NCBI GenBank assembly: GCA_965208125.1
Contig: OZ242320.1
Coordinates: forward strand, 5,312,001-5,376,000
Direction of reading: 5' to 3'
Origin: Candidatus Latescibacterota bacterium
GTDB lineage: Bacteria > Latescibacterota > UBA2968
DNA: 64,000 bases
This document shows, piece by piece, positions 1-64,000 of the stretch; the stretch's first letter is position 1, and each line of letters opens with the position of its first letter. The notes beneath the pieces were generated by a model, which saw only the letters and a list, made by a program, of their open reading frames with translations, had not been told where the DNA came from and searched no databases. The translations under genes and the position numbers were made by a program.

Positions 1-543
1 GTACCCCCTGGAGGGGGATTGATCAACATGACGCAATCTCTGGGCTTTGACGACCAGAAGCGCGCCGTGATCAGCTATCACAAACACGACGAAAATGGAT
101 ACACACAAGCCTATTGTGCGCGTTTGGAAAATGGCGAGTGGATATTTTACAAGGTGAGCAATTGGACCTATCGATGGGAATTTGGGGGCGGCGGCTCTAT
201 CGGTGCAGAAATACGATTGGGCGGTATCCAGGCAGAGGCCGATGGGAATCTCAGCCTGCATTACTGGCATGTAAAAGAAGGCCAGGAAATCTGGAAATTG
301 CACCCCAAAACCCTGCAAGTTATCGGGACATACCCACCACCCGATAACGAGATCCCCAGTGAATTGGAACGAGTAACGTCTGATTATCCGGGCATGACTG
401 TCAACCTGCGCGGTGCTCGCGGCAAAGGAACACGCCCCAATGAGCAATACGTCTTGCGTTGGGAAACACTGGACCGCAACCGCGACAGACCCAGAGAAAA
501 AATCCCACCGCCGAGTGAATTGAGACTCTATATCCTTCGTTAA
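1..543 (+). CDS. BNR repeat-containing (BNR_4-type beta-propeller) protein, C-terminal part; 5' end lies outside the window
   Basis: Frame open from base 1 (VPPGGGLINMTQSLGFD...); motifs 'ISYHKHDENGYTQAY.AR.E.G.W' and 'W.YRW.F.GGGS' resemble BNR_4 family C-termini. Confidence 0.65.
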   Translation, partial: VPPGGGLINMTQSLGFDDQKRAVISYHKHDENGYTQAYCARLENGEWIFYKVSNWTYRWEFGGGGSIGAEIRLGGIQAEADGNLSLHYWHVKEGQEIWKLHPKTLQVIGTYPPPDNEIPSELERVTSDYPGMTVNLRGARGKGTRPNEQYVLRWETLDRNRDRPREKIPPPSELRLYILR

Positions 544-554
544 AAATAAAAAAT

Positions 555-582
555 GCCCTCCGATAATCACCGGGGGGCTTTT
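555..582. terminator. Probable bidirectional intrinsic terminator between convergent genes
   Basis: GCCCTCCG-ataatcac-CGGGGGGC stem (one G-U pair) with A-run upstream and TTTT downstream. Confidence 0.6.
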
Positions 583-594
583 GAGTTGCGCTCG

Positions 595-1848
595 TTAGGC
601 GCCAAGTGCCCAACCCACAGGCAGTGCCACAATGCCATCGCCCAGATCGTGAATGCGGGGGTCGTTAGAGAGCACCAGTCCCTGCAGAATGGGCTTGTCT
701 AAAATTTCGTCGAGTTTGCGCAAATGGCGGGCATCTGTGAAAGCAACGCGTTCCGCCATTTTTATTTCGATAGGCACAAAGCCCTGCTCGGTTTCGAGTA
801 GCAAATCGACTTCGCGTCCATCTGCCGTGCGCAGATGGTAACAATCAATGGGCAACCGGCTATTTTGAATTTGTTTGTAAATTTCGGCAATAATAGCACT
901 TTCAAATTCATGGCCTGTGGGTTGGCCACGTCGATTGAGCAACGCACGCTGGATGCCGGGATCGAGAAAATGAACTTTTGGTGCTTTGGACAGGCGTTTA
1001 TTCAGGTTGCGAAACCACGGTTGTAACAAAATGACCTGGTAGCTTATTTCGAGATATGAGATGAAGCGTTTGACGGTTTTAGATGTAACGCCGGCAAGTT
1101 GTGCCAATTCATTCATGTTGAGCAACACGCCAGTTAGCCCTGCCAATGCACGCTGCATGCGAGCAAAAGGAGTCAGATCGCGCAGATTGGCGAGATCGCG
1201 CAAGTCGCGCTGAAGATAGGTTTGAATGTAGTCGTGCAACCAATCGTATTTATCAGGGATGGTGAGCAGGGGATCAACGACGGCTGGCATAGCACCAAAA
1301 TTCAGATAATGTGCCATGTGATGTGCTACCCGTGCGTAGCGTTCGCTTTGGAGTGGCATACCCGAATACAAAATATCGCGTTCACCTGTTTTTAGGAAAT
1401 GGATGAATCTGGAATCCACAATAGTGTCATCCCAGGAATCTGTCAGCATTTCCGGCAATGTGAGAGGGTAAAGCTCAATAAGGGAGATACGCCCGGCTAA
1501 ACTTTCACGGATCTGTTCCATTAACAGGATTTGGCTGGAACCGAGCAAGATACTGCGAGCATCGAGATACTGATCGTAAACGGCTTTGATAGACTCTATG
1601 ATCGCAGGTGCTTTTTGCACTTCGTCCAGAATGACATTTGGATACTGTTGATACCACTGTGCAGCCGAAAGCACAGTGAAATCTGGGCGCGTGATCGGAT
1701 CATCGAGGGAAATGTATGAATAATCGGAAAATCCCGTTTGTACCAGTGTGGTCTTGCCCGTTTGTCGCGCACCTGTCAAAGCAATGAGACGCCCCAATCT
1801 GGAAGCGGATCTTTGTTTGATAAGTGATAGGATGGTTCTATTTTTCAC
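595..1848 (-). CDS. AAA_14 ATPase with C-terminal DUF4143 (PD-(D/E)xK-like) domain
   Basis: Walker A GARQTGKTT, Walker B ILDEVQK, 'LLGSS', 'ESLAGR', 'K.PKVHFLDPG', C-terminal 'EVDLLL...PIEIK'; GTG start with AGAGGTGA RBS. Confidence 0.9.
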   Translation of the reverse strand: MKNRTILSLIKQRSASRLGRLIALTGARQTGKTTLVQTGFSDYSYISLDDPITRPDFTVLSAAQWYQQYPNVILDEVQKAPAIIESIKAVYDQYLDARSILLGSSQILLMEQIRESLAGRISLIELYPLTLPEMLTDSWDDTIVDSRFIHFLKTGERDILYSGMPLQSERYARVAHHMAHYLNFGAMPAVVDPLLTIPDKYDWLHDYIQTYLQRDLRDLANLRDLTPFARMQRALAGLTGVLLNMNELAQLAGVTSKTVKRFISYLEISYQVILLQPWFRNLNKRLSKAPKVHFLDPGIQRALLNRRGQPTGHEFESAIIAEIYKQIQNSRLPIDCYHLRTADGREVDLLLETEQGFVPIEIKMAERVAFTDARHLRKLDEILDKPILQGLVLSNDPRIHDLGDGIVALPVGWALGA

Positions 1849-1859
1849 TTTATCACCTC

Positions 1860-1933
1860 TTTTGGCGTAAATTTTGGACTTCTATTCCACAATTTACGCT
1901 AAAATTTGGAATAAACAACTATAATTTACGCCA
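1860..1933. promoter_or_regulatory. 19-bp imperfect inverted repeat plus third half-site in divergent promoter region
   Basis: TTTTGGCGTAAATTTTGGA (1860-1878) / TCCACAATTTACGCTAAAA (1886-1904), 2 mismatches; AATTTACGCCA again at 1923-1933. Confidence 0.55.
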
Positions 1934-2045
1934 TAATGTCCAAATAGATGTGATTTGCAGGGGGGATTTTTTGTTTGGAGATGAGGTTTCATAACTTATT
2001 TTTTACATATATACGTTTTGTGAGTACTTCAAAAAAGGAGACAAC

Positions 2046-2996
2046 ATGAGTTCTGATACATTTCGCGGGGTATTTACCATACCCTCAACGCCGTTTAAGC
2101 AAAATGGAGATGTCGATTGGGGCGATCTCAAGCGCGTGCTGGATTTTTGTATCACCTGCGGCGCGCACGGAATTGTCTGGCCCGTAAATGCCAGTAGTTT
2201 TCCCGTATTGACCGACCAGGAACGCCTGCACGGGATGCAGATGGTCGTAGAACACACAGCCGGGCGCGTTCCAGTAATTCTCGGCGTTCAGGGGGCAAGT
2301 GGTCATCACGCGGCGATGTTCGCACGTCACGCGCAGGCATTGGAAGCCGATGGCGTCATCGCAATGGCTCCTTATATAGAGCCAATCGAAGACGAAGATG
2401 CGATGGTCCGCTATTATCAGGGAATAGACCGCGAAGTGGATATGCCAATTTTTATACAAAATCACACGCGGGGTAGCGAGTTATCAATCAATACAGTCGT
2501 GCGCTTAATCAACGAAGTAGAACACATAGAATACGTCAAAGAAGAGGTCTTCCCCCCAACGCACATGATTACGGGCTTAATCGAACAGGCCGGCCCAAAA
2601 TTGAAGGGCGTATTTGGCGGAGCCAGTGGACGCTATTTATTGCTCGAACACCCGCGCGGCGTAGCCGGACAAATGCCCGGCTGTCACATAACAGATGTCG
2701 TAGTGCGCCTGTGGAATGCATTAGAAGCGGGAGATTTGAAAGAGGCAAAACGGGTATATGGCATCATGGCACCATTGTTCGCGCTCGAGACAATAAAAGG
2801 CACAAATTATCCCGAAATACTGCGCCGACGCCAGGTCATCAAAAGTTCGCACAGCCGTTTGACAACCCGCTTTCCAACTCAAGATGCGTACGATCACGAA
2901 GCCCTTGACGATATATTGCGGGACCTGGAACCGCTATTTACCTGGAACGAAAAGCCACTGCTATACGGCCCACCCGAATGGCTTAAAGATCAATAA
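2046..2996 (+). CDS. Dihydrodipicolinate synthase/NAL-family lyase, resembling the 2-keto-3-deoxy sugar-acid dehydratase/aldolase subgroup
   Basis: 'GVF.IPSTPF...G.VD', 'GRVPVILGV', Schiff-base Lys in 'YVKEE'; 'VNASSF' and 'IFIQN' replace DapA GTTGE and YN; AGGAG RBS. Confidence 0.85.
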   Translation: MSSDTFRGVFTIPSTPFKQNGDVDWGDLKRVLDFCITCGAHGIVWPVNASSFPVLTDQERLHGMQMVVEHTAGRVPVILGVQGASGHHAAMFARHAQALEADGVIAMAPYIEPIEDEDAMVRYYQGIDREVDMPIFIQNHTRGSELSINTVVRLINEVEHIEYVKEEVFPPTHMITGLIEQAGPKLKGVFGGASGRYLLLEHPRGVAGQMPGCHITDVVVRLWNALEAGDLKEAKRVYGIMAPLFALETIKGTNYPEILRRRQVIKSSHSRLTTRFPTQDAYDHEALDDILRDLEPLFTWNEKPLLYGPPEWLKDQ

Positions 2997-3007
2997 AGGA
3001 GCAAAAA

Positions 3008-4357
3008 ATGTCGAACCCCCATCCCAATATCCTCTGGCTTTTTCTCGAAGATGTGAACCCGTGGATGAGTTGTTACGGCGACCAGACCGTACAAACGCCG
3101 AATATAGACGCGCTCGCTGCATCGGGTGTGCGATTTGATCGGGCGTATCAAACCTCTGGCGTATGCTCGCCTTCTCGCTCGGCGACGATTACGGGAATGT
3201 ATCAAACCACCATAGGCGCGCACAACCACAACAGTTCATACCCCCTTTTACCCGAAGGGATAAAGACAATACCCGAGTATTTTCGAGACGCCGGATATTA
3301 CACATTTAATGAGGGCAAAACGCATTACAATTTTGTCTTCGAGTTAGATGTTTTATTTAATCACCATGGGAGCATGGATTTCAAAGGGGCAGAAAACGGA
3401 AGCGACTGGTCCGGATGTCCCCAGAGCCAACCCTTCTTCGGACAAATCCAGCTTCGAGGCGGCAAAAGCATCGGCCTGCTCAAAGGACCGGGCATTGATC
3501 CCGCCTCGGTACCCGTGCCATCGTTCTATCCCGATCACGAAATCATCCGCAGAGAAATTGCCCTGCACTACGATTGTATCTCGCATACAGACCGACAGGT
3601 GGGATGGATTCTGGAACGATTAGAAGAAGATGGATTGCGCGAAAATACGATTATATTTTTATTTAGCGATCACGGGATGCGGTTGCCGCGGCACAAGCAA
3701 TTTATTTACGAAGGCGGCCACAAAGTTCCATTGATGATTTCCTGGCAGGGCAATACAGATATCGTAAAACCCGGAAGTGTGCGCTCCGACCTCGTCAGCG
3801 GCATTGACATCGGTCCCACTTCTCTCGCGCTTGCTGGTCTTGATGTGCCCGATTACATGGAAGGTCAAAATCTGTTTGGCGAACACTTTGTCGAACGGGA
3901 CTACGTAATTGCGGCAAAAGACCGCTGTGATTTCACAATAGATCGCATGCGCACGGTGCGCACCCAGCGGTATCGCTACGTGCGGAACTTTATGACAGAT
4001 CGCCCTTTTATGCAGGCGCAGTACCGCGATGGATCGGATTATATGGAACTGATGCGGACCATGCACGCCAACGGTGAACTAACGCCCGAGCAGGCATTTT
4101 TCTGGGCAGAGGAACGCATCGCAGAAGAGTTTTACGATTGTGACGCCGATCCCGAAGAGGTGAACAACCTCGTAGATGATCCAGACCATGCCGAAGCCTT
4201 GCAACACCACCGCGATATTCTGACACAGTGGATTGCCCAGACCGATGACAAAGGCCAATATCCCGAATCCGCAATCGGCTTGCGATGGGTGCTGAAGAAG
4301 TGGGGAGATAAATGTGTAAACCCTGAATATGATCCCATAAAAAAGGAGACACAATGA
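3008..4357 (+). CDS. Formylglycine-dependent sulfatase (no signal peptide)
   Basis: 'PNILW', CSPSR signature followed by 'ITGMY', 'GKTHY', 'SDHG', 'HKQFIYEGG'. Confidence 0.93.
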
Positions 4358-6057
4358 CCAGACCAAACATTCTCGTAATCTTGACCGACGATCAGGGTTG
4401 GGGTGATTTGAGTGTACACGGCAACACAAATCTCAACACGCCAAATGTGGATTCACTCGCACGAGATGGCGCCCTATTCGACCGATTTTACGTCTGCCCG
4501 GTATGCGCGCCCACGCGGGCAGAGTTTTTGACGGGACGCTATCATCTGCGCGGCGGAGTCCACGGCGTAAGCACGGGCGCCGAGCGACTAAACCTCGATG
4601 AGACCACCATTGCCGACGTGTTCAAAGCCGCCGGATACGCTACGGGTGCCTATGGCAAGTGGCACAATGGCACGCAACACCCCTATCACCCGAACGCACG
4701 GGGATTTGACGAGTTTTTTGGGTTCTGCTCCGGACACTGGGGACAATATTTCGATGCCGAACTCGAGCACAACGGCGAACTCACGCGCGGAACGGGATAC
4801 TTGCCCGATGAGTGTACAGACCGCGCAATGGATTTTATGACAGCAAATGTCGAACGCGATCAACCCTTCTTCTGTTATCTCCCCTATAATATCCCACACA
4901 CCCCATTTCAAGTGCCCGACGAGTTTTACGATCCATTCCGCGACAAACCGATTGAGATGCGGGCGACCAATTCCGACCAGGAAGAAATAGTGCGCACGCG
5001 GGCGGCACTGGCTCTATGTGAAAATATCGATTGGAATGTGGGACGCTTACTGGACAAACTCGACGATTTGGGAATCGCGGAAGACACCATTGTATTTTAT
5101 TTCGGAGACAATGGGCCCAATGGCGCACGATGGAATGGCGGGATGAAAGGCACAAAAGGATCAACAGATGAAGGCGGCGTACGCGTGGCGGGCTTGATGC
5201 GCTGGAAGGGGCATATTCAAGCTGGTACAGTTATTGAAGAAATCGCCGGAGCGATTGATCTATTGCCCACATTTGCCGACCTTGCGGGTATCGACCTGAA
5301 AGTCGAAAAACCCCTGGATGGTCGCAGCCTCAAACCCCTGCTATTGGGTGAAGATGTCGAATGGTCTGACCGCATCATCCTATCACACCAGCGGGCACAA
5401 TTGAGCGCACGCAATCAGCGATTCCGATTGGACATAGAAGGCAAGTTATACGATATGGTCGCCGACGGTGGACAGACAACAGACGTGTCCGAAGAATATC
5501 CCGATGTTCACGCAGAATTGTCAGATGCAGTAGCAAAATATCACGCCGAAGTCTTGCCCGTCAACGACGACCGCCCCTTTGCCACGGGCTACTGGAAAAC
5601 GACCCGCTTGCCCGCGCGAGACGGCGTGCATCACGGCACAGTCCAGCGCAGTGCTGGTGCGCCCAACTGTTCTTATTTCACGCACTGGACTCAGGTGGGT
5701 GATCGGATGACCTGGGATATCGAAGTCGGCACAACGGGCGACTATGAAGCGGCGGTTTATTATACATGCCCGGAAGAAGATATAGGATCAACCGTCGAAC
5801 TGGCATTTCACCCCGCGCACGGTCAGACGACAAAAGTGCAAGGACAGGTAACCGACGCACACGACCCACCACAAATCGGCGCAGCAGATGACCGCTATCC
5901 CCGCGGCGGCGAGTCCTATGTGAAAGATTTCGAGCCATTGACATTGGGAACACTCCATCTAAGCGCGGGCAGAGGCACATTGACCTTGCGCGCCCTCGAC
6001 GTACTCCATTCCCAGGTGATGGACGTGCGACGCGTGATGCTGACATTGAAGGAATAG
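4354..6057 (+). CDS. Arylsulfatase-family sulfatase with C-terminal beta-sandwich extension
   Basis: '[16 protein letters not shown]', CAPTR signature, 'LTGRY', 'GKWHNG', 'GDNG', '[11 protein letters not shown]'; ATGA overlap with upstream sulfatase. Confidence 0.93.
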
Positions 6058-6095
6058 TGAACGAGGTAGACGCGATTAAAAACGGAACTTTACAA

Positions 6096-6134
6096 TTTAC
6101 TCAAGACATTGAGTAAAATTACTCAAGACACTTG
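6096..6134. promoter_or_regulatory. Operator-like palindrome with tandem half-site upstream of PhyH/SDR/sugar-ABC operon
   Basis: Perfect TTTACTCAA-gaca-TTGAGTAAA (6096-6117), then TTACTCAAGACA repeated at 6119-6130. Confidence 0.6.
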
Positions 6135-6177
6135 GAAGGGAACTTATCAGAGGCCACGTTAACAAGGAAATCCAAAA

Positions 6178-7053
6178 ATGACCACCCCAAATTGGAATAT
6201 CCTCCCTAAAGAAACCATTCGGGAATTCGATGAAAAAGGCTGTCTGATTGTGCGCCGGGCACTCGATCAAAAAACGGTCGCACACTTGCTCGAAACATGT
6301 GACCGACTCATTGATAGCGACCTAAAAACAAACCGACAAACGCGCGAAAATGGATATTACGATGGCTTTCGCAACTGCATCGCCTTAGACGACGCCTTTC
6401 TACCCCTTCTCACACATCCCAAAATCTTCCCCATGGTCGTGCAATTCCTCGGCGCTTATCTTCACCTCACCACCTCACACCTGATTTACAAACACCCCGA
6501 CCCGCCTGGCACACCCGCTTTTGCCCGAGCACCAAACTGGCATCGCGATTACGGTCGCCTCAACAACGACCTCCAGAACGCGGCTCCCCGGGGCATGCTC
6601 AAATGCGCTTATTATCTTACAGACCTCACCGAATCCAATGCTGGCGCCACACTCGTCGTACCCGGAAGCAATCTATTGCGAGAACCTCTCGACATTCCCC
6701 CAAATGGCGATCCAGAAGGCGCATTCGAACCGCATTTCGAACCCGGAGACTGTCTCATCTTTGAAAATCGAACCTATCACGCTGGCGGTGTCAACCTCTC
6801 CGACCAGACCCGCAAAGTCATCATGTTCGGTTATGGCTACAGATGGCTTGCGCCCATAGATTACCGCGTCCAGCCCCAATCGCTATTGGACAAACTCGAT
6901 CCACTGGGCCAGTACCTCCTTGGCGAAACACTGGTCAAAACAGAAGAATATCAAACCAGCGGCGGTGAAACCCCGCTCAAACCCTGGTGCGAGCAAAATA
7001 ACCTGCCCCTCGTCAGACCACCAGTATGGCAAGAGGATCTGGCTCTTGCCTGA
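6178..7053 (+). CDS. Phytanoyl-CoA dioxygenase (PhyH) family Fe(II)/2-oxoglutarate dioxygenase
   Basis: 'F.EKGCLIVR.AL', HxD in 'WHRD', 'GAT.VVPGS', 'PGD.LIF..RTYHAGG.N.S...R'. Confidence 0.9.
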   Translation: MTTPNWNILPKETIREFDEKGCLIVRRALDQKTVAHLLETCDRLIDSDLKTNRQTRENGYYDGFRNCIALDDAFLPLLTHPKIFPMVVQFLGAYLHLTTSHLIYKHPDPPGTPAFARAPNWHRDYGRLNNDLQNAAPRGMLKCAYYLTDLTESNAGATLVVPGSNLLREPLDIPPNGDPEGAFEPHFEPGDCLIFENRTYHAGGVNLSDQTRKVIMFGYGYRWLAPIDYRVQPQSLLDKLDPLGQYLLGETLVKTEEYQTSGGETPLKPWCEQNNLPLVRPPVWQEDLALA

Positions 7054-7082
7054 TTCGATCACAATAAAAAAGAAGGTTATTA

Positions 7083-7934
7083 ATGGGACTACTCGAAGGA
7101 AAAGTAGCGATCATCACGGGTAGCGCGAGCGGCATAGGTCGCGCAACTGCTCGCCTCTTTGTCGAAGAAGGCGCGCAAGTTGTCATCGCAGACATCCAGG
7201 AAGATAAAGGCCAGACTGTTGCAGAAGAACTCGGTCCCAACGCCATCTTCCAGCACACCAATGTGAGACGGGAACCCGATATCAAAGCCATGATCGGCCT
7301 CGCGGTCTCACACTTTGGACACCTGGATTGCCTCTTTAACAACGCCGGATACGGCGGTGTAGCGGGACCTGTTGAAGAAACATCCATGCGGGGGTTTGAC
7401 AAAACCGTAAGCATTCTCCTGCGCGGCGTCTTCATGGGCATCAAACACGCGGCGCCCGTGATGAAAAAACAGGGATCGGGCAGCATCATCAGCACGGGTT
7501 CCGTCGCCGGCCTTCGCACGGGCTATGCGCCGCATGTGTACAGCGCGTGTAAAGCCGCCGTCATACACCTCACCCGCACAACGGCAATGGAATTGGGACC
7601 TCACAACATCCGCGTCAACTGTATATGCCCGGGCGGCATTGCCACCCCCATATTTGCCCCGGCATTGGACCTCGCGCCCGAAGAATCCGACAAAGCATAT
7701 CAACTCATGACCGAAAAACTCGCTGGCGGACAGCCCATCCATCGCGCGGGTCAACCCGAAGACATCGCACACGCAGCCCTCTATCTCGCCAGTGATCACG
7801 CCTCATTTGTCAACGGCCACGCCCTCGTCGTCGATGGTGGTCTCATCGGCGGCCAAAAATGGGACAGATCCTGGATCGCCCGAGAGGGGCTTACTTCTGA
7901 TGAGGATATACGTGAAGGAGGTAAAAAGGAATGA
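7083..7934 (+). CDS. Short-chain dehydrogenase/reductase
   Basis: TGSASGIG, NNAG, catalytic YSACK, 'IRVNCICPG', 'VDGG'. Confidence 0.95.
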   Translation: MGLLEGKVAIITGSASGIGRATARLFVEEGAQVVIADIQEDKGQTVAEELGPNAIFQHTNVRREPDIKAMIGLAVSHFGHLDCLFNNAGYGGVAGPVEETSMRGFDKTVSILLRGVFMGIKHAAPVMKKQGSGSIISTGSVAGLRTGYAPHVYSACKAAVIHLTRTTAMELGPHNIRVNCICPGGIATPIFAPALDLAPEESDKAYQLMTEKLAGGQPIHRAGQPEDIAHAALYLASDHASFVNGHALVVDGGLIGGQKWDRSWIAREGLTSDEDIREGGKKE

Positions 7935-8911
7935 ACCGCATCTTAATCTCATTGGCCCTCATGCTCTTCATCGCTTGTGGCAGTGAACAAACCGGACCGG
8001 CAAAAACGACCATTGCCGTCATACCCAAAGGCACAACCCACGAGTTCTGGAAATCGATTCACGCAGGTGCTGTCAAAGCACAACGCGAGTTAGACATAGA
8101 AATAATATGGAAAGGCCCGCTCAAAGAAGACGACCGCGAAGACCAGATCGCACTGGTAGAAAACTTCATCTCTCGCGGCGTTTCGGGCATTGTGCTCGCG
8201 CCCCTCGACGACACTGCCCTTCGCGTACCCGTCGCCAATGCCGTGCGCAGCGGCATCCCGGTCGTCATTATCGACTCGGGCCTTCAAAGCGATGACTTTG
8301 TCTCCTTTGTCGCCACCGACAATTATCGCGGAGGACGCCTCGCAGGTGCCGACATGGCCCAACGCCTGAACCAAAAGGGCAAAGTCATCATGCTGCGCTA
8401 TCAGGAAGGCTCGGCCAGCACCATGAAACGCGAACAGGGATTCCTCGACGCAATTGGCGAGCATTCAGACATCGAGATCACCTCATCAAATCAACACGGC
8501 GGTGCCACCACCGAAAGCGCGTATCAGGCCAGCGAAAACTTGCTCGCTCCTTTGAAGGATGCAGGTGGCAAACTCACCATCCAGGGCATCTTCTGCCCCA
8601 ACGAATCCACCACATTTGGCATGCTGCGCGCCCTGCAAGACGCGGGCCTCGCTGGCAGTGTCATATTTATCGGCTTTGACAGCTCAGAAAAACTCGTCGA
8701 AGCCCTCGAAAACGACCAGATCCACGGCCTTGTACTGCAAAATCCCTTTAGAATGGGCTACCTCGGGGTCAAAACCATGGTCGCACATCTCAAAAATCAA
8801 CCCGTTGAAAAGCGCATCGACACCGGTGTAGCCCTCGTCACCAAAGACAACATGAACGACCCAGACATCAAAGATGTATTGACGCCAGACCTGGATAAAT
8901 GGCTTAAGTAA
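7931..8911 (+). CDS. Sugar ABC transporter substrate-binding lipoprotein (RbsB-like)
   Basis: Lipobox 'FIAC', 'IAVIPKGTTHEFW', 'GIPVVIIDS', 'VATDN..GG', 'PNES', 'GFD', 'QNPF.MGY'. Confidence 0.92.
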   Translation: MNRILISLALMLFIACGSEQTGPAKTTIAVIPKGTTHEFWKSIHAGAVKAQRELDIEIIWKGPLKEDDREDQIALVENFISRGVSGIVLAPLDDTALRVPVANAVRSGIPVVIIDSGLQSDDFVSFVATDNYRGGRLAGADMAQRLNQKGKVIMLRYQEGSASTMKREQGFLDAIGEHSDIEITSSNQHGGATTESAYQASENLLAPLKDAGGKLTIQGIFCPNESTTFGMLRALQDAGLAGSVIFIGFDSSEKLVEALENDQIHGLVLQNPFRMGYLGVKTMVAHLKNQPVEKRIDTGVALVTKDNMNDPDIKDVLTPDLDKWLK

Positions 8912-8922
8912 ATGGAATCAAA

Positions 8923-10440
8923 ATGGTGAAAAAACTTTTCCGAATTGCAATAATTATCACCGCCGCCCCCTCAATCGCCCTATCGCAGTTCTTACCCGAC
9001 CTGACTGCGCTGAGCGAAACGATTAAGCCACAGGTATCGTCAATTCGCTCGCTCAACTTTGTCCAACCATTCACAATACGCTATCAGACAAACGCGGAAA
9101 TCACCGCATTCATAAACGATGAGTTCAATCAGACTGTACCGCAAACAATTCGTCAAAACTACGATCTATTAATCCGCGCCATCGGATTGCACCACGGCGG
9201 TGTTCCCTTTGACTTCGAAGCTATGATAAAAGCCACCCAAAGCCAAATAGGAGCCTATTATTATCCCGCAGACCGTTCTGTCAACATTCCCATAGGATCA
9301 ATTCCCATACAAGAGCTTCAAATAATCATAGCCCATGAACTCACGCATGTGCTACAAGACCAGCACTTTGGACTCGATCGCTTACTCAGCACTACAAACA
9401 GCGATGAATTATTAGCCCATCAAGCTCTCGCCGAAGGCGATGCAACGCTGGTGCAATACCTCTGGTTTTTCGATCGCGCTGGACGGGTGATGTCAGATGC
9501 CCAACTACAGCGATTCATAAACGATATTGCCAGCACGACAGTTGGCGAAGTCAAGCGCAACCTCAAAGATGCAACAGCAGATCCACAGGTCGTCAAAACG
9601 ATTGACGAAACCCCCGATTTTATATTCGAACAGCCAATTGGAATCTACTTTCGCGGACTGGCCTTTGTATTTGAGTTGAAAAAACGCGGAGGCTGGGCAA
9701 CAGTGAATCGCGCGTACACCAATCTGCCAATGTCAATGGAACACATCCTCCACCCGGACAAATACTTCGCGGGGGAATCCCTTGAGGAGATCGCACTTCC
9801 TGATTTGGCAAACGAAACCTTCACAGGAAATTGGGAATTGCTGGATCGGGATACACTGGGCGAATTAGGCCTCAGAATCATCTTCAACACCTTTGATATC
9901 CAAACATCACACGCAGCGGCCGCTGGCTGGCATGGCGACCAGTATGTCGTCCTCAAACACCGCGATGGCGCACCCGCGCTCGTCCTGTTCACGACATGGG
10001 ATACGGAACAGGACGCGACAGAGTTCAAGGCCGCCTACGAAGACGTGCTCGCAATTAAACACCGTGGAACCACAGACTTCATAATTGAGCAACAAGGGAC
10101 AGATGTATTAATTTCTGAATCATCTCGGGACCTCGACCTGTTATTTGCGTACCTCGAAAAAGTTCGATTCACCCCCACAGTTGCCCTCGAACTCTTCGAT
10201 TTTGACGGCGACCTCGTGATCGGCTTCTCGGACTTCCTCCTGTTCGCTGCCCACTTTGGCAAGAACAGTTCTGACCCTGATTTTGATCCGCGATTCGACA
10301 TCGATGCAGATGGTATGGTCGGCTTCACGGACTTTCTCGCATTTGCTTCTGCTTTCGGAAAACAAATCGCGCGCAACTCAAAACCCACTGTTGTAATTGA
10401 CCCGCACGTTATCCACCGCACGTTGGGATTCGTCCGATAA
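8923..10440 (+). CDS. Secreted putative Zn-metallopeptidase (HEXXH) with C-terminal dockerin-like/EF-hand pair
   Basis: Signal-peptide-like N-terminus; 'IIAHELTHVLQDQHF' and 'ALAEGDATL'; 'P.SMEHILHPDKY', 'DTLGELG', 'AAGWHGDQY'; duplicated 'DFDGD..IGFSDFLLFA..FG' and 'DIDADG.VGFTDFLAFA..FG'. Confidence 0.75.
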   Translation: MVKKLFRIAIIITAAPSIALSQFLPDLTALSETIKPQVSSIRSLNFVQPFTIRYQTNAEITAFINDEFNQTVPQTIRQNYDLLIRAIGLHHGGVPFDFEAMIKATQSQIGAYYYPADRSVNIPIGSIPIQELQIIIAHELTHVLQDQHFGLDRLLSTTNSDELLAHQALAEGDATLVQYLWFFDRAGRVMSDAQLQRFINDIASTTVGEVKRNLKDATADPQVVKTIDETPDFIFEQPIGIYFRGLAFVFELKKRGGWATVNRAYTNLPMSMEHILHPDKYFAGESLEEIALPDLANETFTGNWELLDRDTLGELGLRIIFNTFDIQTSHAAAAGWHGDQYVVLKHRDGAPALVLFTTWDTEQDATEFKAAYEDVLAIKHRGTTDFIIEQQGTDVLISESSRDLDLLFAYLEKVRFTPTVALELFDFDGDLVIGFSDFLLFAAHFGKNSSDPDFDPRFDIDADGMVGFTDFLAFASAFGKQIARNSKPTVVIDPHVIHRTLGFVR

Positions 10441-10460
10441 AGCGGTCAGGCATATCCTCT

Positions 10461-11954
10461 ATGTCTATTCCCAAACATCCGCGCTTTGCCATGCGCAGCA
10501 TTCGCAAAACCTTTGGCGCGACTATCGCGCTCGACAATGTCGATTTTGCCGTTTTAGCCGGCGAAATCCACGCCCTCATCGGTGAAAATGGTGCTGGTAA
10601 AAGCACCTTGATGAAAGTGCTATCGGGAGCCTTGCAACCCGATGCCGGAGAAATGGCTGTTGACGGATCGCCCTTCGCGCCAGACAATCCTCTCCAGGCA
10701 CGCCAGCAGGGCGTAGCCATGATCTATCAAGAGCTCTCCCTCGCGCCACATCTAACCGTTGTAGAAAATGTCCTCCTCGGAATGGAAATCACGCGACGCG
10801 GGTTATTGCAAAAATCAGACATGCACGCCCTTGTTCAAAACGCGCTGACAGAACTCGATCATGCCGACATCGATCCCCACGCGCGCGTGAGCACCCTCAC
10901 CATTGCCGAACGGCAAATTGTAGAAATTGCACGCGCACTATCTGTGCAATGCCGCGTCCTCGTCCTCGACGAACCCACCAGCAGCCTCACGCGCGCAGAT
11001 GCCGACCGTTTATTTCGCGTGATGAAACGCCTGAAAGCGCGAAATTTGGCAATCGTCTATATCTCGCACTTTCTCGAAGAAATCAAAGAAATCGCCGACC
11101 AATTCACAGTTCTGCGCGACGGCAAAAAAGCTGGCAGTGGCCCGGTCGCCCAAACTCCCATACCCGATATCGTTCACCTCATGGTCGGTCGGCAAATAGA
11201 CGATTTTTTTCCGCGTACCAAACGCACACCGGGCGAACCACTCCTCAACCTCACAGACTTCGCTGCCGATCCTCTCCCTCACAGCGCGTCCCTCGTTCTG
11301 CACCGCGGAGAAGTACTCGGCATCGGTGGACTCATCGGTGCTGGCCGTACAGAACTTTTGCGCGCCATCTTTGGCCTTGCCTCCATCCGCAAAGGCAATA
11401 TCACCTTCGCGCACAACACTACCCGCGCAACGCCAGCACAGCGTCTTGCGCAGGGCATGGGATTGCTCAGCGAAGACCGCAAAGACGAGGGCCTCGCCCA
11501 GTCGATGAGCCTGGCCGATAACCTTACCCTCTCGCACTTGCCCAGAGGGATCATCTTTCCCAAAAAACTGCGCGCCATTGCCCACCAATGGATATCTCGC
11601 CTCGGCATTCGCACATCGGGACCTGCACAATCCATTGCAGACCTCTCCGGCGGTAACCAGCAAAAAGTCGCGCTCGCCCGCCTGCTCTGCCACGACGTAG
11701 ATTGCCTGCTTTTGGACGAACCCACGCGCGGTATTGACATTGCCAGCAAAGCCGACATCTACCACCTGATTGACCAACTCGCAACACAGGGCAAAGCCAT
11801 TTTCCTCGTAAGCAGTTACCTGCCCGAACTCCTCGGGATATGCGATCGCATCGCCGTCATGTACCGCGGTCGCCTCGGTCCCGCGCGTCCCGTTGACAAA
11901 TGTAGCGAACACAGCCTCATGCTCGAAGCGACTGGGCAGGAGGTCGCACTGTGA
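10461..11954 (+). CDS. Sugar ABC transporter ATP-binding protein (RbsA-like, two NBDs)
   Basis: GENGAGKST, 'LDEPTSSL', 'YISH', 'LSGGNQQKV', 'DEPTRGID'. Confidence 0.95.
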   Translation: MSIPKHPRFAMRSIRKTFGATIALDNVDFAVLAGEIHALIGENGAGKSTLMKVLSGALQPDAGEMAVDGSPFAPDNPLQARQQGVAMIYQELSLAPHLTVVENVLLGMEITRRGLLQKSDMHALVQNALTELDHADIDPHARVSTLTIAERQIVEIARALSVQCRVLVLDEPTSSLTRADADRLFRVMKRLKARNLAIVYISHFLEEIKEIADQFTVLRDGKKAGSGPVAQTPIPDIVHLMVGRQIDDFFPRTKRTPGEPLLNLTDFAADPLPHSASLVLHRGEVLGIGGLIGAGRTELLRAIFGLASIRKGNITFAHNTTRATPAQRLAQGMGLLSEDRKDEGLAQSMSLADNLTLSHLPRGIIFPKKLRAIAHQWISRLGIRTSGPAQSIADLSGGNQQKVALARLLCHDVDCLLLDEPTRGIDIASKADIYHLIDQLATQGKAIFLVSSYLPELLGICDRIAVMYRGRLGPARPVDKCSEHSLMLEATGQEVAL

Positions 11955-12889
11955 ATCATCTATCGCGCTTTGCTCCCCTGCTCGGCCTATTTGCAGTTTA
12001 CGGCCTATTCGCCATTCTCGGTCCCGACAGCTTTAGCAGCGGTCGCAACCTCGAAACCATCGCGCGTCAAACAGCCATTGTAGGCACGGCAGCACTCGGC
12101 ATGACCCTCGTCATCATTGCCGGGGGCATCGACCTATCCGTCGGCTCCATCATAGCCCTGACCACCGTCACCATCGCCGCATCGCTCCAGACTGGCCTGT
12201 CACCCCCTGTTGCCGCGCTCATCGGCATACTCACAGGTGCGCTGTGTGGCCTTGTCAACGGCCTGATTATCACCCGTTTTCGCGTCGTGCCTTTTATCGT
12301 CACACTCGGCACGCTACTGCTCGTGCGCGGCATTGCCAAAGGACTGGCCAGCGAACAGAAAATCGACGCCCCCCTCACCTATCTCATCGACCTGCTCGCA
12401 GCACTACCGCAAGGTGCGTGGTGGATATTCCCACCCGGCGTATGGCTCCTCATCATCCTCGCCCTGCTCACTGGCGGATTCCTCGCCTATACCCGCCCGG
12501 GCAAACACATCGTCGCCATTGGATCCAACGAAAACACGGCTCGCCTGTGCGGTATCCGCGTCGAAGCCACCAAATTACTCGTCTATACCCTCGCCGGAAC
12601 ATCCGCAGGCATAGCCGGGCTCCTCCAATTTTCGCGCCTCACCGTAGGCGATCCCACGGTCGCCGTTGGCCTCGAACTCGACGTCATTGCAGCCGTTGTC
12701 ATCGGCGGAGGTAGCCTCTCGGGTGGTGAAGGCTCAGTACTCGGCAGCGTAGTCGGCGCACTGATCATGACCGTCATTCGCTCTGGCTGTTCACAAATGG
12801 GCCTGCCAAATTGGGTGCAAGAAATCGTCACCGGTATTATTATAGTCATCGCCGTAGCAGTAGATAGATTGAGACATCGTGAAAGATAG
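11951..12889 (+). CDS. Sugar ABC transporter permease (RbsC-like)
   Basis: 'GGIDLSVGS', 'PFIVTLG', 'AIGSNE.TARL.G', 'ELDVIAAVVIGG.SL.GG.GS'. Confidence 0.95.
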   Translation: MNHLSRFAPLLGLFAVYGLFAILGPDSFSSGRNLETIARQTAIVGTAALGMTLVIIAGGIDLSVGSIIALTTVTIAASLQTGLSPPVAALIGILTGALCGLVNGLIITRFRVVPFIVTLGTLLLVRGIAKGLASEQKIDAPLTYLIDLLAALPQGAWWIFPPGVWLLIILALLTGGFLAYTRPGKHIVAIGSNENTARLCGIRVEATKLLVYTLAGTSAGIAGLLQFSRLTVGDPTVAVGLELDVIAAVVIGGGSLSGGEGSVLGSVVGALIMTVIRSGCSQMGLPNWVQEIVTGIIIVIAVAVDRLRHRER

Positions 12890-13009
12890 ACGAAGCAATC
12901 CAGTCTGTTTTTTGCAACTTATTTTTGATACTTGAGTTAGAAAAAACATATCTTATTGCAGACCTGAGCCAACAACCTGGCTCATTCACCCATTCCAAGG
13001 AGTAAACCT

Positions 13010-13453
13010 ATGCAAGCCCAACGCACTCTCCCCCTCATCGTCCTAACCTTTTTGTTCGCTACAACCCCCGCCTTTGCAGGCACTGTCGAAGTAGAAGGCG
13101 AAGGCACGCCAGCCCTGTACGTGGTTAAGGTACACGCCGACTGGTGCGGCTCCTGCAAGGCACTGGTACCCATTCTCGACGAAGTCCGAGAAACCATGTC
13201 TTCCGAACCTGTTCTCTTTCTCACCCTGGACGTAACCGACGCAGACCGCACCGGCCAGGCTCGCCTGCTGGCCGCTGCCCTCGGCATAGAGCAACACCTC
13301 AAAGCCAATAACAAGACCGGACTGGTCCTGATCATCAACCCCTCGGATAAAGCCCTGCTGGAAACCCTGACAAAAGAAAACAACGCCGATGAAATGATCG
13401 GCAAAATCGAGGGCCATATTGCCGAAACTGCGAACGAAGACATGGACATGTGA
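13010..13453 (+). CDS. Exported thioredoxin-like protein
   Basis: Signal peptide ending 'PAFA'; 'KVHADWCGSCK' CxxC; AAGGAG RBS. Confidence 0.85.
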   Translation: MQAQRTLPLIVLTFLFATTPAFAGTVEVEGEGTPALYVVKVHADWCGSCKALVPILDEVRETMSSEPVLFLTLDVTDADRTGQARLLAAALGIEQHLKANNKTGLVLIINPSDKALLETLTKENNADEMIGKIEGHIAETANEDMDM

Positions 13454-13471
13454 GGCAAGAGATCGAATTAC

Positions 13472-13505
13472 GGTGCATCGCTTAGCGAACACTGGGCGAT
13501 GCACC
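13472..13505. repeat. Intergenic stem-loop without clear U-tract
   Basis: GGTGCATCGC (13472-13481) / GCGATGCACC (13496-13505), extendable with G-U pairs. Confidence 0.5.
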
Positions 13506-13549
13506 TGAAAGATCAACTATATTAAAACTGCAATTATCGGAATCAACAC

Positions 13550-14827
13550 ATGAACAAAGACACCGCATTTCAAATGGGAGCCTCAAACCTGCGCTTTGGG
13601 GTGGAAACAACGCGCGAGATCGGCCTGGACCTGTCCGACATGGGCCTCAGGCGCGTCCTCGTCATCACCGACCCCAACCTCGTCGATCTGTCCCCTGTCC
13701 AAATCGCGAGAGAGAGCCTGGAATCCGAAGGCATAGAATACGACCTATTTGACCGCGTACGCGTGGAACCCACAGATATCTCCTTCAAAGACGCCATCGC
13801 AGTCGCCACAGAAGGCGCTTACGAAGGCTATGTCGCCATCGGGGGCGGTTCATCTATCGACACGGCAAAAGCAGCCAACTTATTTGCAACCTATCCCGAC
13901 GACTTCTTCGCCTATATCAACGCCCCCATCGGCCAGGGCAAACCCGTTCCCGGCCCCGTCAAACCCCTCTTTGCCATTCCCACCACAGCCGGCACAGGCA
14001 GCGAAACCACGGGCGTAGCCATTATGGACCTCTCTGACCGCCACGTCAAAACCGGCATTGCACACCGCTATCTCAAACCCAACCTCGCCATTGTCGATCC
14101 CGAAAACACGCGCACCATGCCACCTTCCATCGCAGCGGCAACCGGTCTCGATGTCCTTTGCCACGCCCTCGAATCCTTTACCGCCATCCCCTACACCGAA
14201 CGCCCCAGACCCAATCGCCCAATCGAACGCCCCGCCTATCAGGGCGCCAACCCCATTTCCGACATGTGGGCACTCAAAGCCATTGAAATGACCACGCAAT
14301 ACCTGCCCCGCGCGGTTCGCAACCCCGACGACGACGAAGCCCGCGCGCAAATGATCCTCGCCGCATCGCTCGCCGGCATCGGTTTTGGCAATGCAGGCGT
14401 TCACCTCTGCCACGGCATGTCGTATCCCGTCTCAGGTATGGTGCGAGACTTCAAACCCAAAGGCATGATCACGGACCACGCCATCATCCCACACGGCATG
14501 TCCGTCGTCCTCAACGCCCCTCCCGTCTTTCGATTCACAGGACCCGCACGGCCAGACCGCCACCTTCGGGCTGCACAGATCATGGGCGCAGACATCTCCA
14601 ACGCATCTCCCGACGAAGCGGGCCACATTCTCGCCGATCAAATCGTCGCCCTGATGAAGCAACTCGAAGTGCCCAACGGTCTGTCATCAATCGGATTCTC
14701 CGAAAGCGACATCCCCGCACTCGTCGAAGGCACCCTTCCCCAACACCGCGTCACCAAACTCTCACCGCGCCCCGCAGAAGCCGAAGACCTGGAGAGCCTG
14801 TTCAAAGATGCAATGGTCGCCTGGTAA
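13550..14827 (+). CDS. Hydroxyacid-oxoacid transhydrogenase (HOT/ADHFE1-like iron-containing ADH family)
   Basis: 'VRVEPTD.SF', 'GGGSSIDTAKAANL', 'Y.NAPIG.G.P', 'PTTAGTGSETTG', 'RPAYQGANPISD', 'GNAGVHLCHGMSYP', 'PHG.SV'. Confidence 0.9.
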   Translation: MNKDTAFQMGASNLRFGVETTREIGLDLSDMGLRRVLVITDPNLVDLSPVQIARESLESEGIEYDLFDRVRVEPTDISFKDAIAVATEGAYEGYVAIGGGSSIDTAKAANLFATYPDDFFAYINAPIGQGKPVPGPVKPLFAIPTTAGTGSETTGVAIMDLSDRHVKTGIAHRYLKPNLAIVDPENTRTMPPSIAAATGLDVLCHALESFTAIPYTERPRPNRPIERPAYQGANPISDMWALKAIEMTTQYLPRAVRNPDDDEARAQMILAASLAGIGFGNAGVHLCHGMSYPVSGMVRDFKPKGMITDHAIIPHGMSVVLNAPPVFRFTGPARPDRHLRAAQIMGADISNASPDEAGHILADQIVALMKQLEVPNGLSSIGFSESDIPALVEGTLPQHRVTKLSPRPAEAEDLESLFKDAMVAW

Positions 14828-14911
14828 TCAAAGGTTGCCATTCTGTTTCTGAAATATTATGATGTAAGGCACCAACAGCATCGATATACAGGCATAACAG
14901 GAGGGCTTTTC

Positions 14912-16795
14912 GTGGACGCTAAACTAATCTGGCTCTTTGCTTTTGTGGGACTTTACTGGGCTTACTGCCTCTTCTGGGGGGTCAGAGGCGCCATCTCTTC
15001 ACGAACATCAACCGACTACTTCGTGGCTGGGCGCACCATTGGCTTATGGGTATTTGTTCTTGCGGCCACCGCCACCAGTTTTTCCGGCTGGACCTTTGTA
15101 GGACACCCCGGCAAAATCCTCACGGACGGTCTGCCCTACGCATTCGCTTCCTTCTATGCCCTCACAATTCCCTTTACAGGCGTGCTCTTTTTGCGCCGCC
15201 AATGGGTCGTTGGTCGGGCGTTTGAACACATTACCCCCGGCGAAATGTACACCGAATATTACGGTGGCAACGCCATGCGCCTGCTCACCGTCCTTGTCGC
15301 CTTTCTCTTTTCAGTACCCTATCTCGGTGTGCAACTTCGCGCCTCTGGCGACCTCTTCCACGTACTCACCGATGGCCTGATCGGCATTGAAATTGGTATG
15401 TTCGCCCTCTCTGCCATTGTTATGATCTACGTCGCATCCGGCGGTCTTCGATCTGTAGCCTACGTTGACTGCGCCCAGTGCATCTTGCTCGCCCTCGGCA
15501 TTGTCATCCTGGGAGGCATCGCCATCAGCTTTGCAGGAGGTTGGGGTGGATTTACCGACGGCCTGGCAAACTATGTCAAACAAGACCTCGCATCGGGTCA
15601 AAAACTCACCCCCGCCGGTCACTCAAACATAGTGGCTATGCCGGGAACTATCCAGGCCGTATCTTCAGGGGCAGAAGCACAGGGCAGTGTGTGGACCGGC
15701 ATGATGTGCCTCACCTACATGTTCGCGCTCATGGGCATCCAATCCTCACCCGCCTTTTCCATGTGGTGCTTTTCCAACAAAACCAGCGAACCCTTCCGCT
15801 GGCAGCAAGTGGTGGCATCCTCTATTATCATCGGCATCATCCTCTTCACCTTCACCATCTTTCAGGGCATTGGGGGCAACATCCTCATTGCAAACGGCAT
15901 CTTTGAATCCGCCAATGACAAAAACCTCGTCCCCCAACTCATCAACCTGCTCACCGACTCGGCTCCCTGGCTCGTTGGCCTGCTCGCGGTTTGTGCCCTC
16001 GCAGCAATGCAATCCACAGGCGCTGCCTACATGTCCACCTTCTCGGGCATGGTCACGCGCGATCTCTACAAACAGTACGTCGCCCCCGACGCATCGGACA
16101 GCGTGCAAAAACTCTGTGGGCGCATCTTTGTCATCGTCGTCACAGTGGTCGCGCTATTCGTCGCCGCGCAATTCACCGGCGCCATCGTCATGCTCGGCGG
16201 CCTGGCCGTTGCCTACGGCTTCCAGATGTACCCGGCTCTCATGGGCGTGTGTTACTTTCCCTGGCTCACCCGCAAAGGCGTGGTCTGGGGCCTTGTTGCC
16301 GGCCTTATAGCCGTCACCTTGACCGACCGCACAGTAGCCGTATTTGGACTACCCTGGGGCGCTTTTCCCCTCACCATTCACAGTGCGGGCTGGGGCATTT
16401 TCGCCAACCTGATCATTGCCCTATTCGTCTCAAAATTTGGTTCAGAAAACAGTGAAGAACGCGAAAAGCGCGAAAGACATCACGCCTTCATCCAGGCCGT
16501 CTCTGGCCTCACCGAAGACCAGAAGAAATGGGTGACACCGGCGTGGATCCTCACAGTTTTGTGGTTCCTCGTTGGATTCGGGCCTTTTGCCACGGTTGGC
16601 AACACCCTCTTTTCCGACCCCAATACCCCGGCCACATGGGCGCCTTTTGGTTTGCCCTCGCTCTGGGTCTGGCAACTCCTCATGCTACTCTTCGGTATCT
16701 TCGTCATGTGGATGCTCGCCTTCAAAGTTGGCCTCTCCAAACCCATTCCCATCGAAAACGTAGCATCACAGCGCAAAGCACTTTTTGAAGAGTAA
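14912..16795 (+). CDS. Sodium:solute symporter family protein
   Basis: Multiple TM helices; 'DYFVAGR', 'ATSFSGWTFVGHPG', 'GGLRSVAYVD', 'AAMQST'; GTG start with GGAGG RBS. Confidence 0.9.
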   Translation: MDAKLIWLFAFVGLYWAYCLFWGVRGAISSRTSTDYFVAGRTIGLWVFVLAATATSFSGWTFVGHPGKILTDGLPYAFASFYALTIPFTGVLFLRRQWVVGRAFEHITPGEMYTEYYGGNAMRLLTVLVAFLFSVPYLGVQLRASGDLFHVLTDGLIGIEIGMFALSAIVMIYVASGGLRSVAYVDCAQCILLALGIVILGGIAISFAGGWGGFTDGLANYVKQDLASGQKLTPAGHSNIVAMPGTIQAVSSGAEAQGSVWTGMMCLTYMFALMGIQSSPAFSMWCFSNKTSEPFRWQQVVASSIIIGIILFTFTIFQGIGGNILIANGIFESANDKNLVPQLINLLTDSAPWLVGLLAVCALAAMQSTGAAYMSTFSGMVTRDLYKQYVAPDASDSVQKLCGRIFVIVVTVVALFVAAQFTGAIVMLGGLAVAYGFQMYPALMGVCYFPWLTRKGVVWGLVAGLIAVTLTDRTVAVFGLPWGAFPLTIHSAGWGIFANLIIALFVSKFGSENSEEREKRERHHAFIQAVSGLTEDQKKWVTPAWILTVLWFLVGFGPFATVGNTLFSDPNTPATWAPFGLPSLWVWQLLMLLFGIFVMWMLAFKVGLSKPIPIENVASQRKALFEE

Positions 16796-16826
16796 AAAGA
16801 GCACCGGTGGATTTTCCACCGGGCTT
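16794..16826. terminator. Probable terminator hairpin between convergent genes
   Basis: CCGGTGGA-ttt-TCCACCGG (16804-16822) with nearby A-run (U-run on minus strand). Confidence 0.55.
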
Positions 16827-16832
16827 AATGGG

Positions 16833-17864
16833 TTATTCCCACAAACCATCATCAAACCACACCCCAAAACCCGATCCCTCACCTGGCGCAATTTTGCCAT
16901 CCATTACTTGCGGCTGATCGTGCACCCACGTCATCCAGGGGCGTCCGCTTTCAGCCAGCGGATCGGGATCGAGCGCGACAATCGCGTGCAGTGCCCACAC
17001 CTCTCCTCCGCGATGTGGACACACCTCGACATTGTAATCTTTTGCCAACGCGTAAATTTTCACCAACTCTGTCAACCCACCACACCAGCACACATCGGGT
17101 TGATATATGGCATGCAATCCTCTTCGCATCAGCACCTCAAATCCACGTGCCGTATATTCGTGCTCGCCACTCGCAATTGGAATAGGACTCTCGCGCATCA
17201 ACCGTTCATAGCCGTCAAAATCCTCTGGCAAAAGCGGCTCTTCCAACCAGTCCAAATTGAACTCAGCCAACCGATTCGCAGCGCGCAATGTGCCCTCCAC
17301 ATCCCACGACATTGACGCATCGCACATCAGTTGAATATCGGCACCCACGGCAGCACGTACATCCGCAAAAAAATCCGCTATGGCATCCAATTCACTGTGG
17401 GGATCCATCCCGCCAATGCCAAATTTTAATGCCTTATAGCCCAGCGCGAGTGCGCCCTCAAGACCATCCCGAGACCACCCCGTGCGATACGATGGCACCG
17501 CCATTCGCGTTCCCCCCAGCACTTCGACAAGCGGTTTATTCGCCCGCTTACCCCTCAAATCCCACAATGCCAAATCTGCGCCACTAATCGCCATCATCGC
17601 AATACCCTTGCGTCCATAAGCTGCGGTATGGCGATACATCGCATCCCACAACCCCTCGACATCCCCGGCATTCGCGCCAATCAAGACCTCGCGCAACACC
17701 GTCTGAACCACGTGAATACCCGCCGGACCGCCTCCACCGACACCGTATCCCGACAACCCATCATCCGTATCAATACGAACGAGAATCTGTCCAATCGTTC
17801 CGCGCCAACCAGCAGGCGCGCGATCAGCTTCGGGCTGCACTGCGCGAACATGTGTAATGATCAT
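16833..17864 (-). CDS. Mandelate racemase/enolase-superfamily sugar-acid dehydratase (L-rhamnonate dehydratase-like); likely start 17864
   Basis: 'YGRKGIA..AISG.DLALWDL.GK', KxK 'KALK', metal ligands 'CDA', 'WLEEP', 'GEHEYT', 'QPDV.WCGG', 'PH'. Confidence 0.88.
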   Translation of the reverse strand: MIITHVRAVQPEADRAPAGWRGTIGQILVRIDTDDGLSGYGVGGGGPAGIHVVQTVLREVLIGANAGDVEGLWDAMYRHTAAYGRKGIAMMAISGADLALWDLRGKRANKPLVEVLGGTRMAVPSYRTGWSRDGLEGALALGYKALKFGIGGMDPHSELDAIADFFADVRAAVGADIQLMCDASMSWDVEGTLRAANRLAEFNLDWLEEPLLPEDFDGYERLMRESPIPIASGEHEYTARGFEVLMRRGLHAIYQPDVCWCGGLTELVKIYALAKDYNVEVCPHRGGEVWALHAIVALDPDPLAESGRPWMTWVHDQPQVMDGKIAPGEGSGFGVWFDDGLWE

Positions 17865-17979
17865 ATGCGATCTCCTATTTGAAATGAAAAACAATTGCCA
17901 TTCTGCTTCTTGATATGAGATCCGGTTCTGGGTATATTTACCCCAACTGACTTACCCGCCAAATTCTCGGAGAAATATA

Positions 17980-18726
17980 ATGGACAAAACAATCAGACGC
18001 ACGCCTGATGGAAAGCCCGAAAGGCGCACGCCTGATGAAATGTTGCGCGATGCCGTGTCAGGCGATACCGATATTCCCGGCAAAGGTAAGCCACTCGACC
18101 TAAAAGCGTATTTCCGTCCCGATGCGGAACATCGCATGGCGGGCAAAATCCTGCGCGACAATAATGTGCTTCCCGCACATCTCCAGGAACGCAAAGACGC
18201 AGAAGAATACCTTAAAAATGCCGAAGAGTATCTGCAACGCGCAACCGAAAAAATTGCGCCATTGCAAAAAGCAATTCGCCCCCTCGCGCAAACACTCATC
18301 CGCACGTTTTCCAGCGACAAAGAGATGTTCGAAGCACTCGGCCTGAATGCACTCTCAGAAAATTTTCATCCCAACGCGGAAACGCCGCCTGCGAGCGCAT
18401 CCGATCTCCTTGAGACCATCAGCACCTTTGACCAATTGTGTAAACAATACAATGCGCGGGTGCGCGACCTGACATACCGCTACCTCGAAAACCTGCGCCT
18501 CGCGCACGAAAATATCGAAGCCAGCAAAAAGCGGCAACTCGTCAACCGCTCGCTTTTGCCGGCATACGCACCCATTGCCAAAGTCGATATCGAAGCGCAG
18601 AGAGAATACATTCAAACGCGATTCCCCCTCCTGCCCGAACGCCCACACGACTGGCAATCGCGGCTCAAAACATGGCAACGCTCTCAAAAGCCATCCCTCT
18701 GGAATCGTCTGTTCATATCTGTCTGA
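17980..18726 (+). CDS. DUF1992 (DnaJ-associated) domain protein with helical C-terminus
   Basis: 'DIPGKGKPLDL...RMA.KIL.DN.VLP' signature; GGAG RBS. Confidence 0.75.
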   Translation: MDKTIRRTPDGKPERRTPDEMLRDAVSGDTDIPGKGKPLDLKAYFRPDAEHRMAGKILRDNNVLPAHLQERKDAEEYLKNAEEYLQRATEKIAPLQKAIRPLAQTLIRTFSSDKEMFEALGLNALSENFHPNAETPPASASDLLETISTFDQLCKQYNARVRDLTYRYLENLRLAHENIEASKKRQLVNRSLLPAYAPIAKVDIEAQREYIQTRFPLLPERPHDWQSRLKTWQRSQKPSLWNRLFISV

Positions 18727-18743
18727 TCCACTCCTATCTTGTC

Positions 18744-18772
18744 TTGACGTATTTGCCAAATTCCAGTAACTT
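18744..18772 (+). promoter_or_regulatory. Candidate sigma70-type promoter for the ABC exporter
   Basis: TTGACG-N17-TAACTT upstream of AGGAG RBS and GTG start. Confidence 0.4.
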
Positions 18773-18815
18773 ATAAGTAAGTAAGCACTTTCTTTCTTTT
18801 ATCAGGAGTTGATCT

Positions 18816-21113
18816 GTGGCAAACGCTTCCGAGATAAATCTTCTGGAAATCCCTCCGCAGCACATTTTAGATGGCCTTATCCCATCGCACGAAACGGTCC
18901 AATTATCGGCCAGTACCGACATTCGCCTTGATGGCACGTATGGAACCGCTTATCTCCTCGCCACAGACAAACACTTGTTCGCAATTAGCCCCAATGGCGA
19001 TTCCACGCCACACACAGAGCGCATTCCACTTTCAGAAATTACCAATCTCGAAGTCAAAGACCTGTTTGGCAACAGCTTACTCAAAGTCCGCACCGCAACC
19101 ACAGGCGCCACACTCGCGCGATTTACCAAGGGCCAGAACCAGAAATTCAATCGGATAACGCACCGACTTGAAACCCTTGTAAAAGACGTGCGCAAAACCG
19201 AAGACAAAATCGCCAAAGGCCAACTTGGGCGTGCGATTTCGGGCAGGCGGTGTGACGTGTGCGGCACAATTATTTCCCGCAGAGTGGGAGTCTGCACCAA
19301 CTGTCTCGACACCCGCAAACTGCTGTATCGCTTGCTCGCCTATGCGCGTCCCTTCTGGAAACTCGGAACCCTGAGCCTTGCCCTGCTCCTCACCTCGACC
19401 TTTATTAGCCTTACCCCACCGCTTTTGATGCGCGACCTCATCGATGGTGTACTCGCACCTTCTGCAGATTATGAAACGACTTTCTTCCGCGACATCACAA
19501 ACAGTATATTTGGGATACCAACCGGATACCAAATCCTCTATTTCCTCGTGGGCCTGCTCCTGCTGATCAACCTCTCGCAATCGGGCCTTCGCGCCATACG
19601 CTCGTATATCCTATCCGTTCTTGGACAGAAAATCACCTATAACCTCAGAAATGAGGTCTATCGGCACCTCCACCGCCATTCTCTCAGCTTCTACAACGAA
19701 CGCGAAACCGGCACCATTATGGCCAGCATCACCCAGGATGTGGGCCGCCTGCAAGATTTTATCAGCGATGGCCTGCAAGAAATCATCCGCGACATCGTTA
19801 CCATCGCCTTTATATGTATCATTCTCTTTACGATGAATATCAAACTCGCCACCCTTGTTTTAATCCCCACTCCCCTTCTGATTATTGCAACCCTGAAATT
19901 TGGTCACCGCCTGCATCGCACCTATCGCGGTCTGTTTCGACGTTGGGCAGCCATCAGCGCACTCCTTGCCGACACCATTCCCGGCGTGCGCGTGGTCAAA
20001 GCCTTTGCACAGGAAAACCGCGAAGTGGGTAAATTTCAGACGCGCAGTGAAGACCTCCTCAAGGGCGAAATCAAAATTGCGGGCATTCGCAGCATCTTCA
20101 GTCCCGTCATGGCTTTTATTACATCTATTGGAACGCTGATTATATGGCTCGTGGGGGGCACCTCGGTTCTCGACGGCGCATTGACCCTGGGCAATTTTGT
20201 GGCATTTACGCAGTACATGTGGCGTTTTTACGGCCCGGTTGAAAGCCTCTGCCGCCTCAACCACCGCTTCCAGCGGGCTGCATCTTCTGCCGAACGCGTC
20301 TTTGAAGTGCTCGATACTCAGCCCGACGTAACCGACAGGCGCTCTGCATACGCCATGCCCGCCATTGAAGGGCGCATCCAATTTGACGACGTGACATTTT
20401 CTTACGAAATTGGCAAACCCGTTCTCAAAAATCTCAACTTTACCGTTGAACCCGGCGAAATGATCGGCCTTGCCGGGCATTCTGGCGCAGGTAAAAGCAC
20501 CCTGATCAACCTGATTTGCAGATTTTACGATATTGAAGAAGGCGCGATTTTAATCGACGGACGCGATATCCGCGATGTCACCCTCAAATCCCTGCGCGAT
20601 CAGATCGGCGTCGTTCTGCAAGACCCCTTTCTCTTCAATGGACCCATAGCCGAAAACATCGCATACGGCAAACCCGATGCGTCACTCGATGAAATTGTCG
20701 CAGCCGCCAAAACAGCCAATGCCCACGATTTTATTCTTCGCCTACCCGATAGTTACGACACACCCGTAGGCGAACGTGGCGTTCGGCTCTCAGGCGGCGA
20801 AAGGCAGCGCATCTCCATTGCGCGTGCGATCCTGCGAAACCCGCGCATTCTAATTCTCGATGAAGCCACCTCCAGCATGGATACCGAGACAGAATCACAG
20901 ATTCAAGAAGCCCTTTACAGACTCGTGCAAGGGCGCACGACCTTTGCCATTGCCCATCGCCTTTCCACGCTCAAACACGCAGACCGCCTCTTTATCATCG
21001 ACAAAGGCGAACTCGCCGAGATGGGATCACACGCCGAACTCATCGCCTACGATGGTATTTACGCGCGTCTTTGCCGTATGCAAACCGAACTGTCCAAACT
21101 CCGCGCGTGGTAA
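18816..21113 (+). CDS. Fused ABC exporter (TMD+NBD) with N-terminal PH-like region and Zn-ribbon; DUF1854-associated type
   Basis: CDVC-x10-CTNC before TM1; GHSGAGKS, 'LSGGERQR', 'ILDEATS', 'IAHRLST'. Confidence 0.9.
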   Translation: MANASEINLLEIPPQHILDGLIPSHETVQLSASTDIRLDGTYGTAYLLATDKHLFAISPNGDSTPHTERIPLSEITNLEVKDLFGNSLLKVRTATTGATLARFTKGQNQKFNRITHRLETLVKDVRKTEDKIAKGQLGRAISGRRCDVCGTIISRRVGVCTNCLDTRKLLYRLLAYARPFWKLGTLSLALLLTSTFISLTPPLLMRDLIDGVLAPSADYETTFFRDITNSIFGIPTGYQILYFLVGLLLLINLSQSGLRAIRSYILSVLGQKITYNLRNEVYRHLHRHSLSFYNERETGTIMASITQDVGRLQDFISDGLQEIIRDIVTIAFICIILFTMNIKLATLVLIPTPLLIIATLKFGHRLHRTYRGLFRRWAAISALLADTIPGVRVVKAFAQENREVGKFQTRSEDLLKGEIKIAGIRSIFSPVMAFITSIGTLIIWLVGGTSVLDGALTLGNFVAFTQYMWRFYGPVESLCRLNHRFQRAASSAERVFEVLDTQPDVTDRRSAYAMPAIEGRIQFDDVTFSYEIGKPVLKNLNFTVEPGEMIGLAGHSGAGKSTLINLICRFYDIEEGAILIDGRDIRDVTLKSLRDQIGVVLQDPFLFNGPIAENIAYGKPDASLDEIVAAAKTANAHDFILRLPDSYDTPVGERGVRLSGGERQRISIARAILRNPRILILDEATSSMDTETESQIQEALYRLVQGRTTFAIAHRLSTLKHADRLFIIDKGELAEMGSHAELIAYDGIYARLCRMQTELSKLRAW

Positions 21114-21207
21114 CGAATAGACGGAGCGAGGTACAACTGGCCGCTTCTCAGGCCAGTTCATAGACGAACTCCGCCCCACTCAAAGGCGCTACAAGCTTCT
21201 ATTCGTT
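21112..21207. other. Multi-stem structured intergenic element of unknown class
   Basis: Nested complementary arms: 21112-21121/21198-21207 (10 bp), 21122-21126/21169-21173, 21135-21142/21151-21158. Confidence 0.45.
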
Positions 21208-21235
21208 GATTCGCTGATTCGTAAAAGGTATATCA

Positions 21236-21745
21236 ATGTCTTCACTTCCCAACTTGACCAGCGACCTCTCCCTTCTCTCACCCCGCGATATTCGTCTGTA
21301 TCTCGACGATTTTGATGATCTCACACTCGACCTGCGCGGTGAAATCCATAAGCGGATTGGTGTGCAGCGCGCTTTTCCCCTCAATGCGTCCACAAAATTC
21401 ATCGTGCTCCACGATTCAGACGGTGGCGAAATAGGCATAGTGCGCGACCTGGCCGATCTCGCTCCAGACAGCCGAGATGCATTGGAGATAGCACTCGAAC
21501 AGGCATATTTTATGCCGCGTATTCTAAAAATAAATAGCATTGTTTCCAATTTTCACGTGCCCACATGGGATGTGGAAACAGATCGCGGGCATCGCGTATT
21601 TGAAATTCCCAGCAGCAAGCGCGACGTGCGCGTAATTGACGATGTGCGCGTGATCCTGCGAGACGCCGATGGCAACCGCTACGAGATCGTCGATTACCGT
21701 CGCCTCGACCCCGAGAGCGTTGCATTTGTGGAAACTATTGTTTGA
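21236..21745 (+). CDS. DUF1854 domain protein
   Basis: 'V.RAFPL....FI.L.D.DG.EIG...DL..L', 'YF.P.I..I', 'WDVETDRG...F', 'D.DGNRY.I.D...LD..S'. Confidence 0.85.
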   Translation: MSSLPNLTSDLSLLSPRDIRLYLDDFDDLTLDLRGEIHKRIGVQRAFPLNASTKFIVLHDSDGGEIGIVRDLADLAPDSRDALEIALEQAYFMPRILKINSIVSNFHVPTWDVETDRGHRVFEIPSSKRDVRVIDDVRVILRDADGNRYEIVDYRRLDPESVAFVETIV

Positions 21746-21834
21746 AACCTCCATCAGGGGAACAATCACAATCTAATTTTCGTCAAAATCAAAATGGATT
21801 GACACGCCTATTGTATTAGCAGGAAGGAGGGACC

Positions 21835-24800
21835 ATGAAACTCAGTGAATTTGCCATCCACAAACCTATCAGCACCATTATGGTTGCAATTAGTATTATG
21901 GTGATGGGCTTTATTTCGGTATTCAAGTTACCACTCGAATACTTGCCTAGCCTGACATTCCCACGCATCTTTGTTTCAGTGAATTATCCCTCCTCTTCCC
22001 CAGAAGAAATTGAGCGGTTTATCACGCGACCCATCGAAGAAATCCTCGGCACGCTATCTGGTGTTGAAAGCATCAGTTCCTCATCGAGCGGATCCAGTGC
22101 GCGCGTCGGCATGGAATTTGCGATGGATGCCGATATGGACATCATCGGCGTTCACATCCGCGACCGCCTCGATCAAGTTCGCGCCGACTTACCCGCCGAT
22201 GTCGATCGCATCGATATTCGCAGCTTCGACACCGAAGATTTCCCCATTCTCGAATACTCCCTTACCTGGCTTGGCGAAAACAACCAAGAACTCGTCAATG
22301 TTTACAATCAAATGATCTTGCCCAGAATACAGCGTCTCGAGGGCGTCGCCAATGTTGTGCTCGAAGGATTGCAAGAAAAAGACCTCCTCATCGAAGTCGA
22401 TCAAAAAGCCATGACAGCCTATAAGATGGACTTCCGCACCATCAATCGTGCCCTGAATAACAACAATATCAATGTCTCTGCGGGATATGTCACCGAAGGC
22501 AACAAACGTCTCGCCGTTCGCAGCATGGGCGAATTTGAAACCGTTGATCAAATTCGCGATCTGCCCATTCGCCCCAATCTCACTCTCGACGATGTTGCCA
22601 ATGTCACATACGATTATCCCGAATCCCGCAGATTTGAACGCCTCGATGGACGTCCTTCGCTAACCCTTGAAGTCCAAAAAGCCTCAACGGCCAACATGGT
22701 CGATGTCTGCAAACTCGCGCGCGACGAACTCGCCCTCATCCACGAAGAGGTCGGCAAGGACAGGCTCCGAATGCACATGGTGCGCGACCGATCTATCGAC
22801 GTGACAAATAGCATCGCCAGTCTTAGCCAATCTGCTATTTTGGGTGGTCTTTTGGCCGTCATCGCCATCTTTATTTTCCTTCGCAATTTCCGCAGCACGC
22901 TCATCATCGGCTCTGCGATTCCCATCAGTGTGCTTACCGTATTCCTGATCATGTATTTCATGCGGCAATCCGGATCGAACATCACCCTCAATCTCATTTC
23001 CATGATGGGGCTAATGGTCGCCATCGGTATGCTCGTCGATCCCGCTGTCGTGGCCCTTGAAAATATTTTTCGCAAACGATTTGAAGTAGGGCAAGATGCC
23101 AGACAGGCCGCACTTGAGGGCAGCGATGAAATCGGTCTTCCAGTCCTCGCCGCATCACTCACGACCATCTGCGTATTCATCCCTGTCATTTTTGTCACCG
23201 ACTCGCGCACCTCGCTCTTCATGCGCGACTTTGCCGTTACCGTGATCATATCTGTTATTGCCTCATTTAGTATCGCGCTCTCACTTATTCCGCTGGCAGC
23301 CTCTCGCGCCTTCAATGAAGATGGTAAAACCCTTGATCGCGTTCTCAAGAGCATCGTCGGCCTTGTAGCCGCGCTGGGCCTGGGAGCCTTTATTTATTAC
23401 ACGGACTTCAGCAAAATTAATTACGCGGGCATGTGGGAAAATTTTTACAAGACCATCAGTGAACTTCCGACATTTGCCAAAATTGGTTTTCCCGGCGTCA
23501 TTGCACTGGTCATCTTTCTATACATCCGCTACCATTCAATCGGTCCCAAAGCCCTCTATGCCAAATTGGTCTCTTCCACCCTTCACTACCGCTGGGCAAC
23601 TCTTTCGGTAGCATGTGTTCTCCTTTTTGTCGGCAACTACATCTACGGCAAAGTAGAACAACAACCCTTCCGCTATCAGCCCAGCCGTGCCGTAAGGCTC
23701 ACCATTGAAATGCCCCGCAGTTACGATGTGGATCAAGCGCGTGAGGTCTTCAAAATTGCCGAAGACATACTCATCCCCTTAAAAGACGATCTCGACATCG
23801 AAGCCATTGGCAGCCGATACAGTGGTCGGCGCGGCACTCGCCTGACCCTTTATCTCACGCCGGCAGACGAAGGCAAACTCACCACAGATGAAGTTCAGCG
23901 CAGAGTTATGGCCCTCCTGCCCAAAGACATTCCGGGCGTGCGTTTCAAATCCGGCGGTGGCCGCGGTAGTTCTGCCGTGGGGGCTGGCGTTCAACTCAAA
24001 GGACGCAACCAAGAAACGCTGGCCATTTTGGCCGAAGACATTGAAACCAGCATGCAGGGGATGCCCGGCGTTCACGAAATACAGACCAGTCTCGAAAGTG
24101 GAACCGAAGAAATTCGCGTCACAGTCAATCGCGAGCGCGCACAGCGCTATGGTCTCTCGCCGCGCGATATTGCCAACACCATCGCCTCTGCGCTCGGTTC
24201 GCGCGGCGGCTCCAACTTCAAAACCCCTGATGGCGAAATCGACATCACAGTGCTGCTGCGCGAAGAAGATCGCGCCACTCTCGAACAACTCAAAACAACG
24301 GAGTTTGAAAGCGATAACGGCGGCATGGTCACCTTCTCCAGCCTGGCGAATTTCGACCTGACGACCGGCCGCAACACGATCCAACGCGAAGACCGCATGT
24401 CAACCGTAACTGTTTTTGCCAACACAGACCAGCAGGCGGTATTTCGCGTGGGCCAGATCATGAAAATGCGCATGGAAGGCGTGCCCCTGCCCAAGGGATA
24501 TACCTATGAAATGGACCGCCGCTTCAGATCTATGAATGCAGAACAGAACCAGGACTACGAGACTTTGATCCTGGCTCTCATTCTCATTTACATCATCATG
24601 GCCTCGCTCTTTGAATCCTATGTCCATCCGCTCACTATTATGTTCTGCATTTTCTTCGCATTCATCGGCGTCGCGCTCGGTCTCTACACCTTCAAAATCG
24701 CCATGGACAGCAATGCCAAATACGGCCTCCTCGTACTCTTTGGCATCGTGGTCAACAACGGTATTGTCCTGGTCGATCACATCAACAGATACCGAAAACA

Positions 24801-25089
24801 GGGACTTACTCGCCGCGATGCCATTATTCGCGGTGGACAAGATCGCTTGCGTCCGATTATGATGACCGCCACCACCACTATCATCGGTCTGATGCCACTG
24901 GTTGTTCCCATGCTCTTTGGCAATGCCGAAGGTACCTCAAGACGTTGGGGACCAATTGGCTTGGTGGTTATTTCCGGGCTGTCCATCTCAACAATCCTGA
25001 CCCTCGTACTCTTACCCACGGTCTATTCCCTCATGGACGACCTCTCGCAATTTGCCAAGCGCGTCACAGCCGTAGCACGCGCGCAATGA
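21835..25089 (+). CDS. RND efflux permease (AcrB/AcrD/AcrF family)
   Basis: 'YP..SPEEIE..IT.PIEE', 'FLRN.RSTLI....IP.S', 'GMLVD', 'MASLFES..HP', 'GIVVNNGI', 'RLRPIMMT'. Confidence 0.93.
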   Translation: MKLSEFAIHKPISTIMVAISIMVMGFISVFKLPLEYLPSLTFPRIFVSVNYPSSSPEEIERFITRPIEEILGTLSGVESISSSSSGSSARVGMEFAMDADMDIIGVHIRDRLDQVRADLPADVDRIDIRSFDTEDFPILEYSLTWLGENNQELVNVYNQMILPRIQRLEGVANVVLEGLQEKDLLIEVDQKAMTAYKMDFRTINRALNNNNINVSAGYVTEGNKRLAVRSMGEFETVDQIRDLPIRPNLTLDDVANVTYDYPESRRFERLDGRPSLTLEVQKASTANMVDVCKLARDELALIHEEVGKDRLRMHMVRDRSIDVTNSIASLSQSAILGGLLAVIAIFIFLRNFRSTLIIGSAIPISVLTVFLIMYFMRQSGSNITLNLISMMGLMVAIGMLVDPAVVALENIFRKRFEVGQDARQAALEGSDEIGLPVLAASLTTICVFIPVIFVTDSRTSLFMRDFAVTVIISVIASFSIALSLIPLAASRAFNEDGKTLDRVLKSIVGLVAALGLGAFIYYTDFSKINYAGMWENFYKTISELPTFAKIGFPGVIALVIFLYIRYHSIGPKALYAKLVSSTLHYRWATLSVACVLLFVGNYIYGKVEQQPFRYQPSRAVRLTIEMPRSYDVDQAREVFKIAEDILIPLKDDLDIEAIGSRYSGRRGTRLTLYLTPADEGKLTTDEVQRRVMALLPKDIPGVRFKSGGGRGSSAVGAGVQLKGRNQETLAILAEDIETSMQGMPGVHEIQTSLESGTEEIRVTVNRERAQRYGLSPRDIANTIASALGSRGGSNFKTPDGEIDITVLLREEDRATLEQLKTTEFESDNGGMVTFSSLANFDLTTGRNTIQREDRMSTVTVFANTDQQAVFRVGQIMKMRMEGVPLPKGYTYEMDRRFRSMNAEQNQDYETLILALILIYIIMASLFESYVHPLTIMFCIFFAFIGVALGLYTFKIAMDSNAKYGLLVLFGIVVNNGIVLVDHINRYRKQGLTRRDAIIRGGQDRLRPIMMTATTTIIGLMPLVVPMLFGNAEGTSRRWGPIGLVVISGLSISTILTLVLLPTVYSLMDDLSQFAKRVTAVARAQ

Positions 25090-25148
25090 CAAAAAATCCC
25101 AGGCAGTCGGCAAACCTTACCGATCACTTGGGGTTTTAGTTCTTCTCA

Positions 25149-25182
25149 AAAAGGCACTGCGCTTCCTCGCGCAGTGCCTTTT
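25149..25182. terminator. Strong bidirectional intrinsic terminator
   Basis: Perfect 14-bp inverted repeat AAAAGGCACTGCGC-ttcctc-GCGCAGTGCCTTTT between convergent genes; a weaker hairpin precedes it at about 25093-25138. Confidence 0.85.
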
Positions 25183-25222
25183 ATGTTTAATTTGATGATT
25201 CTTCCTCGATCTGATCAACCTC

Positions 25223-25570
25223 TTATATCTCACTGCCCGCATCGCAGTCAGCCTTAAAAACAGCACCATCCTCAACGATCAAGACACCCGTTTGAATTTT
25301 CCCAATAAAAGTGGCTTGTGACTGCAAATGCACTTTCTCTTCAGCCACCAGATTCCCCACAATGCGCCCGCTAACCAATGCGTCGCGCACCTTTACATTG
25401 GCCTCAACAACACCCGACGTTCCCACAATCAGCGTACCGGATGACTCGAGTTCGCCTTTCAAGACCCCATCCACACGCACGCCAGCTTCAATTTGAAAAT
25501 GACCTTCAGAAACTGCTCCACGCCCAATAATAGTATTCATAGTTTTGTCAAAATTTGTATTGCGATCCAC
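25223..25570 (-). CDS. Bactofilin (polymer-forming cytoskeletal protein); likely GTG start 25570
   Basis: 'TIIGRG....G......VRVDG...G','L.VG.SG.V.AN.....A.VSG.I.GN','G.I.T..L.VEDGA.F'; AGGAGAG RBS. Confidence 0.88.
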   Translation of the reverse strand: MDRNTNFDKTMNTIIGRGAVSEGHFQIEAGVRVDGVLKGELESSGTLIVGTSGVVEANVKVRDALVSGRIVGNLVAEEKVHLQSQATFIGKIQTGVLIVEDGAVFKADCDAGSEI

Positions 25571-25655
25571 GGCTCTCTCCTTCTGAAAATTTTTCAACGG
25601 GCACCTAATATAAATCTTCTGCATTTCGAGTCAATTTCTTTCTCGAACTTTCCGC

Positions 25656-25684
25656 TTGACAAGCATTTTATACAGGCGTACTTT
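25656..25684 (+). promoter_or_regulatory. Candidate sigma70 promoter for the lectin-like/ABC operon
   Basis: TTGACA-N17-TACTTT, followed by GAGGAG RBS and GTG start at 25720. Confidence 0.6.
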
Positions 25685-25719
25685 GCGAACCGTTTTACAA
25701 CCCAAACCGAGGAGAAACT

Positions 25720-26094
25720 GTGGCATTCACAATTACCAAAACCGTTCGTCCAAACGCCGTGTGGCAAGAAATGTACCTCCAGATACAAAAAGACCAGCGC
25801 GTAATTATCACTGCAGAGGGCCTCTGGTCTCCCGAGATGCGTCCGCTTACCATTGTCTGGTGTGGCCCCGATGGCATTGAAGGGCGTCCCGCCAATGATC
25901 AATATCTCTTGCCCGGCACAAATGTGGGGGCACTCGTTGGGCGTATTGCCGACAGTCCCATTCTTTCGGTGGGCAATTATTTTGATTTTTATTCGCCCTA
26001 CGAAGGCCCGCTATTTCTCGCCATGAACGAAAATCCCGAATACCACAGCCAGGCCGGTTCCCTCCACGCTCAAATCATCTTGTTTGACCTGTGA
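25720..26094 (+). CDS. Small beta-sandwich protein resembling LecA/PA-IL lectin-like domains
   Basis: 'V.PN..WQ.......Q...I.A.G.W', 'GPDG', 'GALVGRI', 'G.L.L.MN' pattern; no signal peptide. Confidence 0.55.
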   Translation: MAFTITKTVRPNAVWQEMYLQIQKDQRVIITAEGLWSPEMRPLTIVWCGPDGIEGRPANDQYLLPGTNVGALVGRIADSPILSVGNYFDFYSPYEGPLFLAMNENPEYHSQAGSLHAQIILFDL

Positions 26095-26873
26095 AACTAA
26101 TCCGCTTTTTTGCCCGAGAATACGCTCTTTCGGGACTGTTTATCGCCTTGCTACTCGGCTTGTGGGAAATAGTCGTGCGAAGTCTCGACATCGCCGCATT
26201 TATCCTTCCGCCACCCTCTCAAATCCTGTCCAAATTTGCCGCATCCCATCGCCTCCTGCTCTCTCACGGTCTCGTCACACTCACCGAAGCCCTCGGCGGC
26301 TTTTTCACAGGCGCATCATCGGGGCTACTGTGCGCCATTGCAATGGCTCGCTCCCGCCTGATCGAACGAATGCTCTATCCACTGGTCATCTCCACGCAGA
26401 CCTTTCCAAAAGAGGCACTGGCCCCTGTCTTTGTCATCTGGTTTGGGTTTGGCCTTTTGCCCAAAGTGATTATTGCGGGCCTCATTTCTTTTTTTCCCGT
26501 TGTGATCAACACCACCCGCGGGCTCTTATCCGTTGACAAATCCATCCTCGACTTGATGCGGTCGCTCTCGGCCAGCCAACGACAAATTTTTTTTAAAGTG
26601 CGCCTGCCCAATGCCATCCCCTATCTTTTTGCCGCACTCAAAATGTGTATCACGCTCAGCGTGATTGGCGCTGTAGTCGGTGAATTTGTCGGCTCCAGTG
26701 CGGGTTTGGGCCACCTCATTCGCCTGGCCAATTCAGAACTCGCCACTGATTTGATGTTTGCCGCTCTGCTCGCTCTCGGCTGCATGGGCACTGGCCTGTT
26801 TCTACTCGTTGATGGCCTCGAAAAAACAGCTCTGCGCCGTTGGGGTGGTGCCGTTGAAACCATAGGTCGCTAA
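26091..26873 (+). CDS. NitT/TauT/SsuC-family ABC permease
   Basis: 'LWE.......FILPPPS.I', 'Q..PK.ALAP...IWFG.G', 'FFP...NT..GL', 'KVRLP.A.PY', 'GAVVGEF'. Confidence 0.92.
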   Translation: MKLIRFFAREYALSGLFIALLLGLWEIVVRSLDIAAFILPPPSQILSKFAASHRLLLSHGLVTLTEALGGFFTGASSGLLCAIAMARSRLIERMLYPLVISTQTFPKEALAPVFVIWFGFGLLPKVIIAGLISFFPVVINTTRGLLSVDKSILDLMRSLSASQRQIFFKVRLPNAIPYLFAALKMCITLSVIGAVVGEFVGSSAGLGHLIRLANSELATDLMFAALLALGCMGTGLFLLVDGLEKTALRRWGGAVETIGR

Positions 26874-26886
26874 AAGGAGTATTCCC

Positions 26887-27852
26887 ATGCAAAAAATATT
26901 CATCGCTCTTGCCCTCGCACTCATCACCTTGTCCTGTGCTGATACAGAAAAAACAAAAGTGCAGTTCATTCTCGACTGGAAAGCGCAGATGGAACACGCG
27001 GGCTTTTTTGTTGCTAAACAAAAGGGTTTTTATGAACAAGAGGGCCTTGAGGTCGAAATTCTCGAAGGCAGTGGTGCTCCCACTGCGGCCCGCGTCGTGG
27101 GCAATGGCACCTATAAACTCGGCGTAGCCAGCGGATCAGCAACTGTTATGGCAAGAGCACAAAACATCCCAATTGTATCGCTCGCCGTGATCAATCAACA
27201 AACCCCGGTGGTCGTTTATTCGCTCGTGGAAAAAAATATCACAACACCACAGGACCTGATCGGCAAAAGTATTGGCGTCAATATCGGCGGCACGAAACAC
27301 CGCGAATTTCAAGCCTTTTTGCGCCACCAAAATATCTCCGAAGAAGACATACAACTCATGGGCATGAGCGAATCCAGCCCAGCACCGCTACTCGCGGGTC
27401 AAGTCGATGCCATGCTCGGATACACCGAAGACCAACCCGTCACAGTCGAACTTCAGGGTCACGCGGTCAATCGCCTTGCCCTATCGGATTACGGCATAGA
27501 TGTCTATAGCACCAATATCATTGCCAACGAATCTTTTCTCAAAGAAAATCCCGATCTGGTCAAACGCTTTTTGCGGGCGAGCCTGCGCGGATGGCAACAC
27601 GCTGTCGATCATCCCGAAGATGCCGTAGCAGCCTACATGGCCGCGCGTCCCGAAAGCGACGAGGCCTTCAACCGCGCCAATTTCAAATATCTTATTCCCC
27701 TATTGCAAAGCGCCGACACACAACAACAGGGCCTGGGTGCCCAAACAAAAGCAAAATGGCAACAAACACAGGATATTCTCTACAGCCTGGACCTGATCGA
27801 CCAAAAAGTCGATCTCAATCTGCTATTTACCACAACATTTATGTCTGAGTAA
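26887..27852 (+). CDS. NMT1/THI5-like ABC substrate-binding lipoprotein
   Basis: Lipobox 'TLSC'; 'LDW....EHAGFFVA..KGFY..EGL.V.I..G.G', 'P.DL.GK', 'L.G.VDA'. Confidence 0.9.
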   Translation: MQKIFIALALALITLSCADTEKTKVQFILDWKAQMEHAGFFVAKQKGFYEQEGLEVEILEGSGAPTAARVVGNGTYKLGVASGSATVMARAQNIPIVSLAVINQQTPVVVYSLVEKNITTPQDLIGKSIGVNIGGTKHREFQAFLRHQNISEEDIQLMGMSESSPAPLLAGQVDAMLGYTEDQPVTVELQGHAVNRLALSDYGIDVYSTNIIANESFLKENPDLVKRFLRASLRGWQHAVDHPEDAVAAYMAARPESDEAFNRANFKYLIPLLQSADTQQQGLGAQTKAKWQQTQDILYSLDLIDQKVDLNLLFTTTFMSE

Positions 27853-29236
27853 AGTCGGGCGTCAACCGAAAACCAACCGCTTGCTCATAAGCATACGCCA
27901 GGCGCAAAATTCGGGCCTCGTCATATGGCTTGCCAATAACCTGCAAACCGATGGGCAAATTCTCATCGGACCATCCACACGGAACCGATACCGCGCATAA
28001 ACCCAAAAAATTGACCAGCCGCGTCGTCAACCTTATGGGCGCGACATCCACATCTGCGATACGTGGTGCAACCGTCAACATCGTCGGACAAATCACCGCA
28101 TCCACATCTCGCAGGGTCTCGCGGGCCGAGATCCGCAACTCTTCGCGCCGCTGTAAAACCGCCGCATAATCCGGCGCAGAAAAAGACGCGCCATGTGCAA
28201 TCCGCGCTCGAATGCGAGGGTCCATCATCTCACCATGCTCTGCTATAAAATCCCCATGACACGCATACCCCTCCACGCACATAATCATCGCACTGCCGCG
28301 TCCCTCGAGCTCTTCGTCTAACTCTTCCCGCGCCTCGGAAAATTGCATTTCCACCACATCGACTCCCAATTCACACAAAATCCCTGCCGCGGCTTCTACC
28401 GAAGCAATAACCTCAGCATCTGCCCCATCGCAAAACGGATCGCGCACAAACCCAACGCGAAATCCCTTCACTTCTCGCTTTAACCCGCGTACCACATCCA
28501 CCAGCGGCTGATTTAACGTCACCGGATCAGCCGCATCAGGCCCCACAATCGCTTCAAGCACCAGCGCGGCATCTTCCACAGACCGCGCCAAAGGTCCCAT
28601 GCTATCCAGCGTCCACGAAAGCGGCATTGCACCAGCGCGGCTCACCCGCTCCAGCGTGGGTTTGAGTCCCACAATACCGCAAAACGACGCCGGGATACGA
28701 ATAGAACCACCCGTATCTGTACCCATCGCAACAGGCGCCAATCCCGCCGCCACGGCCACCCCCGACCCACTGCTCGACCCACCCGGCACGCGTTCTGATC
28801 CCCAGGGATTGGGCGGTGTACCGTAATGGGGATTCAAACCATAAGGCCCGAATGCGAGTTCCACCATATTGGTCTTGCCCATCAACACAGCACCCGCCTG
28901 CGACAGACGCTTTGCGACGGTTGCCGAATCCTCCGGCACAAATGTATCCCATACTTTTGTCCCTGAAGTCGTGCGAATACCCGCCGTGTGAAACAGATCT
29001 TTAAGCGCGATTGGAATGCCGTGCAAAGGCCCCAAATCCGATCCCGACCGCAACATCGCCTCCGCCGCCTGTGCCTCAGCGCGAGCGCGTTCTGCCGTAA
29101 TTGTAAGAAACGCCTTTGTCTGATCGCCGTACTCGTCAATGCGCTTGAGCAACGCATCCACCACCTCAACCGGCGACACTTCCCCCGCTCGATAGCACGC
29201 GCCCAATTCTGATAGGGTTGCAAAATGTATATCCAC
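27839..29236 (-). CDS. Amidase-signature family enzyme; likely GTG start 29236
   Basis: 'GPLHGIPIALKD', 'GKTNM.E', 'PGGSSSGS', 'GTDTGGSIRIPAS.CG'. Confidence 0.93.
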   Translation of the reverse strand: MDIHFATLSELGACYRAGEVSPVEVVDALLKRIDEYGDQTKAFLTITAERARAEAQAAEAMLRSGSDLGPLHGIPIALKDLFHTAGIRTTSGTKVWDTFVPEDSATVAKRLSQAGAVLMGKTNMVELAFGPYGLNPHYGTPPNPWGSERVPGGSSSGSGVAVAAGLAPVAMGTDTGGSIRIPASFCGIVGLKPTLERVSRAGAMPLSWTLDSMGPLARSVEDAALVLEAIVGPDAADPVTLNQPLVDVVRGLKREVKGFRVGFVRDPFCDGADAEVIASVEAAAGILCELGVDVVEMQFSEAREELDEELEGRGSAMIMCVEGYACHGDFIAEHGEMMDPRIRARIAHGASFSAPDYAAVLQRREELRISARETLRDVDAVICPTMLTVAPRIADVDVAPIRLTTRLVNFLGLCAVSVPCGWSDENLPIGLQVIGKPYDEARILRLAYAYEQAVGFRLTPDFTQT

Positions 29237-29238
29237 AG

Positions 29239-30279
29239 TCAGACATCCTCTCCAGGCGACCACGTCACCCGCCCGGCAATCAGGTCCTCTAACAACACAA
29301 GCTCCCCACCGCGTTCGGCTGATGCATTGGCTCCCAGCACAGCCGCCAGACTGTTCAGGGCATCGCCATAAGAACTCCGCATCGCGGTGCGGTCTCCGTT
29401 GCGGATCGCATCGACAAATGCCTCTGTCTGAAACGCAAATGCATTGGGCCGATCATCCCACGCCGCGACTTCTTCACCATTCAACACGACATTTTGCGCC
29501 GACCACTCGAAAAGCGCGTCATCGGCAACCACCGTCACCTCGCGCCGCGCGTAATTCACATTGGTCAACACCCGCGATGTCGTCGCATTGGCAACCACAC
29601 CGCTCTTAAATCGATAATTCACATTATAGACATACGGCATATTGATCGGCTCTGGCCCTTCGCCTTCCGCGCGATAAAAATAAAACGCTGACACCGCCTC
29701 GATATCCCCGAGAAAAAAACGCAACAAATCGATCATGTGAATCGTATTCTCCACGTACGATCCCCCGCACAGAGCCATGCGACTCGTCCAGTATCGGACA
29801 TGCCGCCCGCTGTAAAACAACTGCACCTGTGCGTGCCGTGGCACCCGCGATTCGAGCATCGCCTTCAAATATTCAGATGAAGGATAATATCGACTCATGA
29901 ATCCCACTTGAGAAACAATACCCGCGCGGTCAATAGCCTCGCAAAACGCCACAGCCTGAGCCATATCCAAACTTTGCGGTTTCTCCACCAAAAGGGCGAT
30001 CCCCTTCTCTGCTGCGATCAACTCTGCATCTGTATGCAAAGCCGGGGGCAAACACACATAAACCCCGTCCAGTTTCTCTTTGTCAAACATCTCGCGGTGA
30101 TCCGTATAAACAGACTTCGCGCCCCACACCTTTGCCTGATCAGACACAACGCCCTGATCCACATCGCAAAATGCCTGCAATACCACCTCGCCTTTTTCGA
30201 CTAATTGGGACAGGGCTGGTAAATGTGCATTCTGTGGAATATGTCCCAATCCAATCATCCCTATGCGGACGGGTTGCAT
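29239..30279 (-). CDS. Gfo/Idh/MocA family oxidoreductase
   Basis: 'IG.IGLG', 'D.VYVC.P...H', 'EKP', 'VGF..RY', 'GG...E..IH.ID'. Confidence 0.92.
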   Translation of the reverse strand: MQPVRIGMIGLGHIPQNAHLPALSQLVEKGEVVLQAFCDVDQGVVSDQAKVWGAKSVYTDHREMFDKEKLDGVYVCLPPALHTDAELIAAEKGIALLVEKPQSLDMAQAVAFCEAIDRAGIVSQVGFMSRYYPSSEYLKAMLESRVPRHAQVQLFYSGRHVRYWTSRMALCGGSYVENTIHMIDLLRFFLGDIEAVSAFYFYRAEGEGPEPINMPYVYNVNYRFKSGVVANATTSRVLTNVNYARREVTVVADDALFEWSAQNVVLNGEEVAAWDDRPNAFAFQTEAFVDAIRNGDRTAMRSSYGDALNSLAAVLGANASAERGGELVLLEDLIAGRVTWSPGEDV

Positions 30280-30282
30280 ATA

Positions 30283-31179
30283 CTATCCCTCCTCAATCTC
30301 TGCAATCAATTCACGGGATAATCTCCCACCATCCGACACACCCACACAATCCTCCAATTCATCAATATCCGATACCCCGCACAGCAACATCGACACCCGA
30401 TTGTCCGACAACAAATAGCGCAAAGCCGTGCGCGTCATGGGTTCATCTACACCTTCAACAATTTTCTCCACCCGCATTAAATTGTCATACAAATCGGCAA
30501 ATCGCCCCTGCGCTATCCACTGCCCCCTTTTTGAACCCAACAACCCCGCGTGCAATGGCGAAGCGCAAATCACGGCAACATCTTCTGATGCTGCCGTGGG
30601 AACCAATTCCTCGGTTGCTTCTCGCGTCAGCAAATCGTACTTGCAAAACGTAATCACCGAAACAAAAACATCGGTCTCTTTGAGCACCCGAGACATCAAA
30701 TCCAAATCAGAACCCGTCAGCCCAATATAATCGCAAATTCCCTGAGCCTGTATCTCCAACAACGCCTCTATAGTCCGCCCCGCATCAAACAACCCCGGCC
30801 ACCCGGCCTTTTCAGCCTCATGCACCTGCAAAAGGTGCACATGATCGCGCTTTAACCGCTTCAAACTCGCATCGAGACCGCGCCATACCGCATCGCGTGT
30901 ATAGTCAAATGGCTCGGGATAATACCCCACCTTTGTCGCCAGATAATACGGCTCTCGCACACCCGACAGCGCGACACCCAGCACCTCTTCGCTGCGCCCG
31001 CGTCCGTAAAGCGGTGCCGTATCGAAATAATTCACACCCAATTCCAGCGCCCGCTCCACCACCGCCACGCCATGCGACACCGGTTTTAGCCCCATCTCCG
31101 GACGCCCGTAGAACCACGACCCGCCAAGCCCTATCTCACTGACCTCCCATCCCGTTTTACCAAATATCCTGTATTCCAT
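30283..31179 (-). CDS. Aldo/keto reductase; start trimmed to 31179 (MEYRIFG)
   Basis: 'FGKTG..VS.IGLG', 'GVNYFDTAPLYG.G.SE', 'ATKVG', 'SL.RL..D...LLQVH'. Confidence 0.92.
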   Translation of the reverse strand: MEYRIFGKTGWEVSEIGLGGSWFYGRPEMGLKPVSHGVAVVERALELGVNYFDTAPLYGRGRSEEVLGVALSGVREPYYLATKVGYYPEPFDYTRDAVWRGLDASLKRLKRDHVHLLQVHEAEKAGWPGLFDAGRTIEALLEIQAQGICDYIGLTGSDLDLMSRVLKETDVFVSVITFCKYDLLTREATEELVPTAASEDVAVICASPLHAGLLGSKRGQWIAQGRFADLYDNLMRVEKIVEGVDEPMTRTALRYLLSDNRVSMLLCGVSDIDELEDCVGVSDGGRLSRELIAEIEEG

Positions 31180-31184
31180 TTTAA

Positions 31185-31859
31185 TCACCGATACCATCGA
31201 CTCAACGTGACATCCGACACAGAAAACGTATAGAGAATACGCAACACCCACATCTCTGCTACAGTGCGCATAAAGCCCCACTTGCGCCATCGCCGCGTGG
31301 AGCTGCATACCTGTGCATTGAGCATCACAAATTTTCCCACACGCACTACACGCGAGCAAAACTCGGAATCCTCAAACAACTGCAAGGATGGAAATCCCCC
31401 CAAAGCGTCAAAAGTCTCTCGCCGAACATAAATTCCCTGATCGCCATAAGTAATCCCCAAATACCGGGAGCGCAATGTACTCAAAAACGCAACCAACCGA
31501 AAACCAATCGTCTTCTCCGACAACCCGAGTTGAAACCGCCCCCCTACCACACCGGACACGCGCAACGAGTCGCGTATCAACATCACTCCATCAGGAGGCA
31601 AAAACGTATCGGCGTGCAAAAACAAAAACACATCGCCCGTAGCCCTTTTCGCACCGGCATTCATTTGCAGTGCCCGCCCTGCTTTCCCTGCCTGAACCCA
31701 TTGTACATCACCACGCGCCTCAACCACTTGTTGCGTGCCATCCGTACTCCCACCATCTACCACAATCAGTTCCACATCCTCAACACCACAAAATTGAGTC
31801 AGACACGAGCCGATAACGGTCTCTTCATTTAGAACGGGAATAATCACACTGATCTGCAC
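31185..31859 (-). CDS. GT2 glycosyltransferase, TIGR04283-like
   Basis: 'ISVIIPVLNE', 'VVDGGS.D', 'GRA.QMN.GA', 'FLHAD', 'YGDQG', 'GGF....FED', 'S.RRW'. Confidence 0.88.
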   Translation of the reverse strand: MQISVIIPVLNEETVIGSCLTQFCGVEDVELIVVDGGSTDGTQQVVEARGDVQWVQAGKAGRALQMNAGAKRATGDVFLFLHADTFLPPDGVMLIRDSLRVSGVVGGRFQLGLSEKTIGFRLVAFLSTLRSRYLGITYGDQGIYVRRETFDALGGFPSLQLFEDSEFCSRVVRVGKFVMLNAQVCSSTRRWRKWGFMRTVAEMWVLRILYTFSVSDVTLSRWYR

Positions 31860-31869
31860 ATCGACTCCA

Positions 31870-32412
31870 CTATTTTTTTATAACATCAAAAAACTGCCGA
31901 CCATAACTAATCAGTGAAACAACGAGAAACACAACACTCAGGCCAATCAGCGCGGGCTTGAGCACATCGGCATCCCATAAATAGGCCAAAAGCAACCCAC
32001 TCAGCACCAGCGTTGTGACCTTGCCCCAAAAATTGGAAGACAACAACACATCGTGTCGCTTGACCAGATACATCCCCCCCAAAAAAATCACCACATCGCG
32101 CAACAAAACGACCACAACCAGCCATACGGGCAGACCTTTGAACACAACCATGGCAATTGTAATCGCACCAACAGCCACTTTATCAGCCAGAGGATCGAGC
32201 ATCTTCCCCCACTGTGAAATTTCACCCCGCCTGCGCGCGAGCCACCCATCTATCCAATCGCTGACAATCATCACCACCACCACGCCGAATGCTTCCCATA
32301 CATAATTTGGGCCCAATGCAATAAGCCACACAGCGGGTACGATCAGCACCGCGCGCAACAAACTAACGGCATTTGACAGCGTCCAAAACCGACCGCGTTC
32401 AGAGCTTTCCAT
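31870..32412 (-). CDS. CDP-alcohol phosphatidyltransferase (PgsA-like); likely start 32412
   Basis: 'N..SLLR', 'SDWIDGWLARR....S.WGK.LDPLADK', 'RD', 'GK.TT'. Confidence 0.9.
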   Translation of the reverse strand: MESSERGRFWTLSNAVSLLRAVLIVPAVWLIALGPNYVWEAFGVVVVMIVSDWIDGWLARRRGEISQWGKMLDPLADKVAVGAITIAMVVFKGLPVWLVVVVLLRDVVIFLGGMYLVKRHDVLLSSNFWGKVTTLVLSGLLLAYLWDADVLKPALIGLSVVFLVVSLISYGRQFFDVIKK

Positions 32413-32420
32413 ACAACACC

Positions 32421-33161
32421 TCACGACAACATCAATTTCAGACCAATTCCCAGCACGAGAACCAGCACGCTGCGGTTAAACCACATAGGGGACAACCGCC
32501 GGTTCAAAAACAAACCGACCACAGCCCCCAGGAACAAAGCCGGCAACATCCACACATCCATCATCAGACTCTGGAAATTGATCAATCCCAAAAAAACATA
32601 AGGCGTCAACTTCAAAAGATTCAAAACAATGCCAAAAATCCACGCAGTACCCACAAACGTACGCCCGATCAGGCCCTGCGGCAACAAATACAACATCAAA
32701 ATCACGCCACCTGCAGAAACCAATGTGGAAACCACCCCCAAAGTCACACCAACGCCAAAACGCATCCACGGCCCCGGCGGTTTCACATTCACCAGTATCC
32801 GATCCCTCATGGTCTGTAGCACTGCAAAAATGCATGCCAGAGCACCTAACAGGCGCCGAAACCAGACCTCTGGCACAATATCCAGAATACCCGCGCCAAT
32901 CAAAATACCCAGCGCCATGCCGGGCATCAACGCCTTGACATGGTCCCCAACCCAATGCCCCCAGTAGTATCTCGCACTGATCACATCGGTTGCCAGAGAA
33001 AGCGGCAAAACAAGCCCCAGCGCGGACTTTGCGGGCACTGCGAGCGCGAGAACCGGCACAGCTACCACACCAATGCCACCGCCAAATCCCGCGCGCATCA
33101 CGCCAATCAAAAAACCACCAACTCCCAACACGACAAAATCAATTATATCCAAAAAATCCAC
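32421..33161 (-). CDS. TauE/SafE (TSUP) family membrane exporter
   Basis: 'GF.GG.G..AVP.L', 'LPL....D', 'LLK...Y..LG', 8-TM pattern. Confidence 0.85.
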   Translation of the reverse strand: MDFLDIIDFVVLGVGGFLIGVMRAGFGGGIGVVAVPVLALAVPAKSALGLVLPLSLATDVISARYYWGHWVGDHVKALMPGMALGILIGAGILDIVPEVWFRRLLGALACIFAVLQTMRDRILVNVKPPGPWMRFGVGVTLGVVSTLVSAGGVILMLYLLPQGLIGRTFVGTAWIFGIVLNLLKLTPYVFLGLINFQSLMMDVWMLPALFLGAVVGLFLNRRLSPMWFNRSVLVLVLGIGLKLMLS

Positions 33162-33166
33162 CTGTT

Positions 33167-33982
33167 TTAGCCATCAACAGTTCCCTTCGCCTCCCCTCGC
33201 CATATCTCAAACGCATTCGCCGCTGGTCCCACCAGAAACAGCGCGTAAAACGGCGCGTAAATCGCTTCATTCAAGCGCAAAATCATCTCGACAAAAGCCA
33301 CCAGAAACGCGACAATGCACTGCCCTTTTCGCGTCAACATAGTCGTTCTGGGATCTGTAATCATAAAAAAAATAAACAACTGATACATCGGCCCTGTAAT
33401 AGGCGCAATACTTGTCAAATACGCCTGCCCGGTAAACGCGCAACGGATGAGGGCAAAGGCCAAAAACGAAATAACATATACCGCGCAGATATGAAACCGC
33501 CGCAATCGCCAGAGTGCAGCACTTCCCAGAATCCAGATGATTACCATTACCGACAGAGTATTGCCCCACTGAATACTCAACCCCGCCACCACTTCAGGGG
33601 CGAGAAACAGCATAATACTCACCCCAAAATTGGATGGATTCCACAAATGCCTGCCGCGCCATCGCAACACATACTTAGATGCAATAGACAACACGCTGCA
33701 CAACACATAAGGCCAGACCAGAGGCGAGCGGATCAAAATCCCCACACTGATCCCGGTAATATACGCACTGACCAGCCCCGGCCACACACCCCACGTCAAT
33801 CGCCCCAGTGCAAATTCAGTCAGCACGCTACTCAGGATAGCTGTCAGCGTTTGCCTCAGACTCTCCAAAAAGCCAAAAGTAATCTGTCCCCCAATCAGAA
33901 TGCACGTAATCAATATTGGTGACAGATAGCGGCTTTGCAACCCCGTCCAGACCGATTTCCAGAACCCGCTCGCTCGATCCAT
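33167..33982 (-). CDS. RnfD/NqrB-fold membrane protein, enediyne E5/UnbU-like
   Basis: 'SAYITG', 'SKY......HLWNPSNFG', 'P.TG....LF.FFMITDP.TT'; much shorter than RnfD/NqrB and no SGATPL-type FMN-attachment motif seen. Confidence 0.75.
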   Translation of the reverse strand: MDRASGFWKSVWTGLQSRYLSPILITCILIGGQITFGFLESLRQTLTAILSSVLTEFALGRLTWGVWPGLVSAYITGISVGILIRSPLVWPYVLCSVLSIASKYVLRWRGRHLWNPSNFGVSIMLFLAPEVVAGLSIQWGNTLSVMVIIWILGSAALWRLRRFHICAVYVISFLAFALIRCAFTGQAYLTSIAPITGPMYQLFIFFMITDPRTTMLTRKGQCIVAFLVAFVEMILRLNEAIYAPFYALFLVGPAANAFEIWRGEAKGTVDG

Positions 33983-33983
33983 T

Positions 33984-35780
33984 TCAATTCTCTACAATCC
34001 GATGTATCCGCCGCACTTCGGGCGCGTAAAACATCTGTACCTGTCCCGACGGCCAGCGTATTGAAACGCTATCAACCGCCGTGTCCTCGCCTAAACCAAA
34101 ATGCAACGGACGCTGATTCTGCGCGGCATAGCCAATACCCCCCGACACCTCCTGCACCTGCACCTCGTCATTCCAGAACACCTGCACCCGCGCCCCAATC
34201 GCACTGCGATTGCTCTGCTGCCCAAACAGATCGAACCCAATCCAGTTTGTCTCTGCCCGCACTGTATTACGGTACAACAAAAGCGGTCCTCGCTGATTGG
34301 CCACCACCACGTCCAGCATCCCCCGGTTCCACAGATCTACCAGAGCCACAGCCCGCCCATCGAATCGATCCCGAACCCCCACACTCTGTGCTACCTCGAC
34401 AAATTGTCCCATCCCGTCGTTCACCCAAACGCACTTGGTCTGATGGCCTGCCAGACTTCTGCCTCGCATCGGCGGCCAGTTTTTTGCATCAGAGATAATC
34501 GCGCTGTGTCCGCCCGCCACCTGAGAAAAATCGTACCAGTAATTCCCATTTCCATCTGCTGAAACATACCCATTGGTCAAAACGAGATCCAGCGCCCCGT
34601 CGTTGTTCAAATCCCCAAACTGGGCGCCAAAACTCCATCCCCCCAGATCAACACCCATCGCCCCGGCCAAATTCTCAAACCGCAAGGTCTCGCCTCCCAG
34701 GGGCACCCATAAATTATTTCCCTGAATGAGAACGCCAGCCTGAGAAATATTGGTCTCGTAAATTGCCAGATCCCCCCGATTCAGCACATCGCCAAATGCG
34801 GCATTCATACCGCTCTTTGGCTGGCGCCCCACCCCGGCTTGCTCTCCCATCTCGACAAACCGCTCTCCGCCCTCATTCACATACAACTCGGAAATCCCGT
34901 AATCATTGGATAAAAACAGATCGGGAAACCCGGAGTCGTTCAAATCCGCTGCACCCACCGCCAGTGTCCACCTTCTGCTCGTGATCCCAACCCGCATAGT
35001 CACATCTTCAAATGTCCCATCGCCCGAGTTTTTCAACAAATACTTCCGTCCCCCATTATTCGCATACTCAAAACTCTCCGGCATCATCCGCGTGGTCTCC
35101 AAATCCCACAAATTCAGGGAATCGGGCCAGTAACCCGCCACAAAAATATCCAGATACCCATCGCAGTCGTAATCTACCCAGATCGCACTCCCGGCATTGA
35201 TCCACCTGGGCAAATCCGCTGTTTCAGTCACGCGCTCAAACACCTTTCCTTCCCGATTGCGAAACAACTCGGGACGGCCCCATTTATACAAAAATAAATC
35301 TTCGAACCCATCGTTGTCGTAATCACCCCACACAGACCCCATACTCACGCCCGCTCGATTCACATCCGCCACGCCCATTGTCTCAGCCACATCTTCAAAA
35401 CCCGTCCCTCCCAAATTGCGATAAAGCCGATTTAAACTGCCCCTGCGACTGCTGGTCACATACAAATCCTGCCAACCATCCCTGTCGTAATCCACCACCG
35501 AAACCGCCGCGCCCATCGACGCGATAATTGGCATAATATGATCCAGCTTTGCATCCAACACAGGAGCTTCATGTACAAAATTGATCCCCACCTGTTTTCC
35601 AACTTCTTTCAGGTAGAATCCATATCGTTCAGAGCCAGTGCCACTCACTTTCTCCACTTGCCCAACCCCCCACTTCATCGCGCCCAGTGCCACCAGCAAT
35701 AACCCAAAAAACAGCACCACCAGAATCCGCACGACGCGATTGGGACGTCTCTCCTCTATCCCGCTATCTTCCCGCTTCAT
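33984..35780 (-). CDS. CRTAC1-family FG-GAP + ASPIC/UnbV protein with N-terminal TM anchor, enediyne E4/UnbV-like
   Basis: Repeated DxDxDG loops; 'ASMGAAV...D', 'WTLA', 'NDYG', 'GWSFG', 'NWP....SLAG'; ASPIC 'SNRSAIGARV...GG.GY..Q....LHFGLG...IRWPSG'. Confidence 0.88.
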   Translation of the reverse strand: MKREDSGIEERRPNRVVRILVVLFFGLLLVALGAMKWGVGQVEKVSGTGSERYGFYLKEVGKQVGINFVHEAPVLDAKLDHIMPIIASMGAAVSVVDYDRDGWQDLYVTSSRRGSLNRLYRNLGGTGFEDVAETMGVADVNRAGVSMGSVWGDYDNDGFEDLFLYKWGRPELFRNREGKVFERVTETADLPRWINAGSAIWVDYDCDGYLDIFVAGYWPDSLNLWDLETTRMMPESFEYANNGGRKYLLKNSGDGTFEDVTMRVGITSRRWTLAVGAADLNDSGFPDLFLSNDYGISELYVNEGGERFVEMGEQAGVGRQPKSGMNAAFGDVLNRGDLAIYETNISQAGVLIQGNNLWVPLGGETLRFENLAGAMGVDLGGWSFGAQFGDLNNDGALDLVLTNGYVSADGNGNYWYDFSQVAGGHSAIISDAKNWPPMRGRSLAGHQTKCVWVNDGMGQFVEVAQSVGVRDRFDGRAVALVDLWNRGMLDVVVANQRGPLLLYRNTVRAETNWIGFDLFGQQSNRSAIGARVQVFWNDEVQVQEVSGGIGYAAQNQRPLHFGLGEDTAVDSVSIRWPSGQVQMFYAPEVRRIHRIVEN

Positions 35781-38700
35781 CGCCTGTCATTCCTCAGTGC
35801 ATGATCAAACCAATCGGGCGTCACATACCGCGTGTGAAACCGCTGCCAATCCCCTGCATTGCGCTTAAACACCGGATCATCTTCAAGCGTTTCAGGCGCG
35901 CGATCATAAGTCAAAACCCCGTGCGCAGGCAAAGGCAACACTGTCGTTGAAAAAGCCGTATTATAATCGCCGTCTTTAACCCATCCATCGCCTTTCAACA
36001 CAAAATCCCGTATCTGCTTCCCTGGATCTGGCAAAGCCTCAAATTGCAATTGGATTTCATCTCCCGCATTCACAATCGCATATCGATCATCGACCTGTGC
36101 TAGCAATGGCTCTACATCTCCGTATCGCGTGTAATATCCCACGAGATCTCGCCACATTTGCGAAGTCCCGCCAAGCGCGTGATAATTCGGCACCTCGGGC
36201 GAACTCGCATCTGTCTCCGCCACCTGGGAAAACCCGCGATAACGCAACCGCGCGTGCTCCAAAGGGACAGATTGAACCGTCATCACACTGTCTTCAAGTG
36301 GCACGGCCCACGCCAAACGATCCCAATAAATCTCCAAATTGGTCTGCAATCTAAATTTTCGGGGAACATCTCGCGAAAAAACACCGCTCAGATCGATCAA
36401 CACCGTCTTGCGCTTTCCGGCTGGAAACCCCAGATCTGGATGCACGACGCGCCAATCAGTCCCATCAAATACATGTAGCGAAAGGCCCTGAGGTGGCGGA
36501 TGGCTACCCTGTCCCAGAGCCACATTGATCGAACTATCCGTCGGATGAATCCATCCCTGACCGACCAGCCACAGAGGTCCTTCCTTAGGCACCTCGTCTC
36601 CCACCATCACCTCCACATAGTGTTCCCGCGTCACCCCTTGATACGCACCCCGCTCAAAAGTATCCACATACTGTCCATCCCGCACCCGCACCCTATCGGT
36701 CACGTCGCGCCCCCGATCATCTTTCACAATAGCAAAGGGGCGAGGCTGCGTAGTCGCGTAAATCTCGAGCGATGGAGAAACCCGGGCAAAACGCTCATCC
36801 ACAAAAATCGACGTCCCCTCGGGATGATCAACTGCAACGAGAGACACCCAATCGACAAAATGCGTCTCCCACAATTCACCCGTAATCCGTATATCGTACA
36901 CCCCGTTTTGCGCGACCAACTGATCGCCTCTGACCTTCACCCAATCTTCCGTCTGAGCAATACCCGCAACCACCTGGGCATTGATTCGCATCCCCAGAGG
37001 CGACCGCCACAAAAAATCCGTTACAAACCCCATCTCCGATCCATTATACGCAAAAACCCAGGGGCATGACCCCTTCAAGCGTTGTACGGCACGCACCACC
37101 TGATCCACCTCCAGATCAAACTCCACCTGAGGCATCCCATTGGGCCACACAATCCGCACGAGATCTGCTCCTGTATAGGTCCCCAATCCAAAATGCACCA
37201 CCGGATCCGTCACCACTTGCTTCTGATAGAACGCGCCCGAGCGCAACTCCACCTCGGCACCCAAACCCAGTGCATTGATCCGCCCATCGCCCAGTGCCTT
37301 TCCGCCCAGGGGGCGAATCGCCTGCCAGTGATACGCCAAATCGCTCTGATTCACCAATTGCAACGCCTCGCCTGCATCCGAAACACCCAGCAAATCGAGC
37401 CGACCATCATCCGTCAAATCCGCCACACCGGTCACGCGCGCTTTCAGATCCAGAGAATGATAAGCCATTTCTGACGCCAAATAGGCGCGTTTGCCAAACA
37501 CCAGATCCAATGCACCGTTATTATCCAGATCCGCTATGAAAATCGGAACAGACCCAACTGTTGAATCACTCTGTATTATTTTGCGTATCTCCCCTTGCGA
37601 CACAGCGATCACAGCACCATCTCGATCTAAAATCACACGCTCTACACGCCCGTCTCGATCCAGATCTCCTGCGCCTATCGCAATCCCGTTCACCGCCCTT
37701 TTCGCCCCTGGCGTAAATACCCCCGCCCGTTCATTAATCGCCTCAATCAATTGCCCCTCTCGATCCAGCATCGCCGCATCGGGATCGCCATCTCCATCAC
37801 AATCTACCCACACAAAACCCCTCAATCCATCTACATTACTGAAAGGTTCTTGCGCCACAAACGAACCATCCCCATTATTTTGCAACACGAGCGGAGATCC
37901 ATCAAAACGCCCCAACACAAAATCGACATCTCCATCCATCTCTATATCCGCTCCCCACACGCCAGCCATCTCTTCTTCCAACCCGATGGAACCAGTCACA
38001 TCCTCAACCTCGCCATCCTCAGTGCGTCGGAACAATCGAAAACCCTCTGTCCCCACCAGTGCCAGATCTAACGCAAAATCGTTATTCCAATCAACTGTCA
38101 GCATCCCACCCATCTCCGATACCCCTGGAAAATCGAGCGCAATCCCCTCCATCCCCCACACTTGAGAAGCACTCGCCGCAACCACCTCTACCTCTTCTTT
38201 GGACCAGAAAGGCTTGAGCACCTGCCAGTCACTTCCCTCCAAACCCGCAACGGGTTCGGGTTCAAAGTGCATGTTTAAATCAGCAGGCGCTGGCATAGCC
38301 TGGGGCGCATTGAACTTCAAAAATTCAACCACGGGATCTCCCAGGCGTTCAGCCGGCACAATCAGCGCATCCAGAGCGCGTCGGTACACCGGATCGCGCA
38401 ACAACACATTGTGCAAAAACATCGTTTGCAAAGCTACCTCACTCCCCCCTTCCATCTCGCCTTGCAAACTGCGCAACTGCACCTGCGCCGCATCCGGCCA
38501 GCCTCCTACCCACTCGCTCAACTTCTCCACCGACGCGCGCAGAGCCTCTTCATCGCCCCGTTTGCCCGCCTGCCTTGCCCTCTCGACCCACAGCACGGAA
38601 TTGTCCGGCACCTGTTTGATCAGGGTTTCCAACTGTGCCCAGACCTCCTGCTCACTACCCCCTCCTCCTCGCCGTTCAAGTTCCTTCATCAGCGCGTATT

Positions 38701-39097
38701 GCGCCTTCACAAGCCCCTGTTGCGCCGCTTCCTCAAAAAACGCGATAGCAGCATCGGATTGCCCTCTGCTGCGCTCAACCAATCCCTGTAACATCGCGAT
38801 ATCGCCACTTTCGGGCATCAGTGAACGCGCTGTCTTCAAGTCATTTGCAGCCCCGTCGTAATCCCCGCGCCGCAACCGCAACACCCCGCGATTTGCCCAC
38901 GTAGCAGGCTCGTCGGGTTCCATTGTAAGAGCACGGCTCAAACTGGCATCTGCCCGATCAAAAGCACCTACCTCCAGCGCAAACACACCCGTATAGAATG
39001 CAGAAATATAATCCGCGCTCGGCGTAGCCATCTTCTCCTCTCCGCATCCAAAGCCCAACACCATCAACAACCCGATCGTGCGACGAATATCAAGCAT
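35777..39097 (-). CDS. Large lipoprotein: TPR + FG-GAP repeats + ASPIC/UnbV + uncharacterised C-terminal domain
   Basis: Lipobox-like 'LGFGC'; TPR 'P....WANRG.L.LR.G.YD.A'; DxDxDG loops; 'VHFGLG....D..RI.WPNG'; 'KGSCP', 'E.WET.F.D...L.AVDHP', 'GFPAGK.KT', 'GWVKD.D.NT'. Confidence 0.85.
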   Translation of the reverse strand: MLDIRRTIGLLMVLGFGCGEEKMATPSADYISAFYTGVFALEVGAFDRADASLSRALTMEPDEPATWANRGVLRLRRGDYDGAANDLKTARSLMPESGDIAMLQGLVERSRGQSDAAIAFFEEAAQQGLVKAQYALMKELERRGGGGSEQEVWAQLETLIKQVPDNSVLWVERARQAGKRGDEEALRASVEKLSEWVGGWPDAAQVQLRSLQGEMEGGSEVALQTMFLHNVLLRDPVYRRALDALIVPAERLGDPVVEFLKFNAPQAMPAPADLNMHFEPEPVAGLEGSDWQVLKPFWSKEEVEVVAASASQVWGMEGIALDFPGVSEMGGMLTVDWNNDFALDLALVGTEGFRLFRRTEDGEVEDVTGSIGLEEEMAGVWGADIEMDGDVDFVLGRFDGSPLVLQNNGDGSFVAQEPFSNVDGLRGFVWVDCDGDGDPDAAMLDREGQLIEAINERAGVFTPGAKRAVNGIAIGAGDLDRDGRVERVILDRDGAVIAVSQGEIRKIIQSDSTVGSVPIFIADLDNNGALDLVFGKRAYLASEMAYHSLDLKARVTGVADLTDDGRLDLLGVSDAGEALQLVNQSDLAYHWQAIRPLGGKALGDGRINALGLGAEVELRSGAFYQKQVVTDPVVHFGLGTYTGADLVRIVWPNGMPQVEFDLEVDQVVRAVQRLKGSCPWVFAYNGSEMGFVTDFLWRSPLGMRINAQVVAGIAQTEDWVKVRGDQLVAQNGVYDIRITGELWETHFVDWVSLVAVDHPEGTSIFVDERFARVSPSLEIYATTQPRPFAIVKDDRGRDVTDRVRVRDGQYVDTFERGAYQGVTREHYVEVMVGDEVPKEGPLWLVGQGWIHPTDSSINVALGQGSHPPPQGLSLHVFDGTDWRVVHPDLGFPAGKRKTVLIDLSGVFSRDVPRKFRLQTNLEIYWDRLAWAVPLEDSVMTVQSVPLEHARLRYRGFSQVAETDASSPEVPNYHALGGTSQMWRDLVGYYTRYGDVEPLLAQVDDRYAIVNAGDEIQLQFEALPDPGKQIRDFVLKGDGWVKDGDYNTAFSTTVLPLPAHGVLTYDRAPETLEDDPVFKRNAGDWQRFHTRYVTPDWFDHALRNDRR

Positions 39098-41078
39098 TGT
39101 GCTCCTTCCATCCCGGTATCGAAATATCCATCCGCCGCTCAGGCGCGTAGATCCTATCGCCCTTATAAGGCGTATCCTGCGTCAGAATATAAATCGCGCC
39201 ATCGTGTACATACGTAATCTCATCCCGCGGATCTCCCACCACATCCTCCACAACCCCACCCGCCCAATCAAACGGCATGCCCTCGCACACGGGTTTGATC
39301 ACCTTGCGACACTCTGCATCGTAAAACCCGAATGACTCCGCGCTGGTACTGATAAACAACAACTCTTGCCCATCGCCTGCCCAGTTCACAGCCGGTCCCC
39401 CCTGGCTCATGTTATCCGGCTCCATCCGGGACAGCGGATCCCCCTGCCCACTCACCAGATTCATAATCCCATAAGTTCCCCATCTGTCGCCCATCCACAT
39501 CTCTAACCCCGGCAAATCGGGTCTGAAATTCCCCGCGTAAATCCCCTGCACATGCCCATAGCGGAGGTGACTCAACAAAGTGCCATCCCGCGCATCCACC
39601 AGGAAAAACCCCGGATCGCTCCCCGCAATCCCGACCTCTGGTCCATTGCTCTCATCCCCATCCAATTCTCCAAAAGAAGCGTGGTCAATATGCCCTGCAC
39701 CGCCAGAATCCTCAATGTACTCCGCCCCCTCCATTGTCCAGAGATGATTTCCATCTCCATCGTACAAATCGTAACCGGGCAAAATTTCATCCCGCCCGTC
39801 GCCATCTACATCGTAAAACCAGATATACATCCCGTACCACGCATTGTGCGCATCCTGTCGCCAGCGCAAATTCAAATTTTCGTCAAATGCCCAGATCGAA
39901 TACCCTGTGCCCGCGCCATCGCCATCTCGCAAAATCAAATCCTGCGCCTTCTCCGTCTTTCTAATTTTACACGGCCAGATCACCCTGAGCGAATGCAAAA
40001 CATCTCCCATGCTCGCATTCCTGTATCCCCGATACGGTCCCGTCCTCGGCAGTTCTGTTTCCGCTGTCACCTCACCCGATTCTCCACTCACCAACTTTAA
40101 CCGATCATCCTCAATACCGATAAAGTCCTCTACCCCATCTCCATCCAGATCGTGAACCTCAGACCTTTGCAACCCTTTTGCAGCGGGAAAAGTCCGATCG
40201 TATTGCACTTCCCCATCAAAATTCAGGCACACGACGCGCACGCCTTCATCCGTCTCCTTTTGCAACACAATTTCCTTTTGCCCCGCCCCTCTAAAATCGC
40301 CGTATCGAACCCCACACGGCCAGAACTCGCCAATGTCAATCCGCTTCCACAGCACGGGCTTCGGATACTTCTCTGCCTCCTCTGCCACCTCTTTTTCATA
40401 GGCGTCCAACCGACTCACATACGCGGCATTGCCATATGCACTCGTTGTAACGCGCACCGCGCGCATGCGACTTCGCGTATTTGTACGCACGCCCACCTTC
40501 CCTGTCGGAAAGCGATCGTCATAAGCCACAAATGCCTGCTCCCCATTCACATAACACGCAAACCGCTCGCCCTCACACACCACTTTTAGCGTGTAATACT
40601 GTCCCCTATCAAATCCGTTGGGCAGATCCGCCAGCATAGTCCACGCCTCGTCTTCTCTTCGATAGAGCACAAACCGATCAAACCCCTCCATACAAAAATA
40701 ATAATACCGCCTCAAATCTTGATACCGCACCATAACCCCCGACCGGGCGACAATCGCATGGGGGTCGTCATTGCCCGGCTGGGTATATGCGTTCAACTGC
40801 CGCACCTGTGCTTCCACCGTGTAATCCCCCCACAGCGGCTCGCCCGCCACCAGGCACCGATCCGACTTGGCAGTGTGCTCCAACACCTCTGTGTCGTCAT
40901 CTTTCACCACCCGATAATTACTCAGCATATTCCACTTAGGGGGCGCGACCAGCGCATTCCCCCAGCCCTTGAAATATTGCTCCTCGATACTCTGATCCGG
41001 TTCTGTCTTATCCAGCACCGTACCCAGCGGACATCCCGCCAGATCAATCTCCGCCAGCAATCGCTCATTGTTTGCCAT
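39090..41078 (-). CDS. DUF1080/ConA-like N-domain fused to Ca-binding beta-propeller (PL11/YesW-like); likely start 41078
   Basis: 'W.DYTVEA.V','G...RY.D...YY','Y.LKV...G......VNG......D.....GKVG'; 'DLDGDG','DVDGDGRDEI','GHIDH','GHVQ...GNFRPDLPGLE','DV.GDPRDE'; no signal peptide. Confidence 0.6.
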   Translation of the reverse strand: MANNERLLAEIDLAGCPLGTVLDKTEPDQSIEEQYFKGWGNALVAPPKWNMLSNYRVVKDDDTEVLEHTAKSDRCLVAGEPLWGDYTVEAQVRQLNAYTQPGNDDPHAIVARSGVMVRYQDLRRYYYFCMEGFDRFVLYRREDEAWTMLADLPNGFDRGQYYTLKVVCEGERFACYVNGEQAFVAYDDRFPTGKVGVRTNTRSRMRAVRVTTSAYGNAAYVSRLDAYEKEVAEEAEKYPKPVLWKRIDIGEFWPCGVRYGDFRGAGQKEIVLQKETDEGVRVVCLNFDGEVQYDRTFPAAKGLQRSEVHDLDGDGVEDFIGIEDDRLKLVSGESGEVTAETELPRTGPYRGYRNASMGDVLHSLRVIWPCKIRKTEKAQDLILRDGDGAGTGYSIWAFDENLNLRWRQDAHNAWYGMYIWFYDVDGDGRDEILPGYDLYDGDGNHLWTMEGAEYIEDSGGAGHIDHASFGELDGDESNGPEVGIAGSDPGFFLVDARDGTLLSHLRYGHVQGIYAGNFRPDLPGLEMWMGDRWGTYGIMNLVSGQGDPLSRMEPDNMSQGGPAVNWAGDGQELLFISTSAESFGFYDAECRKVIKPVCEGMPFDWAGGVVEDVVGDPRDEITYVHDGAIYILTQDTPYKGDRIYAPERRMDISIPGWKEHNA

Positions 41079-41149
41079 GTCATCCTCTCCCAAAAAATGA
41101 AAATTACATCGACGCGGTGTCTCCTATCCCGCCATAAATAAATCTAAAA

Positions 41150-43096
41150 TCAAAATACATGCACCACATGCCCCTGTCCCGGAAACCAGACCATATCCAC
41201 CACAAAAGACAGCGTTACTGCCAGGGCATATCCAACCAACAGACCGATAAAAAAAGGCTGCCACTGGCGGTACAACACCATCCCCCCTCCCTTTAGCAAC
41301 AACCCCTTGATCGCCCAAACCAGAAAGGCTGAAAACGCCAGTTCTCGTGTAAAATTAGTGCCGGGAATGGTCAGCCCGATCGGGTGAAGCGGCCACCTCG
41401 GAAACCGGTAACGCAAAAAACTCAGCAGTCCCATCAGCGCGGCACCAATTCCGAACAACATCAGTCGAGTACTGTCCGTACCCTGTGGTGTCTTCATCTT
41501 GGCAACTGCCGCATTAAACGCCGCTTTGTTCCCACTTCGATAGGGCCACACATCAAAATGATAGGCTCCGTGGACATAGGCCAGATGAAGCGTTAATACA
41601 AGCGACACCACTGCACTCAGCGCCAGACCAAATACCACGGCCCAGAGCAGAAGGCGTCGATTGCCACGCACAAAATCTGCCAGCCGAGCTCCGTGTACCA
41701 ACCCGGGCATAAACAGTCCCCGGTAGGAAACCAGCGCATAGGAAAATGCCAATGCCGTCATCGTCGCCCCCGACAGAGTACGCGTACCCAGAGTAGCCAT
41801 CGTAAAAGCCTGACCGCTCAATGGGGTGCGCACATAAATCAGCCCTGTCTCCGCCACGATCTTGGCTACTCCCACATACGTCACCAGCGTTGCTAAAACA
41901 CACAGAATGGCTGCACCATAGGCCATCCCCGCCGCGTGTAGCCACAACACCAGATAACCCAGTCCTATAAACATCCCCCATACCGCCGCCCGGTAGCCCA
42001 TCATCTCGTCCGAATCTCCGGCGTTCCGATCCCCTCTAAAAGCACTGCGGAATGCGGCGTAAAAGTGCCTCCGGGCCATCCACAATCCCCAGCCCACAAA
42101 TACGGTCAACGCCCCGAATCCCTCCCAGCCAGCCACCTCGTATGACGAGCCCCAACTATCGGAAATCTTCAAATCAAATCCCAGCCGTCTTAAGATACCC
42201 ACCTGGAATACATTCAACACATAAAAAAACCAGACGCTAAACAACACTTCCAGATTGGCAAAATACACAAACCCGATCGTGAACAGATTGAGCTTGATCC
42301 GGATTCCAGGAAAATTGCGGCCCAGTGGTAGTGACGTTCCAGACCGGTAACTGCCCGTGGGAAATTTAGGCACCCCAGGATAAAAATACGACAGGATGTT
42401 CCAGGCAATCATCCCAAATCCCGTCACAGCGCCCGCCCAGAACAGCCTTCCCCCAATCATCCGTATCCCGTGTTTCGGTGCCGAGACCAGATCTACCGCT
42501 ACATTTGCCAGCGGATAGACCAATCGCTCGTGATCCACCCACTGCCGCCGCAACAAAACCGCCAGACAAATCGATACACACGCCGCTGCACCGATAAAAC
42601 TCAGCCACCAGAGCAGTGGTAAAACCCACTCTCCCCACGGCACAGCCTGTCCGGGCGGCAATCCCTCAAAAAACCATGTCATTGCCCGCCCGTCTTCCGA
42701 GGGCGCCATCCACGGTCTGATGTGATTGTGCAGATAAGGCGCCCACCCATTCTCCGGCGTAGCAAAATAAAATGGTGCCGCAAGAATCCCCAACAAATAT
42801 CCCGGTAGTCCGTCCGCCGCCGGAATCACTGCACTGGCCAACCCCATCGTCAATGCCACCAGCAAATCCGAACGCCCGAATGCCCACTCGGGTTTCTGCG
42901 CTTTGAGCACCGGATTCACAATCAGGACACACAGTACAAAGGGGACAAATAGGGCCAGCGCAAAATTACTCATGTTCAACCGGGAGGCCCGCACAATAAA
43001 CTCAGAATAAGTAGCCCAAACGCTCACCAGCACCACAAAAAACGCCCCCAGTACCACCGCACGAACCTTAAACTGATCGTCTCGCACCTGCCCCAT
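41150..43096 (-). CDS. DUF6785/DUF6784-type multi-pass membrane protein (putative transporter), paralog 1
   Basis: 'RAV.LG', 'PFYFATPEN.W', 'RRQW...ERL.YPL', 'YFAN..VLFS.WFF', 'AKIVAE.G', 'WPLHPIG', 'K.GG..LY....PFF.GL..G'. Confidence 0.75.
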   Translation of the reverse strand: MGQVRDDQFKVRAVVLGAFFVVLVSVWATYSEFIVRASRLNMSNFALALFVPFVLCVLIVNPVLKAQKPEWAFGRSDLLVALTMGLASAVIPAADGLPGYLLGILAAPFYFATPENGWAPYLHNHIRPWMAPSEDGRAMTWFFEGLPPGQAVPWGEWVLPLLWWLSFIGAAACVSICLAVLLRRQWVDHERLVYPLANVAVDLVSAPKHGIRMIGGRLFWAGAVTGFGMIAWNILSYFYPGVPKFPTGSYRSGTSLPLGRNFPGIRIKLNLFTIGFVYFANLEVLFSVWFFYVLNVFQVGILRRLGFDLKISDSWGSSYEVAGWEGFGALTVFVGWGLWMARRHFYAAFRSAFRGDRNAGDSDEMMGYRAAVWGMFIGLGYLVLWLHAAGMAYGAAILCVLATLVTYVGVAKIVAETGLIYVRTPLSGQAFTMATLGTRTLSGATMTALAFSYALVSYRGLFMPGLVHGARLADFVRGNRRLLLWAVVFGLALSAVVSLVLTLHLAYVHGAYHFDVWPYRSGNKAAFNAAVAKMKTPQGTDSTRLMLFGIGAALMGLLSFLRYRFPRWPLHPIGLTIPGTNFTRELAFSAFLVWAIKGLLLKGGGMVLYRQWQPFFIGLLVGYALAVTLSFVVDMVWFPGQGHVVHVF

Positions 43097-45232
43097 TTAT
43101 TTTACCTCAATGCCCCTCAACGCCTCAATTCGCCAGCCAAATTCCTCCTCCAATTCTTTTGTCCATCCCCGCTTTAGAAACGCAATCTGCCCCTCCCTGT
43201 TGAGAAACCAGGTTGTGGGAAAGCCCTGAATACCTGCTTTATTCACATATCCATCATCGAGCAAAACCGGAAACGTGTAACCCTTTTTCTCCATCCACGG
43301 CGGTACCGACTCTGGAATGCGATCATTATTAATCGTCAAAATCGCCACATCTGGATCGTCCTTATAATGCTCGTACAAACTCTGAAACTCCGGCATCTCT
43401 TTCACACACCAGCCACACCATATCCCCCAGAAATTGATCGCCACGACTTTGCCCTTCAAAGAAGACAGTGATACTTGTGTACCTTTTAATGTCTTCAAAT
43501 TAAACGCAAGAGGAGATTCTGGAGCCTCCATCCGGGCAGATAGGACCTCCTGTTTTCGCGTCTCTCGATCTGTGGCTATTAAAGGTTTTAAGTAATCTTC
43601 GTACCCATCCAAACTCCCGTGTCGCTTCAAATAGAGTGACTTTAGAGCCTGGTCATTGGGATTTTCACCTGGCGATAGAATGACTATACCCATTTTATAA
43701 AATATTTCCGCCTGATCGAAATTGTCCATCGCCTCGTAAACCTGACCCAAATGGTAAAGTGTGCCCTCATCTTTGGGATTCAGTTCATAGGCACGCATCA
43801 ATTCTCGCTCGGCATCTTCCAAACGCCCTTCCTGAAAAAACACCCATCCGAGGGCATCCGCCATCAACCCGGTCATCCAGTTTATGTCTTGTTGATACTC
43901 TTCTTCTGAGTCGTAGTACTTCCTCTGATCTTTCAGAAATTCCTGCGCTGCCACAACACCATCCCGGGCAATCTGCTCAGCCTCTCGATAATACGACGTG
44001 CGTTCCGCCAGCGTCATCGCACCTCTTGGAAATATGAGATGCGGGTTGAGGTTCTCATATTTAACCATACCCTGCACCACATCCAAGAGTTCTTCTGCCG
44101 ATACCGTAGAATCCTCCCGAATAGAATAGAAAAGATTCAGATATGCATCTCCCAGCAGTCGATCATTATGGTGTCGGGACCGCGCGATAAACGCCCGCAA
44201 CAAGTTTCGATACGCCTCCTCTTGCTCGAGATCCTGGAAATCTTCTTCACCAGCATCCTCCTCCATCGCGCGATAGCGATACACCAGCACCCATTCCGCC
44301 TCTGCACTTTCGCCATAGGTACTGAGGATGCGGTCCCCAACCATTTTTTTCTTTTCCTCGAGTTCCAGACTTCGATAGGCATTGTACAATGCCAGCAAAG
44401 AAGCCGCATCTCCCCCACGCGCATTTACAAACATATCGGCATCAGCTTCTATCTCTGCAATTTTCTCTGATAAAGGTTTATTCTTGAGTCGCTGAATCAT
44501 TTGCCAGAATCGCTGATGTACTTTTGCATCTGTGAGTGCCAGTTGGGCCGCTTTTTGGTATAGCGGATAGGCTTCATCATAACGACGCATCACAGTCAGA
44601 TAATAAGCCGGTCGATAATAGGCATTTGCATTGCCGGGATCGGCTTTGCGCGCTTCTGCAAACGCCTTTAGACAAGCCTCAAACTTTTCCGTGTTTTTTC
44701 CTCTCTCAGAAGTATAGTACAGGGCATTTCCCTTAACGACCAGAAGCCTGGCTGGATTCTCGACTCGCATTTTATACTCATCCACAAAGGTAATCGCATC
44801 CTCTTTATTGCTTCCATACAGCACATCCGCTCTCGTATTTATGACATCCGCATGGTCGGGTAACATCTCCATGGCTTTTTCACTGGCTAAAAGAGCCTCA
44901 TCCATGCGCTCTTTACCAAGTCGATCAAGTGCGCTCGCAAGCGCGACCCAACCCCACGCGCTATTTTCAGGAGATGCGACCATCTCTTCAGCGGCGGCAA
45001 CTGCTTCCGCTTTATTCTCCGCTGCCATGTGATGGATAAACCACGCGCGCAGATGCAAATTATCCGGAAACCGCTCAACCAGTTTTTTCCCCTCGACATA
45101 TCCATCTTTATGATTCCGTATTATTCGCAGAGATCTCAACCTCGCAATCGCCTCTTCTGCTGTATCTTGCCCTTGAATGGGAATTGGACACAAACAAAGA
45201 AATAGAAGATATAGGCCCCATCGATTGATCAT
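43097..45232 (-). CDS. Exported TPR-repeat protein with C-terminal TlpA/AhpC-TSA thioredoxin domain
   Basis: Signal peptide; TPRs ('DALGWVFFQ.G....AE..L..A..L.P'); 'F.L..L.G..VSLS.LKGKVV.INFW..WCGWC..EMP', 'FPTT'. Confidence 0.85.
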   Translation of the reverse strand: MINRWGLYLLFLCLCPIPIQGQDTAEEAIARLRSLRIIRNHKDGYVEGKKLVERFPDNLHLRAWFIHHMAAENKAEAVAAAEEMVASPENSAWGWVALASALDRLGKERMDEALLASEKAMEMLPDHADVINTRADVLYGSNKEDAITFVDEYKMRVENPARLLVVKGNALYYTSERGKNTEKFEACLKAFAEARKADPGNANAYYRPAYYLTVMRRYDEAYPLYQKAAQLALTDAKVHQRFWQMIQRLKNKPLSEKIAEIEADADMFVNARGGDAASLLALYNAYRSLELEEKKKMVGDRILSTYGESAEAEWVLVYRYRAMEEDAGEEDFQDLEQEEAYRNLLRAFIARSRHHNDRLLGDAYLNLFYSIREDSTVSAEELLDVVQGMVKYENLNPHLIFPRGAMTLAERTSYYREAEQIARDGVVAAQEFLKDQRKYYDSEEEYQQDINWMTGLMADALGWVFFQEGRLEDAERELMRAYELNPKDEGTLYHLGQVYEAMDNFDQAEIFYKMGIVILSPGENPNDQALKSLYLKRHGSLDGYEDYLKPLIATDRETRKQEVLSARMEAPESPLAFNLKTLKGTQVSLSSLKGKVVAINFWGIWCGWCVKEMPEFQSLYEHYKDDPDVAILTINNDRIPESVPPWMEKKGYTFPVLLDDGYVNKAGIQGFPTTWFLNREGQIAFLKRGWTKELEEEFGWRIEALRGIEVK

Positions 45233-45271
45233 AATACACCTCCTTGAATGACTTCTGCAACACCATCACCG

Positions 45272-46234
45272 CTACTCGGTTTGTCTCGGCGACCAGCGAG
45301 GCGCAGAGACCTCCATATCCACAGAAACTTCATGCAAATCTGTGCCATCGACATTCATCATCATCAACCTGTGTTCCAGGCCATCCTGTCCCTCAAGGGT
45401 TCGCCGCACTTCAAAAGCAATCCTCTGACCGTCAGGAGACCAGGTAGGAGAAACAAAAGCCACTGTGGAATTTGCCTCCCGGGTCAACCGTCGCACCATA
45501 GCCCCATTGGAATTCATAGTATAAATCTCGCATTCTGGAAACTGATTCCGCACCTGTGGTTGATGTCGATTTGACGCAAATGCAATGCGCGTTCCATCAG
45601 GTGACCAGGCCGGGTGAATATTCTGAACACCATTAAAATCCGTAAGCCTGATCTGGTTAGAACCATCTGAATCCATAAGAAAAATGTCGATATTTTGCCC
45701 TTGAAGCGATTGAAAAGCAATCCTGCGCCCATCGGGTGACCAGTCCGGTGCTTCATCACTACTGGGAGAATTTGTCAGATTTTGCAATCCTGTACCATTG
45801 AGGTTGACTGTATAGATATCCCATCTATCTCTATTATCCTTCTGCGCCTGAAAAGCGATCTGTCCACCATCGGGAGACCAGACTGGACCGAGGTCGGGAC
45901 CGGGCAAATCGACCACCTTCTGTATGTCCCCATCCTCCAGGTTAAAAATATAAATAGCGTAATTTCCCACGGCATCCCGGTTTGAAGCAAATGCAATGCG
46001 CCGCGCATTCGGAGACCAGGAGGGATTGGTATAGCCTCCCTGCTCGCTCGTAAGCCTCATCAAACCTTCGCCATCGGGACGCATCACAAAAATTTTGAAT
46101 GTCCTGAAATCTCCCGGTCCCACAAACGCAATGCGGCCCTCAACAGTTGAATAATCGGAATCCAGCAGACCGGTGTTCCCTGCACAATGAAGCAGGGGAA
46201 AAAACAGAAGATACAATATCCACTGATTCCTCAT
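45272..46234 (-). CDS. TolB-like PD40 beta-propeller lipoprotein
   Basis: Lipobox 'LLHC'; five 'P.WSP[DN]..[RQ]IAF' repeats plus terminal 'PRWSP'. Confidence 0.88.
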   Translation of the reverse strand: MRNQWILYLLFFPLLHCAGNTGLLDSDYSTVEGRIAFVGPGDFRTFKIFVMRPDGEGLMRLTSEQGGYTNPSWSPNARRIAFASNRDAVGNYAIYIFNLEDGDIQKVVDLPGPDLGPVWSPDGGQIAFQAQKDNRDRWDIYTVNLNGTGLQNLTNSPSSDEAPDWSPDGRRIAFQSLQGQNIDIFLMDSDGSNQIRLTDFNGVQNIHPAWSPDGTRIAFASNRHQPQVRNQFPECEIYTMNSNGAMVRRLTREANSTVAFVSPTWSPDGQRIAFEVRRTLEGQDGLEHRLMMMNVDGTDLHEVSVDMEVSAPRWSPRQTE

Positions 46235-46258
46235 AGCACACCTCCTGCGCGGCTGATG

Positions 46259-47563
46259 CTATGCTGGCGCGCCATACACCAGAATTTTCCGCCGGTCGTA
46301 AATCAGCACCTCATCTCTTCCATCCCCATCCAGATCCAACACCATTGCGCCATATCCGATCCCATAATCATAAGCCCGAAATCCCCGAATGCGCTGTTTG
46401 GGCTGTTTGAAATCCTCTCGAAAGGGAAATTCCATCACCCGGTTGCCGTCTCCATCCATCAAAAACGGCCAGTAAAGATGTGTATCTTCCGGCTCGCTAT
46501 GGTATGGCACATCCTCCTGTTGCTTCTTTAAAGCCGGGGCATAAATCACCAGATCCAGTCCGTCATCCCGCCAGCCGCGCGCAGCGTGTTGCGCGTATCC
46601 CACACCGGACTTTTGCCACAGTGCCTGTCCATCGGGTGTATAACACGTCATCCCAATCCACTTTTCGTTCAAAATCATCGTCTGCCCATCTATATCACTG
46701 CGAAAACGCCCCACCGTCGTATTCTGCGAATGCTCATGAGGCCGTCTCCATATCACCTCGCCCTGCGTATTCGCCACAAAAAAATCCCGGCTACCCGAAT
46801 ACGCAATCTCAATCTCCCCATCCCCATTGAGATCCACCGGATTGATATTGTCTGCATGCTCTGCCGTGGCATTTTCCACTGGAATCGACCACAACAAAGT
46901 CCCGTCGCTATCTACCAGATTATACCCGATCAACATCTCGTCACACCCATCGCCATCCACATCAATCAACACCGGCGCATGCCCTGCCCCGTGATAATGC
47001 GGCGTCATCCACAACTCCGACAAATCGCTATCCAGAACATAAGTCGGATTGCCGTATTCATAAGGCGGATAAGCACCATCATTGACTTTCACAACCAATT
47101 GCTGCCGCGTCGAATCGCCCTTCAAATTCCCGGCCTTCACCTGGGCAAAATTATCTGTCGGCAACTTCTTCTCCGCCTGCACCTCGCCCGTTTCCCCGTC
47201 AAAAACCGTCAGCACATCCCACACAATCGAAACCACCTCCGCCTTCCCATCGCCATCCACATCAGCAGTGATAAAATCGTTGCCCCCATGCGCGCAGTAA
47301 GGATCTGCTCCCCGATGCGGCTCGCCCACCTGCCACAGTTGATTGCCCTCCTGGTCAATCGCCGTAATGCAGAACAAATGACGTTCCTCATCCGTATTCC
47401 ATCCCCGCTCAATATAGAGATCCGACTTCAACTGCCCCGGACTCTGCCGCAACAAAAACTCCATCTCTCCATCACCATTCACATCCGCCACAACCATCTG
47501 CCCGCCAATACCTTCCACATCCAGTTCCCACAGCAACCGCGCCTCTCTCCGTGCATCACCCAT
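46259..47563 (-). CDS. Ca-binding beta-propeller protein (FG-GAP/PL11 YesW-like), no signal peptide
   Basis: 'DVNGDG..E','DVDGDG.AEV','GAGH...IDVDGDG.DE..IGY','EHAD','DLNGDG','EHSQ....G.FR.D..G','DLDGDGRDEV'. Confidence 0.6.
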   Translation of the reverse strand: MGDARREARLLWELDVEGIGGQMVVADVNGDGEMEFLLRQSPGQLKSDLYIERGWNTDEERHLFCITAIDQEGNQLWQVGEPHRGADPYCAHGGNDFITADVDGDGKAEVVSIVWDVLTVFDGETGEVQAEKKLPTDNFAQVKAGNLKGDSTRQQLVVKVNDGAYPPYEYGNPTYVLDSDLSELWMTPHYHGAGHAPVLIDVDGDGCDEMLIGYNLVDSDGTLLWSIPVENATAEHADNINPVDLNGDGEIEIAYSGSRDFFVANTQGEVIWRRPHEHSQNTTVGRFRSDIDGQTMILNEKWIGMTCYTPDGQALWQKSGVGYAQHAARGWRDDGLDLVIYAPALKKQQEDVPYHSEPEDTHLYWPFLMDGDGNRVMEFPFREDFKQPKQRIRGFRAYDYGIGYGAMVLDLDGDGRDEVLIYDRRKILVYGAPA

Positions 47564-47584
47564 ACTCGGCCTCCTTTAAATACA

Positions 47585-49195
47585 TCAATTCTCTTCCACA
47601 ACCACAACGCGGTCCACCCCAACATCTTCCAACACCTGCACGCGCCCACTCACCCAGCGCACCTCAATTCGATCCACGCGACGCGCATTGCCCAGCCCAA
47701 AATGCAGCCGCAAATCGCTCGCCGACAAATAGCTTGATTGGCTCCGAACCTCGCGCACCTGGATCTTACCCCCCGCGCTCACATGCACCACTGCCCCAAT
47801 CCCATCCCTATTTGAAAATCCACTTCTCGCTTCCCGCATCCCCCCCACCAGTTTTACAACGATCCAGTGTCCCGCGTCCCTACCCTCATTGCGGAACACC
47901 CGCGCACGCTTTCCCGAATGCAACACCACCAGATCCAGATCGCCATCTCCATCCAGATCGCCAACCGCCGACCCGCGACTCACCCCCGGCACCTCAACAC
48001 CCGCATTGACCACCTCAAATCGCCCATCTACATTGCGAAATATTTGATCCGCCTGTGAATAGGACTCAGCCCTGGAAAACGCCTGTACATTCGGAAAAAT
48101 ATGCCCATTTGCCACAAACAGATCCAGATCACCATCGTTGTCATAATCAAAAAAATGAGTGCCAAATCCCAGAGGCAGCAGAGACGCTCCGGCAATTCCG
48201 GTTGACACACTTTCCTCCATAAAAAACCCGCCCGCCGAACGCTGATAAATCGCATTGGTCTCGTAGGAGAAATTCGTCACAAAAATATCTGATCGCCCGT
48301 CCCCATCCACATCCCCCACATCGACCCCCATACCCGCCTGCGTCCGGCCCTGCACATTAAACGCCACACCCGCCTCTACACCCACATTCTCAAACCGTCC
48401 GCCCGTGTTGCGGTACAAAAAATTTGGCGTCGTATCATTTGCCACATAGAGATCGGTATCCCCATCCCCATCGTAATCCAAACTCACCACCCCAAGCCCC
48501 TTGCCCGAAGAATCCGCCACACCCGCCTCAAAGGACACATCTGTAAATAGCCCATTCCCCTCATTCCGATAAAGCAAATCCGGCGCACCCTCAAAATAGC
48601 CCGGATCGCAATACGTGCGAACGCCCACCCGTTCACAATGCGGGTCGGTTTCCACACGATATGTCAAATAGCGCACCACATACAAATCCAGATCGCCATC
48701 CCCATCCGCGTCAAAAAAAGTGGCACCAGCAGACCATCCACCGCCCTCCACACCTGCCTTCTTTTCCACAAAACCGCCACGACCATCATTCTGATACAGC
48801 ACATTGGCACCATAACCCGTCGTATAAAGATCGAGATCGCCATCGTTGTCATAGTCCCCAACCGTACACCCCATCCCATACCCCCCACCCGGCGCACCTG
48901 GTACAGCAGTAAAGCGAAATCCGCCATCGTTTCGATAAAGCGCGTTCTCGCCACCCGCCGGCCCGTGTTTTCCATTGACAAAATACAAATCCAGATCGCC
49001 ATCCCCATCCGCATCAAACATTGCACAGCCCGACCCCATGGTCTCTAAATAATGCCAATTCCCCCGCGCGCCGGTCCGATGCACAAACGAGACACCAGAC
49101 GCTTCTGAGACCTCCACAAATTGCTCTGCGGCAACAGAACCTGAACTTAAAAGCAAAAAAAGAATGCCAATGACTCTAATCACTAATACTCCCAT
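47585..49195 (-). CDS. Secreted CRTAC1-family FG-GAP + ASPIC/UnbV protein (generic type); start about 49195 or 49183
   Basis: 'ETMGSG...FD.DGDGDLDLYFVNG','GYGMG...GDYDNDG','GKGLGV','VANDTTPN','AGMGVD.GD','SRG.A.GD.D.DG','SNRDGIGA','SYLS....LHFGLG'. Confidence 0.9.
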   Translation of the reverse strand: MGVLVIRVIGILFLLLSSGSVAAEQFVEVSEASGVSFVHRTGARGNWHYLETMGSGCAMFDADGDGDLDLYFVNGKHGPAGGENALYRNDGGFRFTAVPGAPGGGYGMGCTVGDYDNDGDLDLYTTGYGANVLYQNDGRGGFVEKKAGVEGGGWSAGATFFDADGDGDLDLYVVRYLTYRVETDPHCERVGVRTYCDPGYFEGAPDLLYRNEGNGLFTDVSFEAGVADSSGKGLGVVSLDYDGDGDTDLYVANDTTPNFLYRNTGGRFENVGVEAGVAFNVQGRTQAGMGVDVGDVDGDGRSDIFVTNFSYETNAIYQRSAGGFFMEESVSTGIAGASLLPLGFGTHFFDYDNDGDLDLFVANGHIFPNVQAFSRAESYSQADQIFRNVDGRFEVVNAGVEVPGVSRGSAVGDLDGDGDLDLVVLHSGKRARVFRNEGRDAGHWIVVKLVGGMREARSGFSNRDGIGAVVHVSAGGKIQVREVRSQSSYLSASDLRLHFGLGNARRVDRIEVRWVSGRVQVLEDVGVDRVVVVEEN

Positions 49196-49226
49196 CCATC
49201 TGCGTTTATCTGCGAAAACGCTCAAA

Positions 49227-50729
49227 TTATTCGCGTTTTTTTTCTGTGGATGCTTTTGCCGCCATTGCCTCGGCCTCTGCTTTCCGCCCTGCCCGACCGT
49301 AGAGAATTGACAACTGGAGATATAACTCGCGCGGATCCTCTGCTCCTTCAATCACCTGGTCATACAACGCCCTTGCCGCGTCCATATCTCCCGCCACCGC
49401 ATGTGCCACACCCAATCGCACCAGCAACCCCGCAGAATACGCAATCTGATCTGCCTTGATCTGATATGTCGAGATACACTTATTCAGATGTCCCGTATTC
49501 GCCTGTGCCTGACTGATCTGATAGTAAATATAGAACGCGGCATAGGCAATCGGATCCATCGCCACAATCCGCTCATACCCCTCTACCACATCACGCGACA
49601 ACCCATCGGCACACAAAAACATATCTGCCTTGCGTCTCAATGCCTCATCGGATACCATACCCCCTTCACCCAGCGCAAAAGCCGCATCATAAGACTGCCG
49701 CGCCCGATCTACATCTCCCAATGCCTGATAGGACAGCCCCAGAGCCAGATAGACCACGGGAACCTCCGGACTAAACCGCCATGGCAAATCCGGATCTTCC
49801 ACCAGAGTGACCGCTTCCCGGTAAACCTCTATTGCCTTCTCGTGCTGCCCCAGCCTCACAAACCTATCTGCAAAATCCAGTAAATCAGCTATCTTATCAA
49901 ATCTCACGGGAAACACATACTGATCTCGAACCGCGTGCCGGTGGCGTTTGTCAAAAAATTTAAACGTCTCCCACTCTTGTCGCGCCAACAGCGAATCGCC
50001 CAAATTTCGATACGCCTGTGCCAGTCCATAATGGGGTTTGGGATCTTCAAAATCGATTTCCGTCGCCCGTTTGTATGCTGATGCAGCAGATGCATAATCG
50101 CCCTGCATCAGCAGAATTTTTCCCACCTCTAAATGCGCCTCTTTGCGATCCGAAAACATATGGACAGCCTTTTGAAACGCCTCCAGCGCCTCGTCGTAAC
50201 GCTCCTGTTTAACAAGTGCAAGACCATATCCGTAAACCGCCAGATCATCCGTTGGATCCCGCTCCAAAACAGCCCTAAACGCCTCTTCCGAATCGGAATA
50301 CACCCCTGCCAATTCAGCTACAAAACCCAGATTGCGGTAAAAGAGTGTCGCATCGGGTTCTATCGCAATCGCCTGCTCAAATGCTTCAATCGCCGGACTG
50401 TAATTTCGCTGAAAAAAATACACAAATCCCAGATCGTTGTGCGCTCCCGCATCCTCTATTTTCAGATGGATGGCCCGTCGCAAATTCTCTCCCACCTCGC
50501 GCAGATCGCCCTGCCGCGTCACAATCTGGAGCCATCCCAAAAATCGGTACGCATCCGCCGCTGTCGAATCGGCTGCGATCACATCCTCACACCGCATCAT
50601 TGCCCCGTAATAATTGCCCTTGATAATATCGACCAGCACCGAGTCCATCTCCGATGGCTCAACTGCCCCAACATTTGGAACAAAAAGCATCCACATAGCC
50701 AGAGTGTAACCAAACCTTTTCAAAATCAC
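49227..50729 (-). CDS. Exported TPR-repeat protein; start about 50723-50732
   Basis: Signal-peptide-like N-terminus after GAGGAGG RBS; many TPR units ('AHNDLG..Y.....Y..AI.AF..AI...P','P.PHYGLA.AY..LG'). Confidence 0.8.
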   Translation of the reverse strand: MILKRFGYTLAMWMLFVPNVGAVEPSEMDSVLVDIIKGNYYGAMMRCEDVIAADSTAADAYRFLGWLQIVTRQGDLREVGENLRRAIHLKIEDAGAHNDLGFVYFFQRNYSPAIEAFEQAIAIEPDATLFYRNLGFVAELAGVYSDSEEAFRAVLERDPTDDLAVYGYGLALVKQERYDEALEAFQKAVHMFSDRKEAHLEVGKILLMQGDYASAASAYKRATEIDFEDPKPHYGLAQAYRNLGDSLLARQEWETFKFFDKRHRHAVRDQYVFPVRFDKIADLLDFADRFVRLGQHEKAIEVYREAVTLVEDPDLPWRFSPEVPVVYLALGLSYQALGDVDRARQSYDAAFALGEGGMVSDEALRRKADMFLCADGLSRDVVEGYERIVAMDPIAYAAFYIYYQISQAQANTGHLNKCISTYQIKADQIAYSAGLLVRLGVAHAVAGDMDAARALYDQVIEGAEDPRELYLQLSILYGRAGRKAEAEAMAAKASTEKKRE

Positions 50730-50737
50730 CAACCTCC

Positions 50738-52687
50738 TCAATACAAATGAATCCAGTGACCCCGCCCCATAAACCACAGTACATCCACGGCAAACGACAC
50801 CCCTATCCCCAGTGAATATCCCGAAAGCAGACCTGTAAACAGCGGACGATACTGCCGATAAAGCGTCACACCACCAATTTTCACAATCAAAAACTTACAC
50901 GCCCAGGCAATAAAAATAGACCACGTCGATTTCGTGGCACGGCCACTCCCGCCCACGGCAAACCCAATCGGATGCAACGGCCACCAGGGCAAGCGGTAGC
51001 GCAACACCGTCAACAGCGTCATGCCCACCACACCAACCCCAAAAAACATCAGACGAGAAGATGCTGGTCCCTGAGGGCTTTGCATCATATTTACCGCCCG
51101 CGCAAACACGCTATCGCGGCCATAGCGAAATGGAAACCCTCCAAAATTATACGCGCCCTGTTCATAGCCCCAGCCCAGGCTCAAATAAATACACAGAGGA
51201 ATACCCACCAGCAGTGCCAGCCCCATGCTCTTGCCCAGTCGCCTCTGATCGGTACCGGCCAGATCACCCATCTTCGCACTATTGGCCAGAGACGACATAA
51301 ACAGGCCCTTGCCGTGAAAAAATAGCCCCTCTGTAAATGCCAGCGTTGTAATCGTCCCCCCCGCCATAGACACCGACCCCAAACAATTGGTCACCAATGT
51401 CTGCGGACTTACCCCCCATGCCAGATAGAGCAAACCACTCTCACACACCACCTTTGCCAGTCCCAAACACACTCCGTAGAGCGCGAGCAAAAACAGAACG
51501 CCGATGTACCACTCGATCCCTGCCATACACAGCCATAGCAAACAAAATCCCGATCCCAGAATCACGCCCACTACAGCCGTGCGATAAGACAACATTTCAC
51601 CCGAATCATCCACCCCGTACTTTGTATTGATCGCTTTTCTCACCACATCCCGCAGATGATGCCGCGCCGTCCACAATGCCCACCAGACCAGCGCAAACAA
51701 CGCCCCCAGATTTTCCCAGGCACTCGCCGCACCTGTACCCGGACCCAAATCCAGACCAATGCGATTGAAAATCCCATTCTGCGCCCAGTAAATTAGATAA
51801 AAAAACCAGAGACTAAACAACACATCCAGATTGGCAAAATAACCAAATCCGATAATGTACAAATTGACCCTGTTGGTCATCGCGGGGAACCCGTCGATAA
51901 ATACCAGATCTTTGCGCCCAAAAAAGTTGATACGGGGCCAGGCATCCCAGAAATACCATACAAAATTCCATGCCAAAAGCCCAAATCCAACAACAAACCC
52001 GACCCAGAACAGCTTATTGCGCATCAGCCCAGACCATATCCCCTCATCTCCTTCAATCAGATCGGACACCGGTGAAATCAGGGGATAAACCAGACGCTCA
52101 CTTTCCACCCATTGTTTTCTCAGCATCACCGCCATACACAGCAGCACAAAAGTCAGCACACCGATCAGACACATCCACCAGAATAACGGCATAATCCAGA
52201 CCGACCAGGGCACTGAGCCTGAGGGTAGCCCCTCAAAAAACCCCTGCATTGCGCCGCGCTCATTCAAAGGCGCCAACCACGAAGGGATAGTCGGATGCAA
52301 CAGGGCTTCCCATTGATTCTCTGGCGAGGCAAAATAATAAGGCGCAGCCAGCACACCGAGGAAAAATCCCAAAAGACCGCTACCGGGGATATGCGCCCCA
52401 ATCAATCCCATCGCGGCAACAGTCAAAAGCTCTGAACGCGAGAGCATATACCCTGGATAAATCCATTTCAAAAGCGGGTTCAAACCCAGCACCACAACCA
52501 CAAACCACATAAAAAAACCCACCGGGAAGTGACTCACGTTCATAGAAGACGACCGCGCCACTGGCTCGGAAAATGTAATCACCGCGACTTCGGCACAGAC
52601 CAGCACCAGGCCCAGCAACACAGCGCGAGCGGTCACGCCCCGGCCGGCAGACTGAATCGCAACAGATGTATCAAAAGCCAGACTCAT
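50738..52687 (-). CDS. DUF6785/DUF6784-type multi-pass membrane protein (putative transporter), paralog 2
   Basis: Same motifs as 41150-43096: 'RAVLLG','APYYFASPEN.W','RKQW...ERL.YPL','YFAN.DVLFS.WFF','WPLHPIG'. Confidence 0.75.
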   Translation of the reverse strand: MSLAFDTSVAIQSAGRGVTARAVLLGLVLVCAEVAVITFSEPVARSSSMNVSHFPVGFFMWFVVVVLGLNPLLKWIYPGYMLSRSELLTVAAMGLIGAHIPGSGLLGFFLGVLAAPYYFASPENQWEALLHPTIPSWLAPLNERGAMQGFFEGLPSGSVPWSVWIMPLFWWMCLIGVLTFVLLCMAVMLRKQWVESERLVYPLISPVSDLIEGDEGIWSGLMRNKLFWVGFVVGFGLLAWNFVWYFWDAWPRINFFGRKDLVFIDGFPAMTNRVNLYIIGFGYFANLDVLFSLWFFYLIYWAQNGIFNRIGLDLGPGTGAASAWENLGALFALVWWALWTARHHLRDVVRKAINTKYGVDDSGEMLSYRTAVVGVILGSGFCLLWLCMAGIEWYIGVLFLLALYGVCLGLAKVVCESGLLYLAWGVSPQTLVTNCLGSVSMAGGTITTLAFTEGLFFHGKGLFMSSLANSAKMGDLAGTDQRRLGKSMGLALLVGIPLCIYLSLGWGYEQGAYNFGGFPFRYGRDSVFARAVNMMQSPQGPASSRLMFFGVGVVGMTLLTVLRYRLPWWPLHPIGFAVGGSGRATKSTWSIFIAWACKFLIVKIGGVTLYRQYRPLFTGLLSGYSLGIGVSFAVDVLWFMGRGHWIHLY

Positions 52688-53598
52688 TACTCTTTCTCCA
52701 GCTTATCCAGTTTTCGGCTGAAAATCACCTCTATATGTGCTTTGATATCTTCAATCGGTTTTGACGTACCGGCCAAGCGCACCTGTGGCCAGCCCAGGGC
52801 AATCTTCATATTGTGGGAAAGCACAAGCCCGCGGTCAATATCGATCTCCCAATCAGCATTTCCCGAACCCTTGCCGTCAATTACCAGCGAAATCACTGCA
52901 ATGTACAACCAGGTTCGATAATGCACCTCGCGCTCCTCTTCAATCTCCACCACCCGATACCCCTTTTGCTCTTTGACCTTCTTCAACTTATAGGTACTGG
53001 TAAACTGCACGAGCGATGGCTCAAACCCCGCATCGAAATCGTAAAACGGCACCTCAATGCGCTGTTCGCCCTCCCAGGTATCCCCGATCGATACCGCCTG
53101 ATCGGGCAGCACTGGCGCGAGACCGGGCATCCAGATCTGGCGCAACTCTGTAATCATATCCTTGCGTTGCCGGGCCTTAAAAGCCGAAAAATCGGGATCA
53201 AACTCGACCACCTGCCCCCCGGGCGCAATCCTCCAGACAAATGAAAGATCGTTCAACAAATCCAGAGTATAGGGGAATTGCTCATAGGTCAACCGTTCAT
53301 CCGACACCATGGCCTGACTGCCGGCCTTATCTACTTTAGCCATCACTTTCGCGCTATCCCCCCCTTCGACCACCATTTCGCGGCTTCGCCATTCCCCGTA
53401 ACTCTGTATAGTAAACGAGCCTTCTCTCAAAATTATCTCGGCCTTATCGCTAAAATAATCCAGGCGATACTTGTTTTTATAGCGCACCGTCCGCCCTTCG
53501 GGATACTGCAACTTCACTACCACCTGATCTGTGGCGCAGACCTCCCCTCCCACCACTATAATCCCCATCGCACACAGAATCCATCTCAAAACTTTCAC
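52687..53598 (-). CDS. Exported beta-rich hypothetical protein (DUF6263-like)
   Basis: Signal peptide; 'L.Y..G....Y', 'LP...V.IGDTW', 'G.G......D...G.V' pattern. Confidence 0.5.
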   Translation of the reverse strand: MKVLRWILCAMGIIVVGGEVCATDQVVVKLQYPEGRTVRYKNKYRLDYFSDKAEIILREGSFTIQSYGEWRSREMVVEGGDSAKVMAKVDKAGSQAMVSDERLTYEQFPYTLDLLNDLSFVWRIAPGGQVVEFDPDFSAFKARQRKDMITELRQIWMPGLAPVLPDQAVSIGDTWEGEQRIEVPFYDFDAGFEPSLVQFTSTYKLKKVKEQKGYRVVEIEEEREVHYRTWLYIAVISLVIDGKGSGNADWEIDIDRGLVLSHNMKIALGWPQVRLAGTSKPIEDIKAHIEVIFSRKLDKLEKE

Positions 53599-53644
53599 AG
53601 CGTCCTCCTTTCTGATGCCACCCCACCTCCTCTACCTCCTCTGC

Positions 53645-54529
53645 CTATTTTTTCAAAAAAGTCTCAGGCCATTTCGGCTCGTAATCGCTCTCAAACAGCC
53701 AGTCGAAATTCTCGGGCACAATATGAGCGCGATCAGGACGCAACTTCTCTCGTAGCCGCGGGAAAAACGACATCACCCCATCGCGCTGGCTCTTCGGCAA
53801 CCCGCAGGGCACGCCCGTAGCGACCCATGCCGTTAGCATCGCCTTGCGGGGCACCGTATCCTCGTTCTGCCATGCAGAATGCAATCCCCCGCTGCACAAA
53901 ATCAAAATCTGCCCTCGACGCGCAACAGCCGGAACCGGCTCCTGTTCCAGCCAGGGCGTATCAACCAGTTCGGGCACATGCTCAGGATAAGCTGGCGCAG
54001 TATCCGGCGGCTCGGGACGCAACCCGTGGACGCGGGGCAACATCGCCTTGTGCTCTGGCGTCAAAATCCGGCTCCAGTGTTCCATAATCGGGCGATGACT
54101 ACCCGGCAAAATGCGCATAGCCCCCCGATGCTCGGGCACGTCATTGACCCAGAACCACAACTCAGCGCGCATCCGTCGGGGCGTCGCCTGAAAATCTTCC
54201 CAGGTCGCCTGGATATCGACGTGGCATCCATTCCCCCATTGCTCGCGGACGCTCGCAAAAGGTGCGCTGCTCGGTGCGCGCTCATGGGGTGACAATCCCC
54301 ACCACAGATGTACAGAATCGGCCCGCAATACCTTCTTGGCGACCTCCTCCAAATAGGGATGCTGGACAACATCGACATAATCCGGCTCTTCATAAGGCGG
54401 ACGCCCGCTCGCCTTCAACCTGTCCCATGCCGCTTCGGCGCAGTCCAACTCCTCGGTCGTGAAAGGGCTATCGATCGTAACGGCCCCCTCCTCATCGTAT
54501 TGCCTCATTTGTGCATCGGTAAATAACAT
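53645..54529 (-). CDS. PhyH-family Fe(II)/2-oxoglutarate dioxygenase; likely start 54529
   Basis: 'T..Q..QY.EEG', HxD 'HVD', 'GAMR.LPGSH', 'G.........LHS...N.....R'; GAGGGAGG RBS. Confidence 0.8.
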   Translation of the reverse strand: MLFTDAQMRQYDEEGAVTIDSPFTTEELDCAEAAWDRLKASGRPPYEEPDYVDVVQHPYLEEVAKKVLRADSVHLWWGLSPHERAPSSAPFASVREQWGNGCHVDIQATWEDFQATPRRMRAELWFWVNDVPEHRGAMRILPGSHRPIMEHWSRILTPEHKAMLPRVHGLRPEPPDTAPAYPEHVPELVDTPWLEQEPVPAVARRGQILILCSGGLHSAWQNEDTVPRKAMLTAWVATGVPCGLPKSQRDGVMSFFPRLREKLRPDRAHIVPENFDWLFESDYEPKWPETFLKK

Positions 54530-54732
54530 AGTTCCTCCCTCACTTGAATCAGACCATCCATATCTAAATGAACCAATCCCTTGCATAGTTTATCGTCTCT
54601 CGATCCAAAATTCAAGCCAAATACCACAAGCTATGCCTTGTGTGAGACAAACTGATAGCCTATATTTCTTTTATACATATCCAGAACCCAGATCTTACCT
54701 GTACACTATCGTCTCGTATGCGGAGGCTCATC

Positions 54733-57174
54733 ATGCCTGTTCTGCGACAAATAGCCATTGCACTTGGTCTCATCCTCTGCCTTGTCCAGATCGTGCCCGC
54801 CAATCAAAATGCCGTGCGCGATTCTCTCATCGCCCTTGGAAAAGCTCAGTATCAGGTAAAAGAAGATAAAAAGGCAATGGAGCACTTAAAGGCTGCTCTC
54901 GAACAGGACCCAGAGGGAATTGAAACCCTGATAGCTGTGGGAAATGCCTATTTCGACATCGGACAACTGGAACACGCCATGCGGGCCTATAAAGACGCCA
55001 TGGAAATCAACGCAGCCTCTGCTCCGGCCCAAATGGGTATAGCACGCATACACTATCGGCGTGCCGCAGGTGGCTTTCTCGCCGTACGCAATGCCCGCAA
55101 AGCCGTCTCCGAAGCTCGCCGCGCTACCCGCATGGACCCCAATTATGCGCCGGCCTATATCCTTTTGGGCAAAAGCTACGAGCGCCTGAACGAAAATTAC
55201 GCTGCCGCCTTAAGAGCCTACGCCCGCGCCCTGAAACTCCGGCCCTACGATGGTGAAACTGCCCGTCTGTTTGGCATAGCTTATATTGAGCATCGCCGCA
55301 GGACGCAAGGAGACCGGACAAATCCGAAATACTTCCTCGACGAAACGACGCTCAAAAACCTCGAAACTCATCTCGAAGACCACGCCTTTCTCCACATCGC
55401 CGCCCAAATTTACTTTGATCAGGGAGAAGCGCAGCAAGCCCTTGAAACTTTCGAGCGCTATATCGATGCCCTGCCCGAGCAAGAGCAAGCCTATTACCGC
55501 GACATCAGTGCAATAGGAACCAAACGGGAAATCGAAGCTTATGAACAAACATCCGACACCGAGAAATCCGAATTCTTGAAACAATTCTGGACCCGACGCG
55601 ACCTCGATCTCTTGACAGAAGTCAACGAAAGGCTTTTTGAACACTACCGCCGGGTCTGGTATGCACTACAGCACTTTGGCCTGGGGAAAAAGCCCTGGGA
55701 TGTTCGCGGAGATATTTACATCCGCTATGGCGATCCAGACCACCGGGCGCGCTCAGGCCAGGCAGCCCCCCAGATGACCGCAGCTGTCGAACAGGTCAAA
55801 GAACGCCTTGCCCTTGTACTTTACGGTCCGGAATCCATCGATGAAACCTTTATCGGCCCTGTCTATCCAGTGCGAAGCAACCAATCCTTTATGGGCGCCC
55901 TCGACCCATCCGCCATTCAGCGCGTTGATGAAGGCGGCAATCTGCTCGGCGATAATATCATCCTCGACGAAGCCGACGAAGCTGTTGAAGATGCCAGCGA
56001 GGCCGGCAGTGCCCAGCAGGACGCCCTCGAAAATTTCCACCAGCGCCAGACGCGCCCTGACAATATCCACCATTTCCGCCCCGTCACCACCAGTGGCGAC
56101 ATGACCATTGTCCCGTGGGAATCCTGGGTTTATACCAACGTGGGAGAAGGCATCGAGATCACATTTACAGATGAACACAGCAATGGCGTTTACGACTATG
56201 CGCCCATCCCTGACTTCCCCGAACAAGACGGCTCTGTTGGCCTGCATCGGTATTCCCAGTTTGCCTATTTCTCACCCCATACAGCGGCCATCCGCGCCGT
56301 TATGGAAATCCCCGATTTCTACAGACCCGGAGGTCCAATGTCGGGCCTGGGATTCTCCTACGACTTTGCCGACTTCCGAGGCTCAGACGGAAAAACGACC
56401 ATTGAAGTCTATTACGGCATTGATCCCGTGGAAATGGGCACCTTTGCATCGGGTGATACCAGTACCATCCTGGCCGATTGCGCCATTGTTCTGACCGACA
56501 CATCTTACACGCAAATATACCGCACACAAGACCTGCTCGGTTACAGAGCACTCGGACACAGAAAGTGGCCTGAAGGAGCATTCATCCCCAACATCCTTTC
56601 CGTAGATATTCCCCCTGGAGAATATCTGCTCACTGTTCAACTCAACGACCGGGCCTCAGAACGCAAGGGTATCTACCGACACCGCATCCAGGTAGAATCC
56701 TATGACGATCAAAATCTGTACCTCAGCGACATTCAATTAGGCTATTACATCTCTGACACAGGTGGAGACGAAAAATTTAAAAAAGGAGACATCTACGTAA
56801 TTCCCATGACCACCCGGGCCTATCGCGAAGACCAGAGTGCCTACATGTATTACGAAGTCTATAACCTGACCCCAAACACCTTTGGGGAGACCCGCTATCG
56901 CATCACCTATACCATCGGCTCTGAAAATCCCAAACGTCCCTTTAACCTCCTGCGCAGCAGTGTTGGTACTCTAACCAGATTATTTGCACGCGAGGAAAAG
57001 ACTCAGGTAAAGGTCAGCGTTGATCAGGTCGGCAACGAACACAACACGGCTGGCTATCTCGAACTCAGTTTAAAAAAAGTCAAGCCCGGATACAATCGTC
57101 TCACCGTCACCATAGAAGATCTCACCAGCAAGCAAATCGCAGCTAAGGAAATTTTATTTCGGTACAAAAAATAA
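54733..57174 (+). CDS. Exported TPR + GWxTD-type domain protein; likely start 54733
   Basis: Signal peptide, N-terminal TPRs, 'FL..FW..RD....T..NE...EH.RR..YA...F', degenerate 'WDVRGDIYIRYGDPD', 'E.W.Y', 'PG.Y.L...L.D', 'LSDI.L', 'YYEVYNL'. Confidence 0.8.
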   Translation: MPVLRQIAIALGLILCLVQIVPANQNAVRDSLIALGKAQYQVKEDKKAMEHLKAALEQDPEGIETLIAVGNAYFDIGQLEHAMRAYKDAMEINAASAPAQMGIARIHYRRAAGGFLAVRNARKAVSEARRATRMDPNYAPAYILLGKSYERLNENYAAALRAYARALKLRPYDGETARLFGIAYIEHRRRTQGDRTNPKYFLDETTLKNLETHLEDHAFLHIAAQIYFDQGEAQQALETFERYIDALPEQEQAYYRDISAIGTKREIEAYEQTSDTEKSEFLKQFWTRRDLDLLTEVNERLFEHYRRVWYALQHFGLGKKPWDVRGDIYIRYGDPDHRARSGQAAPQMTAAVEQVKERLALVLYGPESIDETFIGPVYPVRSNQSFMGALDPSAIQRVDEGGNLLGDNIILDEADEAVEDASEAGSAQQDALENFHQRQTRPDNIHHFRPVTTSGDMTIVPWESWVYTNVGEGIEITFTDEHSNGVYDYAPIPDFPEQDGSVGLHRYSQFAYFSPHTAAIRAVMEIPDFYRPGGPMSGLGFSYDFADFRGSDGKTTIEVYYGIDPVEMGTFASGDTSTILADCAIVLTDTSYTQIYRTQDLLGYRALGHRKWPEGAFIPNILSVDIPPGEYLLTVQLNDRASERKGIYRHRIQVESYDDQNLYLSDIQLGYYISDTGGDEKFKKGDIYVIPMTTRAYREDQSAYMYYEVYNLTPNTFGETRYRITYTIGSENPKRPFNLLRSSVGTLTRLFAREEKTQVKVSVDQVGNEHNTAGYLELSLKKVKPGYNRLTVTIEDLTSKQIAAKEILFRYKK

Positions 57175-57198
57175 AATCGCCTACTTTGCTCCCAACAG

Positions 57199-57236
57199 AA
57201 AAGGCGATCAGACTTCCGTCCGATCGCCTTTTTTTT
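57199..57236. terminator. Bidirectional intrinsic terminator
   Basis: AAAAGGCGATC...GATCGCCTTTTTTTT hairpin between convergent genes. Confidence 0.85.
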
Positions 57237-57252
57237 CTGGCTATAAACAATA

Positions 57253-58197
57253 TTATAGCTTAAAACCAATGGTAAAGCGCAACGGTGTATTCAGATCGTT
57301 TTTGCTTTGCTGCCAGGCAAAATCGGCCGTCATATTGCGCTTTCCAAAAGGAATTTTCAGCCCGGCACCAGCGGTAAAATCCGTGCCGTCGTAATTGGCC
57401 ATATAGCCAGCGCGCAGAGCCAGCATATTCGCCAGCCATGCTTCGCCGCCAAAGTGATGGCGCTCTTCGTAGTTGATCGCAAAACTCAACTCGTAGGCCG
57501 CCGTCACGTAGAAAGGATCGCCCTTGATACCTACAACTTCAGCGGCACCTCCGATGTTGAACGTCAGCGGCTGCTGAAACTCACGACGCAGCACTTCCGT
57601 ATCCTTCCCAAAATTCCGCATCGACATCGACAGCCGAAAACTGCGGAACCCGGTGTAGAACCGCGTACCGAAATCCACGTTGAACGTTGTGTGATTGGTC
57701 AGATCCAGATCCTCACGCGCCCAACCGATACGCACGCCAAACGACAGCTTATCCGTAAACCGAATGGCGTAAGCTCCGGCAATGGCTGTCGTGCCCAGGC
57801 TCAATATACGTCCTGTGCCTCCGGGCTGCAAAATCGTGCGTTCCTCCACCTCATCGGGCATAAAGCTCAACAAGCTCACCCCAAAGGCGTGTATCCCCTT
57901 GCGAACTCCAATTGCCCCGGAGTTGAACGTCGAGTTTACAAACCACTGAGAATGGCTGAACGACACCTCTACACGGTCCAAACTCGACAAGCCTGCCGGA
58001 TTCCACCAGATGGCGTTGATATCATCTCCAACCGGTGTAAACGCACTGCCCATCCCGACCGCACGAGCACTCTGCCCCACTTCCAGGGCCGAAAAAATCG
58101 TCAGACCAATTCTCTTAACCGTCCCACTAGCTCCCGCGGGTCCGGCCCAGGCCAGGATTGCCAGCAGGATCCATCCGACGATAAGTTTTTTATACAT
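57253..58197 (-). CDS. porV: PorV/PorQ-family (FadL-like) outer-membrane beta-barrel
   Basis: Signal peptide; 'L.VG..ARA.GMG.AF.....D..A..WNPAGL', 'D.GT...TG', 'LALR.GY', alternating beta-strands. Confidence 0.82.
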   Translation of the reverse strand: MYKKLIVGWILLAILAWAGPAGASGTVKRIGLTIFSALEVGQSARAVGMGSAFTPVGDDINAIWWNPAGLSSLDRVEVSFSHSQWFVNSTFNSGAIGVRKGIHAFGVSLLSFMPDEVEERTILQPGGTGRILSLGTTAIAGAYAIRFTDKLSFGVRIGWAREDLDLTNHTTFNVDFGTRFYTGFRSFRLSMSMRNFGKDTEVLRREFQQPLTFNIGGAAEVVGIKGDPFYVTAAYELSFAINYEERHHFGGEAWLANMLALRAGYMANYDGTDFTAGAGLKIPFGKRNMTADFAWQQSKNDLNTPLRFTIGFKL

Positions 58198-58245
58198 TAC
58201 AATCTCCTTATAATTAGGCGCACCCCAAAGCGCGCAGCTTCTCGT

Positions 58246-60711
58246 CTATCTGACAGAACCTCCGACAACCACAAAAGTCCCGCGCTGAATTTTGCCCATG
58301 CTCTCGGGCCTCTCTGACTTTACCACAAATAAGTAAACCCCGGCGCTAATCTGCCCGGTCACTTCCCGAGAAAGCTGCAAATAACTGGCCTCGCCCAACT
58401 CGGGATTGTCGTGCTTAAATTCTGCCACGAGATCTCCAGAGACCGAGAAAATTTTCACATGGCACTTGGACGGCAGATTTGTGAACCGGATCTTGTCCGA
58501 TCCTTCGTAGGCATGCGATCCATCCGCCAGGAAGGGGTTGGGGATCACCGCCACGGGCGCTTCTAAAGCATTGGCAACCGGGTTGGCAGCCACCGCAGGG
58601 CTGGTAGGCGTCTTGGAAAACTGGAAAAACTGCTCCACAGCCGACAGACCGCTTTCCAGCGACGGCACCGGGCCGCGGCCCTTAAAATCACTGTGCCCAG
58701 TATCATAAGCCGTTACGGCATAATAATATTCGAATCCAGCTAGAGACTCGGAATCGGTAAATTCGTATGTATTGCCATTCTTATGCCCGGCATCACCCAC
58801 AGGGATGTCTTTTAACAATTGCCAGTTGTCGATGTAGAAATCGCTGCGGTAAACCCGGTATCCAGCCACATCCTTGGCCTCCCCCGTACCTGCATAATCG
58901 GGATCTTCCAGATCATCCAAACTCTCCCAGGAGAGTTTGGCCGTGGCATCGGGCGTGTTTGAAACGGTCAGAACCACATCTGGCGGTGGCAGTGGGATAT
59001 CGAACTCCAGGTCGTAGATTTCCTTGGCCTTTTTGGCGTGCTTGACCAAGTTCTGCATTACCTTGTCCGTGTGCAGATCGTCAAAATTCTGCGGAATATT
59101 CCGCTGCCAACCCCACATATTCTCTTCTACGGCCATTGCAGCCACAAGAGCTGTTACGATCTTGACCTTATCTCCCTTCTTCAGATCATAGGGACCATAA
59201 GTCTGCACAGCCGAATACCAGTTGGGAGACATCGGCGTAGCCACCGTCTCGCCACTTCGAGTCGGATTGTCCTGAGGCGGCAGCGGTGCTGTGGGATTCT
59301 CTGGCCATGGCGTGCGCCCATCATTATTCAAAATACTCGGTCGCTCGCCCGCCAAAGGCACAGAAACCAGTGCCCGGGCAATATCGTCCTCAGTGTGATC
59401 CCCCCGCTCAATAGAAGGGTCGTCCTTGTGGGTAAACCAGGATGCTACAAATGGCTGTTCTGTCACCCGGGGTGCAACATACGTTTCGGTATCGTTGGCA
59501 AACCCATCCGTAGGATCGTAATCAATGGGCAGGAAACCCACGTATTGCCCCGCCATGATCTCACCCCGCACTTGGAAATTTTGCCTTCCCCAGCAGCACT
59601 GGGTCTCTGGAATATGCGAATCTCCCGTATCGTCGCGCGAGGAGACCGGGGAATCGCCATCGAAAGCGTAGTGCATCTTAAGTCCGACAGCATCGGCCAC
59701 ATCCGAATAACTGGGATCGGCCCCCCCGGGATAGTTGGCCGCATCTGTGTAGCGCAGCACATCGTCCTGCACCTCGGGATAGGACTCTGCTTCAGAACGG
59801 CGCAACAGCCAGTAGTAATAACCCCGCGCATTTGTCACGCGATCCCGATTGGCCGTGCCGCCCTCGGTGGGCCAGAGCAGATTCACAAAGGAGAAATACG
59901 TATCGTTCAGAGTCAATCCCGCACCCCCATTCAAATCTGCAATCCCATCCCCGTCACTATCCCCTGTATTCTCAAAAATATTCTCCACAATTACAAAATC
60001 ATCCCAGTCTCGAAAACTCCACTGATATACCTTTTTGGTACCCGTAATCCCCGTCTCGGTAGTCCAGTGTGCAATGCCCAGCACTTCCCCAAACCGCTTG
60101 TGCTCTACCTTCATATATCTGCCGTAATCGGCGTTGTGAATCTCCAGCACCCTGTCGGAGGCAAGCGGAACTTGCCCGGGCCACCAGCTTGCCAGGGGAA
60201 CCTGAGCAATCGGATGGGTGTGTTCAAAACCCACCCCGGCCTTCCCTTCGGGCATATCTTCCACCGGATATCGCACCGGGGTAATATCCGGCGTATGTGT
60301 CAGCGCCGAAATCGAGACATTATACGTATTTCCGCCAGTGGGCGCGAACTCTCCAGGATTGGGCTTCGTAATAATGTACGTGCCCAGATTGCGGGCACCA
60401 GAAGTCCTCAGCAGGTAGTTCTGCACCCACTGGTTAGACCCCGGCCAGGTTCGCCCACCCCAGATACTACCCGAAATGCGGGTGCCCCGTCCCGGATAGG
60501 CGATCCCCTCCATGTTGGCTCGCCGGCTACCGTCTCGATCGGGGCCATGCGTACCCGTGTTCATCAAGCCCGTCCAGAGTTTGGCGCGTCTGAAGTTTCG
60601 GTATTCGATCTTTGGAATGATCTGCGCGGGGACGGTTTCAACAATGAGTACCATCGCAAAGACCGCTGCCACGACCGAATAAGACATCGGTAAAAATTTA
60701 AATTTATGCAT
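58246..60711 (-). CDS. Large secreted protein with Fn3-like domain and T9SS-like C-terminal sorting domain
   Basis: Signal peptide; 'GPYDL..G....IV.A', 'P.PPP', 'L.W','GYRVYRS','F.D.....GF.YYY.VTAYD'; CTD 'V.PNP....I.FTNLP..C..KIF..SG.LV...GVY.FVV'. Confidence 0.75.
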   Translation of the reverse strand: MHKFKFLPMSYSVVAAVFAMVLIVETVPAQIIPKIEYRNFRRAKLWTGLMNTGTHGPDRDGSRRANMEGIAYPGRGTRISGSIWGGRTWPGSNQWVQNYLLRTSGARNLGTYIITKPNPGEFAPTGGNTYNVSISALTHTPDITPVRYPVEDMPEGKAGVGFEHTHPIAQVPLASWWPGQVPLASDRVLEIHNADYGRYMKVEHKRFGEVLGIAHWTTETGITGTKKVYQWSFRDWDDFVIVENIFENTGDSDGDGIADLNGGAGLTLNDTYFSFVNLLWPTEGGTANRDRVTNARGYYYWLLRRSEAESYPEVQDDVLRYTDAANYPGGADPSYSDVADAVGLKMHYAFDGDSPVSSRDDTGDSHIPETQCCWGRQNFQVRGEIMAGQYVGFLPIDYDPTDGFANDTETYVAPRVTEQPFVASWFTHKDDPSIERGDHTEDDIARALVSVPLAGERPSILNNDGRTPWPENPTAPLPPQDNPTRSGETVATPMSPNWYSAVQTYGPYDLKKGDKVKIVTALVAAMAVEENMWGWQRNIPQNFDDLHTDKVMQNLVKHAKKAKEIYDLEFDIPLPPPDVVLTVSNTPDATAKLSWESLDDLEDPDYAGTGEAKDVAGYRVYRSDFYIDNWQLLKDIPVGDAGHKNGNTYEFTDSESLAGFEYYYAVTAYDTGHSDFKGRGPVPSLESGLSAVEQFFQFSKTPTSPAVAANPVANALEAPVAVIPNPFLADGSHAYEGSDKIRFTNLPSKCHVKIFSVSGDLVAEFKHDNPELGEASYLQLSREVTGQISAGVYLFVVKSERPESMGKIQRGTFVVVGGSVR

Positions 60712-60746
60712 AAATAGCTCTCCCTTTCTATAAAGGGCTTACAAAT

Positions 60747-60768
60747 TGGGGCTGGATATCCAGCCCCA
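60747..60768. repeat. Perfect 22-bp palindrome between TBDR and downstream gene
   Basis: TGGGGCTGGAT|ATCCAGCCCCA. Confidence 0.7.
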
Positions 60769-60782
60769 GAACAGGCGTTCTT

Positions 60783-63700
60783 TTACCAGGTCAGCCGCAA
60801 TCCCGCAAAGATCTGCCGGGGTTCGCCGCTGAAGCGATCGAAGTCGTTGACATCTCCATATTGTCGGAAAGTCGAATCGTCGGGACGTGGTGCCACAAGC
60901 CCCCACCTCAGGTAATCCGACGAACTGCCGACCCCGCCGCCCTGGCTCTGCGTACTCGGAATCTTCTGGTTGAACAAATTGTTGATTTCCAGGTAAAGCA
61001 GAGGCTTCACATTCTTGATGTTAAAGCCCTTCTGAATACTCAGGTCGGTCACAGAAGAAGTCGGACCCTCCCGCTTCACATTCAGACTGGTAATCGGATC
61101 GTTGAAACCGAAGACCCGGCCAGTATAAAGCCGATAGATCATGTTGACCCGCAGATCGCCGAATATCTTGCTTCCCCAAAACATCTCACCGGGCCCAAAA
61201 TCGGGTGGGCTGGCATAGATGAGCACCAGACTACCCTGAGTGCGGCGGGCATCGCTGCGGGCGCCTTCCACGCTCCAGAACGTACTGGAAATGGAGTAGA
61301 GGCCCTGCAATCGCTGGGCATCCTCGCTGGATAACCAGGGGAGTTCCCACAGCTTGATAAATTCCGTGCGATGCTGTGCACCAGCCTTCTGCCCTCCAGC
61401 AAGTCCTATATCCACCTGCGTCTGGGCCTTTGCTTTCAATTCTTCGAGCTTTTCACCAGTCGGCGGATTGGGAATCTCCGCTCCGGTGCTTGAATCAACC
61501 GTCCACTCCTGCCAGTAGCGATTTGGATCGGCAATATACGATGCGTCCGGGAAGATGTCGGTCTCTCCGTTCCCTCGCTTGGTACCGCCAATGGTCAGCC
61601 GTTCACCCCAGCCCATGTTGATGGATGCCTTGAAGGAAAAGTTGTGCTTCAGCCCCTTCTTCAGAGCCAGTTCCAAACCACGAGTTGTCACATGTCCGCG
61701 CGGTCCATTTGCTCTGGTCTTGGCCTTTCTGCCAAGCGTGGGATCGACAAAATACATCGCCTGTACGCTCAAAAATCCGTTGGACACCCGGTAATAAGCC
61801 GTGGTCTGCAGCGTATAGTCACTGATGAAATTGTACTCAGACCCCAACTCAAAGGCCGTGGATACCTGCGCGTTCTGGAACGAGGGATTGTCAATCGTAT
61901 AGGCAGAACCAAACGAGTCATTCAACGGCAGATTATTATTCACTTCTGCCGGATCGATCTGCCCGTTTCCATTCAAATCTCGGGAAGCAGCACCCGTCGT
62001 GCGCCAGCGATTTCTAAAGAAATAATCAAAGGCCGGACGCGTGTGGTATTTGCCATAAAAAAAGTGAATTTTCGACTTGTCTGTAATCGGGTGGGAAATG
62101 CCCAGCCGCGGCATATACCACGTATAGGCTTTCATATCGCCATATTGCGTATTTGCCTGATACCGCGTGAGAGTATTGGTCATTGGCGCGCCCTGAAAAG
62201 GAATTAATGGCACCTTTTCGCCCCAGAATCGCTCAATGCGCAATCCCGCATTCACGATCAATCCTTCAAACTCCATCTTGTCCTGGATATAGCCGGAAAA
62301 CTCCCAGGGCGTAACGCCTTCGCCAAATTCGCCGTATTTCCCATAATGGATGATGTATCGGTTCTTGCTACCAGCGGTTTCTGTAAAGTTGATCTGGTAG
62401 GAGTTGTAGCGCGTCAGACTAAGCCCTGCCTTGACAAAATGTCCGCGCGTCACCTGGCTGGACAAATCGACTTTTAGCGTGTACCGCGTCTGTGCGCCGA
62501 GTTGGTAGTCCCGCAACAGTCCGGTGTCGGCATAGTACCAACCGTCCTGGTCCAGAGTTGGATCCACTGTCTCGGTTGGCACGTTCAGAGTATCCTGCGT
62601 GCTGCTATAGCGAGACAGGCGCACCTCGTAGAAGGTTTTGGGCGACAGGGTGTGCGTAGCCAGGACATATAACAGATTGTCTGTGCTCAACCAGGACCCG
62701 GCTGCGGACTCGCCCTCGGGCAGGAAAATCGCCCGCGCATTATTCGTATGCCGCAATGCACTTGCCCTCAACAGATTAGAACCAGAAGTGAATCGGCCCT
62801 TGTCCCGGCCATAAAGCCCGCCGGCCCGCAACTTCAGGTTCGGGTTGAGATTGGTGGTCAACTTGTAGCTCGTACTGGCATTGAAGGGCTTGCGCAACTG
62901 CGCAGCCGGCAACCGCGTCGGCTGAAAATCGTGCTGCGTACTCAGGAAAAACGACACATCCCGACCAACAGGACCAGAAAGGGATGCTTCCATAAAATGC
63001 CCTTGCACATCTGTATAATCGCTCGACGGCCTTTCATGCACGCGCCGACCCGTGGCATCTGTCTCGTTCTCCCAGGCCGAATCCCCGGTCTTCAATCTGT
63101 CCTTGTGAATCGGGCTTTGATAAAAATTCTCACCCCAGTGCTGCTGTCGTGCAGGTGAAAACCGATAGTGTCCCTGACCGTGAAAATCGCGTCCACCATC
63201 CAGGGTGACAACCGACACAGCACCAATATGTCCGTATTCGGCATTCAACCCGCCGGCCAGAACTGTGATCTCGGAAATTGTCGAGGGATTTATATCGCGA
63301 AAGGTTTGCGAGGACGTACCCCGCCCTTCCCTGCGGCCATCCATCATCGTCAGCTTGATACCATCCAGCCGGTATTCTGTGACTTCTCCGCTCCCACCCT
63401 GTGTCCACGCATTCCGAATGCGGTCCGATCCATCCACATTCACACCCGCTTCCAGCTCTACAAAATTGTCCAGACTGCGGATGATGGGCAGCACCGCAAT
63501 ATCGTCGGCCGTTACAACATAGCGGCTTTCGGTGCGATCCGGCTCAACGAGGGGCCGTTCCGCCACCACCGTCAACTCACCCAATTCCAGGGTCGCTTCA
63601 TTGAGCACAAAATTTACGGTTGTCGTAATATCCGAAACGGCTCGAACATCGGTCTTGGTCGCCATCGAATAACCGACCATCGATGCCTTCAACTCGTATG

Positions 63701-63911
63701 TTCCCGGATCCACAGAAAGGATCACGTAATACCCTTCCGCATCAGAGGTCGCGCCCCGGTACGTCCCTTCTACCGTCACATTGGCCCCGGGAAGTGCCTC
63801 ACCCTTGCTATCGACCACCTGCCCGGTGATCTTTCCAGTCGTGGCAGCCTCAGCCAGTCCAAAGGCGACTACAACGCTGAAGCACATCAGAATACTTAAA
63901 ACTTTTTTCAT
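60783..63911 (-). CDS. TonB-dependent receptor with N-terminal carboxypeptidase-regulatory-like domain; likely start 63911
   Basis: 'GKITG.V.D..GE.LPGANV...GT..GA.SD..G.Y.IL...PG.Y', plug 'Y.LDG...I.EI.V..GG.NAEYG', barrel 'YIQDK.E....VNAGLR','PRLGISHPI','NNLFN', terminal 'GLRLTW'. Confidence 0.92.
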   Translation of the reverse strand: MKKVLSILMCFSVVVAFGLAEAATTGKITGQVVDSKGEALPGANVTVEGTYRGATSDAEGYYVILSVDPGTYELKASMVGYSMATKTDVRAVSDITTTVNFVLNEATLELGELTVVAERPLVEPDRTESRYVVTADDIAVLPIIRSLDNFVELEAGVNVDGSDRIRNAWTQGGSGEVTEYRLDGIKLTMMDGRREGRGTSSQTFRDINPSTISEITVLAGGLNAEYGHIGAVSVVTLDGGRDFHGQGHYRFSPARQQHWGENFYQSPIHKDRLKTGDSAWENETDATGRRVHERPSSDYTDVQGHFMEASLSGPVGRDVSFFLSTQHDFQPTRLPAAQLRKPFNASTSYKLTTNLNPNLKLRAGGLYGRDKGRFTSGSNLLRASALRHTNNARAIFLPEGESAAGSWLSTDNLLYVLATHTLSPKTFYEVRLSRYSSTQDTLNVPTETVDPTLDQDGWYYADTGLLRDYQLGAQTRYTLKVDLSSQVTRGHFVKAGLSLTRYNSYQINFTETAGSKNRYIIHYGKYGEFGEGVTPWEFSGYIQDKMEFEGLIVNAGLRIERFWGEKVPLIPFQGAPMTNTLTRYQANTQYGDMKAYTWYMPRLGISHPITDKSKIHFFYGKYHTRPAFDYFFRNRWRTTGAASRDLNGNGQIDPAEVNNNLPLNDSFGSAYTIDNPSFQNAQVSTAFELGSEYNFISDYTLQTTAYYRVSNGFLSVQAMYFVDPTLGRKAKTRANGPRGHVTTRGLELALKKGLKHNFSFKASINMGWGERLTIGGTKRGNGETDIFPDASYIADPNRYWQEWTVDSSTGAEIPNPPTGEKLEELKAKAQTQVDIGLAGGQKAGAQHRTEFIKLWELPWLSSEDAQRLQGLYSISSTFWSVEGARSDARRTQGSLVLIYASPPDFGPGEMFWGSKIFGDLRVNMIYRLYTGRVFGFNDPITSLNVKREGPTSSVTDLSIQKGFNIKNVKPLLYLEINNLFNQKIPSTQSQGGGVGSSSDYLRWGLVAPRPDDSTFRQYGDVNDFDRFSGEPRQIFAGLRLTW

Positions 63912-64000
63912 CAGTTTTTCCTCCATTTAAAATTCGATCTACCAGAAGTACTTAAATCCAACCACCAGATCGAACGATTGCAGTGGAAACGTCTTCAAAA

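Follow-up and report, generated by a model that had tools for sequence, protein, structure and literature searches.

The redox pumps Rnf and Na+-NQR contain the membrane subunits RnfD and NqrB, respectively. In NqrB, FMN is carried on a threonine residue (PMC4348036). Related to these are the E5 (UnbU) proteins, which are encoded together with E4 (UnbV) proteins in enediyne cassettes. The pair SgcE4/SgcE5 on plasmid SGLP1 of Streptomyces globisporus C-1027 (L081) is an example of the system closest to the locus described here. Passages of a 2023 paper still call the function of E3-E5 unknown (PMC9992847). Here, we analyze a window of 64,000 nucleotides of a Latescibacterota genome, in which three genes encode an E5-like protein (E5L), an E4-like protein (E4L) and a large upstream protein (BIG). 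The initial annotation considered this trio a candidate undescribed system, and the literature that was searched indeed contains no description of the three-gene module, but public annotation already labels such pairs automatically as "enediyne E4/E5".

Organization and conservation of the locus

All three genes lie on the minus strand. BIG (35777-39097, 1106 aa) is a TPR/FG-GAP/ASPIC protein, E4L (33984-35780, 598 aa) a membrane-anchored FG-GAP/UnbV_ASPIC propeller of the enediyne E4 clade, and E5L (33167-33982, 271 aa) a membrane protein of the enediyne E5 clade with a predicted RnfD/NqrB fold. The stop codon of BIG overlaps the start codon of E4L in an ATGA (35780-35777), and E4L and E5L are separated by a 1-nt gap (TGA-a-ATG, 33986-33980). 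Coordinates, lengths and both junctions are exactly those of the three translationally coupled reading frames first described for this DNA. A 4-nt overlap between the E4L stop and an in-frame E5L start is seen in 65 of 71 related loci.

The related loci (n = 80) come from Acidobacteriota (57), Latescibacterota (9), Planctomycetota (3), Verrucomicrobiota (3), Armatimonadota (3) and Bacillota (1), with four unlabelled. Adjacency was counted in the 73 loci whose upstream flank measured 5.5 kb or more, which cover at least five phyla: E4L adjoins E5L in 70 and BIG is located upstream of E4L in 66, counts that are not independent because the loci are related and mostly acidobacterial. The same order and strand are conserved across phyla, with BIG in the upstream place that it was assigned in the window. 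Three of the 80 loci (L033, L044, L074) have E5L with neither E4L nor BIG nearby, and BIG is missing from L073. The other neighbors in the window are conserved only in the six closest loci, apart from one stray locus each for a GFO/IDH-type oxidoreductase and an aldo/keto reductase. Among 61 genomes of the phylum, E5L is present in 15, all of which also contain the C-terminal domain of BIG, although in two of them E5L and BIG are hundreds of kb apart. In the genus, E5L and this domain are both present in 12 genomes and both absent from three (91-98% complete). A generic CRTAC1 gene in the window (47585..49351, minus strand) has about 41% identity to the gene that immediately follows E5L in many loci of Acidobacteriota and clusters with these genes (support 99), its nearest relative in the E4 tree being a paralogue in its own genome. 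It may be a displaced fourth, accessory gene, but its membership is uncertain.

Family placement of E5L and E4L

E5L matches the Pfam family NQR2_RnfD_RnfE with 33.4 bits over residues 140-240 only, and scores 27 bits against the rnfD model TIGR01946, which has a cut-off of 207. Against PF03116, E5L-type proteins reach 25-35 bits, versus 240-410 bits for true RnfD/NqrB. A sequence search of the PDB reached RnfD only at E 0.1. The predicted structure (pLDDT 81.2) suggests a ten-helix RnfD/NqrB fold, with RnfD as the best Foldseek matches (9eri_D, E 1e-6, TMq 0.70; 8rbq_D, TMq 0.74). In a tree of 42 rows, a branch with support 100 separates nine true RnfD/NqrB rows from the cassette E5L, enediyne E5 and their kin, and the FMN loop D..(S/T)xATPL is present in 7/7 RnfD/NqrB rows of the alignment and in 0/11 E5-type rows. 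With the attachment loop for covalent FMN lost, E5L is not an Rnf/Nqr-type flavin electron carrier. The half-helix motif NPSNFG (residues 115-120; 33623..33640, minus strand) is invariant in the E5L alignment and is preceded by the E5-wide His112, which is retained in all cassette, enediyne, Serratia, Sinorhizobium and Metabacillus rows and is replaced by Asn in RnfD/NqrB. Of the set of polar residues in E5L, only His112 is kept in enediyne E5. A second motif, FMITDP (residues 206-211; 33350..33367, minus strand), has the counterpart FMATDP in RnfD/NqrB.

E4L contains an N-terminal transmembrane anchor predicted from the sequence (residues 17-36; 35673..35732, minus strand), five FG-GAP_3 repeats and a UnbV_ASPIC domain (residues 527-591; 34008..34202, minus strand; Pfam, 73.1 bits) that matches the structure of human CRTAC1 (9etn) with E 4.5e-14. 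It scores 155 bits (E 2e-44) against SgcE4, versus 98 bits against the generic CRTAC1 of the window. In a tree of 34 rows, cassette E4L (19 rows, support 99) is sister to enediyne E4 (5 rows, support 100); together they form a clade (support 95) that leaves generic CRTAC1 outside. When genuine enediyne sequences were used as queries against the genome, E4L was the best match for E4 and E5L the sole match for E5. The insertion YWYD...NWP of E4L (residues 405-436; 34473..34568, minus strand), a predicted E5L docking element, is specific to the E4 clade: it is present in 6/6 cassette E4L rows and in five E4 rows of PKS-linked clusters (four Streptomyces, one Serratia), and absent from 5/5 generic CRTAC1 rows. 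The E4L alignment has almost no invariant His or Cys, with H70 as the only one.

The motifs on which the initial annotation had based its assignment (HLWNPSNFG, FMITDPRTT, ASMGA, WTLA, NDYG, GWSFG, NWP...SLAG) are all found in the translations. One of them, FM(I/A)TDPxT, is not E5-specific because true RnfD/NqrB proteins have it too. The assignment itself holds for both proteins, and the interpretation of the trio as an E4/E5-type module apart from CRTAC1 and RnfD/NqrB is supported. Public names such as "RnfD subunit", often given to E5L relatives, and "CRTAC1 family protein", given to E4 relatives, would instead fit an Rnf/Nqr subunit D lying beside generic CRTAC1-type adhesins with no joint function. 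This explanation is refuted by the low family-model score of E5L and its missing FMN loop, by a separate true RnfD/NqrB gene elsewhere in the genome (338 bits), by the absence of rnf/nqr partner genes adjoining E5L in the Pfam annotation of the window, and by both trees together with the tight coupling and conservation of the genes.

The large upstream protein

BIG starts with a hydrophobic signal (residues 1-18; 39044..39097, minus strand) ending in LGFGC, a probable lipobox judging from its sequence. Most of 61 long homologous reading frames likewise have a signal followed by Cys, in line with the original description of BIG as a lipoprotein; that description does not extend to the Planctomycetota homologues, which have a transmembrane anchor instead. 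Pfam identifies a TPR region (TPR_16/TPR_9/TPR_2, about residues 32-194; 38516..39004, minus strand), for which the NCBIfam TPR models remain below their cut-offs, and an FG-GAP propeller with UnbV_ASPIC (about residues 320-668; 37094..38140, minus strand), comprising three FG-GAP_3 stretches, the best at 384-441, and UnbV_ASPIC at 612-668.

The all-beta C-terminal domain (residues 675-1106, 432 aa; 35780..37075, minus strand) matches no Pfam family, and its alignment has a mean column identity of 67%. In its model (pLDDT 85.7, pTM 0.88), residues ~105-260 give a middling match to CBM32/CBM35/DOC (VIA-align, Z 7-9), so that the middle part is predicted to resemble this type of jelly-roll. The domain profile retrieves 4944 representatives at E<=1e-3, and in most of the best 150 of these the domain is situated at the C-terminal end of proteins of 1100-1250 aa. 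BIG-like proteins (185-349 bits) occur in 15 genomes that have no E5L, and relatives of BIG are therefore able to work without the E4L/E5L pair.

Absence of an enediyne synthase

The genome (a single contig, 96.4% complete) gave no match to E3 (seven queries) or E10 (three queries) and contains no PKSE, and the E3, E10 and PKSE queries found nothing in all 80 related loci. The module is hence PKS-free, as first proposed, and no normal enediyne cassette is completed elsewhere in the genome. That E4L and E5L nevertheless serve a PKS encoded at a distance, in a cryptic enediyne or polyyne pathway, is largely refuted and very improbable. Their sister relationship to genuine enediyne E4/E5, a type I PKS at C1:1948-1958 kb, and a Serratia plasmid that pairs E3-E4-E5 with a non-PKSE ketosynthase speak for such a pathway; however, the PKS of the genome belongs to the modular reducing type and contains an ER domain, its distance from the trio is 3.4 Mb and its identity to PKSE only 28-30%, and the E3 and E10 searches were negative. 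With no antibiotic synthase encoded in the genome, the probable role of the module is a housekeeping one in the envelope.

Predicted complex and possible mechanisms

Complex prediction supports binding of E4L to E5L, with a score of 0.74 versus 0.00 for the best of three controls. This score, the model's own confidence, is reached by 58/80 solved complexes and 2/110 mismatched pairs, rates that hold only roughly here because the alignments were our own. The runs share at least 85% of their contacts, with partner pLDDT of at least 78. In the model, E4L residues 13-36 touch the E5L helices and residues 415-436 are part of the interface; the E4L segments contacting E5L are insertions common to enediyne E4 and missing in 5/5 generic CRTAC1 rows.

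With slightly more confidence than doubt, we regard the trio as one machine of the inner membrane and periplasm that is independent of any polyketide synthase. In the models, the N-terminal helix of E4L would pack on E5L and hold E4L in the membrane, while its Ca-type FG-GAP propeller would cap the periplasmic face of E5L by means of three insertions found only in the E4 clade. E5L keeps the two central half-helix motifs, NPSNFG and TDP, and a set of invariant polar residues predicted near the periplasmic mouth. It may be a conduit or pocket from which a small or membrane-soluble substrate reaches the propeller. BIG, lipid- or, in Planctomycetota, TM-anchored, would contribute a scaffold of TPR repeats and a second propeller, together with C-terminal jelly-roll domains resembling ligand-binding modules in the model, and might capture or deliver a partner molecule. 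The step may be redox-linked, with electrons exchanged through lineage-specific partners. This combination of conduit, capture or delivery and redox step is put forward tentatively and is rather doubtful as a whole.

The redox element derives from gene context. A NapH/MauN-like Cys-motif membrane protein is encoded in 43, a YtkA/FixH-like protein in 28 and a protein with a conserved mature N-terminal His in 29-34 of the 80 loci; L035 has rhodanese and MauE/DoxX genes upstream, and in L082 a redoxin gene is coupled to the E5-like gene. NapH-like proteins are described as modular electron links to periplasmic oxidoreductases (PMC8238504). Of the redox or halide chemistry initially suggested, the context of related loci hints at redox but not at halide. 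The redox link is borrowed from other phyla, since tblastn found no NapH-like, YtkA-like, N-terminal-His or His-rich accessory genes in the genome itself.

The same genes could point to copper. N-terminal-His proteins of this type and FixG/YtkA relatives can function in copper handling, and YtkA/FixH-like, NapH/FixG-like Fe-S membrane and N-terminal-His genes precede the trio in many Acidobacteriota, Planctomycetota and Verrucomicrobiota loci. After an AxA cleavage site, the N-terminal-His product begins with an invariant His, which is followed by (N/E)GPPFP and a C-terminal anchor; L043 and L048 encode it as an in-frame fusion with BIG. A trio that receives, reduces or inserts copper or another metal for an envelope target is nonetheless quite improbable: besides the lack of the accessory genes in the genome, E4L, E5L and BIG do not conserve a His/Met/Cys cluster of the kind typical for copper sites, and the N-terminal-His protein gave no CopC/DUF1775 match in Pfam.

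Transport without redox, with E5L as an ion or small-solute channel of the RnfD/NqrB/urea-transporter fold class, E4L as its cap or gate and BIG as an outer-envelope tether, is unlikely, though less so than metal handling. In the structural search with the E5L model, urea transporters rank directly after RnfD/NqrB (TMq 0.4-0.49), the FMN loop is lost while pore-type half-helix motifs are kept, analysis of invariant residues revealed no evident cofactor site or redox cofactor motif in E4L or E5L, and an AlgE-type porin gene lies upstream in 16/80 loci. Against a channel stand the recurrence of electron-transfer-type genes beside the module in other lineages, the lack of a conserved substrate-binding or ATPase partner, and the biosynthetic cassettes of enediyne E4/E5, among whose fixed members a pure channel would be unexpected.

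Comparison with known systems

E5L matches the fold of RnfD (TMq 0.70-0.74) and NqrB (TMq 0.60-0.64) and shares the NPxxxG and FMxTDP motifs with them, but it lacks the loop with the FMN-bearing threonine, falls far below the family-model cut-offs and has no other rnf/nqr genes adjacent. FG-GAP repeats and a UnbV_ASPIC domain are common to CRTAC1, E4L and BIG, whereas the three insertions of E4L are missing from generic CRTAC1 and E4L groups with E4, apart from the generic CRTAC1 paralogues of the window and genome. A plasmid of Serratia proteamaculans (L125) encodes an E4-type propeller followed by an E5-type membrane protein, both in the enediyne clade, with a TauE/SafE gene nearby as in the window; it also has DUF1702 (E3) and ketosynthase genes, neither of which the window locus has.

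The enediyne cassette has the same E4-then-E5 order with overlapping or abutting genes and the same domain make-up. Its E4 has the specific insertions of E4L, its E5 has the His112 of E5L, and its clades are sister to those of the cassette proteins in both trees. Identity to E4L/E5L is, however, only 27-31%, and enediyne E5 is about 100 aa longer, E5L having neither the loop after helix 2 nor the C-terminal tail. Enediyne cassettes contain E3, PKSE and E10, in place of which the trio has BIG upstream, and the PKS-free form is much more conserved, with about 60% identity across phyla. If this reading of the module is true, enediyne clusters would have recruited their E4/E5 pair from this housekeeping module.

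Organization and conservation of the trio

The genes studied here are a conserved E4/E5-type pair free of a polyketide synthase (PKS), joined by a dedicated third protein. All three lie on the minus strand, which holds all genes called from 27839 to 54586. BIG (35777-39097) is an open reading frame (ORF) of 1106 aa with TPR, FG-GAP and UnbV_ASPIC matches in Pfam; E4L (33984-35780; 598 aa) is an anchored propeller with five FG-GAP_3 repeats and UnbV_ASPIC; and E5L (33167-33982; 271 aa) is a membrane protein with a marginal, partial match to PF03116. In the window sequence the BIG/E4L junction reads ATGA and the E4L/E5L junction TGA-a-ATG, and the upstream gene (39090-41093) overlaps the start of BIG. 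Coordinates are identical to those of the initial annotation, and every motif quoted there was found in the translations. A scan for promoters and terminators yielded no more than shuffled sequences do (16 vs. 16.0 expected and 21 vs. 22.0 expected). Contigs about 91-94% identical to the window came from X1, an RNA run labeled metatranscriptomic with a word share of 0.07, and span TauE/E5L/E4L (32018-34643), E4L/BIG (35278-36799) and BIG/upstream gene (36974-39969); since these libraries may contain DNA and the contigs show no transcript, X1 only hints that a relative is present.

Relatives of E5L were confirmed in at least 560 species genomes, and the best 80 of these loci were examined. Among the 73 of these best 80 with at least 5.5 kb of upstream flank, E4L stands directly upstream of E5L in 70 and BIG upstream of E4L in 66, and the proposed three-gene cassette recurs in phyla beyond Latescibacterota. 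The in-frame start of E5L overlaps the stop of E4L by 4 nt in 65 of 71 loci. By label, the 80 loci are Acidobacteriota (57), Latescibacterota (9), Planctomycetota (3), Verrucomicrobiota (3), Armatimonadota (3) and Bacillota (1), with four unlabeled, so that the sample is biased; its loci are also related. As exceptions, E5L occurs alone in L033, L044, and L074, BIG is missing from L073, and BIG-type proteins lie downstream instead in L031 and L055. Set beside these counts, a reading of the three genes as chance neighbors is scarcely credible. The lone E5L orthologues are about 63% identical and have flanks without E4L or BIG (E5L at about 10001 in L033 and L074, about 6757 in L044); the neighbors in L074 include a B12-radical SAM protein, a GFO/IDH-type oxidoreductase and an amidohydrolase.

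In the panel of 61 phylum genomes, E5L is carried by 15, and a profile search found the BIG C-terminal domain in all 15; the arrangement is canonical in 12, the genes are far apart in two and they are convergent neighbors in one. Within the genus of the window, 12 genomes have both E5L and BIG and three (91-98% complete) have neither. An E5L orthologue of the same genus (G018:C1:1865751-1866524) contains an in-frame TAG, which may reflect either an assembly error or a pseudogene. Because a distant BIG-like protein (1073-1249 aa; 185-349 bits with the C-terminal profile) is present in 15 phylum genomes that have no E5L, relatives of BIG are not tied to the pair everywhere. These genomes include G059, G011, G024, and G055.

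Other neighbors are confined to close relatives: TauE, an RGL11-like protein, DUF6785, a TPR-redoxin, a CDP-alcohol transferase, a GT2 and an amidase recur only in the six closest loci, and a GFO/IDH-type oxidoreductase and an aldo/keto reductase in these six and in one stray locus each. The TauE/SafE-family gene (32421-33161) begins 5 nt past E5L and is syntenic in five of the six closest loci, with no conservation beside the trio in the loci of other phyla. A second TauE/SafE gene (L125 10444-11481) lies near the E3-E4-E5 set of a Serratia plasmid. Upstream of the trio, a long one-strand array of envelope genes with recurrent themes extends over 39090-54586 (minus strand). Each of two DUF6785+DUF6784 membrane proteins (41150-43096 and 50738-52687) has FG-GAP/RGL11-like propellers and TPR proteins as neighbors. 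A generic CRTAC1 gene (47585-49351) is overlapped by the gene of a further, separate TPR protein (49227-50777), and this pair mirrors the N-terminal two thirds of BIG; the array additionally encodes a TolB-like propeller and a PhyH-type dioxygenase. A ResA-like TPR-redoxin encoded three genes upstream hints at a periplasmic redox partner.

Absence of enediyne synthase genes

The window's own genome is a single contig of 5.75 Mb that is 96.4% complete. Pfam detected no PKS domain in any of the 12 ORFs examined between 27839 and 45232. For E3 (UnbL), the search with PF08012 (DUF1702) gave 0 matches in the genome and its control also stayed silent, so tblastn with seven real E3 proteins was added and likewise returned 0 matches; three real proteins of the E10 hot-dog thioesterase type also gave 0 matches by tblastn. 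In the same genome, real E4 proteins match E4L best and real E5 proteins match E5L only. The matches to four queries with PKSE, the iterative enediyne PKS, were 28-30% identical and fell, 3.4 Mb off, in a type I PKS that is modular and reducing and includes an ER domain. The lack of PKS partners, originally noted for the window, therefore holds genome-wide for E3 and E10, and the PKSE queries reach only the distant modular PKS. Queries for E3, E10, and PKSE gave 0 matches in the 80 related loci (best 80 of at least 560). The modular PKS (G000:C1:1948163-1958224; L126 2163-12224) consists of a KS-AT protein followed by a 2533-aa protein with ER, KR, and KS-AT, and is unrelated to the trio. That the trio serves a cryptic polyketide biosynthesis, for which this would be the synthase at hand, is very improbable.

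Relationship to enediyne E4 and E5

When plasmids were searched by tblastn, several from Streptomyces, SGLP1 of S. globisporus C-1027 among them, proved to carry genuine enediyne cassettes, with the gene order E3, E4, E5, PKSE and with E10 too in three of four. E5L is 27% identical to SgcE5 (E 2e-15), and E4L matches SgcE4 with 155 bits (E 2e-44) vs. 98 bits for the generic CRTAC1 of the window (47585-49351). The trees included cassette rows picked by hand from the 80 loci (23 in the E5 tree, 18 in the E4 tree) and were obtained by quick searches with SH-aLRT as the sole support measure. In the E4 tree (34 rows), cassette E4L forms a clade of 19 rows (support 99), the sister of which is a clade of five rows (support 100) comprising enediyne E4 and a Serratia homologue. 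The joint clade (support 95) leaves out nine of ten generic CRTAC1 rows; the remaining one, fourth_L055, falls immediately outside the clade, and its branch is very long. Before the E5 tree was built, L117 and L118 were removed as over-long read-through ORFs; among its 42 rows, a long branch with support 100 splits off nine true RnfD/NqrB rows. This count omits L094 and L119, whose very long branches fall on the E5 side and which are probably wrong neighboring ORFs. The other side holds cassette E5L (24 rows), enediyne E5 (four rows) and homologues from Serratia, Sinorhizobium, and Metabacillus. Both trees thus set E4L and E5L with enediyne E4 and E5, apart from generic CRTAC1 and RnfD/NqrB, as had been proposed from subfamily motifs.

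The Serratia proteamaculans plasmid (L125 1-7879) encodes a ketosynthase-domain protein, a FAD oxidoreductase, a glycosyltransferase, a DUF1702 protein (E3), LuxR, an E4-type propeller and an E5-type membrane protein; it is a gammaproteobacterial E3-E4-E5 set with a non-PKSE synthase. The E5-like gene of a Metabacillus plasmid is 31% identical to E5L, has no E4 nearby and shares a 4-nt overlap with the gene of an AhpC/TSA redoxin (L082 7312-8699), a hint of a redox partner; a mer operon lies a few kb away.

An RnfD fold in E5L that lacks the flavin site

E5L scores 33.4 bits with PF03116 (residues 140-240, only 100 of 296 positions) and 27 bits with TIGR01946 (cut-off 207), short of a full-length family match. 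Scores with PF03116 are bimodal across the 61 phylum genomes, with E5L-type proteins at 25-35 bits and true RnfD/NqrB at 240-410 bits; a separate true RnfD/NqrB is encoded in the window's own genome at C1:1470824. The AlphaFold model of E5L (pLDDT 81.2) matches RnfD chains in Foldseek with TMq 0.70-0.74 and probability 1.00, which places it in the RnfD/NqrB fold; NqrB (0.60-0.64) and then urea transporters (0.4-0.49) follow. Covalent FMN is placed on an NqrB threonine in one paper (PMC4348036), and ApbE is named as the flavinylating enzyme for NqrB/RnfD in part of another (PMC8238504). The loop D..(S/T)xATPL, which bears the covalent FMN, is present in all seven aligned RnfD/NqrB rows, whereas all 11 E5-type rows have a gap there: E5L has the RnfD fold and lacks the flavin site. 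Pfam found no other rnf/nqr subunit genes among the 12 ORFs from 27839 to 45232. The flavin-less fold and the urea transporters next in structural rank fit a rival view of the trio as a non-redox channel or transport machine, which is fairly unlikely.

The motifs NPxxxG and FMxTDP are common to RnfD/NqrB and E5 types. The motifs initially taken as diagnostic of E4 and E5 are indeed present, but FMITDP.TT fails as an E5 marker because RnfD/NqrB share FMxTDP. His112, just before NPSNFG, is found throughout E5 and is Asn in RnfD/NqrB. Other polar residues invariant in the cassette form (among others Q138, N141, H164, Y200, Q201, E232, and R236) are not retained in enediyne E5. A thiol-disulfide relay via E5L was dropped, since the protein has a single near-invariant Cys (C95), and halide chemistry, considered for the module, was also dropped, as none of the results relates to it.

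The E5L family is large: at least 8000 protein clusters are relatives at E<=0.001, comprising all candidates that were scored, and identity to the best 120 of these at least 8000 is 57-94%. JGI names for the relatives are "enediyne biosynthesis protein E5" or "RnfD/NqrB," and neither an E4- nor an E5-specific NCBIfam model matched the trio.

Predicted docking of E4L onto E5L

The alignments took 45 of 65 homologues for the C-terminal region of BIG, 43 of 80 for E5L and 37 of 71 for E4L. With the E4L and E5L alignments, the predicted complex scored 0.74 and the best of three controls 0.00. Of 80 solved complexes, 58 reach this mark, as do 2 of 110 mismatched pairs; these counts are only a rough benchmark because our own alignments were fed to the prediction. 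The runs share at least 85% of contacts, with a partner pLDDT of at least 78. We know of no solved complex like E4L-E5L, and the score is therefore unlikely to reflect a memorized structure.

The modeled interface of E4L comprises the N-terminal helix 13-36 and segments 235-239, 319-321, 347-354, and 415-436, and the contacts of E5L include the periplasmic loops 123-146, 184-199, and 236-241. Segments 235-239, 347-354, and 415-436 fall in insertions present in all six cassette E4L rows and all five PKS-linked E4 rows aligned, and absent from all five generic CRTAC1 rows. The E4 clade is thus defined by elements modeled to dock E5, and E4L is predicted to dock onto E5L via these clade-specific insertions, which offers a concrete, if modeled, structural hypothesis for the trio and for enediyne E4/E5 alike.

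The third protein, BIG

At its N-terminus, BIG has a hydrophobic stretch up to LGFGC with Cys at residue 18, a putative lipobox; most homologues show a signal followed by Cys, and those of Planctomycetota have a transmembrane helix instead. The last 432 residues are free of Pfam matches and about 50% identical across phyla. A profile of this region found 4944 representatives at E<=1e-3; among the best 150 of these, most measure 1100-1250 aa and carry the domain at the C-terminus, and the shorter ones are probably fragments. The model of the region is all-beta (pLDDT 85.7, pTM 0.88). Foldseek against the PDB gave nothing clear (best E 1.2e-4, TMq 0.23), and the clusters returned from the ESM Atlas were all either unnamed or UnbV_ASPIC. 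VIA-align suggested a CBM32/CBM35/DOC jelly-roll likeness in the middle part (Z 7-9 over about 120 residues), with a tool grade of middling/common. Sequence matches in the PDB to replication factor C chains were weak (best E 0.006) and were taken as chance.

Accessory genes in other lineages

Extra genes precede BIG on its own strand in many of the 80 best loci (of at least 560), and they occur in loci from Acidobacteriota, Planctomycetota, and Verrucomicrobiota (L045 1381-4562; L019 1979-4630; L025 1843-4473; L043 1891-4041; L078 2116-4615). They encode an Fe-S membrane protein of 490-520 aa with CxxCP and CxxCxxCxxxCP motifs and a weak NapH/MauN match (TIGR02163, E 3e-9; 43 loci), a His-rich four-helix protein (33 loci), a YtkA/FixH-like protein (28 loci), an AlgE-type porin (16 loci) and a C-terminally anchored protein of ~210 aa (29-34 loci), the mature end of which, after AxA, is an invariant His followed by (N/E)GPPFP. 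In two loci (L043 4054-8175 and L048 4057-8175) this N-terminal-His protein and BIG share a single open frame of 1372-1373 aa, so that a gene fusion links both; its topology fits a two-helix hairpin joining two periplasmic parts. FixG/CcoG, YtkA/CtaK, and N-terminal-His proteins may handle copper. The NapH-like, YtkA-like, His-rich, and N-terminal-His genes were not found in the window's own genome, and a copper-handling role for the module, which such neighbors would bring to mind, is distinctly unlikely. NapH-like proteins are portrayed in part of one paper as modular electron links to periplasmic reductases or oxidases (PMC8238504). In a locus labeled Latescibacteria (L035 3807-4768), rhodanese and MauE/DoxX genes directly 5' of BIG give a further hint of a redox partner.

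Proposed function and comparison with known systems

E5L may act as a conduit capped by the E4L propeller, in a redox-linked step for which BIG would handle the ligand; we put forward conduit, cap, redox-linked step and ligand handling jointly as a tentative and still doubtful proposal. Alternatively, the trio could be the ancestral housekeeping form of enediyne E4/E5, in which the flavin-less E5L and the docked propeller would make up a catalytic platform embedded in the inner membrane; at the outer face of this membrane it would oxidatively modify an endogenous hydrophobic molecule, e.g., a lipid, isoprenoid or quinone, with BIG handling substrate or product. This ancestral reading is unlikely as it stands; if it were true, solving the trio in a tractable bacterium would expose the missing chemistry of enediyne core formation. 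The synthase-free version of E4/E5 is far more widespread and better conserved than the enediyne one, which indicates that a general envelope function was probably the source from which the enediyne pair was recruited. The PKS-free systems, being non-toxic, open a route to E4/E5 activity.

To our knowledge, every enediyne cassette has E4 and E5 as fixed members. A passage of a 2023 paper describes the three extra genes of the enediyne cassette as "of unknown function" (PMC9992847), and parts of two surveys list KEGG E4/E5 matches in organisms not known as enediyne producers, filed as antibiotic synthesis (PMC9723772, PMC10861553). Going by these parts, such metagenome surveys may miscount a housekeeping module as enediyne biosynthetic potential. 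Our search of largely open-access literature found no paper on a PKS-free E4/E5 module or an RnfD-fold E5.

The trio resembles the enediyne cassette in that an E4-type propeller is followed by a coupled E5-type membrane protein in both the window and the four Streptomyces cassettes. It resembles CRTAC1/ASPIC proteins in that E4L and BIG both combine FG-GAP repeats with UnbV_ASPIC in Pfam, but E4L groups outside generic CRTAC1 and has E4-specific insertions. What is already known is the E4/E5 pair, as yet unexplained; new are its synthase-free association with BIG as a trio and the model of the docking.
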